A stretch of 64,000 nucleotides of DNA, taken from positions 124,001 through 188,000 of the forward strand of contig NIVC01001873.1 in the NCBI GenBank assembly GCA_002269645.1. Direction: 5' to 3'. Positions within the stretch are counted from its first letter, which is position 1; each line of letters starts with the position of its first letter. Source of the DNA: Macrostomum lignano. Taxonomy: Eukaryota. A program made the translations under genes and the position numbers. This document shows positions 1 through 64,000 of the stretch, one piece after another. The notes beneath the pieces were generated by a model. The model did not search any database. It had not been told where the DNA came from and saw only the letters and a program-made list of their open reading frames with translations.

Positions 1-1
1 T

Positions 2-178
2 GCGTCTTCGGACCGCCCTGCAGCTAAGTCAAGTAAGTCAAGCGGTAAGGAAGGCCACATCGCCCGCCGGTGCCCTGCTGGCGGATCTCAGGGCCAAGGT
101 CGCTGCTTCAACTGCTCCGGCTGGGGCCACAGCGCGGCTGTCTGTCCGTCAAAGGCTCGGCCGTCGGGAAACTTCTGA
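2..178 (+). CDS. gag: Ty3/Gypsy gag, C-terminal end with CCHC zinc knuckle (5' part lies outside the window)
   Basis: Frame 2 reads ...GKEGHIARRCPAGGSQGQGRCFNCSGWGHSAAVCPSKARPSGNF*. CFNCSGWGHSAAVC is a C-X2-C-X4-H-X4-C knuckle, and the frame overlaps the start of the pol frame. Confidence 0.85.
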   Translation, partial: ASSDRPAAKSSKSSGKEGHIARRCPAGGSQGQGRCFNCSGWGHSAAVCPSKARPSGNF

Positions 179-3100
179 GGGTTGGCAGCGAAGGGCCAGC
201 TCCAACCCGTCAATCAAGTGCCCAATCTGCACTCTCAATCTTCGTGCGTGCGCTTCTGCAAGGCAAGGAGGTCAGTTTCTTGCTCGACACTGGCGCACAG
301 ACATCCTTGATCAGCCGCAGCCTCGCGCAAGTCTGCGGCCTTCAGATCGAGCCCGGTGGAAGCTGCTGCCCGACTTCGGTCGATGGTGGCCGCCTGAGTT
401 GCATCGGGATTGCCCGAGCCACAATTCAAGTCGGCCAGTCAGTCAAGGTTGTCCATCAGCTCAACGTGGTGGAGAACATCAGTCTGGATCTCATCCTCGG
501 CATGGACTTCATCACCCGAACCACCCGAGAGCTTCAGATCGACATCGTTGGTAGGACCGTATGCCTCAACGGAGAGAAAGTCCCGTTCTTAAACAGCAGC
601 TCAAGCGTCCGAATGGTGACCGGCACCCTCGTTGCTCGAGTGGAAAGCAACACAAGTGTTCCAGCACGAAGCGAAAAGCTGGTGTGGCTCCGCGTCAAGT
701 CGGAAGACGAGCAAGGCATCTTCGAGCCCGACGCCAACTTTACCCAAGCGACTGGTTTGCTTGTCTCGAGAGTTTTGACCGTTTCAGCTGATCAGAAGAT
801 TCCAGTCCGGGTGTGCAATTTAGGCTCCGAGGAGGTGCTACTCTACGCCAACAAGGCCGTCGGCTCTTTTGAAGCTGCCGACCTGATCAACAACAGCGCT
901 GGCACAGTCAAGCAGTCGGACTGCTGGGTTGTCAACCCTGACTTGGATGCGGCTGACAGGCAGAGACTACTGGCACTACTCAAGGCGAACGGTGACCTGT
1001 TCAGCACTCACGAGTACGACCTTGGCTCCACCGCGCTGCTGAAACATCGTATCGAGCTGCAGCCCGGCACGCAGCCCTACAAGCAGCGCCAGCGACCGAT
1101 TCCGCTGCCGGTTCGTGACCAGGTCGACCAGAAAATTGGCCAGATGCTGGAGCACGACATCATTGAGCCGTCCAACTCGCCCTGGGCCAGCAATCTTATC
1201 GTCGTCCGGAAAAAGAGCGGCGACATCCGCCTATGCACCGACTGGCGTCAGTTGAACGCTGTGACCATCAAGGACGCCTACCCCCTGCCGCACCTGCAAC
1301 AATCGATGGATGCTCTGGCGGGCTGCTCTTGGTTTACCACCATCGACTGCAAGCAGGGGTTCAACCAGGTCGTGGTCGACGAGGCAGACCGCTACAAGAC
1401 TGCTTTCTATTCCACACGAGGCCTTATGCAGTTCAAGAAGATGGGCTTCGGTATGTGCAACTCTCCTGCGACCTTCCAGAGGCTAATGGAGCTCGTTATG
1501 TCCGGCCTGACCTGGGAGGAGGTGCTAGTCTACGTGGACGACTTGATCGTGTTCAGTCGGAGCTTCGAAGAGCATCTGGCCAGCCTGCGCAAAGTTTTCG
1601 ACCGGCTGCGAGCTGCGGGACTGAAGCTCAACAAGGACAAGTCGGTGTTCGCTCACAGGAGCGTGAAGTACCTGGGCCACATCGTCAGCCGGGAAGGAAT
1701 TCGGCCGGATCCGGACAAAGTGGAGGCCCTGGCCAAGATTCAGTCACCAAGCTCTGCCGAGGAGGTGCGACGATTCATCGGCATGTTGTGCTTCTATCGC
1801 AGATTCATCAGGGACTTCAGCAAGACAGCGGCACCACTGCATGCCGCAACACAGAAGACGGGCTTCACCTGGACAGACGAGTGCGAGACGGCCTTCCAGA
1901 CGCTCAAGGAGCAACTTGGGCGAGCACCTGTGCTTCGCCTGCCGGACTTCCGCCGACCATTTGTCCTGAGCTGCGACGCCAGCGCCTTCGCAGTGGGTGC
2001 GGTTCTCTGCCAGCGTTACGGAGACGCGGAGCTTCCAGTGGCATTTGCCTCCAGGACCCTCAACAAGGCGGAACGAAATTACTCGGCCACTGACAGGGAA
2101 CTGCTCGCCTTGGTTTGGAGTCTCAAGCACTTCAGAGCCTACCTGTGCAACGTGAGAGACTTCACTGTGTTTACCGATCACCAGCCGCTCAAGGGCCTGC
2201 TGCAGACCAAGGAGCCAGAGGGTCGGCTGGCACGTTGGCTCGACACCATCCAGCAGTTCAATTTCGCGCTCTGCTATCGGCCAGGGCGGGAGAACGTGGT
2301 GCCAGACGTGCTCAGTCGGACGGCTGTCACTCAACTGGCAAATCGCGATGACTTCCTGGCAGAGCAGCTCCGAGACAGCCTTCTGCAGAATGTCTTCAAG
2401 GCGATCAGTGACGGCTTCGTCCACCTGTCCAAAGGCTGTCGGCAGCGAGTCGAAGAATTCCTAGCAAATGGCGACATCCAGATCGGGCAACACGGTGAGC
2501 TGGTCCGGCAGGGCAAACCGGTGGTGCCCAGTCACCTGCGTGCGCAGTTCCTGGCTGACGCGCACGACGCCGCCTGCAGCGGTCACCTCGGCACAGACCG
2601 AACGCTGGACAAGCTCGCCGACCGCTGCTGGTGGCCGGGCATGCACAACGACGTCAAGAACTGGGTCGCCAGCTGCGCCGCTTGTCTTCGGCGGAAGAAC
2701 AGCAGTCGGCCGCAGCGAGCACCACTGCAAGCGACTCCACTGCCGTCGAGGCCATGGGAGATGGTCCAGATCGATATCAAGGGTCCGCTGCTAAGGACAC
2801 CACGAGGCAACAGTTACGTGCTGAGCATTGCATCTGTGACTGCTTCTCAAAGTGGATGGAGACCTGCGCTCTACCAAGCATCGAGGCTGAGCGGGTGGCC
2901 GACGCTCTGGTCAGGCAGGTAGCGCTTCGGCACGGCGTCCCAGACGCAATCCACAGCGACCAAGGGCGTCAATTCGAAAGCCATCTGTTCCAGTCCCTGT
3001 GCCAGCGGCTCGGCATGCAGAAAAGCCGCACTTCGCCTTTCCATCCCAGCGGCAACGGCCTGGTTGAGCGCGGAAACCGAACCCTTGGTGACATGCTAGC

Positions 3101-3836
3101 GACGGTTGTGGCAGAGGATCAGGACGACTGGGACCTCCAACTTGCCTTCGTTACGCGGGCCTTCAACAGCTCGGTGCACTCGACCACGGGCCTGTCGCCG
3201 TACCAGACGCTGCACGGATGGCCACCAAGGCTGCCAATCGACTCCAAGCTGCCCAAAGCATCGGATGGCTTCACTGATGCGCTGGACTTTGCAGAGGCGA
3301 CTCAGAGGCGCCTGCTGGACAGCCGGGCGCGTGTCCATCAGCAGCTGCAGGCGTCGCAGACCGAGCGCAACGAGCGGTACAACATGGAGACTCGGTTCCG
3401 GCCGTACAAAGAGGGCGACTTGGTGATGCTGAGCTGCAAGGTGGTGAAACCTGGCAGATCAAAAAGCCTCAGTAACCGCTGGACCGGGCCGTACATCATC
3501 CTGAAGAGGCTCGGCGAGGTCAACTACCGAGTGCGGCCGGCCTCGGGTCCCGGCGTGCGGATGCGACGCAGGCAGGTGGTGCACCACGACCGGCTCAAAC
3601 CATTTGTGGAACGGCGCAACTCCTTACGGCCCGGCGACGACCTGCAGGCTACCGCAGACGAGACTGCTGACGGACTGGTGGACCCTCAGCTCCAGGCGCC
3701 TGATGCCTGGGTGCAGCTGTTCGACGGTAACGGCGGACCGGATGAGACAGCGACCGAGACCAATCAGCAAGAGGCTCAGCTGCCGAGACGGTCGGCCAGA
3801 GAGCAAAGACCTCCTGATTTTTATCGCCCAATGTGA
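166..3836 (+). CDS. pol: Ty3/Gypsy pol (protease-RT-RNase H-integrase), interrupted by one frameshift at about 2829-2833
   Basis: Protease LLDTGAQTS; RT motifs DAYPLP, FKKMGFGMCNSPATFQR and YVDD; RNase H CDASAFAVGAVL, NYSATDRELLA and TDHQPL; integrase HHCC (HDAACSGHLG...CAAC), DDE core (HSDQG, GNGLVERGNRTL) and GPY motif (WTGPYIILKR). The PR-RT-RH-IN order is Gypsy-type. Confidence 0.95.
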
Positions 3837-3903
3837 ATGCTTGATTTTCTGTGAACTTTTGCCATAGACATTGTGTTGCGTCTTTTAAACCCGGGGGAAG
3901 TGG

Positions 3904-4095
3904 TGTGAGCATTCTATGCACCTAAATATTCTAATGTTGTTCGTAGTCCTATTTGTACGTGCTTGCGTTTGGGGGGGTGGTTGTTTGCAACGTGCGGCTG
4001 CGCCCGTGTGTGTGCAACACCCAAACCCCACCTCAATCTTCGGCTTATAAAATATATCGATTGTCAGGCCTGAGCGCCAAGTCGGTTTTCTCACA
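3904..4095 (+). repeat. 3' LTR (192 bp) of the Gypsy element
   Basis: Starts TGTGAG directly after the PPT and ends CTCACA (6-bp inverted termini, TG...CA). Contains an internal TATAAAA. The 5' LTR is outside the window, so identity and TSD cannot be checked. Confidence 0.75.
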
Positions 4096-4128
4096 ATCTC
4101 AAACCTCGCTCGTTTTACAGAATGGAGA

Positions 4129-4291
4129 CTAACTGACTAACTAACTAACTGACTGACTAACTGACTGACTGACTGACTAACTGACTGACTAACTAACTGA
4201 CTGACTAACTGACTGACTAACTGACTAACTGACTGACTAACTAACTGACTAACTGACTGACTGACTAACTAACTGACTGACTGACTAACTG

Positions 4292-4334
<43 letters not shown>

Positions 4335-4383
4335 GACTAACTGACTGACTGACTAACTAACTGACTAACTGACTAACTGACTG

Positions 4384-4414
<31 letters not shown>

Positions 4415-4690
4415 GACTAACTGACTGACTGACTAACTAACTGACTAACTGACTAACTAACTGACTGACTGACTAACTGACTAACAACTGACTAACTAAC
4501 TAACTAACTTACTGACTGAATGACTAACTAATTAACTGACTGACTGACTAACTGACTGACTGACTAACTGACTAACTGACTAACTGACTAACTGACTAAC
4601 TGACTGACTGACTGACTAACTAACTAACTGACTAACTAACTGACTAACTGACTAACTGACTGACTAACTGACTAACTAACTGACTAACTG
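4129..4690. repeat. (ACTG/ACTA)n compound microsatellite
   Basis: Directly visible. Confidence 0.97.
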
Positions 4691-4879
4691 GTTACCCCAA
4701 TCGGGACAATAAAATGGGGGCAGAGAAGCTACAGGGCCGCAGAGTTTGCTCTGGTAGATAGGTAGATAGATATAAAAGGACCAGTAGGCATTCGGGAGGG
4801 AGGATTATCAGGCGATCCAGAACAGCATCCCATGCACTCTACTAACAGTAAGTGTGCATAACAACCAGAAATGCGTTAC

Positions 4880-7800
4880 CAAGGATGGCGAAGTGAAGAG
4901 CTGCACAGACAGCTGAGCAATAGAGTCCTCCTGATGATGCATGTCCACGCAGAATCTCTCAAATATTTGCTCCTGATTCACAGCGTACAGAGCGGCAATC
5001 TGGCGCTTGTAGTTGGCCTTCATCAGCAGCGACTTGATCAGCATCTCGATAAAGGATTTGCGAGCTGCTTTCCACAGGTGATCGGTGTGCACCAGCAGGT
5101 AGTACACCAGAGGCTGCCCTGGTGCCCATTCGGTGCCGGGAAAGTTATCAACGGGGGCCAGAAGGCTTTGGCAGAACAGCTCGTGCAGACCGTCTGGAAA
5201 ATGTGCAGGCCTTGCGTGAAATACCAGCATGTACAATGCACTGACCAGAATCATGTACAATGCACTGACCAGAATCATGTACAATGCACTGACCAGAATC
5301 ATGTACACTGCACTGACCAGAATCATGTACACTGCACTGACCAGAATCATGTACACTGCACTGACCAGAATCATGTACAATGCACTGACCAGAATCATGT
5401 ACAATGCACTGACCAGAATCATGTACAATGCACTGACCAGAATCATGTACAATGCACTGACCAGAATCATGTACAATGCACTGACCAGAATCATGTACAA
5501 TGCACTGACCAGAATCATGTACAATGCACTGACCAGAATCATGTACAATTCACTGACCAGAATCATGTACAATGCACTGACCAGAATCATGTACAATCAA
5601 CTGACCAGAATCATGTACAATCCACTGACCAGAATCATGTACAATTCACTGATCCCAAATCATGTACAATCCACTGACCAGAATCATGTACAATGCACTG
5701 ACCAGAATCATGTACAATCAACTGACCAGAATCATGTACAATCCACTGACCAGAATCATGTACAATTCACTGATCCCAAATCATGTACAATCCACTGACC
5801 AGAATCATGTACAATGCACTGACCAGAATCATGTACAATGCACTGACCAGAATCATGTACAATCAACTGACCAGAATCATGTACAATGCACTGACCAGAA
5901 TCATGTACACTGCACTGACCAGAATCATGTACAATGCACTGATCAGAATCATGTACAATCAACTGACCAGAATCATGTACAATGCACTGACCAGAATCAT
6001 GTACAATGCACTGACCAGAATCATGTACAATCAACTGACCAGAATCATGTACAATCAACTGACCAGAATCATGTACAATCCACTGACCAGAATCATGTAC
6101 AATTCACTGATCCCAAATCATGTACAATCCACTGACCAGAATCATGTACAATCCACTGACCAAAATCATGTACAATTCACTGATCCCAAATCATGTACAA
6201 TGCACTGATCCCAAATCATGTACAATGCACTGACCAAAATCATGTACAATGCACTGACCAAAATCATGTACAATGCACTGATCCCAAATCATGTACAAAC
6301 TCACCAGACTGCTTAATAAGCTGGCCCAGCCAGCTCAGCAGGTACAAGCACATTGATTGATAAGCGAACGACACTGAGCGGACAGGGTAGCAACCGAGCT
6401 CGAAGCCGCTGGACTCCCTGATGGTGCCGCGAATCTCTGAGCACAGCTTCTTGGCTGAGGCCCAGTCGGACAAGCTTACAACGCTTCGACCGTCGTTATC
6501 AACCACAGTGGCAAAGTGATTGGCATCGTGCTCATCGACGCCCAGGCACTGGGTCAGCGTGTTGATTACCTGGTTGCGATGCAAGTTTTATTTATGGATA
6601 GCTATGGATAGCATAAGGCCTGAGTTGTTTTGTCTGTTGTTACATAGACATGTAAATTCCGGATGCCATTTATTTCAAAGACCCCTAAATTTCTGATGCC
6701 ATTTGTCACATTGACCCCTAAATTTCTGATGCCATTTGTCACATTGACCCCTAAATTTCTGATGCCATTTGTCACATTGACCCCTAAATTTCTGATGCCA
6801 TTTGTCACATTGACCCCTAAATTTCTGATGCCATTTGTCACATTGACCCCTAAATTTCTGATGCCATTTGTCACATTGACCCCTAAATTTCTGATGCCAT
6901 TTGTCACATTGACCCTTATGTTTCTGATGATATTTCGCCTGAATCGAACTCTCTCTTACCTGCGGATAGCTGTGAACTTCATCATTGTACAGCACAGAGG
7001 CGTATTGCCCGCCAGCCTCAGCGTCAGACTCGGAGGTATCCGTGCGCTCGCCGTGTGGCAGCCAGCGGCGCAGCAGATTAAGATCCACCTCATCCAAGCG
7101 GTCTACGTTGCTTGGCAACCGGATACGATACTCCAGCAGGGTCAGGTGCAGGGCTAGCTGCAGTACCTGCAATATTCAATGCGTAAGATTACATTGATTG
7201 GTAGAAGTACTGCTAATCATCATTAAGGAGTTATCAATTCCTAGATTCACGATTCAGATCCTAACAAAAGAAGCACTTAATTATTTTCTCAATACTCTTA
7301 GATCAAATCGTTTTTACAACTAAACTCCCATTTTTTTAAATCCCAAACTAAATTAGAAAAATTACAAACTATATGAGCGTACTATCTTCCACTTCGGATC
7401 ACCAATCCAATCCTTTAGGATCCCCAATCCCATTCTTTAGGATCCCCAATCCCATTCTTTAGGATCCCCAATCCAATCCTTTAGGATCCCCAATCCCATT
7501 CTTTAGGATCCCTAATCCCATTTTTTAGGATCCCCAATCCAATCCTTTAGGATCCCCAATCCCATTCTTTAGGATCCCCAATCCCATTCTTTAGGATCCC
7601 CAATCCAATCCTTTAGGATCCCCAATCCCATTCTTTAGGATCCCCAATCCCATTCTTTAGGATCCCCAATCCAATCCTTTAGGATCCCCAATCCAATCCT
7701 TTAGGATCCCCAATCCCATCCTTTAGGATCCCCAATCCAATCCTTTAGGATCCCCAATCCAATCCTTTAGGATTCCCAATCCCATCCTTTAGGATCTTTA

Positions 7801-10339
7801 ATCCCATCCTTTAGGATCCCCAATCCAATCCTTTAGGATCTTTAATCCCATCCTTTAGGATCCCCAATCCAATCCTTTAGGATCCCCAATCCCATCCTTT
7901 AGGATTCCTAATCCAATCATTTAGGATCCCCAATCCCATCCTTTAGGATCCCGAATCCAATCCTTAAGGATCCCCAATCCCATCCTTTAGGATCCCCAAT
8001 CCCATTCTTTAGGATTCTTAATCCAATCCTTTAGGATCTTTAATCCCATTCTTTAGGATCCCCAATCCAATCCTTTAGGATCCCCAATCCCATCCTTTAG
8101 GATCCCCAATCCAATCCTTTAGGATCCCCAATCCCTTTCTTTAGGATTCTTAATCCAATCATTTAGGATCCTTAATCCCATCCTTTAGGATCCCCAATCC
8201 AATCCTTTAGGATCCCCAATCCCATCCTTTAGGATTCTTAATCCAATCCTTTAGGATCTTTAATCCCATTCTTTAGGATCCCCAATCCAATCCTTTAGGA
8301 TCCCCAATCCCATCCTTTAGGATCCCCAATCCAATCCTTTAGGATCCCCAATCCTATCTTTTAGGATCCCAAATCCCATCCTTTAGGATTCCTAATCCTA
8401 TCTTTTAGGATCCCAAATCCCATCCTTTAGGATCCCCATTCCGATCATAAGATCCCCAATCCCACAACAAAATCCCCATTTCCATCATAAAATCTCCAAT
8501 CCCACAACAAAATGCCCAATCCCACAACAAAATCCCCATTTTCATCATAAAATCCCCAATCCCACCACAAAATACCCAATCCCACAACAAAATCCCCAAT
8601 CCCATCAAGTGTCAGCGAGCGGACAGACCTGATTGCAGATTGCGCGAAAGCGATCTGCCATGCCAGCCGGCAGTTTTTCGACGGGGGACACGGGGGCGCC
8701 CGACTGACTGCCGGCTTGCCGCTCGTGCAGGGAGCACCGGTGATAGCGCTTGAACGCTTCGGGATCGCCGCAATCGCAGTAGCCGCCGTTGCCCGAGGAC
8801 AGGTGCATCTGCGGTTTGTTTAATGAGGTATTGAGGTGTTAAATTTAAGCCTAGTGACGTGGGCCTGCCATGGCACCCATATTTTAGAGCATGGCAACTA
8901 TATTGTATACAATCGTTCCCATATTTATAACATGTGACAATCACATACCCTGGTATTTTACAGTTTGGCAACCATACGTCTTGTATAGCATGGCAATTAT
9001 CTCGTGTCACATAGCAGCCAATATTGCACGCTATGGCAAGACAAGCTTATTGAAGGAAGCTAGGTATAGTTTCAAAATTAACAGGCGGATTCTGTACAAT
9101 AAATATCACCCCAAAATACAGTATGGTTGCCAAGGTACACAATATGGTTTCCAAGGTACACAATATGGTTTCCAAGGTACACAATATGGTTGCCAAGGTA
9201 CACAATATGGTAGCCATGGGACACAATGTGGTTGTCAAGGGACACAATATTGTTGCCATGGGACACAATATGGTTGTCAAGGGACACAATATGGTTGCCA
9301 TGGGACACAATATGGTTGTCAAGGGACACAATATTGTTGCCATGGGACACAATATGGTTGTCAAGGGACACAATATTGTTGCCATGGGACACAATATGGT
9401 TGTCAAGGGACACAATATTGTTGCCATGAGACACAATATGGTTGTCAAGGGACACAATATTGTTGTCATGGGACACAATATTGTTGCCAAGGGACACAAT
9501 ATGGTTGTCAAGGGACACAATATTTTGTCATGGGACACAATATGGTTGGCATGGGACACAATATGGTTGTCAAGTGACACAATATTGTTGCCATGGGACA
9601 CAATATGGTTGTCAAGGGACACAATATTGTTGCCATGGTACACAATATGTTTGTCAAGGGACACAACATGGTTGCCATGGGACACAATATGGTTGTGTCA
9701 CACAGTAAACCACAGTATGGTTGTGTCAAGGGACACAATATTGTTGTCATGGGACACAATATGGTTGCCATGGCACACAATATGGTTGTCAAGTGACACA
9801 ATATTGTTGCCATGGCACACAATATGGTTGTTAAGGGACACACATCGGCAGTGAAAATTTCTAAACAACTTTCTGAATTTGCGGCAACTCACCTTATAAT
9901 TATGGTTCTTATGCTCCGAGTGCACAAAGCAATTGTTGCACATGACAGATGTTGGATCGGCCGTGCAATCACTGTAATGATTTATGCATAAACAAACTGT
10001 GGTCAAACATTAGCACGAAACGAAGCACACTGGTTTTAAAACTCACTGGCAAGTGAAAACTGGCTCGTTATTCTTTAAAATGTAGCCACAGATCCCAGGA
10101 TTTTTATCCTGCGTCAGCTTCTCAAATTCCACGTCAGGCGTGGCGCTGGCGGTAATGAACTGCTCCAACGGAGAGAGGATCTGATTTCGAGCCAATACAT
10201 CGAGAAATAGCAAATCTGGTCGTACTTTCGGCGCAAACACTTTTGGCCCGCTGTTAAAGAACAGTTGCTTAAGGCCTTCGCCTAGCTGGCCCGCTTGGTA
10301 GTATGATTGTAGATTGCGATCCTGAAAGTTGCTGGACAT
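4880..10339 (-). CDS. UBR1: E3 ubiquitin ligase UBR1/UBR2-like N-recognin, first six coding exons (gene continues past the Gypsy element, out of the window)
   Basis: Exons 10047-10339, 9893-9971, 8629-8808, 6960-7166, 6305-6569 and 4880-5193, all GT-AG and phase-consistent. The spliced product has a UBR box (CGYILKNNEPVFTCHDCTADPTSVMCNNCFVHSEHKNHNYKMHLSSGNGGYCDCGDPEAF), a ClpS-like segment (VLYNDEVHSYPQVINTL...VVDNDGRSVV) and the UBR1/2-like LWKAARK...LSVQLFTSPSL. UBR1 and UBR2 cannot be distinguished. Confidence 0.93.
5229..6298. repeat. 24-bp minisatellite (catgtacaatgcactgaccagaat) filling UBR intron 5
   Basis: Directly visible tandem array. Confidence 0.97.
6660..6925. repeat. 33-bp minisatellite in UBR intron 4
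   Basis: Unit aatttctgatgccatttgtcacattgaccccta, about 7-8 copies. Confidence 0.95.
7405..8605. repeat. 22-bp minisatellite (ctttaggatccccaatccaatc) and derived variant in UBR intron 3
   Basis: Directly visible. Confidence 0.95.
9120..9840. repeat. 21-bp minisatellite (gggacacaatatggttgtcaa) in UBR intron 2
   Basis: Directly visible. Confidence 0.95.
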
Positions 10340-10383
10340 AGTCAATCCTTGATAGCAGGGACCCCAGTGAGTGTCGGATCCTA

Positions 10384-10555
10384 GTGATGGACCAGACTGA
10401 GGGTGCTGGATGGATCCCAGTGATGGACCAGACTGAGGGTGCTGAATGGATCCCAGTGATGGACCAGACTGAGGGTGCTGAATGGATCCCAGTGATGGAC
10501 CAGACTGAGGGTGCTGAATGGATCCCAGTGATGGACCAGACTAAGCATTGGATCC
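10384..10555. repeat. 36-bp tandem repeat just upstream of the UBR start codon
   Basis: Unit gtgatggaccagactgagggtgctgaatggatccca, about 4.5 copies. Confidence 0.92.
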
Positions 10556-11959
10556 CAGTGAAATAATACATAGTTTAATGACTTTCAATTAAAGTGAACA
10601 TAATAACAGTTGTAGAGAATTCTATTAATATATCATTCTTAGAAATACATTAAATTGATAACAAAATATATGTATTATTTATATTTCTAATAAATAAATT
10701 TAAAAGACTAATGAGTACTTAGATTGACAATCTAGTAAAATTGCCATGCTGTAGGACTATTGACTAACTATATAATAGCTTGTAGAAAATTGGGGTATTC
10801 AATGACTCAATCTACAAGATCTTGACTAAAGACTTTAACCTATAAGGTCCATACAAAGTAGGTTGCAATTTTTCTTACTAATGACTAATAGAATTTCTAG
10901 GTTGCCATGTGTACCTCCAACTTGTAGCAATATTAGTAGGAAGTTAAACTAAAGTGGCAAAATTCTATATGGAGATAGTTTGGTTCTATTTGATCCTAGA
11001 AGGCTATCAGATCTATTGAGCAACCAAAAATCATATATATAATATATTTTAACCACCATAGCCTGCTATTTAACTAGCCAGTGCAAGCAAAACAGTCAAT
11101 GGTAATATTTTGTTTATATCTATTGATACTAAAAAAGTTTTAACAATTAAGCTTTGAAAATATCTGGGGGATGCTTGCTATCTATAGGATACTTGCTATT
11201 TGCAGATACATACTATCTGGGGTTATGCTTAGTATCTAGGCGGATGCTTACTACAAGTATTAGGAGGTGCTTGCTATATGTGGTTGCTTACTTTTGGAAG
11301 GGGTACTTGCTATCTGGGGGGATGCTTGCTATCTTGGAAATATTTTCTATTTAGGTGAAATGTCAGCTATCTTTGTGAAAGCTGTATTTTGTTGTCTGTT
11401 TGTTAATTTTAGAAAAAAATAGATCATTTACATGTATTGCTTTCATTTATATGATTGTAAACTAAAGCTGAGGGGGGGTAGCATGTAGGGAATAGAGTGT
11501 CAATGTGACTACATATCTTTGACACCCCCTCAACTTCAATATATATCATTTAAATGAAAGCAATATATATAAATGATTGTGAACCAAAGCTAGCATATAT
11601 ATTTATTAAGATAGTTATCAATTTCAGATAATGCTTGTAGAATACCAAAACCCCTATTATATACACACTAGCTTTGGCTCACAATCATTTGCATGTATTG
11701 CTTCCATTTAAATGATTATAAACCAGAGTAGATATATAAGCTCAGTTTAACAATTTTATGTTTATTTCAAGCATACAATGATCACTTAAAAAAATACATG
11801 GATTGTAAACCAAAATGTGGGTGGAAAAATGATTGTAAACCAAGGAATGCCAAAATTTTTGCCATTTAGAGACTAATATTAATAATAGGACCTACAGGTT
11901 TTAAATAAAAAAGATAGGCCTACCAAAGAATAGGCTCAAAATTTACAAGTTTTGTATTT

Positions 11960-12421
11960 TTTATTTCTATCATCTAAGGTTATTAGAAAATATTTAGGCC
12001 TAATACTTTTCATATAACCCTTGTAATTATATATTTTATCATTTTAAGATAAGGTAAGCCAAGGATATTTATTAGAAAATATAAAACTTTTCATTAAGGG
12101 TTTAAAGATACCCTAGAATCATCATTTGGTTTTTAGATAAAATCATTAATAACTTTTTTCTACTTGTGCAATAAACTAAAGCGACCATTAATTGGAAAGA
12201 AAAAATGTTTTGAACAACTTTGGGGCAGTTTTATTTCATTACATTACATATAAAACTTTTTTTGCTTTCTATGCGAGAATGTCAAAAAATGACACTTTCA
12301 TATTTGGTTGATGATATCTTACCCTAACTTTAATAATTATAAGTGATTATAAAAGACCATAATGATAAGGGTTATATGAAAAGTTAATATTTTTCTAATA
12401 ACCTTAAAAATGATAAAATAG
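11960..12421. mobile_element. AT-rich degenerate inverted-repeat (MITE-like) element
   Basis: aaggttattagaaaatatt...cttttcatataaccctt (11976-12022) is the imperfect reverse complement of 12367-12405. No TSD was identified. Confidence 0.45.
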
Positions 12422-13831
12422 AGCAAAAAATATAGGGCCTAAGCCAAGCCAACCAGAGCCAGAGTTTAATACAATTAAACTAGACTGGAGTTACAGGATT
12501 TAAAGAATTTGTAAAATAATACAAACAAAATTGAATTCTATAAAATATAGCTTTGTATTTGTAAAGATAATGTAAATAACTCGTTTCTACTTGGTTTGGA
12601 CCCGTCACCAGACAGACAGACCTACAATCAAATAAAACACAATAAACTTCTTTATTTAGGCAAATAGCAATATGCGTCATGATTGCGACTTCAGTCAATG
12701 ATATTAAGACTTAAGAGCTACAAATAAAGTTTCAGAATAAACGAGTCGAATGAACTCAAGGGTCCATCATTGTGTCCGAAATGTAACATTTGAGAATATT
12801 CATTTTTGTGGGTAAAAGAAGAACAACTGATGGCAGCAATGTTGAGCACACTGCCTTAAGTAAAAGTTAAAAACATTTTGAAATCCTTGTAAAAGCATGA
12901 TTAAAAGAGCCGTAAAACGAGTAAATTTGTTTTTTCTGATATATTATTTGTTTTGACTTAACATAAACGTTAAATCTGAGAGTTCTAATTCAATTTCTAA
13001 GTTTTTCTACGAAACACAAACATAACATGAAAATAATTGCTTTTTCATTCCATTCATTCCATTCAGTTCCATTTCATTCCATTCAGTGTGTGTGTGTATA
13101 TGTTTCTTTTGAGCAAGAGTCAACTTAAAATAATTTTACGTTAAGTTACAAGCTACAAACCTTAATTGTAATTTTTTTCAATCTCGACAGCTTGTAGTGT
13201 CTTTGATCCTCAATTACAGATTAACACTTTAATTGTAGCTCGGTACCTACCATAAACGAAGCTTGATAGTTTTTAAACGTCTCTTGGCACAGAACATTTG
13301 TACTTATATTTTTTTTAAATTTTATACGTCGCTCGTAGCTTAGCTTAGATTAATATGCAGTTCTCTCCAAATTATTTCTTACTCTATTTTAAAAAATCAG
13401 TTTTTTAATGAAAGAAAAACCTAACGATCCATTTGTAGCATTTTATTCGCCAGTAAAAAAATATAGTACGTATGAAAATTTTAATTTTTGAAAAGTAAGG
13501 TCTGAAAGCACCTAAAAAATTAACTGGTCACATAAGTAAGTCAAAATAGTTCTAATTTACTATTGCTGACTTTTTAAGTTTCTAAAAGAGTTAAATTTTT
13601 TTTTTAATGTTAGTGATTTTAACATAAGGTGCGTCCTTATATTTTTTTAAAAAAGATGCTTTAAAAATTTGTTTAATTTATTACTTTTATAACACAAATT
13701 ACAAGAGGTTTTTGAGGCAAAAAATATAGGAATCATTACTTCACAAAGCTACATATTTCAATGTGTAAAAGTGTTCATAAGAACCGTAAATAAAAAATCA
13801 ATCAAAGCCATTCCAGCAAACTGTGAACAAA

Positions 13832-14611
13832 ATGTCGTCAGAAGAAGCCAATGTCGGAGGCGCAGCCGAAAGCGCCGAAGCCGAACAGAGCGGCTACGAG
13901 TCGGTGCTCTGCGTGAAGCCCGATGTGAAAGTTTTCCGCCTACCGCCTCGCCAGTCGAATCGGGCCGTACGCGCGGCCGACTGGCAGCTGGAGTCGCCCG
14001 ATTGGTCCGGCCGGCTGCGCGTGGTGGCCAACGGCAGCCAGCTGTGGGTGCGACTGGAGGACAAGACTAGCGGAGTCCTGTTCGCCCGCTGTCCGGTGGA
14101 CGCGCATCCCGGCCTGGCCATCGAGCCCGTGGCCGACTCCAGTCGCTATTTCGTTCTGCGCATCCGCGATGACTCCGGCCGAAGCGCCTTCGTTGGCATC
14201 GGATTCGACGATCGGAGCGACGCCTTCGACTTCAACGTGGCCGTGCAGGATCACTTCAAGTGGCTGCGGCAGGAGGAGGAGGCGCGCCAGGCCGCCAAGG
14301 AGATGGAGGCCGGGCCGAAGCTGGACCTCGGCTTCAAGGAGGGCCAGACCATCAAGATCAACATCAACACTCGCCGGACTGCCGACTCGTCGACGGCCAG
14401 CGGTGGCGCCAGTGAAGCTTTGACCAAGTCGCCGAGGCGGGAAAGACAGGTGGGGGTGGCTGGTGGGGCTGGCGGCCTCGGACTGCTGCCTCCGCCGCCC
14501 AGCAGCGGGCGGAACACCCATTCCAGGGGCGGAAGCGGGGGCGGAAGCGGGGGCGGAAGCGAAGGCGGCGCTGGGAGCAACCTGCCCGATTTGCTGGACA
14601 GCCTGGGCTGA
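13832..14611 (+). CDS. NECAP: NECAP (adaptin ear-binding coat-associated protein), single exon
   Basis: PHear-domain motifs [67 protein letters not shown] and [16 protein letters not shown]. Confidence 0.95.
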
Positions 14612-14799
14612 TCAGCCGTGCAACGCAAACTTCTTGCCACTTGCAATTTTTCATGAAATTCCCAACTATTTCTTGTAGAATGCAGGTAAGCCCTGCAGAA
14701 GTGTATGCCATAGATATTCACTTGTGGATTTCAGCTGAATTTAAGCCTTTTTCCGCTCATCAGCCTCTCTCTCAGTGTTTGTCTAAGTGTTTGTATTTT

Positions 14800-14897
14800 G
14801 TGTCTGTCTGCCTGTCTGTCTGTCTGTCTGTGTGTGTCTGTCTGTCTGTCTGTCTGTCTGTGTGTCTGTGTGTGTGTCTGTCTGTCTGTCTGTCTGT

Positions 14898-14940
<43 letters not shown>

Positions 14941-14948
14941 TGTCTGTA

Positions 14949-14979
<31 letters not shown>

Positions 14980-15018
14980 ATGTCTGTCTTTCTGTCTGTG
15001 TGTGTGTGTGTGTGTGTG

Positions 15019-15099
<81 letters not shown>

Positions 15100-15106
15100 G
15101 CCTGCC

Positions 15107-15189
<83 letters not shown>

Positions 15190-15234
15190 GTGTGTCTATC
15201 TGTCTGTCTGTGTGTCTGTATGTGTGTGTGTCTA

Positions 15235-15272
<38 letters not shown>
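14800..15272. repeat. (TCTG)n/(TG)n microsatellite
   Basis: Directly visible. Confidence 0.97.
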
Positions 15273-15273
<1 letters not shown>

Positions 15274-16134
15274 GATGCTTTTTAGGGCCCCGTTTTGAAC
15301 TGGTACAAACGGTCCAACAGAAAATCAAATTTTGGCACGTTCCCTCAAATTTCATTGCAAGATTTGTCTCCTAATTATGCTGTCATGTTTATTGACTTGC
15401 AGTTATTCCCATTCTCATAATTAACCAGCTTTAAGAAATGGCGATTCTACCTCTACTTCCGCACTATGACCATATATCTTCGTTTAAATTCAATTCGCTT
15501 TGTTTCTAGTCGCTCGGTCTCCACACAAAATTAGCTTTTAGAATGTTTTTAACTCTACTTTCAGTAGTTTTAGTGAAAGTAGAGCGATTTCTGTTCTATT
15601 TTAAATTTGTATTCAATTTACGACACGTATCAAAAGAAACTTTATTATCATAGAAAATTTTTACTTTTGTAAAATATTTTAGCTACGGGTATGTCAGTCG
15701 ATATTATTCCGCCAGTACATTTCAGCAAAATTTGATTGCAGTCAGTCTTGTAGTCCGTTTATCAATTTTTTTAGCAATTATGCACACGCGTACTTAGCAT
15801 TAATTTTTGTTTTGCATCTACATTCACAAATCATTTTTAGCTCGAATTATGTTATCATTCACAAAGTGAAAACACTTTTACGCATAATAATTCATAAAAT
15901 ACATCAAGACGGCTGCGTATGCTTTTACCCATCTCGCAATTGTTTTTAATGAAGAAACTCTTTCTCTTGTCATGACTTTCTTCATTCATTCGAAACTGCA
16001 GAATCATAAATAAGCAGACTGTCAGAGATTTAATTTAGACTGCTGAGAAAAGTAGACTAAATGACGAATAAAGCCTTATATCATAAAGACTCTAAAACAG
16101 AAAGACAGACAGACAGACAGACAGACAGACACTA

Positions 16135-16181
<47 letters not shown>

Positions 16182-17811
16182 TAGACAGGCAGGCGTTCAA
16201 GCAAGCAGGCAGGCAGGCAGGCAGGCAGGCATGAAACGTTATCAAAAACAACCCAAGTAAACGCACTTTTCTGGAGTGGAGAATGAGAGCAACTCAACAG
16301 CCATGCCACTCAGGCTTGCTTATATCCCCACTAATTAACTCGTCCCCCGTAGCTTTGGATCCTAAACTGTTTAGTAGAGTAAATTCTGTTCTCTTAACTA
16401 TAGGAGGGGATAGTGAAGCTAAAAAATAACTGCAACAGAATTTGAGGCTTGCTTGCCTGAGATGGGGTAGCATTGCAAGTCACGTGCCTGTAACACAACC
16501 TGCACAGGGGGATGAATGAACAGTATGAAGGGAGGAACGGGGAGAGATGCAATTGCAGATGTTTAATTTATCTAGCAGTTGGGCACCTGGAGAGTGACTT
16601 ATCCGCTGCTATGATAAAAAAAATTAATTGCTGTGTTGACAGCCCCCCTTCCTGATGCAGTGTTATTGTATCAAACTAAGCAATAGGGATAAGAAAGGAT
16701 AAGAACTTTAAAAAAATTATGTTACGTTATTATGTTACGATAATGAGTCAATCACATTTTGTATTTCTCTGCGGCACGTATGCGGGTATGCACGTATTGC
16801 CTTAGTTAAAGCCAAGACATTTAGACTTTGGTAAAAGTGACTTCAATTAGGCAGCCCATAGAGAAAGCTTCTGCCGGCAAGGCAACATGTCTATGGTAAA
16901 CTCAAGGACCACTAGAAGTTGCCGTTTTGCCTGAAAGCGAACTTAAATACAAATGAAGTTGTGATAGTGTACATGTTTTTAGTTGACTCTAACTTTTCAT
17001 TTTTTCATTAATTACTTTGATTGTTGGAGTCCATGACGGGCTGGTGTGCCAAGATTTCGGAAATATTGCCTTTATGATTCTGAGCTTCTGAGCTATATCC
17101 AGTTATATTATTCATCCATGGCTACAGAGGACTAAATTGGATGTCCGCAAGATTGAATCAACTAAAAGTTTTTTACCATGCCAAATTTGGGATTAGTTGT
17201 CTTTAGGGCGTGGGGCTTGGGAGAGAGAGAGAGAATATTCTCATCCGTGCTTGTCCAGCGTTACCTCACCTGGCCGTATTGCAGGAGTTTGACGTCATTG
17301 AATTTTATAGGGAAAAAGTTACAATGGCAAGTTAGATGCGCTGCTGCTGCATCGTCAAGTTTGGATGTTTATCTAGTGCTTATTTATATATTTTATTTCG
17401 TTAGGATGATTTTGGCCAAAAAAACCCGACAACGGAGCTTAGTTGTTTATGCATCATCGGATATCGGATGAAATGAGGCAATGAGAAATATGACAGTTGC
17501 TTACGAGTAGAGTCTGTGTCTCAAGTACCAGGATCAGGTAAGCCGATTTATGGGGAAATTATTAATTATTTTCAACAGTCCATAGTGTTGTGCCACTTGC
17601 TTAAGATATCAAAGTAACAAATATTTAACTAAGAAAAGTAAAAGACAGCAACTGTTTACCAATGTTAGTACTCATATTTATAAATAAAAGGAAACTTGGG
17701 TGCACTTTGAGTCAGCTTCAGATAGAATAGTGTTCTTTTATCGATGTTTATCGGTCGGACATTGTTGGCGTCAGATTTATCTTCATCATGACGCTGACGC
17801 TGCTCAGCAAT

Positions 17812-18779
17812 TCAGCCACGAGAATAATAGTCTCCAGTCGTGCTGTTTAGGCTGGTCGATGGATAGGCAAACCTGAGCAGGAGGCACTGCTGCTCATTAT
17901 GAATCACAGCCTGGCAATCAACATTGATCTCGCATTCGGCCAAGCAAAGAATGTCGTTTCTAGCAGTGACGGTCCAGTAAGTCGTATTGGCGGTGACTAC
18001 TGTCTTAGCCGGTCTGTCGATCTTCGTGAACGTTTTGTTATCTGCAGAGTATTTGGCATTCTAGCATTTAGTGATTTATTCAGCTGTCAACAGTAGGAAT
18101 GCCAAGCCATTTTCCGCCCGTCGAACTACCAAGGGGCGGGGGAGAATTCCCACCCCCAGACATTTTTTTAATTTTGTGTACCTGCATGCGTTGCTCCGTT
18201 CCGGCGTCAGGAGGGAGGAGAATCTCCCCTCTTGCTAGCTCTACTGTTAATGAATTAGCATTTGATCTAGTTTGGCATTGTCGGCACAGGTGCGCTTAAT
18301 GCGTTCAAAATTTACTGCAAATCTTGGTTGCTAAGGGCAATATGAATAGCTACCAGCTCGTATTATTGAAACTACTGCTCACAAGGATACTCGATAGCGT
18401 AGATGGAGTTCCTGTAGGGGCCTCCGCACTTCTGGGCCGAGTTGCCCGAGCACACTCTGTTGCAGTCCGAGTCAGCGCTCGCTCCATTACGTCCGTAAGA
18501 GTTGTCGCAGAAACAATAAGCGCTTAGACCGACGCCAAAGTAGCGATAACCGCCGATTGAGCAGATGCCGCTACAGAGCTCGTGCGTCATATCGGTGTTG
18601 CTGACTACTCCAGAATCGGTAGTGCTGTAATCGCCAATGCTGGTTATTGTTGATAGGCCCCTTAAGTCTCTGCTAGCACCTGCGTAGTCAATGTAGCAGC
18701 CTACGTAGCTGAGTCGAACAATTCTGCCAGTCGCGCAGGCGAGTAGAGCGCTCAAGATCACGCTGCAGAATGGCGTCAT
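17812..18779 (-). CDS. Secreted WSC-domain protein with a C-terminal PAN/apple-like cysteine module, two exons
   Basis: Exon 1 (18383-18779) encodes a signal peptide MTPFCSVILSALLACATG and a WSC domain (YVGCYID...MTHELCSGIC...YFGVGLSAYCFCDN...CNRVCSGNSAQKCGGPYRNSIY), with donor T|gtgagc. Exon 2 (17812-18041, acceptor ctgcag|) is in frame: YNKTFTKIDRPAKTVVTANTTYWTVTARNDILCLAECEINVDCQAVIHNEQQCLLLRFAYPSTSLNSTTGDYYSRG*. Confidence 0.85.
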
Positions 18780-19269
18780 TTTTGCCTTGGCCAAAGACGG
18801 AACTGAGTGCTGAAAACTGCCGCTTTGCTGCTTTGCTTCAACCCGCGCTTATTTTATTTTGTTATGACAACTGAGGAACTGCTGTAAACTACTCCGCATT
18901 TTTTGTCTCATTGGATGGCTATAGATTATCGGACGGTAGTTGATATTACGCGCCCGCGCAAAGGAAATAGAGAAATGTCTATGGCTGTTTACTTTCTACT
19001 GACAAGTAGCAAAGGGAGAGCATAAATGGCAGAGCTCATTGTGATTGCTGTGAGTCTTATCAATATTAGCAGACAGACTATGCTAGCTGGCCACTATAAG
19101 AGACAGAGCAGCTCTGATTCAGGGCAAGGCCACATTCATTAGGAAACGGGGTAAGGGCCAACTCCCAAGGCTCAGAGAGTGTACATGCTTGATGAATAGA
19201 AAGTCAGGGCCGCTGTACACCCTGTGTGAGCGTGTGCCTGCGTACAGTATTGGCGCGCTTGCATGTGCT

Positions 19270-19476
19270 CAGAAGTCAGCGGGATGGGCTGAACTGCCTC
19301 AGCGCTGGTTGCCCGACGATTTCGCTGAATTGGAGAAGACGACGACTCAGTTGCTAAGGACGCCAGTCTCGTTGCTAACGAAGCAGCAACTGAAGTGGAT
19401 TGTGAAAAATGGCCGTCAAGGAGAAGCAGCGGTTGCTAAGTGGCTGTCAAACAGGGTTGAACTGGGCGATGCTTGA
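19270..19476 (+). CDS. Possible orphan terminal coding exon, unassigned
   Basis: Protein-like ORF (KSAGWAELPQRWLPDDFAELEKTTTQLLRTPVSLLTKQQLKWIVKNGRQGEAAVAKWLSNRVELGDA*) after a candidate acceptor gctcag|. No family recognised and no upstream exon found. Confidence 0.25.
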   Translation, partial: QKSAGWAELPQRWLPDDFAELEKTTTQLLRTPVSLLTKQQLKWIVKNGRQGEAAVAKWLSNRVELGDA

Positions 19477-19489
19477 TCGACAGCTTTCT

Positions 19490-19540
19490 TGATTAATTAA
19501 TCGATTGATTGATTGACTGATTGATTTATTGATTGTTTGG

Positions 19541-19573
<33 letters not shown>

Positions 19574-19604
19574 CGATCAATTGATCGATTTATTGATTGT
19601 TTGG

Positions 19605-19642
<38 letters not shown>

Positions 19643-19643
19643 A

Positions 19644-19690
<47 letters not shown>

Positions 19691-19691
19691 A

Positions 19692-19725
<34 letters not shown>

Positions 19726-19768
19726 TGATTGATTGACTGATTGATTAATTGATTGTTTGATTGATTGG

Positions 19769-19829
<61 letters not shown>

Positions 19830-19883
19830 CTATTGATCGATTGATTGATTGATTGGTTGATTGATTGATAAATTGATTGATAA

Positions 19884-19929
<46 letters not shown>

Positions 19930-20110
19930 CGATTGATTGATTGATTGGTTGATTGATTGATAAATTGATTGATAAATTGATTGATAAATTGATTGATCGA
20001 TTGATCGATTGATTGATTGATTGGTTGATTGATTGATTGGTTGATTGATTGATTGACTGATTAATTAATTGATGCATTGATTGATTGACTGATTGATTGA
20101 TTGATTGACA
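19490..20110. repeat. (ATTG)n microsatellite
   Basis: Directly visible. Confidence 0.97.
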
Positions 20111-20195
20111 GTAGAGACAGCTGATTAGTGAATGGTGGCCTTTTGTTTTATGCGCTCGAAGTTAAATGAATGAGCTGACTGGATTGCCAATTAGA

Positions 20196-20262
<67 letters not shown>

Positions 20263-20277
20263 CACACACACACACAC

Positions 20278-20326
<49 letters not shown>

Positions 20327-20387
20327 AAGACAGACAGACAGACAGGCAGGCAGGCAGACAGACAGGCAGGCAGGCAGGCAGGCAGGC

Positions 20388-20464
<77 letters not shown>

Positions 20465-20479
20465 CACACACACACACAC

Positions 20480-20528
<49 letters not shown>

Positions 20529-20582
20529 AAGACAGACAGACAGACAGGCAGGCAGGCAGACAGACAGACAGACAGACAGACA

Positions 20583-20654
<72 letters not shown>

Positions 20655-20657
20655 CAC

Positions 20658-20714
<57 letters not shown>

Positions 20715-20757
20715 AAGACAGAGACAGACAGACAGACAGACAGACAGAGAGACAGAA

Positions 20758-20789
<32 letters not shown>

Positions 20790-20790
20790 C

Positions 20791-20838
<48 letters not shown>

Positions 20839-20841
20839 GGC

Positions 20842-20888
<47 letters not shown>

Positions 20889-20917
20889 AAGACAGACAGA
20901 CAGACAGGCAGGCAGGC

Positions 20918-20958
<41 letters not shown>

Positions 20959-21041
20959 CACAGACACATACACACAGACAGACACACAGACAGACACACA
21001 GACACATACACACAGACAGACACACAGACAGACAGACAGAC
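20196..21041. repeat. (ACAG)n microsatellite
   Basis: Directly visible. Confidence 0.97.
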
Positions 21042-21042
21042 T

Positions 21043-21430
21043 TTGGTGCGAGTGAATCAGGTGAGAGTGAATCGGGTGAGAGTGAATAGGGTGAGAGTGA
21101 ATCGGGTGCGAGCGAATAGGCTGAGAGTGAATCGGGTGAGAGTGAATCGGGTGCGAGCGAATAGGCTGAGAGTGAATCGGGTGAGAGTGAATAGGGTGAG
21201 AGTGAATCGGGTGAGAGTGAATAGGCTGAGAGTGAATCGGGTGCGAGTGAATCGGGTGCGAGCGAATAGGCTGAGAGTGAATTGGGTGAGAGTGAATAGG
21301 CTGAGAGTGAATCGGGTGCGAGTGAATCTATAGGCTGAGAGTGAATCGGGTGAGAGTGAATCCATAGGCTGAGAGTGAATCGGGTGAGAGTGAATAGGCT
21401 GAGAGTGAATCGGGTGAGAGTGAATCGGAG
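21043..21430. repeat. 15-bp minisatellite (gagagtgaatcgggt)
   Basis: Directly visible. Confidence 0.95.
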
Positions 21431-22119
21431 TAGAGTACAAATATGTGTGAAATGTGTGGCTGGTGAGTATTTCTAATCATATAGTTATTAGTAAATATAA
21501 AGAGGTGCCTACTTCAAAGCAGCCAATCCGTCCCCAACATCTCGTCAAAGTTTCTCGTCCCCAGGAGTAAACAAAAATATGAAGTGCACGCATTTGATTG
21601 ATGCAGCATCAAAGAGGTCAAATAACTACAGAAGCCGGTGAGCAATCCAGCCAAAGAAGACCGATCAGAGAGCTCTCGGAGACTGAGAGAAATCAGTTTG
21701 TAGAGATGCAATCGATGGGAGCTCGAGTTGGAGCAACTAGCGGGAAAATCGATTCACTCACTTGTCTCGTACAAGCAGGTCTGCTGGTGAACTGCATGCT
21801 AAAGCAGATGATAGGTGAAATTACACTGTAATGGATCCCGCTAGGGTCTGTCTTTTTTGCTTTCATCCGCCAGCTACTAGAAGAGGCGCTTTCCCAATGC
21901 CGCTCTCACGCCTCGCTGATCCCTTTGCCCTACCCCAGTTTCCTTTCCCCCCTTTTTTCGATTCTCCATCGACTCACCTTTATCTGCCGCCTCCTGCCCG
22001 TCCTCTCTGCTGCTCCTGCTCCGCCTCACTTCCTGCTTTGATTTGAGTTCGCAGCTTTCCTGCCTGCTTTCTGTGCCTAATTCTTGCATTCTAAAACTGC
22101 TACCCCATGATGCTCTGCT

Positions 22120-22337
22120 CGAGTGCATCTCAACTCCCTGCATCTCAACTCCCTGCATCTCAACTCCCTGCATCTCAACTCCCTGCATCTCAACTACCTG
22201 CATCTCAACTCCCTGCATCTCAACTCCCTGCATCTCAACTCCCTGCATCTCAACTCCCTGCATCTCAACTCCCTGCATCTCAACTCCCTGCATCTCAACT
22301 CCCTGCATCTCAACTCCCTGCATCTCAACTCCCTGCA
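22120..22337. repeat. 15-bp minisatellite (ctgcatctcaactcc)
   Basis: Near-perfect array of about 14 copies. Confidence 0.95.
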
Positions 22338-22697
22338 TTTATGATCCCTTCCCTTTCTACCCAGCCTATCAAACACCTCAAATCTTCTCACTCTCTGCCA
22401 CTCCAAAATATTCTCCCCAAAATTTTTCCAACTCTCGTGTGATTTCCGGAACCGTCCCTGGGCCGTCCCTATTTTTCATTAATTTCCTTTTACCCACTCC
22501 CCTCGGCCCTCAGCCCTTGCTTGGCAATCAGGACTGCCTTTGACTCCCACAGCACATACTATTAGCGTTGCGCTCTGGCAGCGCCGGATTACATCATCAG
22601 CCATCAGCCTCTCCCCATCGGCCGAGGTGCCGCGAAATGCAATATTCACCAACCCCATGCATCTCTTCTCTTTCTTCCACTTCGCAGTTCTATAGCC

Positions 22698-22976
22698 AAT
22701 GCCCGATACAGAAGGGCCAAAGGGGTCAGCTGACCTTCCCTGAGAAAACCATGGGGGTCATAAGCAGAACTACCCAATGCCGGATACAGGAGGGTCAAAG
22801 GGGTCAGCTGACTTTCCCTGAGAAAACCATGGGGGTCATAAGCAGAACTACCCAATGCCGGATACAGGAGGGTCAAAGGGGTCAGCTGACTTTCCCTGAG
22901 AAAACCATGGGGGTCATAAGCAGAACTACCCAATGCCGGATACAGGAGGGTCAAAGGGGTCAGCTGACTTTCCCCT
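22698..22976. repeat. 78-bp tandem repeat, about 3.5 copies
   Basis: Unit caatgccggatacaggagggtc...cagaactacc. Confidence 0.92.
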
Positions 22977-23649
22977 AAGAAAATCATGGGGGACCAATGG
23001 GGGAATGAAGGACCAATCCTGAGCATTTATATTTAGTCAATACTCAGGGGAGAATATTCCCTTCACAGCTAGTAGGACTCAATGAGTCATTTTTAGGACC
23101 TCAGAGGCTGGGTAGGGGGTTGATGAAGCAGAAGTGATGGCAGGCTTGGGGGTGGGCAGAGCAGAGCTTGTTGCTCCCCAGGGACTCAAAATCTGGGTTG
23201 TCGATTTGGCGCCGCGGCTGTCCATCTTCTTTTACGAGCCCAGTAGCTGTCGGTGGTGCCTCAGTCAAGAGCTGCCATAGTTACTTGCAGTCTGAGAGCT
23301 CATTGGCTCAAAGGTTTAGGGGGGACCCTCTCTGAGTCAACTCCCAGAGCTAACTAGGTAGAGCATTTCCTGACTAATCAGACATCTTATTGATTTTAGA
23401 AAACGAATTGTAGAAACATTACTGATAAAAAATCAAATCATTTTTGTGTGCAGGACACTAGTTTTATTAATCAGACTGTCCGTCTAAGTTATCGATTTTA
23501 CTGTGATATTTGATCAATGTTTTTCATAGGTTGAGTTGATTGACCAAAAACAGTGCAAGTTTAATATGCTGAGTTTCTGGGGGGGAGGTTGCCTGAAGAA
23601 ATAGACAAGTCTGATGATGCTGGGAAGCTGCGGCATACCAGGGGGCGCC

Positions 23650-23780
23650 AAGGTTCGGGTTGTGGCGCCAGGTTCGGGTTGTGGCGCAAGGTTCGGGTTG
23701 TGGCGCCAAGGTTCGGGTTGTGGCGCCAAGGTTCGGGTTGTGGCGCCAAGGTTCGGGTTGTGGCGCCAAGGTTCGGGACG
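23650..23780. repeat. 20-bp minisatellite (tggcgccaaggttcgggttg)
   Basis: Directly visible. Confidence 0.9.
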
Positions 23781-23988
23781 CCGGGTCGCCGGAGTTTAGG
23801 AGTTTAGGGGGGTTTGGGTCGTGGGGGATTGGAGGCGCCGGGGTTTGGGGCGCCGGAGATTGGGGCGCTGGGGTTCTCAATGCCACAGAGTTAAAAAAAA
23901 GCACAAATTAAAATTTCACAAACAACCCCGCTAATCAGACAGATAAAATCCGTTAAAAAGGCATAACAAGTGACGCAGCCCCGTCATC

Positions 23989-25191
23989 TCAGATGATCTC
24001 CGTCTGCTCCCAGTCGTCGGGTACAATCGGTTGGAGCTGCTCTCGCTGTCTCCGCGCCGGCGCCTGTCGAAGAATCGACCGAGTCAGGAAGCGCCGGAAT
24101 CCGGCGTCGGACAGGCAGAGGGCGCAGAAGTTGACGGTGGCGGCGCTGAGCGGCACCAGCGCGTACTCGGTGGCGTACTGAGCCACCGTGAGCCGGCCGA
24201 TGCGGGCCCAGTGCGAGCGAAACGCCGGATCGGCTTCGTCGTACAGACCGTTGGCCAGGCGGACCTTCAGCCTGTCGGCGTGGGCGGTCATGAACAGGGT
24301 GTACACCACGGGAGCTGGCGCGGTCAGCACCAGGTAGGCGAAGGCGAGGCCCAACTGGCCGAAAGCCCGGCTCAGCTGACTGCCGGCCAATGACATCGAG
24401 TCGGTCGTGTCGGAATCGGCCTCCTGATGCTGCTGAGGATGGCGCAGCTGCTGCTGCTGGAGCTCCTCGGCCTGGCACTGGTGCAGGCTCTGGTAGGCGC
24501 CTTTCTTGAACAGCAGCCAGCAGGTGGCGAGGCTCAGCAGGCAGACCAGGCTGTAGGGCAGCAAACTTCTTACCAGGGCGTTGAGCAACGGCTTCACCTG
24601 AGTGACGTAGGCCAGGTTGGCAGCGAAGTTGTGCAGCCGTACGTAGTGCACGCACTGCCTGCCGACTGTTGACTTGGCGGGGGCCGCCGCCTCGTCACCG
24701 ATGATGAGCATGCAGTTGAAGATGCAGGCAAAGCAGAACGCGCACAGGGCCATGATTGACAGCTTGCGTCTGGGCAGCTCTTTGTGTGCCTGCTGCCCCT
24801 GCGCCTGCTGCTGTGGGTCCGGGTGTCGGCGGAACAACGAGTACACGGCCAGGAAGCGCTCGACGCTAAGGATCACTACGATGAAAGCTGACGACTCCAC
24901 GGCTAGGTTGAGCAGGTAGGCTTGGAATTTGCACCACAGATCGGACCCGGGTCCCGGCTTCAAGTCCTGGTCGTGCTCCATGTAGCGATCGGTGAACAGC
25001 ACCAGACAGGAGGTCGCCAGGATCAGACTGTCGAAGCACGCTAGCAGGCCGATGAGCAGGTTGCGGCCCACCTGGCGGGCCGGGCGGCTGCGTGCGAAAT
25101 GAGCGATGATCAGGCCGTTGAGGGCCAGCCCAAGCACGACAACTGCCGGCAGCGCGACCTTCGGGTTCGGGCAGGTGGGGATTGGCGACAT
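23989..25191 (-). CDS. Class A (rhodopsin-like) 7TM GPCR, orphan peptide-receptor-like
   Basis: Seven hydrophobic segments; TM1 GLALNGL, TM2 LACFDSLIL, Cys at the top of TM3 (WCKFQAYL), DRY-like SVERFLAV, ECL2 Cys, TM6 YLVLTAPAP and TM7 TVNFCALCLSDAGFRRFL. The N-terminus is very short (see findings). Confidence 0.9.
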   Translation of the reverse strand: MSPIPTCPNPKVALPAVVVLGLALNGLIIAHFARSRPARQVGRNLLIGLLACFDSLILATSCLVLFTDRYMEHDQDLKPGPGSDLWCKFQAYLLNLAVESSAFIVVILSVERFLAVYSLFRRHPDPQQQAQGQQAHKELPRRKLSIMALCAFCFACIFNCMLIIGDEAAAPAKSTVGRQCVHYVRLHNFAANLAYVTQVKPLLNALVRSLLPYSLVCLLSLATCWLLFKKGAYQSLHQCQAEELQQQQLRHPQQHQEADSDTTDSMSLAGSQLSRAFGQLGLAFAYLVLTAPAPVVYTLFMTAHADRLKVRLANGLYDEADPAFRSHWARIGRLTVAQYATEYALVPLSAATVNFCALCLSDAGFRRFLTRSILRQAPARRQREQLQPIVPDDWEQTEII

Positions 25192-27422
25192 GGTCTATCC
25201 GTCATTTCATGGTCTATCCGTCTCATCTCATGGTCTATCCGTCTCATCTCATGGTCTATCCGTCTCATCTCATGGTCTATCCGTCATCTCATGGTCTATC
25301 CGTCTCATCTCATGGTCTATCCGTCTCATCTCATGGTCTATCCGTCATCTCATGGTCCATCCGTCTCATCTCATGGTCTATCCGTCTCATCTCATGGTCT
25401 ATCCGTCTCATCTCATGGTCTATCCGTCTCATCTCATGGTCTATCCGTCTCATCTCATGGTCTATCCGTCATCTCATGGTCCATCCGTCATCTCATGGTC
25501 TATCCGTCATCTCATGGTCTATCCGTCATCTCATGGTCTATCCGTCTCATCTCATGGTCTATCCGTCATCTCATGGTCTATCCGTCTCATCTCATGGTCT
25601 ATCCGTCTCATCTCATGGTCTATCCGTCATCTCATGGTCTATCCGTCTCATCTCATGGTCTATCCGTCTCATCTCATGGTCTATCCGTCTCATCTCATGG
25701 TCTATCCGTCTCATCTCATGGTCTATCCGTCATCTCATGGTCTATCCGTCTCATCTCATGGTCTATCCGTCATCTCATGGTCTATCCGTCATCTCATGGT
25801 CTATCCGTCTCATCTCATGGTCTATCCGTCTCATCTCATGGTCTATCCGTCTCATCTCATGGTCTATCCGTCATCTCATGGTCTATCTCATGGTCCATCC
25901 GTCATATCATGGTCTATCCGTCTCATCTCATGGTCTATCCGTCATCTCATGGTCTATCCGTCATCTCATGGTCTATCCGTCATCTCATGGTCTATCCGTC
26001 ATCTCATGGTCTATCCGTCATCTCATGGTCTATCTCATGGTCCATCCGTCATCTCATGGTCTATCCGTCATCTCATGGTCTATCCGTCATCTCATGGTCT
26101 ATCCGTCATCTCATGGTCTATCCGTCATCTCATGGTCTATCTGTCATCTCATGGTCTATCCGTCATCTCATGGTCTATCTGTCATCTCATGGTCTATCTG
26201 TCATCTCATGGTCTATCTGTCATCTCATGGTCTATCTGTCATCTCATGGTCTATCCGTCATCTCATGGTCTATTCGTCATCTCATGGTCTATCTGTCATC
26301 TCATGGTCTATCTGTCATCTCATGGTCTATCCGTCATCTCATAGTCTATTCGTCATCTCATGGTCTATCTGTCATCTCATGGTCTATTCGTCATCTCATG
26401 GTCTATCTGTCATCTCATGGTCTATCTGTCATCTCATGGTCTATCTGTCATCTCATGGTCTATCCGTCATCTCATGGTCTATCCGTCATCTCATGGTCTT
26501 TCCGTCATCTCATGGTCTATCCGTCTCATCTCATGGTCTATCCGTCATCTCATGGTCTATCTGTCATCTCATGGTCTATCTGTCATCTCATGGTCTATCC
26601 GTCATCTCATGGTCTATTCGTCATCTCATGGTCTATCTGTCATCTCATGGTCTATTCGTCATCTCATGGTCTATCCGTCATCTCATAGTCTATTCGTCAT
26701 CTCATGGTCTATCTGTCATCTCATGGTCTATTCGTCATCTCATGGTCTATCTGTCATCTCATGGTCTATCTGTCATCTCATGGTCTATCTGTCATCTCAT
26801 GGTCTATCCGTCATCTCATGGTCTATCCGTCATCTCATGGTCTTTCCGTCATCTCATGGTCTATCCGTCTCATCTCATGGTCTATCCGTCATCTCATGGT
26901 CTATCCGTCATCTCATGGTCTATCCGTCATCTCATGGTCTATCCGTCATCTCATGGTCTATCCGTCATCTCATGGTCTATCCGTCTCATCTCATGGTCTA
27001 TCCGTCTCATCTCATGGTCTATCCGTCATCTCATGGTCTATCCGTCATCTCATGGTCTATCCGTCTCATCTCATGGTCTATCCGTCATATCATGGTCTAT
27101 CCGTCATCTCATGGTCATCCGTCATCTTGTGGTCTATCCGTCATCTCATGGTCTATCCGTCATCTCATGGTCTATCCGTCATCTCATGGTCATCCGTCAT
27201 CTTGTGGTCTATCCGTCATCTTGTGGTCTATCCGTCATCTCATGGTCTATCCGTCATCTCATGGTCTATCCGTCATCTCATGGTCATCCGTCATCTTGTG
27301 GTCTATCCGTCATCTTGTGGTCTATCCGTCATCTCATGGTCTATCCGTCATCTCATGGTCTATCCGTCATCTCATGGTCTATCCGTCATCTCATGGTCTA
27401 TCCGTCATCTCATGGTCTATCA
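25190..27422. repeat. 19-bp minisatellite with 22-bp variants (atggtctatccgtcatctc), about 2.2 kb
   Basis: Directly visible; abuts the GPCR ATG. Confidence 0.97.
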
Positions 27423-27475
27423 GCCGTCTTATAGTCAGGGTTATAAATGAGCGCACCTACAGGAGATTGGCAAAC

Positions 27476-29023
27476 CTTAGAAACGGCCTTGGCTCTCAGA
27501 ATGGCAGGTACCCTATTCGAATACTGCTGAAACGCTGAGTACTCCCTCCAGATTTCCAGCCTCAAGCTGCGCCACAGAGTGTCGAGCTCCGAGAAGGCGG
27601 TGGCTCTCTTTGAGCGAACCGTTTTGCACGCGTCCAGCAGCTGCTGCAGCTCTGCCATCTCCCGTGGTTCGAGGTGCAACTCCACGCTCTTGTCGACATC
27701 CTCGCGAATCACTCGACAGTAGAAGTCGTTCAGTGCGGCCGTCTGGAACTCCGTCAGGTGAGCAAATCTGGCGTCCGCCTGTTTCTGCAGACTGCGCAGG
27801 TACAGCAGCACGTGACCCAGCACCTGCCTACTGACCCAGGCCGCTGCTTCCGTCACGTTTGATTGGGAAAAATTCCCAACTGGAATTGGGGGAGGCGAAG
27901 CTCTGGCGTGTCATTCAGAATGCATTCGGGTATTTCATTATCTAAAACTTTAAGCAAAGATCTATTTATACATCATTACAGATCTATAGATACACCATGC
28001 AGATCTATAGATACACCATTACAGATCTATAGATATGCCTATATAGATCTATATTGATGCCATTGCTGATCTATTGAGATTCTATTACAGAACTATAGGC
28101 ATGCCATTGCTGATCTATAGATATGCAATTACAGATTAGTTCACAAGCCATAAAAAATCTACTGGTTCGGCCGATGATCCACTGGTATTAAAAAACAGAA
28201 GCTCTCAAACTCCAGCGCGCTCACCGGAAGTTCGGCATTCCAACGGCGTGCCAGTTCCGGTCTTGGCCGCCATTCTGGGCATCCGATCCCAAGCCAACTT
28301 AGAAAGTTCCGTATAGTTGGTTACTATGGCAACCAAACTGTCCGGATTTGGCCGGCTCGGCCAGGCGTGCAGAATGGCGTCAGTTTGGCCCACGGTGGCC
28401 GCCACAATCCGCCTTGCGGAGTCCAGCAGCCTCCGAGCTGCATCGGCCAACTCGCGCCAAGTTCCGCTGCTGCACCCGGCGCCAGCCAATCCGGTTAGCA
28501 ACCGGTATCTACCACCGGTAGTTGACAGGTAACCTGGATATCCGGTAGCCTGCTGGCCGGCAGAATCTCGCTTGGCCATGAATTCAAGAAACTCGTCCAC
28601 CACCGGTTGAAGCTGAGGATGGCGGTGCAGCAGCTCGGCCCGGAGCCGCGGTCGGACGGTCAGGTGTCGATAGACCCGGTGGTAGAGCTCCAGGTCCTCC
28701 AGGTAGGCCACCAGGTTGTCCAGGGCCTCCTCCCAGTTCCAGCGGCTGTAGTAGGACGAACCGTCGTACTGGAAGGTGCCACCGAACCTGGCCACGAGGC
28801 GCCAGTTGTTGGCGAAGAACTGCAGAAATCCGCTGTACTTCACCGAGGCGAAGGCCCACTCGTGGCGTCGGTATTGAAAATTCAGCGCGACAACTTGGTA
28901 GGCTTCTAGGAGAATGCTCTGGTTGCTGCTTGGCGTTGCTGACGGCGGGGCAGCAGTGCCGTTGCCCGGCTGACCCAGAGCTCCCGGCAGCATCAGCAGG
29001 GCTAATAACAGCGGTCCAGGCAT
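27476..29023 (-). CDS. Signal-peptide-bearing protein of unknown family, two exons; possibly the ectodomain of the downstream GPCR
   Basis: Exon 1 (28225-29023) starts MPGPLLLALLMLPGALG with donor G|gtgagc. Exon 2 starts at 27879 (acceptor ttccag|), is in frame (VGNFSQSNVTEAAAWVSRQ...) and has phase-0 donors at 27512 or 27476. Several N-x-S/T sequons; no recognised domain. Confidence 0.75.
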
Positions 29024-29849
29024 GCTGAGCAGTCAGCTGTCAAAGTCCGCTAAGTAAGATGGCGGAGGCTGAGCCCAGCACTCAGCTCCGTTTGCTTTTA
29101 TCTTGTCCTCTTTTCTGAGGAAGGCCAACTCACCTCCCAGCCGCTCAGCGAATCCTCACAATCCCCATCCCATCCTGCATGGCAGTTCGTCCCTCAGCCG
29201 CCATGGATTACTAACCCCAGGTGTCCGGAGAGAAGTTTCCTCATTTTGCTAGAAGCGAAATAAATAATTCAGAAAGTTGAAAGTCAATAAACTGAGCACC
29301 CGAGAGTCCAGATATTTCACCTTTCCTGTTGAACTAAGTCGCCAATAGTCTGCCCGATCCACCTTCAAAACTATTGCGGAGTGTTCACTTTTTTTTGATC
29401 CGTTTTCAACCTCTCCAGACTTCTCCAGCACTCCATGGCTCGCGGGTCGCTTCCTCATCTTCCCCCAATCGTCCCCTCTCAGATGGCCCCCTAATGTGAG
29501 CAGTTCCTCCGACCGTCTCCGCAGCTTCTTTTCAGGCTGCTGCTTTTGCTTTTGCTCTTCCCTTCAGTTTCTTTTTCTGTTTGCAGCCGCCCAGCCAGCC
29601 CAGGAGGCGCCGCCCTCCAGCCTCTGAGACTGCATCACAAGAGGAGAAGCCAAAGTCAGGGCTGGGTGTGGAATCTTCAGCTTGGTTGCCTGATGATGGG
29701 GGGATGCTGGGGCGTCCTTTAATTGCCGTTCTTATTTATTTGCCTGTCCGCTTTCTTCAGACCGGCTTTCTGGCCGGATTTGGGCGTTGTTTGGAAATTT
29801 CTGACTGCTGAATACTGGAGTAAGGCCGGCTGGGACAGAAATATATAAA

Positions 29850-31585
29850 GACAGACACTAAGACAGGCACTAGGACAGACACTAAGACAGGCACTAGGAC
29901 AGACACTAAGACAGGCACCAAGACAGACACTAAGACAGGCACTAGGACAGACACTAGGACAGACACTAAGACAGACACTAAGACAGACACTAGGACAGAC
30001 ACTAAGACAGGCACTAGGACAGACACTAAGACAGACACTAAGACAGGCACCAAGACAGGCACTAAGACAGGCACTAGGACAGACACTAGGACAGGTACTA
30101 AGACAGGCACTAAGACAGGCACTAAGACAGGCACTAAGACAGGCACTAAGACAGGCACTAGGACAGGCACTAAGACAGGCACTAGGACAGACACTAAGAC
30201 AGGCACTAGGACAGACACTAAGACAGACACTAAGACAGACACTAGGACAGGCACTAAGACAGGCACTAGGACATGCACTAAGACAGACACTAGGACAGGC
30301 ACTAAGACAGACACTAGGACAGGCACTAAGACAGACACTAGGACACACACTAGGACAGGCACTAAGACAGGCACTAAGACAGGCACTAAGACAGGCACTA
30401 AGACAGGCACTAAGACAGGCACTAAGACAGGCACTAAGACAGGCACTAAGACAGGCACTAAGACAGGCACTAAGACAGGCACTAAGACAGGCACTAAGAC
30501 AGGCACTAAGACAGGCACTAAGACAGGCACTAAGACAGGCACTAAGACAGGCACTAAGACAGGCACTAAGACAGGCACTAAGACAGGCACTAAGACAGGC
30601 ACTAAGACAGGCACTAAGACAGGCACTAAGACAGGCACTAAGACAGGCACTAAGACAGGCACTAAGACAGACACTAAGACAGGCACCAAGACAGGCACTA
30701 AGACAGGCACTAAGACAGACACTAGGACACCCACTAGGACAGGCACTAAGACAGACACTAGGACAGGCACTAGGACAGGCACTAAGACAGGCACTAAGAC
30801 AGACACTAGGACAGACACTAGGACACACACTAGGACAGACACTAGGACACACACTAGGACAGACACTAGGACACACACTAGGACAGGCACTAAGACAGAC
30901 ACTAGGACAGGCACTAAGACAGACACTAAGACAGGCACTAGGACACACACTAAGACAGACACTAAGACAGACACTAGGACACACACTAGGACAGGCACTA
31001 AGACAGACACTAAGACAGACACTAGGACAGGCACTAAGACAGACACTAGGACAGACACTAAGACACACACTAGGACACACACTAGGACACACACTAGGAC
31101 ACACACTAAGACACACACTAGGACAGGCACTAAGACAGGCACTAAGACAGGCACTAAGACAGGCACTAAGACAGGCACTAAGACAGGCACTAAGACAGGC
31201 ACTAAGACATGCACTAAGACAGGCACTAAGACAGGCACTAAGACAGGCACTAAGACAGGCACTAAGACAGGCACTAAGACAGGCACTAAGACAGGCACTA
31301 AGACAGGCACTAAGACAGGCACTAAGACAGGCACTAAGACAGGCACTAAGACAGACACTAAGACAGACACTAGGACAGGCACTAAGACAGACACTAGGAC
31401 AGACACTAAGACACACACTAGGACACACACTAGGACACACACTAGGACACACACTAAGACACACACTAAGACAGGCACTAAGACAGGCACTAATACAGGC
31501 ACTAAGACAGACACTAGGACACACACTAGGACAGGCACTAAGACAGACACTAGGACAGACACTAGGACAGGCACTAGGACAGACA
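29850..31585. repeat. 12-bp minisatellite (actaagacaggc)
   Basis: Directly visible. Confidence 0.97.
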
Positions 31586-32299
31586 CATTGGAGACAACTG
31601 GAATGCAATAGAGATCATACCAAGTGCTTGATTCAGCCATTCAGTCATTAATTCAAGAAGATGTACTTTTCAGAAATCAAAAGTCGCACTGCGCCGCCAT
31701 CAGGAATGCCAGGCTCAGCGGGAGTGCAAGCCTCGCCCTCAGCAAAGTCGCCAAGCTGATTAATCCAATGTCCGATTACAAAAAAGGCGGATCAGAACGT
31801 AGGAGGGCATTGGGGAATCGGGGAGAGAATTATCCCCATTCGCACAAGGGCCACGCCCTGAGCGCGGATTTGCTTTGCTCTGCCCCCGCTCATCCTGCAT
31901 CCGGAGATGCGAACGGTTCTCGTCCAGTTGACAGCCTGTGCTGCAGTGCTTCCCCGCTAGTGCGGCGGGATCTGCCCCAGGATTCCTTTCTCTGCCGTTT
32001 CTTGTCTACTAGTGGAAGCCAGTAAAAGAATCTGACCCAGTTTCCAGTGCCAGTTACCAGTAAAGACAGCCAAGATTGAAATTCTCCCAACCATGAATTC
32101 GCCGCGTGAAAAATGCAATCCTTCACTGTGGGGTGCAATTAATCCTTTGCGATCATTCGCCTTCGAACACCTGCCTTCCAGCCGCTGTGCTTCTGCGCTC
32201 CGTGCCGCTCTGCCTTTTTGCATCCATACTTGCCATCTGCAGCCGCTTCTGCTTCATCCAATTACTAATTCTTTAATTAACTTCCCGTTTCCCTACTCC

Positions 32300-32575
32300 C
32301 TGTGCCCTACTCCCTTACTCCCCTCTCCCTACTCCCCTCTCCCTACTCCCCTCTTCCTACTCCCCTCTTCCTACTCCCCTCTTCCTACTCCCTACTCCCT
32401 ACTCCCCTCTCCCTACTCCACTCTCCCTACTCCCCTCTCCCTACTCCACTCTCCCTACTCCACTCTCCCTACTCCCCTCTCCCTACTCCTCTCTTCCTAC
32501 TCCTTACTCCCTACTCCTTACTCCCTACTCCCCACACCCTACTCCTTGATTCCTACTCCCTACTCCCTATTCCCA
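32300..32575. repeat. CT-rich degenerate repeat (ccctactc)
   Basis: Directly visible. Confidence 0.9.
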
Positions 32576-33029
32576 AATATCTATACTGCCTACTCTCACA
32601 AATCGAACAGGAAAATTGTTTGAGAGCGGCAGCACAAGCCATCAGTCAGGACTGCGGTACCACGCAATATTTTAAGCCCTTTAAAAGCAATTATACAGAC
32701 AGACGGCAACACAACAGCTTCCATCCACGTCAGTCTTTTAGAAACTCTTGAGTTAAATTCCTCCACAACTCCGCTTCATTGATTTTTTTAACAATGAGTT
32801 TTTTTACCGTAGCCTCAAGCTCACTGCCTTCACACCTCAGCGGACCAATAAACAAATGAGGTGCAATTGCTGTTGGCTGGCCGTCAGCTGAGTTCTGAGA
32901 CTGTCGCTGACTCAGTTCTAACTTTTGGGGGGACAAAGAGAGAGGGGAGATGTAATGCAGGTGACTCCAGCAACCCTTCGAGTGACCTTTCCAGCTCAGA
33001 AAACTTAGAGCAATTTAGATTGTTAGGTG

Positions 33030-33250
33030 TGCCATTTGTCAGTGTCAGGTGGGCCCTTTGTCAGTGTCAGGTGTGCCCTTTGTCAGTGTCAGGTGTGCCC
33101 TTTGTCAGTGTCAGGTGTGTCATTTGTCAGTGTCAGGCGTGTCATTTGTCAGAGTCAGGTGTGCCCTTTGTCAGTGTCAGGTGCGCCCTTTGTCAGTGTC
33201 AGGTGTGTCATTTGTCAGTGTCAGGCGTGTCATTTGTCAGTGTCAGGAAT
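33030..33250. repeat. About 22-bp minisatellite (tttgtcagtgtcaggtgtgccc)
   Basis: Directly visible. Confidence 0.9.
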
Positions 33251-33727
33251 GCCACTGCGAGTTGTCAGGTTCGCCCCCTCCCAATTAAAAAGCCAGAGCT
33301 GAGTTGTGCTCAAGCCTGAGTGCTCAGAATTAACCAGCCGGGGAGCTCAGCTGCAACTTAATACCCTCTCAGTTGCAATTCAGCACAGAAGAGGTGTTGG
33401 ATTTTCTGTTGCTTGCAACCTCAAAGCTTCAGACAGCACAAAGGAACTGACACTGACTACAAAAGGGGATTGGCGTCCCAATTTTCCTTGTTTGCTTGAT
33501 GGGGTCACAGCTGGGTGCCAAGCATTGATGCAGTGAGTCAGTCCGGCTCTCGGCTGGATCGCACCTGCACCTCATCCCGTGTCCCAATTGTTAACAGCTG
33601 GGAGATCGTTTTCCTGGGATGAATTTTTAGGGGATGCAATTTGTGTCAGAAATGTCTATCTTTCAGTGTCTCAGGACTCTAGGAAAATTATTTCTGATTT
33701 CCTATTCAAAGCAGCTATACTCGTAGA

Positions 33728-34650
33728 ATGATTTCCGATTCGAAGCAATTACAGAATGATTCTAGGAAATTGATTTCCGATTCAAACCAACTACAGAATG
33801 ATTCTAGGAAAATGATTTCCGATTCACAGCAACTGCAGAATGATTCTAGGACAATGAGTTCCGATTCAAACCAACTACAGAATGATTCTAGGAAAATGAT
33901 TTCCGATTCACAGCAACTGCAGAATGATTCTGGGAAAATGATTTCCGATTCACAGCAACTGCAGAATGATTCTAGGAAAATGAGTTCCGATTCAAACCAA
34001 CTACAGAATGATTCTAGGAAAATGAGTTCCGATTCGAAGCAATTACAGAATGATTCTAGGACAATGAGTTCCGATTCAAACCAACTACAGAATGATTCTA
34101 GGAAAATGATTTCCGATTCACAGCAACTGCAGAATGATTCTGGGAAAATGATTTCCGATTCACAGCAACTGTAGAATGATTCTGGGAAAATGATTTCCGA
34201 TTCACAGCAACTGCAGAATGATTCTAGGAAAATGAGTTCCGATTCAAACCAACTACAGAATGATTCTAGGAAAATGAGTTCCGATTCAAAGCAACTGCAG
34301 AATGATTCTAGGAAAATGATTTCCGATTCAAAGCAACTGCAGAATGATTCTAGGAAAATGAGTTCCGATTCAAAGCAACTGCAGAATGATTCTTGGAAAA
34401 TGAGTTCCGATTCGAAGCAACTACAGAATGATTCTAGGAAAATGAGTTCCGATTCAAACCAACTACAGAATGATTCTAGGAAAATGAGTTCCGATTCAAA
34501 GCAACTACAGAATGATTCTAGGAAAATGAGTTCCGATTCAAAGCAACTACAGAATGATTCTAGGAAAATGAGTTCCGATTCAAAGCAACTGCAGAATGAT
34601 TCTTGGAAAATGAGTTCCGATTCGAAGCAACTACCGAACGATTCTTGGAA
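33728..34650. repeat. 42-bp minisatellite (14-codon unit MISDSQQLQNDSRK on the + strand)
   Basis: About 22 copies; one in-frame TAG at 34172-34174. Confidence 0.95.
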
Positions 34651-35439
34651 AATGACTAACGAGCTACTTCAGCACTACATTAAGATTAATCACTAATGAA
34701 TAAAGATATGACGTCAGGAAGTTCAGTAACATATGTAATGCTAATACAGCCATATGCATATTCAGAACACTCAAGCATAGGCTATAACAAGGCTGCTTTT
34801 CCGGAGGGGGTGGCCGGGTTCTCAAGCATAGACTTTATCATCAAAGGCGTTAATCCGCGCCCCGAAGAGCCTCAGGCTCCACGGATAATTGCCCACCCCC
34901 GAGTCGGCACCTGCTAGCAGACACCTCAGCCGTATTAATTATCCTCAGCCGCTTACTTCCGCTGCAAACGGCGGCTTACCTTATATTTACGCAACTGGCG
35001 TTCAGCTAATTACTGGTGTGCAGCCTGGAGCAGCGGATTATGCTTATCGACACTCGCCCCCCCTCTCGAAGCACCTCCCGCAGCCGGCTCACAGCTCTAG
35101 AATAGGCGTGTCGGCCCCGACGCGGGTGTCCACTTATAGTTGCGTAAATAATTAAGCAAATTGCATTAGGCCTTGAGCTCAGCGTATTGAGTAACTCAGG
35201 GGGGAGCGTTAAAGTGACCCCGCGGGCGTCTGCATGTGTTTGCGAAAAAAATTGTCTAAAGAAACGTCTGCCTGCTATTGCCGTTTGCAGGCTCTGGCAT
35301 GGAGTACTAGAAGTAGCATCTGGACTGGAAGCTGACCTGAATGAGCCATTGAGTAGTTGTGACGGCTCGAAGTACCTCCTGAGTTCGATTCCGAGCGTGA
35401 CCACGCTCAGAAGTAAGCAGAATGGGCAATGGCTGATGA

Positions 35440-36150
<711 letters not shown>

Positions 36151-36649
36151 TTCTGTAGTCTAGCCGTATAAGTCTCGATCTCCATGACTCCAACAGGCCG
36201 ATCCCATTTCCCTGCAGCTGGGCTGACAGATTGCAAGAATTTCTTCCCCTCGAATTACGTAACGCGCCTCAGAAATCAACGGAGTGGAAATTTTTTTCGC
36301 CGCCCGAAGTCTGTCGGTAAACTCGGCGGCGGGTCTGTGCGAAAAAAAAGAAATTGTTCTTGCTTCGAGTTAATTCAAAACTAGACTAGGAGCGCCGGGC
36401 GACAGCAAGTGAGTGAGTGACATTTCGTGTATTCATTGAGCAGCTGCCCCGGAATCATGAAGCGCTGCGGTTTTATCGCTGGCTGAGTGAGAAATGCATC
36501 ATTTCTCAGCCTGCTTTGTTTCGCTTGAGCTCATTCTGCGTCACTGAGGCTCTCCATCCTGTCTGCCTCTCTCTTTATCTCCTCATTTACCAACTCCCTC
36601 AACTGCCTCACTGACTCTGAGCTCTGCTCGTCTCTTGCGATTCTCGTCC

Positions 36650-37680
36650 TCCCTCCCTCTCATGCTCATCTCCCCTCTCTTCTCGCTCTACTCTTCCCTC
36701 TCTTCCTCTCTCTCCCTCTCTCTCTCCCTCGCTACATTTCTCCCTCTCTCTCTCCCTCTCTCCCTCTCTCTCTCCCTCTCTACATTTCTCCCTCTCTCCC
36801 TCCCTCTCTCCCTCTCTCTCTCCCTCTCTACATTTCTCCCTCTCTCTCCCTCTCTCCCTTTCTCTCTCTCTCTCCCTCTCTCCCTCTCTCCCTCTCTCTC
36901 TTTCTCCCTCTCTCCCTTTCTCTCTTTCTCCCTCTCTCCCTCTCTCTCTCTCTCCCCCTCTCTCCCTCTCTCTCCCTCCCTCTCTTGCTCATCTCCCCTC
37001 TCTTCTCGCTCTACTCTTTCCTCTCTCTCCCTCTCTCTCCTTCTCTACCTTTCTCCCTCTCTCTCTCCCTCCCTCTCTTGCTCATCTCCCCTCTCTTGTC
37101 GCTCTACTCTTCCCTCTCTCCATCTCTCCCTCCCTCGCTACATTTCTCCCTCTCTCTCTCCCTCTCTCCCTCTCTCTCTCCCTCTCTACATTTCTCCCTC
37201 TCTCCCTCCCTCTCTCCCTCTCTCTCTCCCTCTCTACATTTCTCCCTCTCTCTCCCTCTCTCCCCCTCTCTCTCTCTCCCTCTCTCCCTCTCTCCCTCTC
37301 TCCCTCTCCCCCTCTCTCCCTCTCTCTCTCCCTCTCTACATTTCTCCCTCTCTCCCTCCCTCTCTCCCTCTCTCTCTCCCTCTCTACATTTCTCCCTCTC
37401 TCTCCCTCTCTCTCTCTCTCTCTCCCTCTCTCCCTCTCTCCCTCTCTCTCTTTCTCCCTCTCTCCCTTTCTCTCTCTCTCCCTCTCTCCCTCTCTCCCTC
37501 TCCCCCTCTCTCCCTCTCTCTCCCTCCCTCTCTTGCTCATCTCCCCTCTCTTCTCGCTCTACTCTTTCCTCTCTCTCCCTCTCTCTCCTTCTCTACCTTT
37601 CTCCCTCTCTCTCTCCCTCCCTCTCTTGCTCATCTCCCCTCTCTTGTCGCTCTACTCTTCCCTCTCTCCATCTCTCCCTC

Positions 37681-37716
<36 letters not shown>

Positions 37717-37790
37717 TCTCCCTCTCTCTCTCCCTCTCTCCCTCTCTCCCTCCCTCAATCTCTCCCTCTCTCCCTCCCTCTCCACTTCAC
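36650..37790. repeat. CT-rich low-complexity tract with internal duplications
   Basis: Directly visible. Confidence 0.93.
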
Positions 37791-38959
37791 CAGGTTCCTT
37801 CGAACACCTCGAAGGAAAAAGTGCCTACCGAAACTGTGCATATTTCTTAATCCTGAGTTCAGCCAACTCCTCAAAGCTTCAGACGTTTCAGCCTCTCCTT
37901 AGCAAAGTACATTCCGTCATTTCAAATTTTCTTACTTTTTTCTCAATCTATTCTGCGATACGCCTCAATTGTCCGGCCCACAACTGTCAGTCTGTCTGTC
38001 TGTCCAGCACATTCTAAATTCAGTCTTCCAAGAACTGCCCCACGGCAACAAACTGCTTGTCAGAAACTCTTCAGTTCCGCCTTATCTCAGTTTGAAATCC
38101 CGGCCCATGAGCTGGCAACACCCATGGTTGGCCCACCGTGATTGATCCATCTCATCTCTCTCGCTGTGACTGGGCGTGACCAAGGATTCCTCTAGTTTGA
38201 AATCTGGACTGGCAGCGGAACCTTTCTCGGACTTGGTTTTCAGGGACTACTAAAACTTTTTGGAATGGAAGCTGAACCTTTGATTGTTCAGGGACGCCTA
38301 AAACCACTCTGGATTGGAAGCTGAGCTACTATTTAATAAGGACTCCCAAAACTTCTCTGGACTGTAAATGAGAATCGAAAATTAGTTTACTTAGAAAAAT
38401 GCAGAAATCAAATTTGAGTCTGCATCTGCAGTCTATTTTGGATCATTTTAATTAAAATTCCAACAAGTTCTAGAAAGATGGCTTTATTGCCTCCAGTCCA
38501 GACATTCTAATCAAGTCGTCCATGACGCGGAAAATAATGGGTGGGGATTTTTCACACAGTTCCCCGGCATTTGTCCATCAGCTCGTGAAGGGGGCGGCGC
38601 GGGGCGCGGCAAGCAATCGGAATTGATGGATTGCATTGTGGAGTGCCTCGACCGCTTATATTATTAAGCACTCCCTGAACTTCTGCCTCTGCAGCTCCTG
38701 TACCCATCCAGAGGTGACCCCCAGATCCCACATTCCCCAGCCAAGTTTCAATAATATGGGCTAATGGCATTTTTATTCATAGGCAACCCCATTGAGAGCA
38801 ATGACTGGCGGATATTGGCATCACCAGATAGTTATTGACTTTCGCTAAAGTTGCTGGGGTACTTCTCAGTCACTTTTCATCTGGGAGCTGAGTCTGACTA
38901 ATGCTCTGATCACTTTTTTATGTCAGCTCAGCTTTCAGTATCTACTGATTATCGGTCAT

Positions 38960-39350
38960 TTCAGGGTGCAGTTCAGGGTTCAGTTCAGGGTTCAATTAAG
39001 GGTGCAATTCAGGGTGCAGTTCAGTGTAGAGTTCAGGGTGCAGTTCAGTGTAGAGTTCAGGGTGCAGTTCAGGGTGCAGTTCAGGGTGCAGTTTAGGGTG
39101 CAGTTCAGGGTGCAGTTCAGGGTTCAGTTAAGGGTACAGTTCAGTGTAGAGTTCAGAATGCAGTTCAGGGTGCAGTTAAGGGTACAGTTCAGTGTAGAGT
39201 TCAGAATGCAGTTCAGGGTGCAGTTAAGGGTGCAGTTCAGGGTGCAGTTCAGGGTGCAGTTCAGGGTGCAGTTCAGGGTGCAGTTCATGGTGCAGTTCAG
39301 GGTGCAGTTCAGGGTGCAGTTCAGGGTGCAGTTCAGGGTGCAGTTCAGAT
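38960..39350. repeat. 12-bp minisatellite (agggtgcagttc)
   Basis: Directly visible. Confidence 0.95.
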
Positions 39351-39809
39351 GACAAAAGAAGTCAATTAATAAATTCAAAATCAATTAAAGTTAAGTGGTC
39401 GGTATATTTCTATTTCGCTTTAAGCCTTTCGGTGAGTTCACATATGATTCTCATAATTCAACTTTGTTTGTGAAACACGAACTGTTGAGAGCTTGAGGAG
39501 CAGTTTATTAAAGCCAGATCTAGACTTTAAAAGCATAGTGACAGTTTGATCCGAACTAAATCTCAATTTAACAGTTGCGTACTGTCGCCGCCCAGACAGC
39601 CCATTCGTGAGCCATTAGTTAATGCCAATAATACGCTAGTAACATAAATTGTCCAAAAAGAAGCTCCCAGAAGAATGTCCAGTGAATTCAGACAACATGA
39701 TGAACTAAATAGAGATTAGCGAAAAAATTGATACTAAACCACTAAAACTAAAAAGTATCAAGCATTAAAAGCACAAAAATATAACTTTCTTAAAACTAAT
39801 TTGACCTAA

Positions 39810-40200
39810 ATCCCTCCACCCATAAAATTTCCACCCAATAAAACCTCCACCCCATGAACCATCCACTCTAAAAAACTCCACCCCATAAAACCTCCACCTC
39901 ATAAAATCTCCACCCCATAAAACCTTCACCCCATAAAACTTCCACTCAATGAACCATCCACCCTAAAAAACTCCACCCCACGAAACCTCCAACCCATAAA
40001 CCAACCACCCCATAAAATCTCCACCCCATGAAACATCCACCCCATGAAACATCCACCCTATAAAAACTCCACCCCACGAAACCTCCAACCTATAAACCAA
40101 CCACCCCATGAACCATCCACCCCATGAATCATCCACCCCATAAAAACTCCACCCCATGAAACCTCCAACCCATGAACCATCCACCCCATAAAAACGACCC
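39810..40200. repeat. Degenerate about 19-20-bp repeat (ccaccccataaaa core)
   Basis: Directly visible. Confidence 0.85.
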
Positions 40201-40267
40201 CAAATACCTCCGACCCAAGAAAAACAACGCATAAGTAGCATCACAGAATTTCAACCATCACTTATTA

Positions 40268-41285
40268 TCAAATGTTCTCATAGCTATTTCCTCCCCTGCC
40301 GCGCACTAAGCCGCGAACGCCATTGAAAGAGAACACGCAGCCGTCCCGCACAAGGCCCGGCAGTGCCAGCCAGAACTCTCTATTGGGCACAGAATCAGGA
40401 TAAACTGGCAGCTTCCGCACCAGCGCATTAAAAGCCAGGCCGCCAGCCACGTAGACAAACACCAGGCAGAAGAACACAATCAGCAGGATGTCGCCGCCGC
40501 TTAGGCCGCCACCGCCGCCGCCGCCTCCTCCTCCACCGGACTGTTCGCAGCAGTGCTTTGAGGTCAGTCGCATTTTGTACAGAATCAACTGCGGCCCACC
40601 GCTGCCATCATCCAGAGCCTCGAATTTGGGCACGGAGGCCGACTGATCGCAGACCAGCTGCACCTGGGCTGACCGGCGCTTGCCGTCGCCGGAGAGGGCG
40701 CTGTATGTCAGTTGGAGCCCCGCCTGCGGCTCCGTGGAGAACTGGGCTGTCGACTGGGTGCCCAGCAGGTACTCCTGACAGTTGGCGAGCCGTGTTGGAG
40801 GGATAGTCAGCCCTCTCCCTCTCTCCCCTTCCCTCTCTCCCCTACCCTCTCTCCCCTACCCTCTCTCCCCTACCCTCTCTCCCCTACCCTCTCTCCCCTA
40901 CCCTCTCTCCCCTACCCTCTCTCCCCTACCCTCTCTCCCCTACCCTCTCTCCCCTACCCTCTCCTAGTCAGCACGCAGCAACTCTAATTCTCACATAGCG
41001 CCCATCTGTAGATCTCTGACATGACGCGGCGTCTCCTTGGCTGATGTCGCAGCGCTGCCCTGTGCAGGGGTTGTACAGGTAGTTATACGGCTGCTGAGGC
41101 CCCATGGCGGCAAAGGCGAAGTCTGCTGCCTTTGCCAGAGGTGACAAGTCGATGGTGCCGCCAGCAGCAGTCTGACAGCTGCAACTGCTCAGCTGACGAC
41201 TGCATACCGGATACGCGGCTTCTGCTACTGCTATTGTTGCAGAGATTGCTGCTGCTGTTAGAAGCAGCAAAGCTTTCAGAGTCAT
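40268..41285 (-). CDS. Cation-dependent mannose-6-phosphate receptor / ATG27-like type I membrane protein (about 265 aa), two exons
   Basis: Exon 1 (40995-41285): signal peptide and MRH-like GTIDLSPL...YNYLYNPC, donor TAT|gtgaga. Exon 2 (40268-40774, acceptor tgtcag|): QVQLVCD...MRLTSKHCC, a Gly linker, TM LSGGDILLIVFFCLVFVYVAGGLAFN, the PNREFW...LVRDG motif and C-terminal YENI. The intron contains a 14-bp CT-rich repeat. Confidence 0.87.
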
Positions 41286-41809
41286 GGAATCAGTTGGAAA
41301 TGGCATGTTAGCTGCGTTGAAAACCGAGCGAACGAGCGGTTTTAAGACCACTTGTGCATACGCTGTACAGTGCAAGGCGTCACAGGCGGTGGCACAGCTG
41401 ATAAGACTTGCCATGTAGCGATGTAGCGCAGTCAAGCAACGCAAGCTGTTTCTCTGTGTTTCAGTATTCACGCTAGTATTATTTCACTGTTTTTAGCAAA
41501 CCAATATATTATTTGGCCAAAATAAATATAACACTACAGTCTACTATCAGTAGGCGATCAGAAATAGATAGCACTAAAGATGTCATCGACAGTAACGCAT
41601 ATAAAATAGAGAGATATTTTGTTGCTAATTAAATATAAGAAGATTTTTGCACGAGTCAAATATGAATTTATAGCAGAGCTGAATAAGTTGGTTCACTGAT
41701 TAATTCCCGTTGTCAATGATTTATAGGTAAAATTGGATATCAATGACTTCAAAATCTATCAGTAACAAAAGAATTATAGAGTGCGGAGGAAGAAATAAAA
41801 CAATTAAAC

Positions 41810-42500
41810 AATCCGGGCACTTCTCTGGACACCCTGGCACTTCACTGGACACCCTGGCACTTCTCTGGACATCCTGGCACTTCTCTGGACACCCTGGCAC
41901 TCCTTTAAAGAACGTGGCACTCCTCTGAGTATCCTGGCACTCCTCTGAGTATCCTGGCACTCCTCTGAGTACCCTGGCATTCCTCTGAGTACCCTGGCAC
42001 TCCTCTGAGTACCCTGGCACTCCTCTGAGTACCCTGGAACTCCTCTGAGTACCTTGGAACTCCTCTTAGTATCCTGGCACTCCTCTGAGTACCCTGGCAC
42101 TCTTCTGAGTAGCTGAGTATCCTGGCACTCTTCTGAGTAGCTGAGTATCCTGGCACTCCTCTGAGTATCCTGGCACTCTTCTGAGTATCCTGGCACTCCT
42201 CTGAGTATCATGGCACTCCTCTGAGTATCCTGGCACTCCTTTGAGTAGCTGAGTATCCTGGCACTCCTCTGAGTATCCTGACACTCCTCTGAGTATCCTG
42301 GCACTCCTCTGAGTATCCTGACACTCCTCTGAGTATCCTGGCACTCCTCTGAGTATTCTGGCACTCCTCTGAGTATCCTGGCACTCCTCTGAGTATTGAG
42401 TATCCTGGCACTCCTCTGAGTATTCTGGCACTCCTCTGAGTATCCTGGCACTCCTCTGAGTATCCTGGCACTCCTCAGAGTACAATGGCACTCCTCTGAA
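41810..42500. repeat. 20-bp minisatellite (tcctctgagtatcctggcac)
   Basis: Directly visible. Confidence 0.95.
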
Positions 42501-42633
42501 TACCCCGAGAGCCTATATTAATAAATTATCATTTAGGGTAAAAACAAAAAAGGTTATCAAAAAGGTTACAAGAAGCTGTAATGAGTCTACTGCCAATCAA
42601 GCAGAATTATCTAAAAAGTGCCGACGCCCCGAA

Positions 42634-43212
42634 TTACAGACGGTGGAATCGGCCAACCATTCGGTTGCAGCTCGGACAGATGTGCTCAACGTCTTTGCAC
42701 GAGTTCACGCAGAACGGGATCAGACAGCAGCCGAGCGACAGGCCGACGAAGAACAGAATAGCGGCAATCAGCCAGGTGTAGCCGCCGATCTTATAATAGA
42801 CAGTGGTCTGCACATTGTTGTGACAGTTTGGGCAGACCATCCACACCGGCGACTGGTTGAATCGCGGAATTGTGGCGTTCACAACCACTGGCTGCTGCTG
42901 CATCACTACCACATGATGCTGAGCGGGCTGGCCTTGGTAGCCGCCAGCGGCTGGGTAGGCAGGCGGCGGCGGCGGTTGCTGATGCTGCTGCTGAGCAGGG
43001 TAGCTAGTCGGGTACCCAGGCTGAGCTGTTGAGGCAGCTGGGTAGCTAGGCGGGTATCCAGGCTGAGCTGTGGAGGCAGTCGGGTAGCTTGGCGGGTATC
43101 CAGGCTGAGCTGTGGAGGCAGTCGGGTAGCTTGGCGGGTACCCAGGCTGAGCTGCAGACGGATTGGCGCCGTCCGTCTTGCTGACACCAACCGGGTGCAC
43201 GGTTCCGCTCAT
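42634..43212 (-). CDS. LITAF: LITAF-domain protein, paralogue 1, single exon
   Basis: SPVWMVCPNCHNNVQT...hydrophobic segment...GCCLIPFCVNSCKDVEHICPSCNRMVG; Pro/Tyr-rich N-terminus with repeated PPSY. Confidence 0.93.
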   Translation of the reverse strand: MSGTVHPVGVSKTDGANPSAAQPGYPPSYPTASTAQPGYPPSYPTASTAQPGYPPSYPAASTAQPGYPTSYPAQQQHQQPPPPPAYPAAGGYQGQPAQHHVVVMQQQPVVVNATIPRFNQSPVWMVCPNCHNNVQTTVYYKIGGYTWLIAAILFFVGLSLGCCLIPFCVNSCKDVEHICPSCNRMVGRFHRL

Positions 43213-45215
43213 GTCCTCCTGAACGATGAAGACCAATAGTTAATGTCGACTAGAAGCTCCGATGCTGAGTCTCCTCTGATCTGCTTTACAGTCTTAGCAG
43301 TTCCCTTAAACTGGCAAGGCACAGCTTGTCAGAGAGAAATAGAGTGGAATAGATCGTCTGCGTGCGCAGCTCAGACTGCCGTTGTCATTGGCAACGGCAA
43401 ACAATACTCCGCTTCCACTCCGGACTGTACAATGTCACTCCAGTTCCTCTCTCCTCAGGTAAGAGTGGCACCTGAAAACTCCTCCGCCCTCTCGAATACA
43501 GGGAAAGAGAGTTCACGAGATCAGGCGTACAGCCTGGACGGAATGAATGCCATTGCGACGAGACCCTGCTGTGCATTCCATTCTTGATTCTGTCTGTTGG
43601 GATTTTTAATTTTCTAGCAACACTGTACTAACGGACAGCTCAACAGAGGACTGTACGAGTACAGTAAGTCCCTGAATTTAACTTGAATTTTACAGCTGGC
43701 AAGAGTTTGCAATTTAGACAACTGTATGGATTTCCAGATTGATTGCTAACATTACGAGAGGACGCAGGACCCGCACAAAAACGTGCAAATTTTATTAAAG
43801 ACTGATTATTTAATTTTACGTAAGCCCGGCCACAGAAACTCGTCGAAGTGTAATTTTATCCCAGGAAGTGCATGATTTTGTCCCCATTCAGTTAACAGTA
43901 GGAACACCAAGCCAAGCCAAAATTTAAGAACATGGGCCAACTTTTTGTTGCGCACCTTCTCAAACAAGAATCAAGTCGCCAGCCCTCCGGACCGTCGAGA
44001 TATTCGACGAGTCTGCCAGAAGGTCGGATGTTTTTCTCAAAAGCGCCAGTGTATTCAGGACACCCCTGTGCGCCAATCAGCACTGCACCTCAGTGCAGCC
44101 TTGCCAAGCCTCCGAATTTCATCGGCAATTCGACGACAAGTGTCTGCATCAGCTCTGACTTCGTTTGTCACTGGCCTTCGCCCAGGCGGAGCTTCTGGAC
44201 TTCAACAGATGGCCATTGTTGAAAGTCCAGACTTTTGTTGCCACTATGGACCATGTTGCAAATTTCTTGAGTTTCGCTGATCAAGCTCCGACAGTGGGCA
44301 AGCCTCAACTGCTGGACATCCTCAGCTAGTCTCTCAAGCATTCAGTCGTCATCTGGACGTCGTCGGCACCTGACACCAGGCGACTATGGACTTCCTGTTG
44401 CAACTATGTCAGATTTTTCTTATTAATAACACTCCTAGTCGCCTGGTACAGCATGCAACAGGAAGACCTTTGGTAGCTCTACTATCAATACAGTGTATGC
44501 ATAATGCATGGTTTACGATTATATTATATTTTATTTTTTTCCATGTCTATAGTATACGCCAAGAACTACTTAACCACTTGGAAATTCCAGCCTCTAAAAA
44601 TTATATGGATCGTCCTATATAAACGAAACTTAACTAGTCCTTGAATTCTTGATCTAAGAGTTCCGTCACAGAATTGTTTAGCTAAACCGCACATTGACCA
44701 GAAAGCGATTTGATAAAAAGTCATTGATTGTTCCAAAATTGGTTATTATCCCAAAACGCTATCATATTTAGATAGACTTTGCTGTAGCGGTCAATACGCG
44801 ATGGGATGTGATAAGATCTTTGCGGACGGGATCTCGAGACAAGTTGGAAGAAGACACAGTGAACCACAGGTTGCGGAGCAGTTGTTAACAGCTTTTTACC
44901 CATTTTTACTTCTGAAAAACTTGGAACTTTCAACCCTACCAAAAACTTCAGATGGCTGTAAGCTGCCTGAAAAAGTAAAGTCTTTAATTAAAAACAGACC
45001 TCTCACACGAAAACTTTTGCTCCCGACTGGTCCCGAACAGTCGGGATTGACATCCGGAGTTCTGCTTTGCTGGTTCAGCGATTTCCACAGGTGAAAATCG
45101 TGGTCACCCACTTTTCCATGCTGATAATAGCTGCGTTCTAAGCAAGCTTTAGGCACTTTTTCGCACATTAATCTTAAATTATTTGAACCCAGCAATTTTG
45201 ACTATCAATTTATAT

Positions 45216-45525
45216 CAGGCGTTGGCAAAATTTTGTACCTCAATGGGCAGATAAATAATCTAGATCCTTGCTGCGGGCCGAATGAGAGATGAGAGATGCG
45301 ATAAAAGAGAAGATAAGAGGAGAGGAGAAATGAGAGGAGAGAGAGAAAAGAGGAGAGGATAGAAAAGAGAGAAGAGGGGAGATAGAGAACTGAGAAGAGA
45401 GCTAAAAAAGACACAAACCTTGAGCGGGCCGGATTGCAATTGAAAAACTTCAACGGACCAGAGGGCACGATAAAGAGTCTTCGTTGGCAGCATGTGGCCC
45501 GCAGGCCGGAGTTTGCCGACCCCTG
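45216..45525. mobile_element. Non-autonomous hAT (Charlie-like) MITE
   Basis: Termini CAGGCGTTGGCAAA and (reverse complement) CAGGGGTCGGCAAA with subterminal GGGCCG motifs typical of Charlie-group hATs. The 8-bp flanks (atttatat / atctggac) do not match well, so the element is old or the boundaries are uncertain. Confidence 0.6.
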
Positions 45526-45862
45526 ATCTGGACATTGGTAGAGAAAGGCTTAAATTCAACCCATACTGCTATTCAACTTTTACCAAAAGCACTTCTGAAA
45601 GTTACATAAAGAAAATTACATGCAAACATCCCTTCGAATATTTGTCCTTCTGCACGTGCGAGACAGCACTACTAAGTGTATTTAGTGGCATTACAGATTT
45701 TACACACAGTATGGATGCATTCATTTGTCGCAGTTTTGCTGACTGCTACAATTAAATTAAACCCGTCGATTTTAAATTATATAATTTGTTTGTGATCGCG
45801 AACCCGATGGCTTTAACGATGGGCGAGCTCTGGACAGACCGATATGGCATCGCCGAACTTGC

Positions 45863-46342
45863 TCAGCAGCGCTTGTACACTCCTATCTGGTTGTTGCAGT
45901 TCGGACACGAGTGCTTGACATCCTTGCAGGCGTTAGTGACGAATGGAATGAAAATGCAGAGCCAAAGACAGGTGATAAACAGCACGGCCGCTATTATCCA
46001 GACCGTCACGCCGATGACGTACTGGGTATTAGTCATGATGTCGGCCCCGCAGAACTGGCAGGTCATGCGGGTTGCCGCCTCTCCCAAGTTCGCTGTGCCC
46101 ATGCCCATGGCCGGGACTGCAACTGGAACTGCAACGGGTTGAACAGGCTGATAGGCAGCTTGTTGGTAGCCAGCTTGCTGGTAGCCAGCTTGCTGGTAGC
46201 CAGCTTGCTGTGGGTACCCGTAATGCGACTGGTTTTCAACTGTCGCATTTCCAGTTGTCGACTGTTGGTTTCCAGACGACTGGCTGCCGGCTTGCTTCTC
46301 CTTCGCAGCCGACTGGTAGCTGGGCGGTGGAGTGTCTGACAT
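45863..46342 (-). CDS. LITAF: LITAF-domain protein, paralogue 2, single exon
   Basis: MTCQFCGADIMT...WLCIFIPFVTNACKDVKHSCPNCNNQIGVYKR; N-terminal PPPSY. Confidence 0.93.
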   Translation of the reverse strand: MSDTPPPSYQSAAKEKQAGSQSSGNQQSTTGNATVENQSHYGYPQQAGYQQAGYQQAGYQQAAYQPVQPVAVPVAVPAMGMGTANLGEAATRMTCQFCGADIMTNTQYVIGVTVWIIAAVLFITCLWLCIFIPFVTNACKDVKHSCPNCNNQIGVYKRC

Positions 46343-47839
46343 GGCTGATGGCTGGGCTGCGACGGCTTGGCTAAACTGAGTGTGCAACCTTTTTTAGGCA
46401 GCTATCTGTCCGACTCCGCACCTGGGCTATGCGATTGTTTTCGCCTGCACTTCTACGTTTCCATAGTTTTGTCTATGTGCTAAAGTGCTGCTGCGAGTAA
46501 CTCGTTAAAAGCGCTTGAGTTTAGAAGACAGGCGTGTAAGGCTGCGTTTTGGCCTTACAGAAGTGCATCTACTTTGCATTGGCCTCGTGTGAGTCATCCG
46601 TATAACAGTTTTTATTCCTGCTATCTTCTGCTCACAAGTCAGAAAGAATTCTAACACACTGGCCTCTAAGGGCCCTGTTATGAGTGTGAGGCTCACATCT
46701 CGGAATCTTTCTATGCCGCAAATTATTCAAGACAGTGTATTTTATTGTCAAGCAAGCAAACTGGTTTAGTTGACAAAATGAAGAGCAATGCATAGTATGA
46801 GCGGGGCAGGGTTATCGCTCGAGCATTTTTCTCTGTCCCGCTGTTAGGCAACCATATCACCCCCCAAAGCATTGCTGCGATTCCACTGTGTCACGCGTTC
46901 GCAGGCTGCTGGCTTGGCCTTCGAACCTCAGCTTTGTTATCTGCCCTTTAATGTAGAGCTGGTCTGGCTGGATAGAACCGGGCGAGACGAGAGGAGGCCG
47001 TTGTTTTTTCGCTTCGATGTAAGCACAATTCCAGTGCTTACAATCCATCACATTATAAAATATCAATCAATGATTTTACAGGCAGTTCTCAGAGTCACTC
47101 TGAAACGGAGATGCATTTTAACCCCCCCCCCCCAGTACTGATATTGCAGAATTAACGTAGCTCCTGCTAAATCCTGCTAGTTATAGAACTCACTGACTCA
47201 TATATAGGAGCAACATAGCAGCACATCCTATACATGGCTGTGGATAGTACACTGTAGATATTACATGTATTACATGGATGATGCACATGATGTGGTGCTG
47301 CAGATTGTTTCAGCATGATTCCTCGCTGGCTGCGGTACTCGTATTATTTCTCATGGATGTACAGTGTACGCTTGTAAAAAGGCCTCTAAAACAAAAAAAT
47401 GTATGTTTCGGATTCATTTTGGTTATGTAATAGTCTTTGGAGCAGATAATACATTTTGCATCATAAGAGTTCAAATTTGCGTATAGCTTATAAGTTCAGC
47501 AGAAGAACGAAAACATTTGCGGGACAGTAGAAATTTGCGTTGAGCTAAGCAGAAATTTTTATGTCTGGATAAACAAGCAAATATTTTAGTTGTTGTATTA
47601 AATATTCTAACATTTTAATTTCATTTTGTTCTCTTAACAGAAAGTTGAGTTACTTCAACAAGGTTCTCAAAAACTGTAAAAAAATAGTACACACCTCGTA
47701 TAAACATAGTTGTTAGAAGTGTGTTAAAGAGCTGTAGCGCTTTGTTTTAAAGCCGTTTAAACACACGCAAGTACAATGTAGAAAACGAAAAGCCTACAAG
47801 TTTCAATAACTTTTTTCATCTGCTTGTCACACAATTAGA

Positions 47840-48316
47840 TCAGTTAGCCTTGCAGACGCCGATGGTTCCACGGCAGTTCGGGCAGGAGTGATGCGCGTCC
47901 TTGCAGGAATCCACGCAGAATGGAATCAGACAGCACAGGGCAAAGCCGAATATGCACAGAAGAAAACAAATTAACCAGGTGAAGCTGCCAGGACTGTAGG
48001 TGACCAGAGTGTTCACATAGCTGCTACAATACGGACACGTCAGTGGAACCGGGTAGCGACCTAATTTATAGGCCGTTGCGGTGGGTAAGGATGCAGTTTG
48101 AATATTAACTACTGTCTGTTGCTGCTGCTGATGCTGCGACTGTGGCTGCTGCTGCTGTGGCTGCTGCTGCTGTGGCTGCTGCTGCTGTGGCTGCTGCTGC
48201 TGTGGCTGTTGCTGCGGCGGGTAGCTCTGCGGCGGGTAGGCCTGGTACGGCGGCGGCGGGTATACGGGCTCAGGAGGCTTGCTGCCAGCAGGATCCGGGT
48301 GTACGCTGTTATGCAT
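47840..48316 (-). CDS. LITAF: LITAF-domain protein, paralogue 3, single exon
   Basis: PVPLTCPYCSSYVNT...LCCLIPFCVDSCKDAHHSCPNCRGTIG; N-terminal PPPPY and QQQQP repeats. Confidence 0.93.
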   Translation of the reverse strand: MHNSVHPDPAGSKPPEPVYPPPPYQAYPPQSYPPQQQPQQQQPQQQQPQQQQPQQQQPQSQHQQQQQTVVNIQTASLPTATAYKLGRYPVPLTCPYCSSYVNTLVTYSPGSFTWLICFLLCIFGFALCCLIPFCVDSCKDAHHSCPNCRGTIGVCKAN

Positions 48317-49010
48317 GATTTCTAATGCTATTTATTTCTACTTGAGAACTGGCTCTAGTGCTGTATGTAAACTATAGATTCAACTAAAGTCGAGGCGCAC
48401 GGCCAAGCCGCACCCACAGCTTGCTGAGCTGGCTTTATTATGCAAATTTTCGCCTGCGTTTTCATCACTGTACAGTCCGGCTGCAATGTGAGTCTGTGTG
48501 CAGTGCGCAGCAGTAATTGTGTTTGGAATGGCTTTTGCGCGCAACCCCCGTTGTTGGGAGCAACGAGAGAAATACGAGGTAGAATATTAATATTTTTTCA
48601 AGCCTTACACAGCTATACATATATTCTTCTGTATAGCAATGAAGAAATAGCAAAATGTAAGTTGTGCTTACCGGCTCTCTCTCGCGCCTCAGAAACAATG
48701 TGAAGGCCCTGTTTGTTTCGTTAGCTAGCTAGCTCGTACGCGTGTATGCAGCCACCACAGCAAGCCAACACAGCAGGGCTTGCCTAATAAAGTGAACGAT
48801 ACTGCAGCTAGTATGTGTTTGTTCATGTTGCGCGACCAATGAAAGATGAAGATCAAAAAACAATCTGTCTTTATGCTTACGGAATTTGGACTGTGGACTA
48901 GGATGCTATGCGGAAACTTTTGTTTTTATAGCAATTACATGTACATGGTTCTGTAGCAAGATTGTTTAATTATAAAATTTATTAGAATAATATCAACGAA
49001 CTTTTCACAT

Positions 49011-49346
49011 TGAGCCTCTTCAGGGCAATCGGTTCTAGAACCAGAATAAATTCGAGTTCTAGAACCAGAACCAGTGTGAAATGAAGAGCTTCGAATTCAT
49101 TTTATGTTTGACAGTCTTTACAATTTAATTTTGTCGTTCTTTGACTTTGTTTCCTCTTGGATATAACAAAAAACGGAATAATTATCTAACAATACAATAA
49201 TAAAAAATTGATGGTTTCAAATATATATTACTGTTAAAGTGTAAACATGACAACGGTTCGAAAAAATTTCTCGAACCATATTCCAGAACCAGAACCATGT
49301 TCCGGAACTAATTCTGTTTTTCGAACCGGCGATATGAAGAGGCTCA
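49011..49346. mobile_element. MITE-like element with 12-bp terminal inverted repeats
   Basis: TGAGCCTCTTCA...TGAAGAGGCTCA, plus subterminal cggttc/gaaccg and internal agaacc repeats. Superfamily not assigned. Confidence 0.6.
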
Positions 49347-50510
49347 TGGTGAATTTTGGCTGTCGCGTGCGCTCGCGCTAAGACGCAGCTAAACATTGAG
49401 CAACTTTGTATTGTTAGTTCTGTACCACTCTCTTTTTCTGGTTTTCATGGTCGCTCCAGCCTGGTAAACCTAGCTAAAGTCCTACTGTACATGTAAATCA
49501 TTTCCTGTAAATACTTTCCGGATAACCCCCGCCTGATCCTTGTAACATATGTATTTAGGCAATCCACTATCCAGTCATGCTATATTATGAAACCTCTCAT
49601 AATATTGAGCCTGTTTAGACTCAAGTCTTCTCAAGACAATGACAGAAACAGCTCTTACCATTCCCTGTGAAAGATTTACAGTTTACATAAATTTACAGTT
49701 TGAAAATTTCCCTTTCCTGTAATTACATGTAAAACAGACAAATTCTTCCTAATTTAGCACTGAATTTGTTTAAATATGCTCGTAAATGCAAGACTTTCAA
49801 CGAATTCACAATCAAATTCTTCGCGCAATTTCTAAATTAAGAGAATGTATTGTGAACGTATTCGAATTTACCTAAATGTCTAATCTCTTTTGATGAGGAC
49901 GCACTTTTTCCCAAATCCCGCGCTAGCACATGGGCTCTAAACTTACTTGCCTACTAACAGTGGGCAGTGGGCATTTTTATCCTTTTTCTGCGAATTTTCA
50001 TAGAATCTATACTAGATATAATGTCTGGCCATACTAGTAGTCATAATAACATAGGCGCAGCTTTTTGGGTCGTAAATCATCGCTTTCGAAGCTGATCTGA
50101 CAGCCACCTGCGCCTCACTCAGTGTTGAAGCGGGCGCCAGATGGTCTGAGAGGATGCGGGCGGTAGCTTTTTTTTCTCATCATTTTGACAGGCCATCAAG
50201 ATTTATGAGGTCAGAGCCTATTGTTCGGATTCACTCAAGCGTGTGACAGCTTTGACAGCTATGCGTTGTACCCCTAAAAGTACCTTGGGATTAGCGATTA
50301 GCGATTTCTCTTCATTATCTTCACTTTCTATTTAATAAGAGCTTTCTAATGTATATTTTTTCATTAATTTCTGTCAATCCTACGCGAAAAGTCATAAATC
50401 ATTTTGTTGCGATTTTGAGTGATTTATGGCCGCACCTGTCATCTTTTTACGACCCTGTGGGAACTGATAGGATCTCTCGGTCACGTGATTCTGGGTAGCA
50501 ACGAGCTTAG

Positions 50511-50612
50511 CCAATCAGAAAATTCGGCGCTCATTTTAACAAAACGGCTCAGCCAATCAGAATCGACGTGTTCCGTTATAACAAACTGCGGTCCAGTTGG
50601 CGGCTATTTAAA
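50511..50612 (+). promoter_or_regulatory. Pol II promoter: two AGCCAATCAGAA CCAAT boxes and TATTTAAA
   Basis: CCAAT at 50511 and 50553, TATA at 50605-50612, in a CpG-rich context. Confidence 0.65.
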
Positions 50613-50814
50613 CCGGAGTTTTTGGCCCGCTCGGACGCAACTTCTTCTTACTTTGGCTCGGGCCCAGCGCGCAACTTCTGGTTCCCGGAGCACGACCGTC
50701 GTTTCTTGATCCCCGGATTGCAACTTCCCCCATCATCATCAAGGACGAGTCCCCCGGTCGACAGCAGCGAACATCCAGTTAAGAGCATCACCTGCTAGCT
50801 AACAGCGAAGATTG

Positions 50815-51888
50815 TGACAGCATCATCCCGAGTCTACAGCTGCAGAGCATCGAGCCGATTCGGTCACTGGGAATACCTGGTCTCCGGCTGTTGAGTTTCT
50901 GATTGGTTGGGTGAGAGGCTACCTAGACTTGCTTGATTGGGTGATCCCTTTTCTGTCCCCTGTTGCAGTAGCTGAATTAGGCGCACACTTTTGCTCATTT
51001 TGTTCAGTAGTGCTGTTGCTGAGGCAGGAATCATTCAATAATACTGCCAGTAGTCTAAGACTCCAATTCAATCTAAAGTGTAAAGTGAATTAAGGAGAAG
51101 GTTAAATCTAACAGTTATCTTTGTCGGCTTTATTTCTTTGTTCGCCGATGGCTCAGATGAGTAGCTAAGCTAGTAGGCGCCGGTCACAGTGGACCAATGG
51201 CAAGGCAGTTCTCAGTCGACCAATCTAACAAATCAGTGAGCAAAACTGCCAGAAGTGCAGAATCGGCGCCAGAGATGTACTTTGTGCACTCTAGGGTAGC
51301 CAAGCGGCTCGGGTAAATGAATCATGCGGTCTCTGAAGTTCGAGTTAGCCTATCATCAGCGCTATGAGAGGCTAGTTGGCGCGTTGAAGGCTAAAAGTAC
51401 ATATCTTCGTATTTAGCAATGTAATAGTACATGTAGCTACCCCATAGACTCGCCACCGCAAGAATCCCCTGCACAAGTCCCCTCTGTACCTGCATGGCCA
51501 ACGCGATCTAGTCCCAGCAGTGTCCCTTATCATCGGCTATGACTTCGAGATTGACAGCAAAAAGACACCAGTTGGCAGGTAAGTGCAAAGCCCCTTCTAG
51601 TCGGAAGCCCGATTTCGAGAGTCCCGGTGTGGTGAGCCAGGGCGCACGGGCTGGTGGCAGCAAGTTAGTTGATCTGCGGATTAGCTAATTTCTACTTTCA
51701 AAATTCTCCCTGCTCGTCTCTCGCTGTCCCTCTCTTAGCTATAGGACCTAGACTGCTCGCCACACGATCAAGCTACCATGGGGCTGACCATCTGACAGGA
51801 GTGGGGGGCCAGGTCTCTAATTGATTTATTTCTGAGCCTGAGGCCCGAAGGCTTCCCTAACAAGGAGCCCGAAGGTCGAAACCCATCA
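50815..51888 (+). ncRNA. Putative structured (possibly spliced) long non-coding RNA, copy 1
   Basis: Homologous to 52172-53256; no shared ORF; conserved splice-site motifs and helices (see findings). Confidence 0.5.
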
Positions 51889-52128
51889 CTTTGTTCATAA
51901 CGATGATCATTAGGCTAAAGCTTAGGAATTTCTCTCCATTCTCTCATCTCGGCTAAGTTCTATACTAATTTATGCCATTACTATTAATTTTCTTAGGAAC
52001 TCAATGTAATTCGCTTAGGATCCTAATTTTGAATTGTTTTTGCATTTTTGAAGGTCAGACTGTCTGGGTTCGAGACGGATTGACCTCCAACAGTCTAGAC
52101 AGGCGACACTGTGAGGCCGCGTGAGAGC

Positions 52129-52135
52129 TATAAAA
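52129..52135 (+). promoter_or_regulatory. TATA box of ncRNA copy 2
   Basis: gcTATAAAAggcgg about 40 nt upstream of the start of homology; AATAAA at 53269-53274 just after its end. Confidence 0.55.
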
Positions 52136-52171
52136 GGCGGCAACTCGACCCGCGCTCGAGAGAAAAAGGAG

Positions 52172-53256
52172 CAACAGCATCCCATCTGAGCGCTTCGGTC
52201 TCTGTGGATTCCTTGGCTACCGGCAGATAGGTCCTCTGATTGGTTTGGTGAGAGGCTCTCTTGACCTGCTTAACTGGGTGCACCCTTTGTCTGACCCCTT
52301 CCTAGGTAGTCTGATATGATTTGCACTTTTACTTACTTGCTTTTGTGTGCCAATCTCAAGGCAGAAGTGTCAGTTAATAATAAAAGTAGCCATTTGCTCT
52401 ACTCAATCTAAAGTGTTTAGGATTGCGGATTAAGTGAGAAAGTTAAATCTGGAAGTTAAAGACTTAGCGTTTTCTTTCTTTTTCGCAATGCCAGCTGAGA
52501 TGAGCGGCTAAATCTAGAGGCAGAGGTCACGGTGGACCGGAAGCGGCACAGTTCCCAGTCAATCAGACAATCTAAGAAATCATTGTGTTAAGCATGCAAA
52601 TTAAGAGCCAGACTGGCGTTTTGGCGCGGTCACAGGCAGTTAAGCGGCTAAAGTAAGTTAAATATTAGTCTAACGATCTCCGAAAGTGACAATGCATCTA
52701 CATCATCGCCATCTGTCGACGTGTTAACACATTTAGTGCCAAAAGCGTGCAGTTGCGTGTACTTTTACATGTACTTCTGGGAATTTGGTAATGAAATAGT
52801 ACATTTAGTAGTGTATGAAGGCTCGCCAGCGCAAGAACCCCCCTGCAAAAGTCCTCTCTGTCCCTGTATGGCCAATGCGATCTTAGTCCTAGCAGCATCC
52901 CTTCTATTCGGCTATGACTTCGAGATTTAGACAGCTAAAAGACACTAGATGGCAGGTAAGTGCAGTGCCCCTCTAGTCGGAAGTCTGATTTCGATAGCTC
53001 CGGTTTGGTGAGCCGGGGCGCACGGACTGGTGGCAGCGAGTTAGTTAATCCGCGGGTTAGCTAATTTCTACCTTTCAAATTCTCCCTGCTTGTCTCTCGC
53101 TGTCTTCTCCTAGCTATAGGACCTTGCTGCTCGCCCACAATCTAGCTACCATGAGGCTGACCATCTGACAGGAGTGAGAGGCCAGAGCTCTCAGTGATTC
53201 ATTTCTGAGTTCTGCTGAGGCCCGAAGCTACAGGCTTAAAAAGGCCGAACCCATCA
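52172..53256 (+). ncRNA. Putative structured (possibly spliced) long non-coding RNA, copy 2
   Basis: Diverged paralogue of copy 1 with indels that break any reading frame. Confidence 0.5.
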
Positions 53257-54479
53257 AACTTTAAAATGAATAAAATTATTGTGAACTTTATTGCTTGCGC
53301 GTGAGCATCGATCGCTAATTTGATTCACTTCTTTCCCAATATTTCGTATCTTTCTGCTGCGCCTGCATGCTAATGCTACTGAAACAGCCTTCCTATTCGT
53401 ATTTTATTATTAACTAATTAACTTTCAAGTTTTAAATAAACGAGTTACTTCTTTTACCGTATGCTTGCTTTTAGTAGTATTATACGCGGAGGTTTTTAAA
53501 ATTATTTTCTATTACTTTCTTAGCTTGTAAATCGCTTAGATGAGCTCTGTGATTTCGCTAAAAAGGTGGAAAATCAAAGACAGTGCATTATGGAAGTCTG
53601 TTTTGGAAAAAAGTGCAAGATTTCTGTATTTTCTGTGTTAACTTTAACGGATTAACTCTTATTAACGATTATCAGTTAACTTTCAGTTTACTTAACGAAA
53701 TTAATAGTTAATAAGTTAAGATTTTTTTCTTTTAACGCTTTTGCCATTAACGGAAGTTAAGATTTTCATTAACGGTGCCCAACACTGCAATATTCGTTGT
53801 GGTGACAGATGAATGAATGAATGCGTGATGCGTCCTTGGCTTGGTGAAATGCGCCTTAATTTATTCCATATATATATTTGTATAATCTATTTTTGCAATA
53901 AAAGTAATTAGATATATTATTTAAACTGGATGGACTCGAATTCTGGAACGACTACGCTACCCTAGAACTACCACGGCCGCGCGCCTATAGAAACCAGCTA
54001 ACACCAAACACAGCGCATTCGCGTTTCAAACGATACGAATTAACATACAGTAAAACAATAGTAATAAAGTACGTACAGTAAGTATCGCGGAAAAGAAAAC
54101 ACTACTGAATAAAAAACTGACAAAAATAATTAATAAATAATTTCCAGGAACGCAGGATACATTATAAAAAGTACATACATTCAAATGATGCGTAAAACTT
54201 TACAAGAATTTGTATATCGCTGCACGACAATTAACAACTAACTTGCCAGCAAGCTTGCTTCTTACAAATTTTACGAAAGTCGGTGCGCTTCTTATATCTT
54301 AAGAACCAGGTCCATTCTGTTTCAGTTAAAGTTTAAAATTATTCTTGAAAAATTCGAAGGACCTAATCAACCGCTTCTGCTCTTGTGTAGCTGTAGCTAC
54401 TCATTTTCTATTTCATCCCAGCAATAAACACTGACTTACAGTTGCTAAGGCTAAGCTATCGACTTGATTGAAATCTTAA

Positions 54480-54640
54480 ATGTCTCGTGGTTCAAAGACA
54501 GTTTATGTTGGGAACCTGCCACCTGACGTCCGATCTAAGGACATTCGTGATTTGTTCGACAAATATGGAAACATTCGTGAAATTGATTTAAAAAATAGCA
54601 GGGGACCACCTTTTGCATTTATTGAATTCGATGATGAAAG
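54480..54640 (+). CDS. SRSF1: SR splicing factor SRSF1/SRSF9-like, first coding exon (RRM1 N-half)
   Basis: [53 protein letters not shown]: RNP2 VYVGNL and RNP1 PPFAFIEF as in ASF/SF2. Phase-2 donor AG|gtaatt; upstream acceptor ctgacttacag| at 54441. Too short for the ORF track. Confidence 0.92.
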
Positions 54641-54781
54641 GTAATTTTATTACAAAATGGAAATTATTGTACGTCTAAGCCTAGATGATTATTTGAGTGT
54701 TTGGAGTCCATAAGACTATACCTATAGGTGATCTTCCAGTTTGTTTTGCAGTATTATTCGCTTGTTTATTTTAGTTTAAAA

Positions 54782-55075
54782 TGGTGCATCAATGTAGTGA
54801 AACATCAGAAAACGATACCTACGGCCAAAAGGGATGTGAAATAGAAGCAGACGAGTAACAGTAACAGTTGGGGGGAAGAGGATCTGGTTACAGAGGATAA
54901 TAATGCAACCCCCAATATAGCACAGTGCCAAATGCTGCGTCAGGGTATAGGCGGTGCCACAGAAATTCCTCAGGCAGCCAGTGAAATCAGAATGTCTTTA
55001 ACAGAGCTAGGCCTATTTTGCATCCCTTTTGGCCATAGATATCATTTTCTGATGTGTCATTATGTTGTAGCACCA
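54782..55075. mobile_element. MITE-like element with about 60-bp imperfect TIRs in the SRSF intron
   Basis: tggtgc...acatcagaaaacgatacctacggccaaaagggatg...aatag at the left is mirrored by the reverse complement at 55013-55075. Confidence 0.65.
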
Positions 55076-56518
55076 ATTCAAACTTGAGAATAACATTGCA
55101 AAACAAATTAGAAGATTGCCAATCTATAATATGTACCTGAGTTGCATTTAACTAGGCCTATAACTATATATTGTATTAACTAGGCCTATAAGATGCATTA
55201 TATCTTATAGAGATAGGCATAATAAATAAATATACTTAAAGACTTTAAGTATGGTCCAACAGAGCTAGACTTTTGGATATAAATTAAGTACTTAGGTCTA
55301 GTCAAGTTTTTTGACAAGTTGAGTAAGGCTTTTCTAGTTTTTTAAATGCAATCATAAGAATAGGGCCCAATGACTATTTTCATATAGTTTGTTATTTTAT
55401 AGTTAATATAATAGGCTTACTACTTACTGGCAATCTCCAAGTTTGTTGCATTAAACTATATTTCAGTTTTTTTCATATAAAGATAGTTGCAACAGGTGGA
55501 ATACAAGGGTGCAAGCATGCAGCCCATTTTGGTAAAGTTTTTTTTTGAAAGATGCTCCAGCCAAAGTGAATTTTTAATTTGCATAAATGGACATTTTGGC
55601 AAAAGAAAGTGACCAGTTTGGTGAAAAGATAGACTATTTATAATTGTAAATATACCACTAATTGGTGATTATAGCTTTTAATAAATTATTCATTGCCCAC
55701 CTTGCATATATTTGCAGTTTGTATATTAAAAAACTTACAACTTAGCTAGTAGCTATGTTATGTATATATACAAAGTGCAATAAATGGATTAGTTATTAGA
55801 TGTCATTGTCTTTTTGTTCATTTCTAAATTGTACTTAGAAATCCTACCATAAGGGTAATGTGGCATATGCATGCTAGAATTAAATTTGGGAAGAGGCCCC
55901 TAGGCCCTATGTACACCAAGTATGCCAAAAATTGGAAATTTGATTGTCATATATGCCAAAATTTAAAAATTATACAACTTTACTTTTGTGCTGCAACAAT
56001 AAATGACCTTTTTCCATTTTTGCATTTGATATTTGTATTTACATTATAACAAAATAAGTGTTGTGTCTATTTTTCCTTTATAATAACTTGCATTTAGGCG
56101 AAGTCTTAGTATATAAATTATTTTAAATAGCATTATCACATTCTATTAACATTATTTTTCTTTTCATTTGCACTCCCATCATCTTTTAACCACAACCTTT
56201 TTATTTGAATTGTTGATACAGTTTTTGTTACAGAAACTAAAGATACTTACATTTTCAAATAGCTTTGTATGCCACTTTCTTGTATGCCAAATGTATGCTA
56301 ACTAAACTATTGAGGGGCCAATGCAGGTTAGAATTTTCAAGCAAAAAGGCCACTTTCCTGAGTATGGCATAAGGGAACAACACCTAAGAAAACAACATTT
56401 TACAAATAAAATAACAAAATTGTCATAGAATAAAAAACATATCCTAATAAATGTCTTTATAAAGTCTATCTTTTTATTTAGAAAGCTTAATATCAACATT
56501 TGAATATGATTGCAATTT

Positions 56519-56571
56519 CTAACAACTTCAACGCATTTCGCACGCCATGGTGCATCGTCAGGATTTTATTA
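56519..56571 (-). ncRNA. Minimal type I hammerhead ribozyme in the Penelope 3' repeat
   Basis: CUGACGA, stem II (GCAC/GUGC, loop CAUGGC), GAAA, self-complementary AUGCGU stem III, UU cleavage context, and stem I with an internal loop. Confidence 0.75.
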
Positions 56572-56917
56572 TAACGATTTGAGAAATTGAGATTGAAAGC
56601 AATTGATTAAATATTGGTTTTTGCAACGTACACAGGTAAGGAGGGTAAGATTGAAAACAATTGATTACAACTTGGCTTTAACAACATACATAGGTATAGT
56701 AGGTAGGAGAGAGAATTATAGATTGAGATTGAAAGTTAAACCAAATGTACACAATCCTTGTCCAGTGGTCAAAAGGCAAAATCAGGGGCGGTAGCTTAAG
56801 TAATTGAACGTCAAGCTAAGTGTACACAGCGTGCACAACTGTGTCATTCACTGTTCAGAAAATGTGGAGAATGTGACCTACACCACTATGTTGTAATTGG
56901 GTGTTGAGATTTGGGGT

Positions 56918-57912
56918 CTAAGCTTTTATGTGCAGGGCCTCGAGAATTCTAAGTTTGGCATCAGTATGGCTTTGGTCAATGATTTTAAAGTGTTCTTCTT
57001 GTTTGCAGTCATTGCAGTTAGTGCATTCAAGGAGGTGAGTTTGTATAGCAGATGGTTTGAGCCAGTGTTCCCTGATCCTCGTGTGTAGGTGTCTTGGTTT
57101 TCCCCATGTAGGAGACGCTCTGCGGCTCTGGTCCACAGAGCAGTTAAATTGGTAGACAACACCTGCACACAGAGTACAAGGAACACGCGACTTTAATCTG
57201 CTAACAAAGTTCCCAATCTTGTTCGTGTGGAAGATGACCCGGATGTTACAATTGAAAGAGGCAAAGAATAACCTACGCATTCTGTTTTTAAAGGCTAGAG
57301 ATGGAGGTCCAAGGAAGGGGAGATGCAGAATGGGTTCAAATTCTTCAGTGGTAACAGATTGCTCAGGTTTTTGTTTGGTGATTTTGTCCGAGATGAACTT
57401 GTTGATGATTTTTTGAACCAGACAAATGGGGTAGTCATTTTCATGGAACAGTCTGGTGAGGAACTGCACCTCCCGGTCAAAGTTGATCCAGGTGTTACAG
57501 GTAGTGAAAGCTCTATGGAGCAAACACCTCACGAGCCCAGTTTTCCATTGTCTGGGGCAAGTGGCTTGGAAGTTGAGAATGAGATTGGTAAAGCTTTTCT
57601 TATGGAAGACTTTTGTGGAGAGGGTTTCCTTACTGTAGTCAATGTCAATGTCCAGGAAGGGGAGTCTTTGGTCAACAGCATGTTCAACCGTGAATTTTAT
57701 GTTCTTATGAGTGGAGTTGAGAGCGTGGAGGAACTGATCAATTTTTTGCTCCTGATCAAAGATGGCAAACATATTGTCGACGTAGCGCCTGTAGAATTTG
57801 GGGGCACAGTTGAGAGACATCCAGTTTTCAGTTTCCCAGTGGGCCAAGCAGACATTCGCCAGAGTGGGGGCCAAGGGGCTTCCCATGGCATAGCCATCAA
57901 CTTGCCTATAGT
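56918..57912 (-). pseudogene. Penelope-like RT (domains 5-7, thumb) and GIY-YIG endonuclease, decayed
   Basis: YRQVDGYAMGSPLAPTLAN, RRYVDN (YVDD variant), LPFLDI, VFHKK..., and GVVYQFNC...HTRIREH. The YMG half-motif is displaced by frameshifts, and there is a premature TAG in EALHIKA*TPNLNTQ. Confidence 0.9.
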
Positions 57913-58443
57913 ATAACTTGCCTAACTTGCCTAACTTTCAATCTCAATCAGTAATTCTCTCTCCTACCTACTGTACCTATGTATGTTGTTAAAGCCAAGT
58001 TGTAATCAATTGTTTTCAATCTTACCCTCCTTACCTGTGTACGTTGCAAAAAAACCAATATTTAATTAATTGCTTTCAATCTCAATTTCTCAAATCGTTA
58101 TAATAAAATCCTGACAATGCACCATGGCGTGCGAAATGCGTTGAAGTTGTTAGAAATTGCAATCATATTCAAAATTCAAATGTTGATATTAAGCTTTCTA
58201 TTTATTCTTCCCGCCAAGCAAGCAACTCTACCAGCATTCTATCTTTTTATTTTAAATTTTTATAAAACAATAGGAATTCTTTACTTTTTGCCAAAGCTTA
58301 GAATTATCTCTACAAATCATTTACCAAAATAGCCAGCTTTAGATGAAATGGTCATTGCAAAAGTATTTTTTGCCAATATTGACTTTTGCCAAAAATTCCT
58401 TTGCCAAAGTGGTTTGAAACCAAATGTGTAGCAACATGCTTGG

Positions 58444-58599
58444 GCGCAACCTAGGGATTCACCTAGCCATTTCTATTGGCAACACACACACATAAGTCGC
58501 TATTGGACAGAATAGTAGTCACATGACTGCTCTTAGCCAATAGCGGCTTATATGTGTGTGATGCCAATAGAAATGGCCAAGTGATTCCCAAAGTTGCGC
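58444..58599. repeat. 156-bp fold-back (palindromic) element
   Basis: gcgcaac...ccatttctattggca...ataagtcgctattgg is mirrored by ccaatagcggcttat...tgccaatagaaatgg...gttgcgc, with a palindromic centre gtagtcacatgactgc. Confidence 0.8.
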
Positions 58600-59029
58600 A
58601 TGTATGAATAGCAAGCATATTGTAAGTGTTATTATCAAATAAGTATTATATTAGTTAATAGTAATAGTAATAATAGTAAGCCATCTAGTACAAGAAGTTT
58701 CCAAAACCTTTCTTAAAATAGGTGGTATCATAATGGCCAAATAGCAAATAGTTGACATCTCGTTGATATCCTATTGACATCTTATCCAATAGCATACATG
58801 CCCAACACCTGTCCAACCTGTCTGAACTAGATAGTTGAAATGGCCACCAGCTAAGGTAAGTTGCAAAATTAAAAATGCAAAAAAAACAAAAAATTGGAGA
58901 AAGAAAAAAAGGAGAAGAAGAGAAAAGGAAAAGAAAGAAGGGAGAAGAAAAAGAGGGGAAAGAGGAAAGAAAAAGAGAAGAAAAGAGAAAAAGGCAAGAA
59001 AAGTCATATACAATATGAAAATTAAATCC

Positions 59030-59140
59030 CAATCAGGGAACTAAGTTGCAATTAGGAGGAACTAAGTTGCAGTTAGGAGGAACTAAGTTGCAGTTAGGAG
59101 GAACTAAGTCACAATTGGGAGGAACTAAGTTGCAATTGGG
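59030..59140. repeat. 21-bp minisatellite (ggaggaactaagttgcagtta)
   Basis: About 5 copies. Confidence 0.88.
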
Positions 59141-59548
59141 AGATTTTTCTGCCTGTTGTCTAGGCATTGCAATAGTGTATCTAGGCATTATATATATGGC
59201 AAATTTTCTAAGGCATGATACATAGAAGGCTCCAATTTGTGTGCAGCACAATGGTGTTAGAAGAAATTGTTTCTTGCCCATGGTTTTAGTAAACTTGTAA
59301 GTCCAACTTGACTTCCTGTCATCATAGATGCTTTATCTGTTGTAACAGCCCATAGTCTTATGAAACAACTGTCATAATACTATCTTAAGTAAATAAATCT
59401 TTTATCATACAATGCTTTGTCTTATTTCTGACTGACAGTTGCTTAAATCTATAGAAGTACATTATTAGTTTGCTCTTCTCAAGCATCCAGAAGTATATCA
59501 TTAGGTAACTGTTTATATTACTATATATCTTTTTCTTGGAGGACTCAC

Positions 59549-60106
59549 TTCTTTGGCCATCAGTCTCAGTCTCCAAATCTGAGTCCAAATGAATGGCTGT
59601 ATGTGATCGTTGGATCTGGGCTTCAGTATCAGCATCAATTGATAAGCAACATTCTATAGCAATATATTCAACATGAGCATTGCGCCATCGTACAAATTCT
59701 GTCTCAAGACATCTAGTTTCTTCATTCATTTCAAAAGCAGCTTTTCTTTCAGCTGACATTACTCGAGAAGAGCAATATGTGTGGGTTGTTACATCTGCAC
59801 TATGAATCTCAATTTTTCCATTCTGCACAGCTAGATCTCTTTTAGAAGCAACAACCTCTAGATTTTGCATTGCCATTAACAGTCTCTCTCTGTGTGAGCT
59901 TGCTGAACATTGGGATGGTGGTGTTTCTAGTTTCCTTGAATGCACTGCAGCTGCACCATCAACTGATCCCTGGGCTGCACTTAAGATTGTTGGTAAATTT
60001 TCTTCTACATGTAATATCAAATGTGTACTAGAACAATCATCAACTTCTCTAGAAGTTATACAACCAACTTTCCATTGTGTAAAGAGCAATAGCTTTTGCT
60101 CTTCAG
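59549..60106 (-). CDS. Orphan internal coding exon (186 codons, phase 1-1), unknown protein
   Basis: Stop-free non-repetitive frame bounded by a strong acceptor ctctttctgcag| and donor A|gtgagt; length 558 = 3 x 186. No partner exon identified. Confidence 0.55.
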
Positions 60107-61126
60107 CTGCAGAAAGAGGGCACTGGTTGATAGAATAGTCTTCATGGCCTTTTCATCCCATTCACATGCAGGATTCAGTATATAGTCAGGTGTAGGTCTA
60201 TCTTTAAGTTAAGTATATAATGACTCGAGGAATATACACCTATATATATGAGTGCACAGTGTACATATACAAGTTAGTCTGTCACATACAGTACAGTATG
60301 TAGAGTGTAATCTACAGGGTATAGGCTACAGTGCAGTTTAGTACTGCAGTCTGCAATGCTGCATAAGTTGAATGATAAATCAATTGGGAAAGAGAGTGAG
60401 GGCAGGAGAAAGGGAAGAGAAATGAGGTACTTCCATTCTTCAATAAGCACAAGCATGCAAGGCATGCTACCCCCCCCCCCCCCCCCCCAGTCCTTCAGTG
60501 TGGTGGCACATAGATAAGTCACAAATCTGGACAAAACTATGTTGCACTGGATGGGTGAAATTTTGAGGTTAAGCATGTATGTCTAACAGTGCAAGCTTTT
60601 ATAGGTTAAGGCTAATATCAATAAGCTTGGTAGTCAGCCTCCGGTTGGCTTTAGGCCATTGCAAAGTTGGCTAATTTAAATGTATGATGTACATTCATTA
60701 CATATGGCAAAGTTCTGTTGAATTGACTGATTAGATAAGATAAGCATTTTGACTTGTCATTGTGTCTATGTAAAAGTTCTTTATAATGGCTTTAAGAAAT
60801 CAGACAGAAATAAGTCTCATTTATATGGCCTTTGGGTGTAGCCTAGCTAATGCATTTATTTTTCATTAAATGAATTTTCAATATATAAAGAATAGTTCAA
60901 TTTAACAAAATATATTACATTTTAAACATATTTATATAGTACGAGGCCAACTCCTCCGTTGGAGGAGAAAGGGGAAGAACTCCCATCATCGGAATCCATC
61001 AGCTGAATCCTATGACCCGAATCCCATCATCCAAGGTCTCTCTAAAATCCATCAAATTCCTCTCCATGAAACAGAAATCCATTAAAATCCTCTCTTTTAA
61101 ACAGATTTTTATTCATAAAAACTCTC

Positions 61127-61830
61127 TCAGTCAAACAGATATTGATCAAAACTCTCCGTGAAACAGAAATCCATTAAAATCCTCTTCGTGAAACAGAACT
61201 CCATCAGAATCCTCTCCGTGAAACAGAACTCCATCAGAATCCTCTCCGTGAAACAGAACTCCATCAGAATCCTCTCCGTGAAACAGAACTCTATCAGAAT
61301 CCTCTCCGTGAAACAGAACTCCATCAAAATCCTCTCCGTGAAACTTAAATCCATCAAAATCCTCTCCATGAAACTTAAATCCATCAAAATCCTCTCCGTG
61401 AAACTTAAATCCATCAAAATCCTCTCCATGAAACTTAAATCCATCAGAATCCTCTCCATGAAACTTAAATCCATCAAAATCCTCTCCATGAAACTTAAAT
61501 CCATCAAAATCCTCTCCATGAAACTTAAATCCATCAAAATCCTCTCCATGAAACTTAAATCCATCAGAATCCTCTCCGTGAAACTTAAATCCATCAGAAT
61601 CCTCTCCGTGAAACTTAAATCCATCAAAATCCTCTCCGTGAAACTTAAATCCATCAGAATCCTCTCCGTGAAACTTAAATCCATCAAAATCCTCTCCATG
61701 AAACTTAAATCCATCAGAATCCTCTCCATGAAACTTAAATCCATCAAAATCCTCTCCGTGAAACTTAAATCCATCAGAATCCTCTCCATGAAACTTAAAT
61801 CCATCAAAATCCTCTCCGTGAAACCGATAT
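61127..61830. repeat. 30-bp minisatellite (aaaatcctctccgtgaaacttaaatccatc)
   Basis: Directly visible; two sub-variants arranged in blocks. Confidence 0.95.
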
Positions 61831-61989
61831 TCATCAAAATTCACTGTTGAACGAATATCTATCAATTATCTCCTTCAAGCAAAAATCCATCAATTTAATT
61901 AACAGACTCTGTTAAATTGGAGTGTATTAAAAACGCTTTCTAATTGTCTGGCTTAAATATATGCAAAGAAAAGGATTCAGTGGTTAGGG

Positions 61990-63800
61990 TTAGGGTTAGA
62001 GCTGCACAGTGTTGAAAGGCACCGATAATAAAAAAAATGAATCTATCTAAATCTAAATTTATTAAATCTAAAATTAAGCAATCTAAATCAACCCTCTAAT
62101 ACACAGCAGCAGTGAGAAGTTGAACCCTCCCCCCAACAATCTTTGCAGATTAAAGTACAATCTTTGCAGAAAGTTAAAAGTATGGAAATCGTTTTTCAAA
62201 TGCTTTCCTTTTCTTTTCATATTTAAAGCAAACAACTTATATCCCCGAACTCAGCGTTGCAAGATCTTGCCAGCAATGTAAGATTCTCCTCTCAAAGTTT
62301 AAAACTCGAGGAACAGTTAGCGTTTGAAACTGTCTGATTTATAGCATTGAAGTATCGAGTGTACGTTCACTGCCTGCTTGCAAGATGATGCATTGAATTT
62401 CAATGTCCAACAAATACACAGGACTGCCCATTGAAAGGCAGGAAAACTTATCAGTAGCCATATCATTGCGCAATTATCTATAAAGTCAGCCAGTGAGCCA
62501 GGGTCCAAGTGTACACACGCAGCCACTGAGAACGCTCCCACCCCCCACTGGAAAGAAAATACACTACAGAGATAGGGAAAGGTTGTGGCGCAATCACTAA
62601 AAATTCATGCATTTTCAGCTCCAAGCAGAAAGAGGGGACAATTAAGATTATCAAAGGTCAAGATTCAAGTTTTCTGCTTTTTTGAGGATCTTAGAAATAA
62701 AAATTTCAGAATTAAAATAGCCTATAGCCGACCTCGGATAATTTCCAATCTTCCCATATAAGTTTCAACGCTGAGTTGGCACTATTCAAGGAGGAGTTGT
62801 CGAAATGACAGACAGACATACAGACAGACATACAGACAGACAAACAACGCGTCAACTTTAGTATAGATAGAGAGAGGGTTAGAACTACGCACAGCTTCAT
62901 GTTAAAAGGCACTGATAAAAATATTGAACTAATTGAATCAATTCATTGCGCAACCGATTTCACAGTCAGTCAGTATCAGTCTCAGTTAAAGTTAACAAAA
63001 ACATTGCGCAATCTAAATCAACCCTCCAATACACAGCAGCTGTGAGAAGTTGAACCCTCCCCCAACTTTATCTATTCCGTCCCGCAAAACTGAGTACAAT
63101 TTTTGCAAAAAGTTAAAAAGTATGGAAATAGTTTTTTAAATGCTGTGCTTTTTCTTTTCATATTTAAAGCAAACAACTTACATCCCCGAACTCAGCGTTG
63201 CAAGATCTTTCCAACAATATAAGTTTCTCCTATCAAAGTTTTATAACTCGAGGAACAGTTAGCGTTTAAAGCTGCCTGATTTATAGCATTGAAGTATCGA
63301 GTGTACGTTCACTGCCTGCTTGCAAGTTGATGCATTGAATTTCAATGTCCAACAAATACACAGGGCTGCCCATTGAAAGGCAGGAAAACTTATCAGTAGC
63401 TATATCATTGCGCAATTATCTATACAGTCAGCCAGTGAGCCAGGGTCCAAGTGTACACACGCAGCCACTGAGAACGCTCCCACCCCCCACTGGAGAGAAA
63501 ATACAGTACAGAGATAGGGAAAAGTTGTGGCGCAATCACAAAAAATTCATGCATTTTTCAGCTCCAAGCAGAAAGAGGGGACAATTAAGATTATCAAAGG
63601 TCAAGATTCAAGTTTTCTGCTTTTTGAGGATCTTAGAAATTAAAATTTCAGAATTAAAATAGCCTATAGCCGACCTCGGATAATTTCCTATCTTCCCATA
63701 TAAGTTTCAACGCTGAGTTGGCACTATTCAAGGAGGAGTTGTCGAAATGACAGACAGACATACAGACAGACAAACAACGCGTCAACTTTAGTATATAGAG
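61990..63800. mobile_element. Head-to-tail pair of about 0.9-kb repeats, possibly non-autonomous Helitron/Helentron-like
   Basis: About 61990-62870 and about 62876-63800 are highly similar. Each starts near gggttag and ends with a (GACA)n tract and caactttagtata(ta)ga. The duplication is certain; the class is a guess. Confidence 0.5.
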
Positions 63801-64000
63801 TGGAACTCCTCCTTCGGAGGAGAAAGGGGAAGAACTCCCATCACCGGAATTCCATTCCCTGAAATATCCATCAACTGACATTCCATGTCTTGAACCCTAT
63901 CTTCCAAATCGTCTCCAAATTCTTTACAAAACCTTTCAAAGACCATAGCTCAAAGACTCTCATGTTTCTCATATCTCCTCTCTCCTCTCTTCACTGATAT

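What the first reader, a model, noticed from the sequence alone, without database searches (positions are those of the whole stretch)
50815..53274. Tandemly duplicated about 1.1-kb non-coding unit with conserved RNA helices and splice-site motifs
The two copies are diverged with frame-breaking indels, yet substitutions preserve pairing in several helices: GUUAGUU(G/A)AUC-[U/C]GCG-G(A/G)UUAGCUAAU, 11 bp with a tetraloop (51664-51689; 53040-53065); CUAGUC/G(G/A)CUGG (51597/51649; 52973/53025); CUCUCGCU/AGUG(G/A)G(G/A)G (51718/51800; 53094/53173); G(U/C)G(A/G)AU/(G/U)UUCGC (51085/51140; about 52425/52482); and the invariant GGUC/GACC and GGG/CCC hairpins. Three donor motifs (50911/52248, 51313/52653, 51579/52956) and a GCUAAU-pyrimidine-UAG acceptor (51744/53119) are also conserved, and both the branch-like motif and the pyrimidine tract are base-paired. 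An H-box-like AGAUGA is shared (51155; 52498), but ACA is not positionally conserved. I cannot assign this to a known family. Options are a structured lncRNA or small-RNA host gene, structure-regulated introns, or leader/LTR sequence of an unknown element. Most changes are wobble-type, and two copies give limited statistical power.
Basis: partly seen in the sequence, partly recalled or inferred. Interest (0 to 1): 0.8.

Follow-up and report, generated by a model that had tools for sequence, protein, structure and literature searches.

The report
Duplicated non-coding unit, structure claim unsupported
Two diverged tandem copies of a roughly 1.1-kb non-coding, gene-like unit sit upstream of a splicing-factor gene in an unidentified invertebrate genome, but apart from one small hairpin the reported "conserved RNA helices" are no better preserved than random mutation would leave them, so this is most likely an ordinary duplicated non-coding transcript.

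Summary
The duplication is real. Two copies lie about 1,375 bp apart. Identity is 84-90% over the 3' ~410-440 nt, about 68% over the 5' ~400 nt and near noise in between. The window holds no third copy.

The central claim fails. The three helices in the conserved block show five one-sided G/A changes opposite U and no double compensatory change. Only 20.5% of all potential stems hit by a substitution stay paired, against 30 ± 7% when the same substitutions are placed at random. Folding energies match shuffles. Mismatches are evenly spread and the putative intron is as conserved as its flanks. Rfam gives nothing, even at E ≤ 10.

One exception is an 18-bp bipartite hairpin that depends on G·U pairs, at 51653-51696 and 53029-53072. 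It covers a branch-point-like CUAAU and is suggestive but unproven.

Best reading: an old tandem duplication of a CCAAT/TATA-driven, spliced non-coding transcription unit. It lies between a LITAF-like gene cluster and an SRSF1-like gene, and its 3' part was probably homogenised later by gene conversion. No relatives could be retrieved, so transcription and orthologue covariation remain untested. Interest is low.

The parts
50511..50560 (+). Two identical AGCCAATCAGAA boxes (NF-Y-type CCAAT boxes) 42 bp apart, upstream of copy A
   Evidence: CCAATCAG occurs 7 times in 64 kb (2.9 expected) and 4 of them lie in 50511-52243. Sequence. Double CCAAT boxes are a known NF-Y promoter architecture (PMC4889920).
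50605..50612 (+). TATA-like box TATTTAAA of copy A; the inferred start site is near 50637
   Evidence: (regex). The start site is inferred, not shown.
50856..51900 (+). Copy A of the duplicated unit. It aligns to copy B from about 50856, with weaker similarity back to about 50726.
50899..50906 (-). Inverted CCAATCAG box directly 5' of GGTGAGAGG, conserved in copy B at 52236-52243
   Evidence: repeat family D3.
50911..50968 (+). Candidate intron 1 of copy A (GTGAGA...TTGCAG, 58 nt). The copy B counterpart, 52248-52305, is also 58 nt.
   Evidence: both are 58 nt and 39/58 positions are identical. These are motifs only; splicing has not been shown.
51411..51850 (+). High-identity 3' block of copy A (84-90% to 52783-53227)
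   Evidence: 55 mismatches in 407 aligned positions, 9 indel events, and mismatches evenly spread (p = 0.48).
51579..51744 (+). Candidate intron 3 of copy A: CAG|GTAAGT donor, CUAAU branch-like motif, a pyrimidine-rich stretch of about 45 nt (interrupted by CAAAA), and an acceptor at TAG (51738) or TATAG (51744)
   Evidence: the only two CAGGTAAGT sites in the window are 51576 and 52953..
51653..51696 (+). Bipartite hairpin in copy A: a 5-bp outer stem, a CAGC bulge, a 13-bp stem and a UGCG loop. The 3' arm contains GCUAAU.
   Evidence: All 4 substitutions in the stems are compatible with pairing. The stem depends on G·U pairs, so it forms on the + strand only.
52129..52136 (+). TATA box TATAAAAG of copy B; the inferred start site is near 52163
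   Evidence: In the alignment it sits opposite non-TATA sequence of copy A.
52191..53274 (+). Copy B of the duplicated unit
52956..53119 (+). Candidate intron 3 of copy B
53029..53072 (+). Bipartite hairpin in copy B (CGCG loop)
53269..53274 (+). AATAAA after copy B, followed by GU-rich sequence. Copy A has no AATAAA or ATTAAA before 52379.
54163..54641 (+). Downstream neighbour: TATAAAAA (54163), an ATG-free 288-nt leader (54192-54479) and the first coding exon (54480-54641) of an SRSF1/SF2-like SR-protein gene
   Evidence: (73% identity to human SRSF1 aa 18-65; the probe sequence was written from memory).
47840..48316 (-). Upstream neighbour: the third of three tandem LITAF-domain genes (the others are at 42634-43236 and 45863-46387)

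Best explanation
An old local tandem duplication of a non-coding Pol II transcription unit of about 1.1-1.3 kb on the + strand. It lies in the 6-kb intergenic region between a LITAF-like gene cluster (- strand) and an SRSF1-like gene (+ strand).

Each copy has promoter-like motifs. Copy A has two NF-Y-type CCAATCAG boxes and a TATA box. Copy B has a TATA box. Both have an inverted CCAATCAG. Each copy also has a 58-nt candidate first intron and a candidate last intron of about 160 nt with a perfect U1-consensus donor. Copy B ends with AATAAA. The products would be lineage-specific spliced long non-coding RNAs, and copy A may read through into copy B.

The contrast between about 86% identity in the 3' 410 nt and about 57-68% elsewhere is best explained by later homogenisation of that segment (gene conversion or unequal exchange) followed by neutral divergence, rather than by selection on RNA structure. 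The helices are a by-product of high identity, a transition-rich mutation spectrum and the many possible G·U-tolerant pairings in pyrimidine/purine-rich sequence.

Shown: the duplication, its non-coding nature, the motifs, and the lack of a structural signal. Inferred: transcription, splicing and the conversion history.
For: - The duplication and its uneven identity are established.
- It is non-coding. The one spliced 39-codon ORF that is open in both copies has a frame-shifted middle, and 7 of 8 nucleotide changes in the shared frame are nonsynonymous.
- Promoter and splice motifs are enriched: 4 of the 7 CCAATCAG sites in the window and both CAGGTAAGT sites fall here.
- The 3' block looks neutral. 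Mismatches are evenly spread (variance 2.69 against 2.72 under permutation, p = 0.48). Identity is 83.5% before the donor, 87.5% in the intron and 88.9% after the acceptor. There are 9 indel events per 55 substitutions.
- There is no structure signal: (20.5% of stems retained against 30 ± 7% under neutrality).
- No known RNA family matches.
- The neighbourhood is prone to tandem duplication: three LITAF paralogues and dozens of satellite arrays.
- The SRSF1-like gene has its own TATA box and ATG-free leader, so the units do not need to be its leader exons.
Against: - There is no transcript evidence of any kind. The source organism and all relatives are absent from every searchable collection.
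- Uniform purifying selection on the 3' block cannot be separated from gene conversion with only two sequences.
- The hairpin at 51653-51696 is longer than expected by chance and keeps all four of its substitutions compatible, which hints at some RNA-level constraint.
- Copy A lacks a canonical poly(A) signal.
- The TATA boxes of the two copies are not at homologous positions.
Confidence: 0.5

Rival explanations
1. The 3' block of about 410 nt is a functional RNA module under purifying selection. Its 18-bp G·U-dependent hairpin sequesters the branch-point-like CUAAU of intron 3 and so controls removal or retention of that intron. On this reading it is a regulated, possibly splicing-factor-responsive, lncRNA next to an SR-protein gene.
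For: - The hairpin is predicted in both copies.
- The alignment-fold z-score is -4.9 on the + strand and -0.2 on the - strand.
- A hairpin of 13 bp or more occurs in only 2-3% of shuffled units.
- All 4 stem substitutions are compatible with pairing, and no A·C mismatch occurs among its G·U pairs.
- The block is about three times less diverged than the rest of the unit.
- A perfect U1 donor is retained.
Against: - The substitution rate inside the stems (4 of 36 positions) equals the block average.
- There is no double compensatory change.
- The rest of the block shows no structural or patchy constraint.
- Indels are frequent.
- The hairpin window was chosen after seeing it.
- Proximity to the SRSF1-like gene is circumstantial.
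Confidence: 0.2
2. The units are duplicated alternative promoters with non-coding leader exons of the downstream SRSF1-like gene. Their CAG|GTAAGT donors would splice to an acceptor upstream of the ATG, at ctgtttcag| near 54326 or cttacag| near 54441.
For: - The units are on the same strand as the first coding exon and 1.2 kb upstream of it.
- Strong donors are conserved in both units.
- Plausible acceptors lie ahead of the ATG.
Against: - The SRSF1-like gene has its own TATAAAAA at 54163. Its leader is ATG-free from 54192 to 54479, which is true of only 0.2% of local 288-nt windows.
- The units carry many ATGs: 7 + 3 in copy A and 6 + 6 in copy B.
- AATAAA with a GU-rich downstream element follows copy B.
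- The units show no homology to the region just upstream of SRSF1.
Confidence: 0.15
3. The units are a decayed mobile-element remnant (an LTR pair, solo LTRs or another repeat), or a purely DNA-level duplicated cis-regulatory region with a cluster of NF-Y sites and no RNA function.
For: - CCAAT and TATA boxes followed by a poly(A) signal resemble an LTR layout, and double CCAAT boxes occur in ERV LTRs (PMC4889920).
- The window is rich in mobile elements: Ty3/gypsy pol at 70-3836 and a Penelope-like ORF at 56918-57886.
Against: - The units show no similarity to either element or to anything else in the window.
- No ORF lies between or beside the copies.
- No TGG-type primer-binding site follows the copy ends.
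- Identity between copies ranges from about 45-58% to 90% along the unit, unlike paired LTRs, which decay uniformly.
- The promoter regions of the two copies are not homologous.
- Genome-wide copy number could not be tested.
Confidence: 0.1

Closest known systems
Lineage-specific spliced Pol II long non-coding RNA genes, including tandem paralogues
   Same: It has no conserved ORF, TATA/CCAAT promoter motifs, short introns with canonical signals, a poly(A) signal, rapid sequence turnover and no Rfam family.
   Different: Transcription is not shown here. The copies share a high-identity 3' segment that needs gene conversion or selection to explain.
Gene conversion between tandem duplicates (for example in globin or histone clusters; own knowledge)
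   Same: A sharply bounded tract of about 440 bp is about three times less diverged than the flanking homologous sequence, and differences inside it are evenly spread.
   Different: There is no outgroup or third copy with which to show conversion directly. The tract is non-coding.
snoRNA or small-RNA host genes (GAS5/UHG type; own knowledge)
   Same: It is a non-coding spliced unit in which the intron is at least as conserved as the exons.
   Different: There is no intronic C/D or H/ACA candidate and no Rfam hit at E ≤ 10. The intron is not more conserved than its flanks (87.5% against 83.5% and 88.9%).
Splice-signal-sequestering RNA hairpins (for example the tau exon 10 5' splice-site stem-loop and SMN2 TSL2; own knowledge)
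   Same: A stable local stem covers a core splicing signal, here a branch-point-like CUAAU about 50 nt upstream of the acceptor.
   Different: No functional or comparative evidence exists. The true branch point is unknown. The only support is two paralogues with wobble-type changes.
LTRs of LTR retrotransposons
   Same: The order CCAAT, TATA, poly(A) signal, the unit size of about 1 kb, and two direct copies.
   Different: There are no internal or adjacent gag/pol genes, no primer-binding site or polypurine tract, non-homologous 5' ends and very uneven divergence.

Membership tests
Any Rfam family | Covariance-model score at or above the gathering threshold | tested here: not met
   One search found 0 hits in the whole window at gathering threshold. 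One search found 0 hits at E ≤ 10 in 50300-53500 on both strands.
Evolutionarily conserved structured RNA | Compensatory (double-sided) substitutions, or pairing retained above a neutral null | tested here: not met
   25 pairs, 0 double changes and 5 one-sided changes; 20.5% of substituted stems stay paired against 30 ± 7% under random placement of the same substitutions (P = 0.93). Two sequences give little power (compare PMC11234323).
Evolutionarily conserved structured RNA | Folding energy below that of shuffled sequence or alignment | tested here: not met
   Searches give z-scores from -1.18 to +0.66. In one search only the hairpin window (z = -4.9), 51590-51700 (-2.5) and 51260-51440 (-2.8) depart from shuffles. 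The whole block gives -1.0 on the + strand and -1.9 on the - strand.
snoRNA host gene | Intron-encoded box C/D or H/ACA snoRNA | tested here: not met
One search found no C-box/D-box/terminal-stem candidate on the + strand of either copy. One search found no snoRNA family.
miRNA or mirtron | Hairpin of about 55-70 nt with a stem of at least about 22 bp | tested here: not met
   The longest conserved hairpin is 44 nt with 13 + 5 bp.
LTR retrotransposon (LTR pair or solo LTR) | Associated gag/pol, a primer-binding site and polypurine tract next to the repeats, homologous ends, and uniform divergence between the repeats | tested here: not met
   One search shows no ORF. One search shows no similarity to the Ty3/gypsy or Penelope-like elements. 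One search shows identity ranging from about 45% to 90%. One search shows that the 5' ends do not align.
LTR retrotransposon or dispersed repeat | Multiple dispersed genomic copies with target-site duplications | not testable with these tools
   The source genome is not available. There are 2 copies in the window and 0 hits for the 20-mer and 21-mer in metagenome contigs.
Spliced-leader RNA gene | A short 5' exon next to the start site, a donor followed by an Sm site between stem-loops, and a homogeneous multi-copy array | tested here: not met
   There are only two copies, 14% diverged, with homology extending about 700 nt upstream and 270 nt downstream of the donor. No SL family was found in Rfam. 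No canonical AAUUUUGG motif is visible.
Telomerase RNA | A template complementary to at least about 1.5 telomere repeats | tested here: not met
   One search found no 8-10-mer of the CCCTAA, CCTAA or GCCTAA type (or other common repeats) shared by the copies.
Protein-coding gene or micropeptide | An ORF conserved between copies with a codon-position bias of substitutions | tested here: not met
   One search shows mismatches spread flat over the three codon positions in every block. One search shows a 39-codon spliced ORF open in both copies, but its middle is frame-shifted and changes in the shared frame are 1 synonymous to 7 nonsynonymous.
Pol II spliced lncRNA gene | Promoter motifs, splice signals and a poly(A) signal on one strand | tested here: met
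   with the sequence. The poly(A) signal is present for copy B only.
Pol II spliced lncRNA gene | Evidence of transcription and splicing | not testable with these tools
   No transcriptome or close relative could be reached.

The most novel reading that the evidence does not exclude
The 3' module is a lineage-specific functional RNA domain. A G·U-dependent 18-bp hairpin occludes the branch point of its own intron, giving a structure-gated, possibly SR-protein-responsive, non-coding transcript. It would be kept in two copies beside the SRSF1-like gene.
Probability: 0.1. Interest if true: 0.5.

Novelty: new member of a known kind. Interest (0 to 1): 0.2.

Why it matters
If the best explanation holds, this is one more fast-evolving duplicated non-coding transcription unit. 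Its main value is as a caution: at 86% identity with a transition-rich spectrum, "helices preserved by wobble changes" are expected without any selection. Here they are, if anything, fewer than the neutral expectation.

Only the branch-point-covering hairpin deserves a second look once the source species and its relatives can be examined. A structure-gated intron in an lncRNA next to an SR-protein gene would be a modestly interesting regulatory arrangement.

Tried and rejected
- **Known RNA families:** Rfam at gathering threshold (whole window) and at E ≤ 10 (region) found nothing.
- **tRNA-derived SINE:** no tRNA anywhere in the window.
- **Coding:** six-frame comparison, mismatch periodicity and spliced ORFs were all negative. 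The 39-codon spliced ORF and the 5-7-codon mini-ORFs (MAQMSS / MPAEMSG, MGLTI / MRLTI) show no coding constraint.
- **Third copy or SRSF1 homology:** local alignment z-scores were about 0, and repeat D7 is chance.
- **Telomerase RNA template and C/D snoRNA scans:** both negative.
- **Hairpin elsewhere:** a covariance model of the hairpin searched across the window found only the two source copies plus satellite noise.
- **Relatives:**
  - An exact look-up of the neighbouring LITAF protein found nothing on record.
  - Three protein searches (LITAF, NECAP, SRSF1 exon 1) gave best identities of 47-57%, 69% and 75%. The organism and its close relatives are therefore absent, and orthologous loci are unreachable.
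  - Two metagenome scans with 20-21-mers invariant between the copies gave 0 hits.
- **CpG-transition signature:** uninformative, with 7 of 36 transitions at CpG sites.
- **ATG-free 722-nt stretch at 50427-51148:** not conserved in copy B, and comparable stretches are common in this repeat-rich window.
Full report
**Context**

The window is from an animal genome that I could not identify.
- It carries a Ty3/gypsy pol gene (70-3836), a rhodopsin-type GPCR ORF and an intronless NECAP gene.
- It also carries three tandem LITAF-domain genes on the - strand (42634-43236, 45863-46387, 47840-48316) and a Penelope-like RT/GIY-YIG ORF (56918-57886, - strand; the Pfam scan of this ORF found no family, so the label rests on reading the translation).
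- Dozens of mini- and microsatellite arrays are present.
- The best protein matches are distant: NECAP 68-69% (Macrostomum, molluscs), LITAF 47-57% and SRSF1 exon 1 75%. Neither the species nor a close relative is in the searchable collections.
- The finding lies in the 6.2-kb gap between the last LITAF-like gene and the first coding exon of an SRSF1/SF2-like SR-protein gene on the + strand. That exon starts with ATG at 54480 and ends at the donor AAG|GTAATT at 54641/54642, and is 73% identical to human SRSF1 residues 18-65.

**The observation**

The tandem duplication is real. blastn aligns 51411-51850 with 52783-53227 at 84% identity (E 1e-129), and 50856-51238 with 52191-52585 at 68% (E 7e-19). 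The window contains no further copy.

Identity along the alignment is very uneven:
- about 75% at 50860-50935;
- 45-58% from 50950 to 51410;
- 84-90% from 51440 to 51830;
- a collapse after about 51850.

The unit is non-coding.
- No ORF exceeds 96 aa.
- Each frame has stops in one copy or the other, and mismatches are spread evenly over the three codon positions in every ungapped block.
- One spliced ORF of 39 codons is open in both copies. It runs from ATG 51539/52914 through the donor and the TATAG| acceptor. Its middle is read in different frames in the two copies, and in the shared frame 7 of 8 nucleotide changes are nonsynonymous. I treat it as chance.

**The structural claim**

This is the core of the finding, and it does not hold.
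- The three helices inside the conserved block comprise 25 pairs that are paired in both copies. They carry only five one-sided G/A changes opposite U and no double-sided compensatory change.
Copy A's block contains 94 potential stems of at least 6 bp (G·U allowed, span up to 150 nt). Substitutions in copy B hit 78 of them, and 16 (20.5%) remain fully paired.
- Placing the same 55 substitutions, with the same base changes, at random keeps 30 ± 7% of stems paired. The observed value is therefore not elevated (P = 0.93).
- The minus strand gives the same fraction (20%).
- Single-sequence folding energies are indistinguishable from dinucleotide shuffles, with z-scores of -0.13, -1.18, +0.66 and -0.03.
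- Alignment folding against column shuffles is unremarkable for the block, at z = -1.0 on the + strand and -1.9 on the - strand.
- Rfam gives no hit, even at E ≤ 10.
- The purine run AGUG(G/A)G(G/A)G can pair equally well with other pyrimidine runs. RNAalifold pairs it with CCCCUCU at about 51478. This shows how unconstrained such pairings are.
- One-sided wobble changes at otherwise conserved positions are not covariation evidence (PMC11234323).

**The one exception**

A 13-bp uninterrupted stem lies at 51662-51691 and 53038-53067. It extends by a 5-bp outer stem across a CAGC bulge to 51653-51696 and 53029-53072.
- A hairpin of 13 bp or more appears in only 2-3% of dinucleotide shuffles of a whole unit.
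- The local alignment-fold z-score is -4.9 on the + strand and -0.2 on the - strand, because the stem relies on G·U pairs. That window was chosen after seeing the hairpin.
- All four substitutions in the 36 paired positions keep pairing.
- The substitution rate in the stem equals the block average, and every change is a half-compensatory transition. The case is therefore suggestive and not established.
- The 3' arm contains GCUAAU, a branch-point-like motif about 50 nt upstream of the acceptor.
- A covariance model of the hairpin finds no other instance in the window.

**What the unit looks like**

Signals on the + strand resemble a Pol II gene.
- Upstream of copy A, two identical AGCCAATCAGAA boxes sit 42 bp apart (50511, 50553), followed by TATTTAAA at 50605.
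- Copy B has TATAAAAG at 52129.
- Both copies carry an inverted CCAATCAG (50899, 52236).
- CCAATCAG occurs 7 times in 64 kb against 2.9 expected, and 4 of these lie within 1.75 kb here. Double CCAAT boxes are a known NF-Y promoter arrangement (PMC4889920).
- The only two perfect CAGGTAAGT sites in the window are the donors at 51576 and 52953. Each is followed about 105 nt later by CUAAU, then a pyrimidine-rich stretch of about 45 nt, then TAG/TATAG.
- A candidate first intron (GTGAGA...YAG) is exactly 58 nt in both copies.
- The second donor motif (GTAAAT/GTAAGT) is weak evidence, because GTRA occurs about 8 times per unit by chance and no shared acceptor follows it.
- AATAAA with a GU-rich downstream sequence follows copy B at 53269. 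Copy A has no canonical signal before 52379, so its transcript may run into copy B.
- None of this shows transcription.

**Why the 3' block is so similar**

Within the block the 55 mismatches are spread as evenly as random placement would give. Bin variance is 2.69 against 2.72 under permutation (p = 0.48).
- Identity is 83.5% upstream of the donor, 87.5% in the putative intron and 88.9% after the acceptor.
- There are 9 indel events.
- Selection on an exon or on RNA stems should produce patchiness, and none is seen.
- A uniformly diverged, sharply bounded tract inside an older and much more diverged duplication is what gene conversion or unequal exchange between tandem copies produces.
- I therefore favour later homogenisation followed by neutral drift.
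- Uniform constraint on the block cannot be excluded with only two sequences.

**Relation to the SRSF1-like gene**

The units could be alternative leader exons, but the gene appears self-sufficient.
- TATAAAAA at 54163 is followed from 54192 by a 288-nt stretch without any ATG, up to the start codon. Only 0.2% of local 288-nt windows lack an ATG.
- The units contain many ATGs.
- The units show no homology to the SRSF1 upstream region or to exon 1.

**Other identities tested and rejected**

| Candidate | Result |
|---|---|
| LTR or other mobile element | No similarity to the window's elements, no ORF, 5' ends do not align, divergence uneven |
| snoRNA host gene | No C/D candidate, no Rfam family |
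| miRNA or mirtron | Hairpin too short |
| Spliced-leader RNA | Two diverged copies, homology extends far beyond an SL RNA |
| Telomerase RNA | No template |
| tRNA-derived SINE | No tRNA in the window |

**Verdict**

Its interpretation as structure-preserving evolution is not supported.

The most likely object is an old tandem duplication of a CCAAT/TATA-driven, spliced, non-coding transcription unit with a later-homogenised 3' segment (confidence about 0.5). The rivals are:
- a functional 3' RNA module with a branch-point-occluding hairpin (0.2);
- duplicated leader exons or promoters of the SRSF1-like gene (0.15);
- a decayed mobile or purely cis-regulatory element (0.1).

Interest is low (0.2). 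The hairpin is the only element worth revisiting when transcript data and orthologues become available.

Noticed in passing
window 54163-54641 (+): The first coding exon of an SRSF1/SF2-like SR-protein gene ([54 protein letters not shown]) has its own TATAAAAA box and an ATG-free 288-nt leader. The remaining exons are not in the window. A long AT-rich first intron follows and contains a Penelope-like fragment.
   Followed up: partly
window 42634-43236, 45863-46387, 47840-48316 (all -): Three tandem, apparently intronless LITAF-domain genes with Q/P-rich N-termini. The best database identity is only 47-57%.
   Followed up: partly
window 51539-51861 and 52914-53236 (+): A spliced 39-codon ORF from the same ATG to the same stop stays open in both copies, because a +2 indel before the donor is offset by two 1-nt deletions after the acceptor. 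Changes in the shared frame are almost all nonsynonymous, so I judged it chance.
   Followed up: yes
window 50427-51148 (+): A 722-nt stretch without any ATG spans the copy A promoter and 5' half. It is not conserved in copy B, whose first ATG is at 52316. Comparable stretches elsewhere in the window are mostly satellite arrays.
   Followed up: partly
window 53600-53780 (+): A dense cluster of TTAAC / TAACGG motifs (Myb-site-like YAACGG, at least 3 copies) lies between copy B and the SRSF1-like promoter.
   Followed up: no
window 49004-49353: A MITE-like element: 19-nt terminal inverted repeats (TTCACATTGAGCCTCTTCA / TGAAGAGGCTCATGGTGAA, 89% complementary) 312 nt apart, with internal GGTTCTAGAACC palindromes.
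   Followed up: partly
window 4128-43154, 59037-61840: An unusually high density of micro- and minisatellite arrays (periods 4-88 bp, up to 2.2 kb long, for example 25189-27421 and 29848-31586). Many of the long mechanical ORFs in the window are translations of these arrays.
   Followed up: partly
window 70-3836 (+) and 56918-57886 (-): A Ty3/gypsy pol gene (protease, RT, RNase H, integrase) with long open frames and about 60% GC, well above the surrounding genome. Separately, a Penelope-like RT C-terminal/GIY-YIG ORF lies inside the SRSF1-like first intron (identified by reading the translation; Pfam gave no hit).
   Followed up: partly
window 13823-14611 (+): An intronless NECAP (PHear domain) ORF. 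Its best hit is Macrostomum lignano at 68%, and this is the only clue to the taxon. It may be a retrogene.
   Followed up: partly
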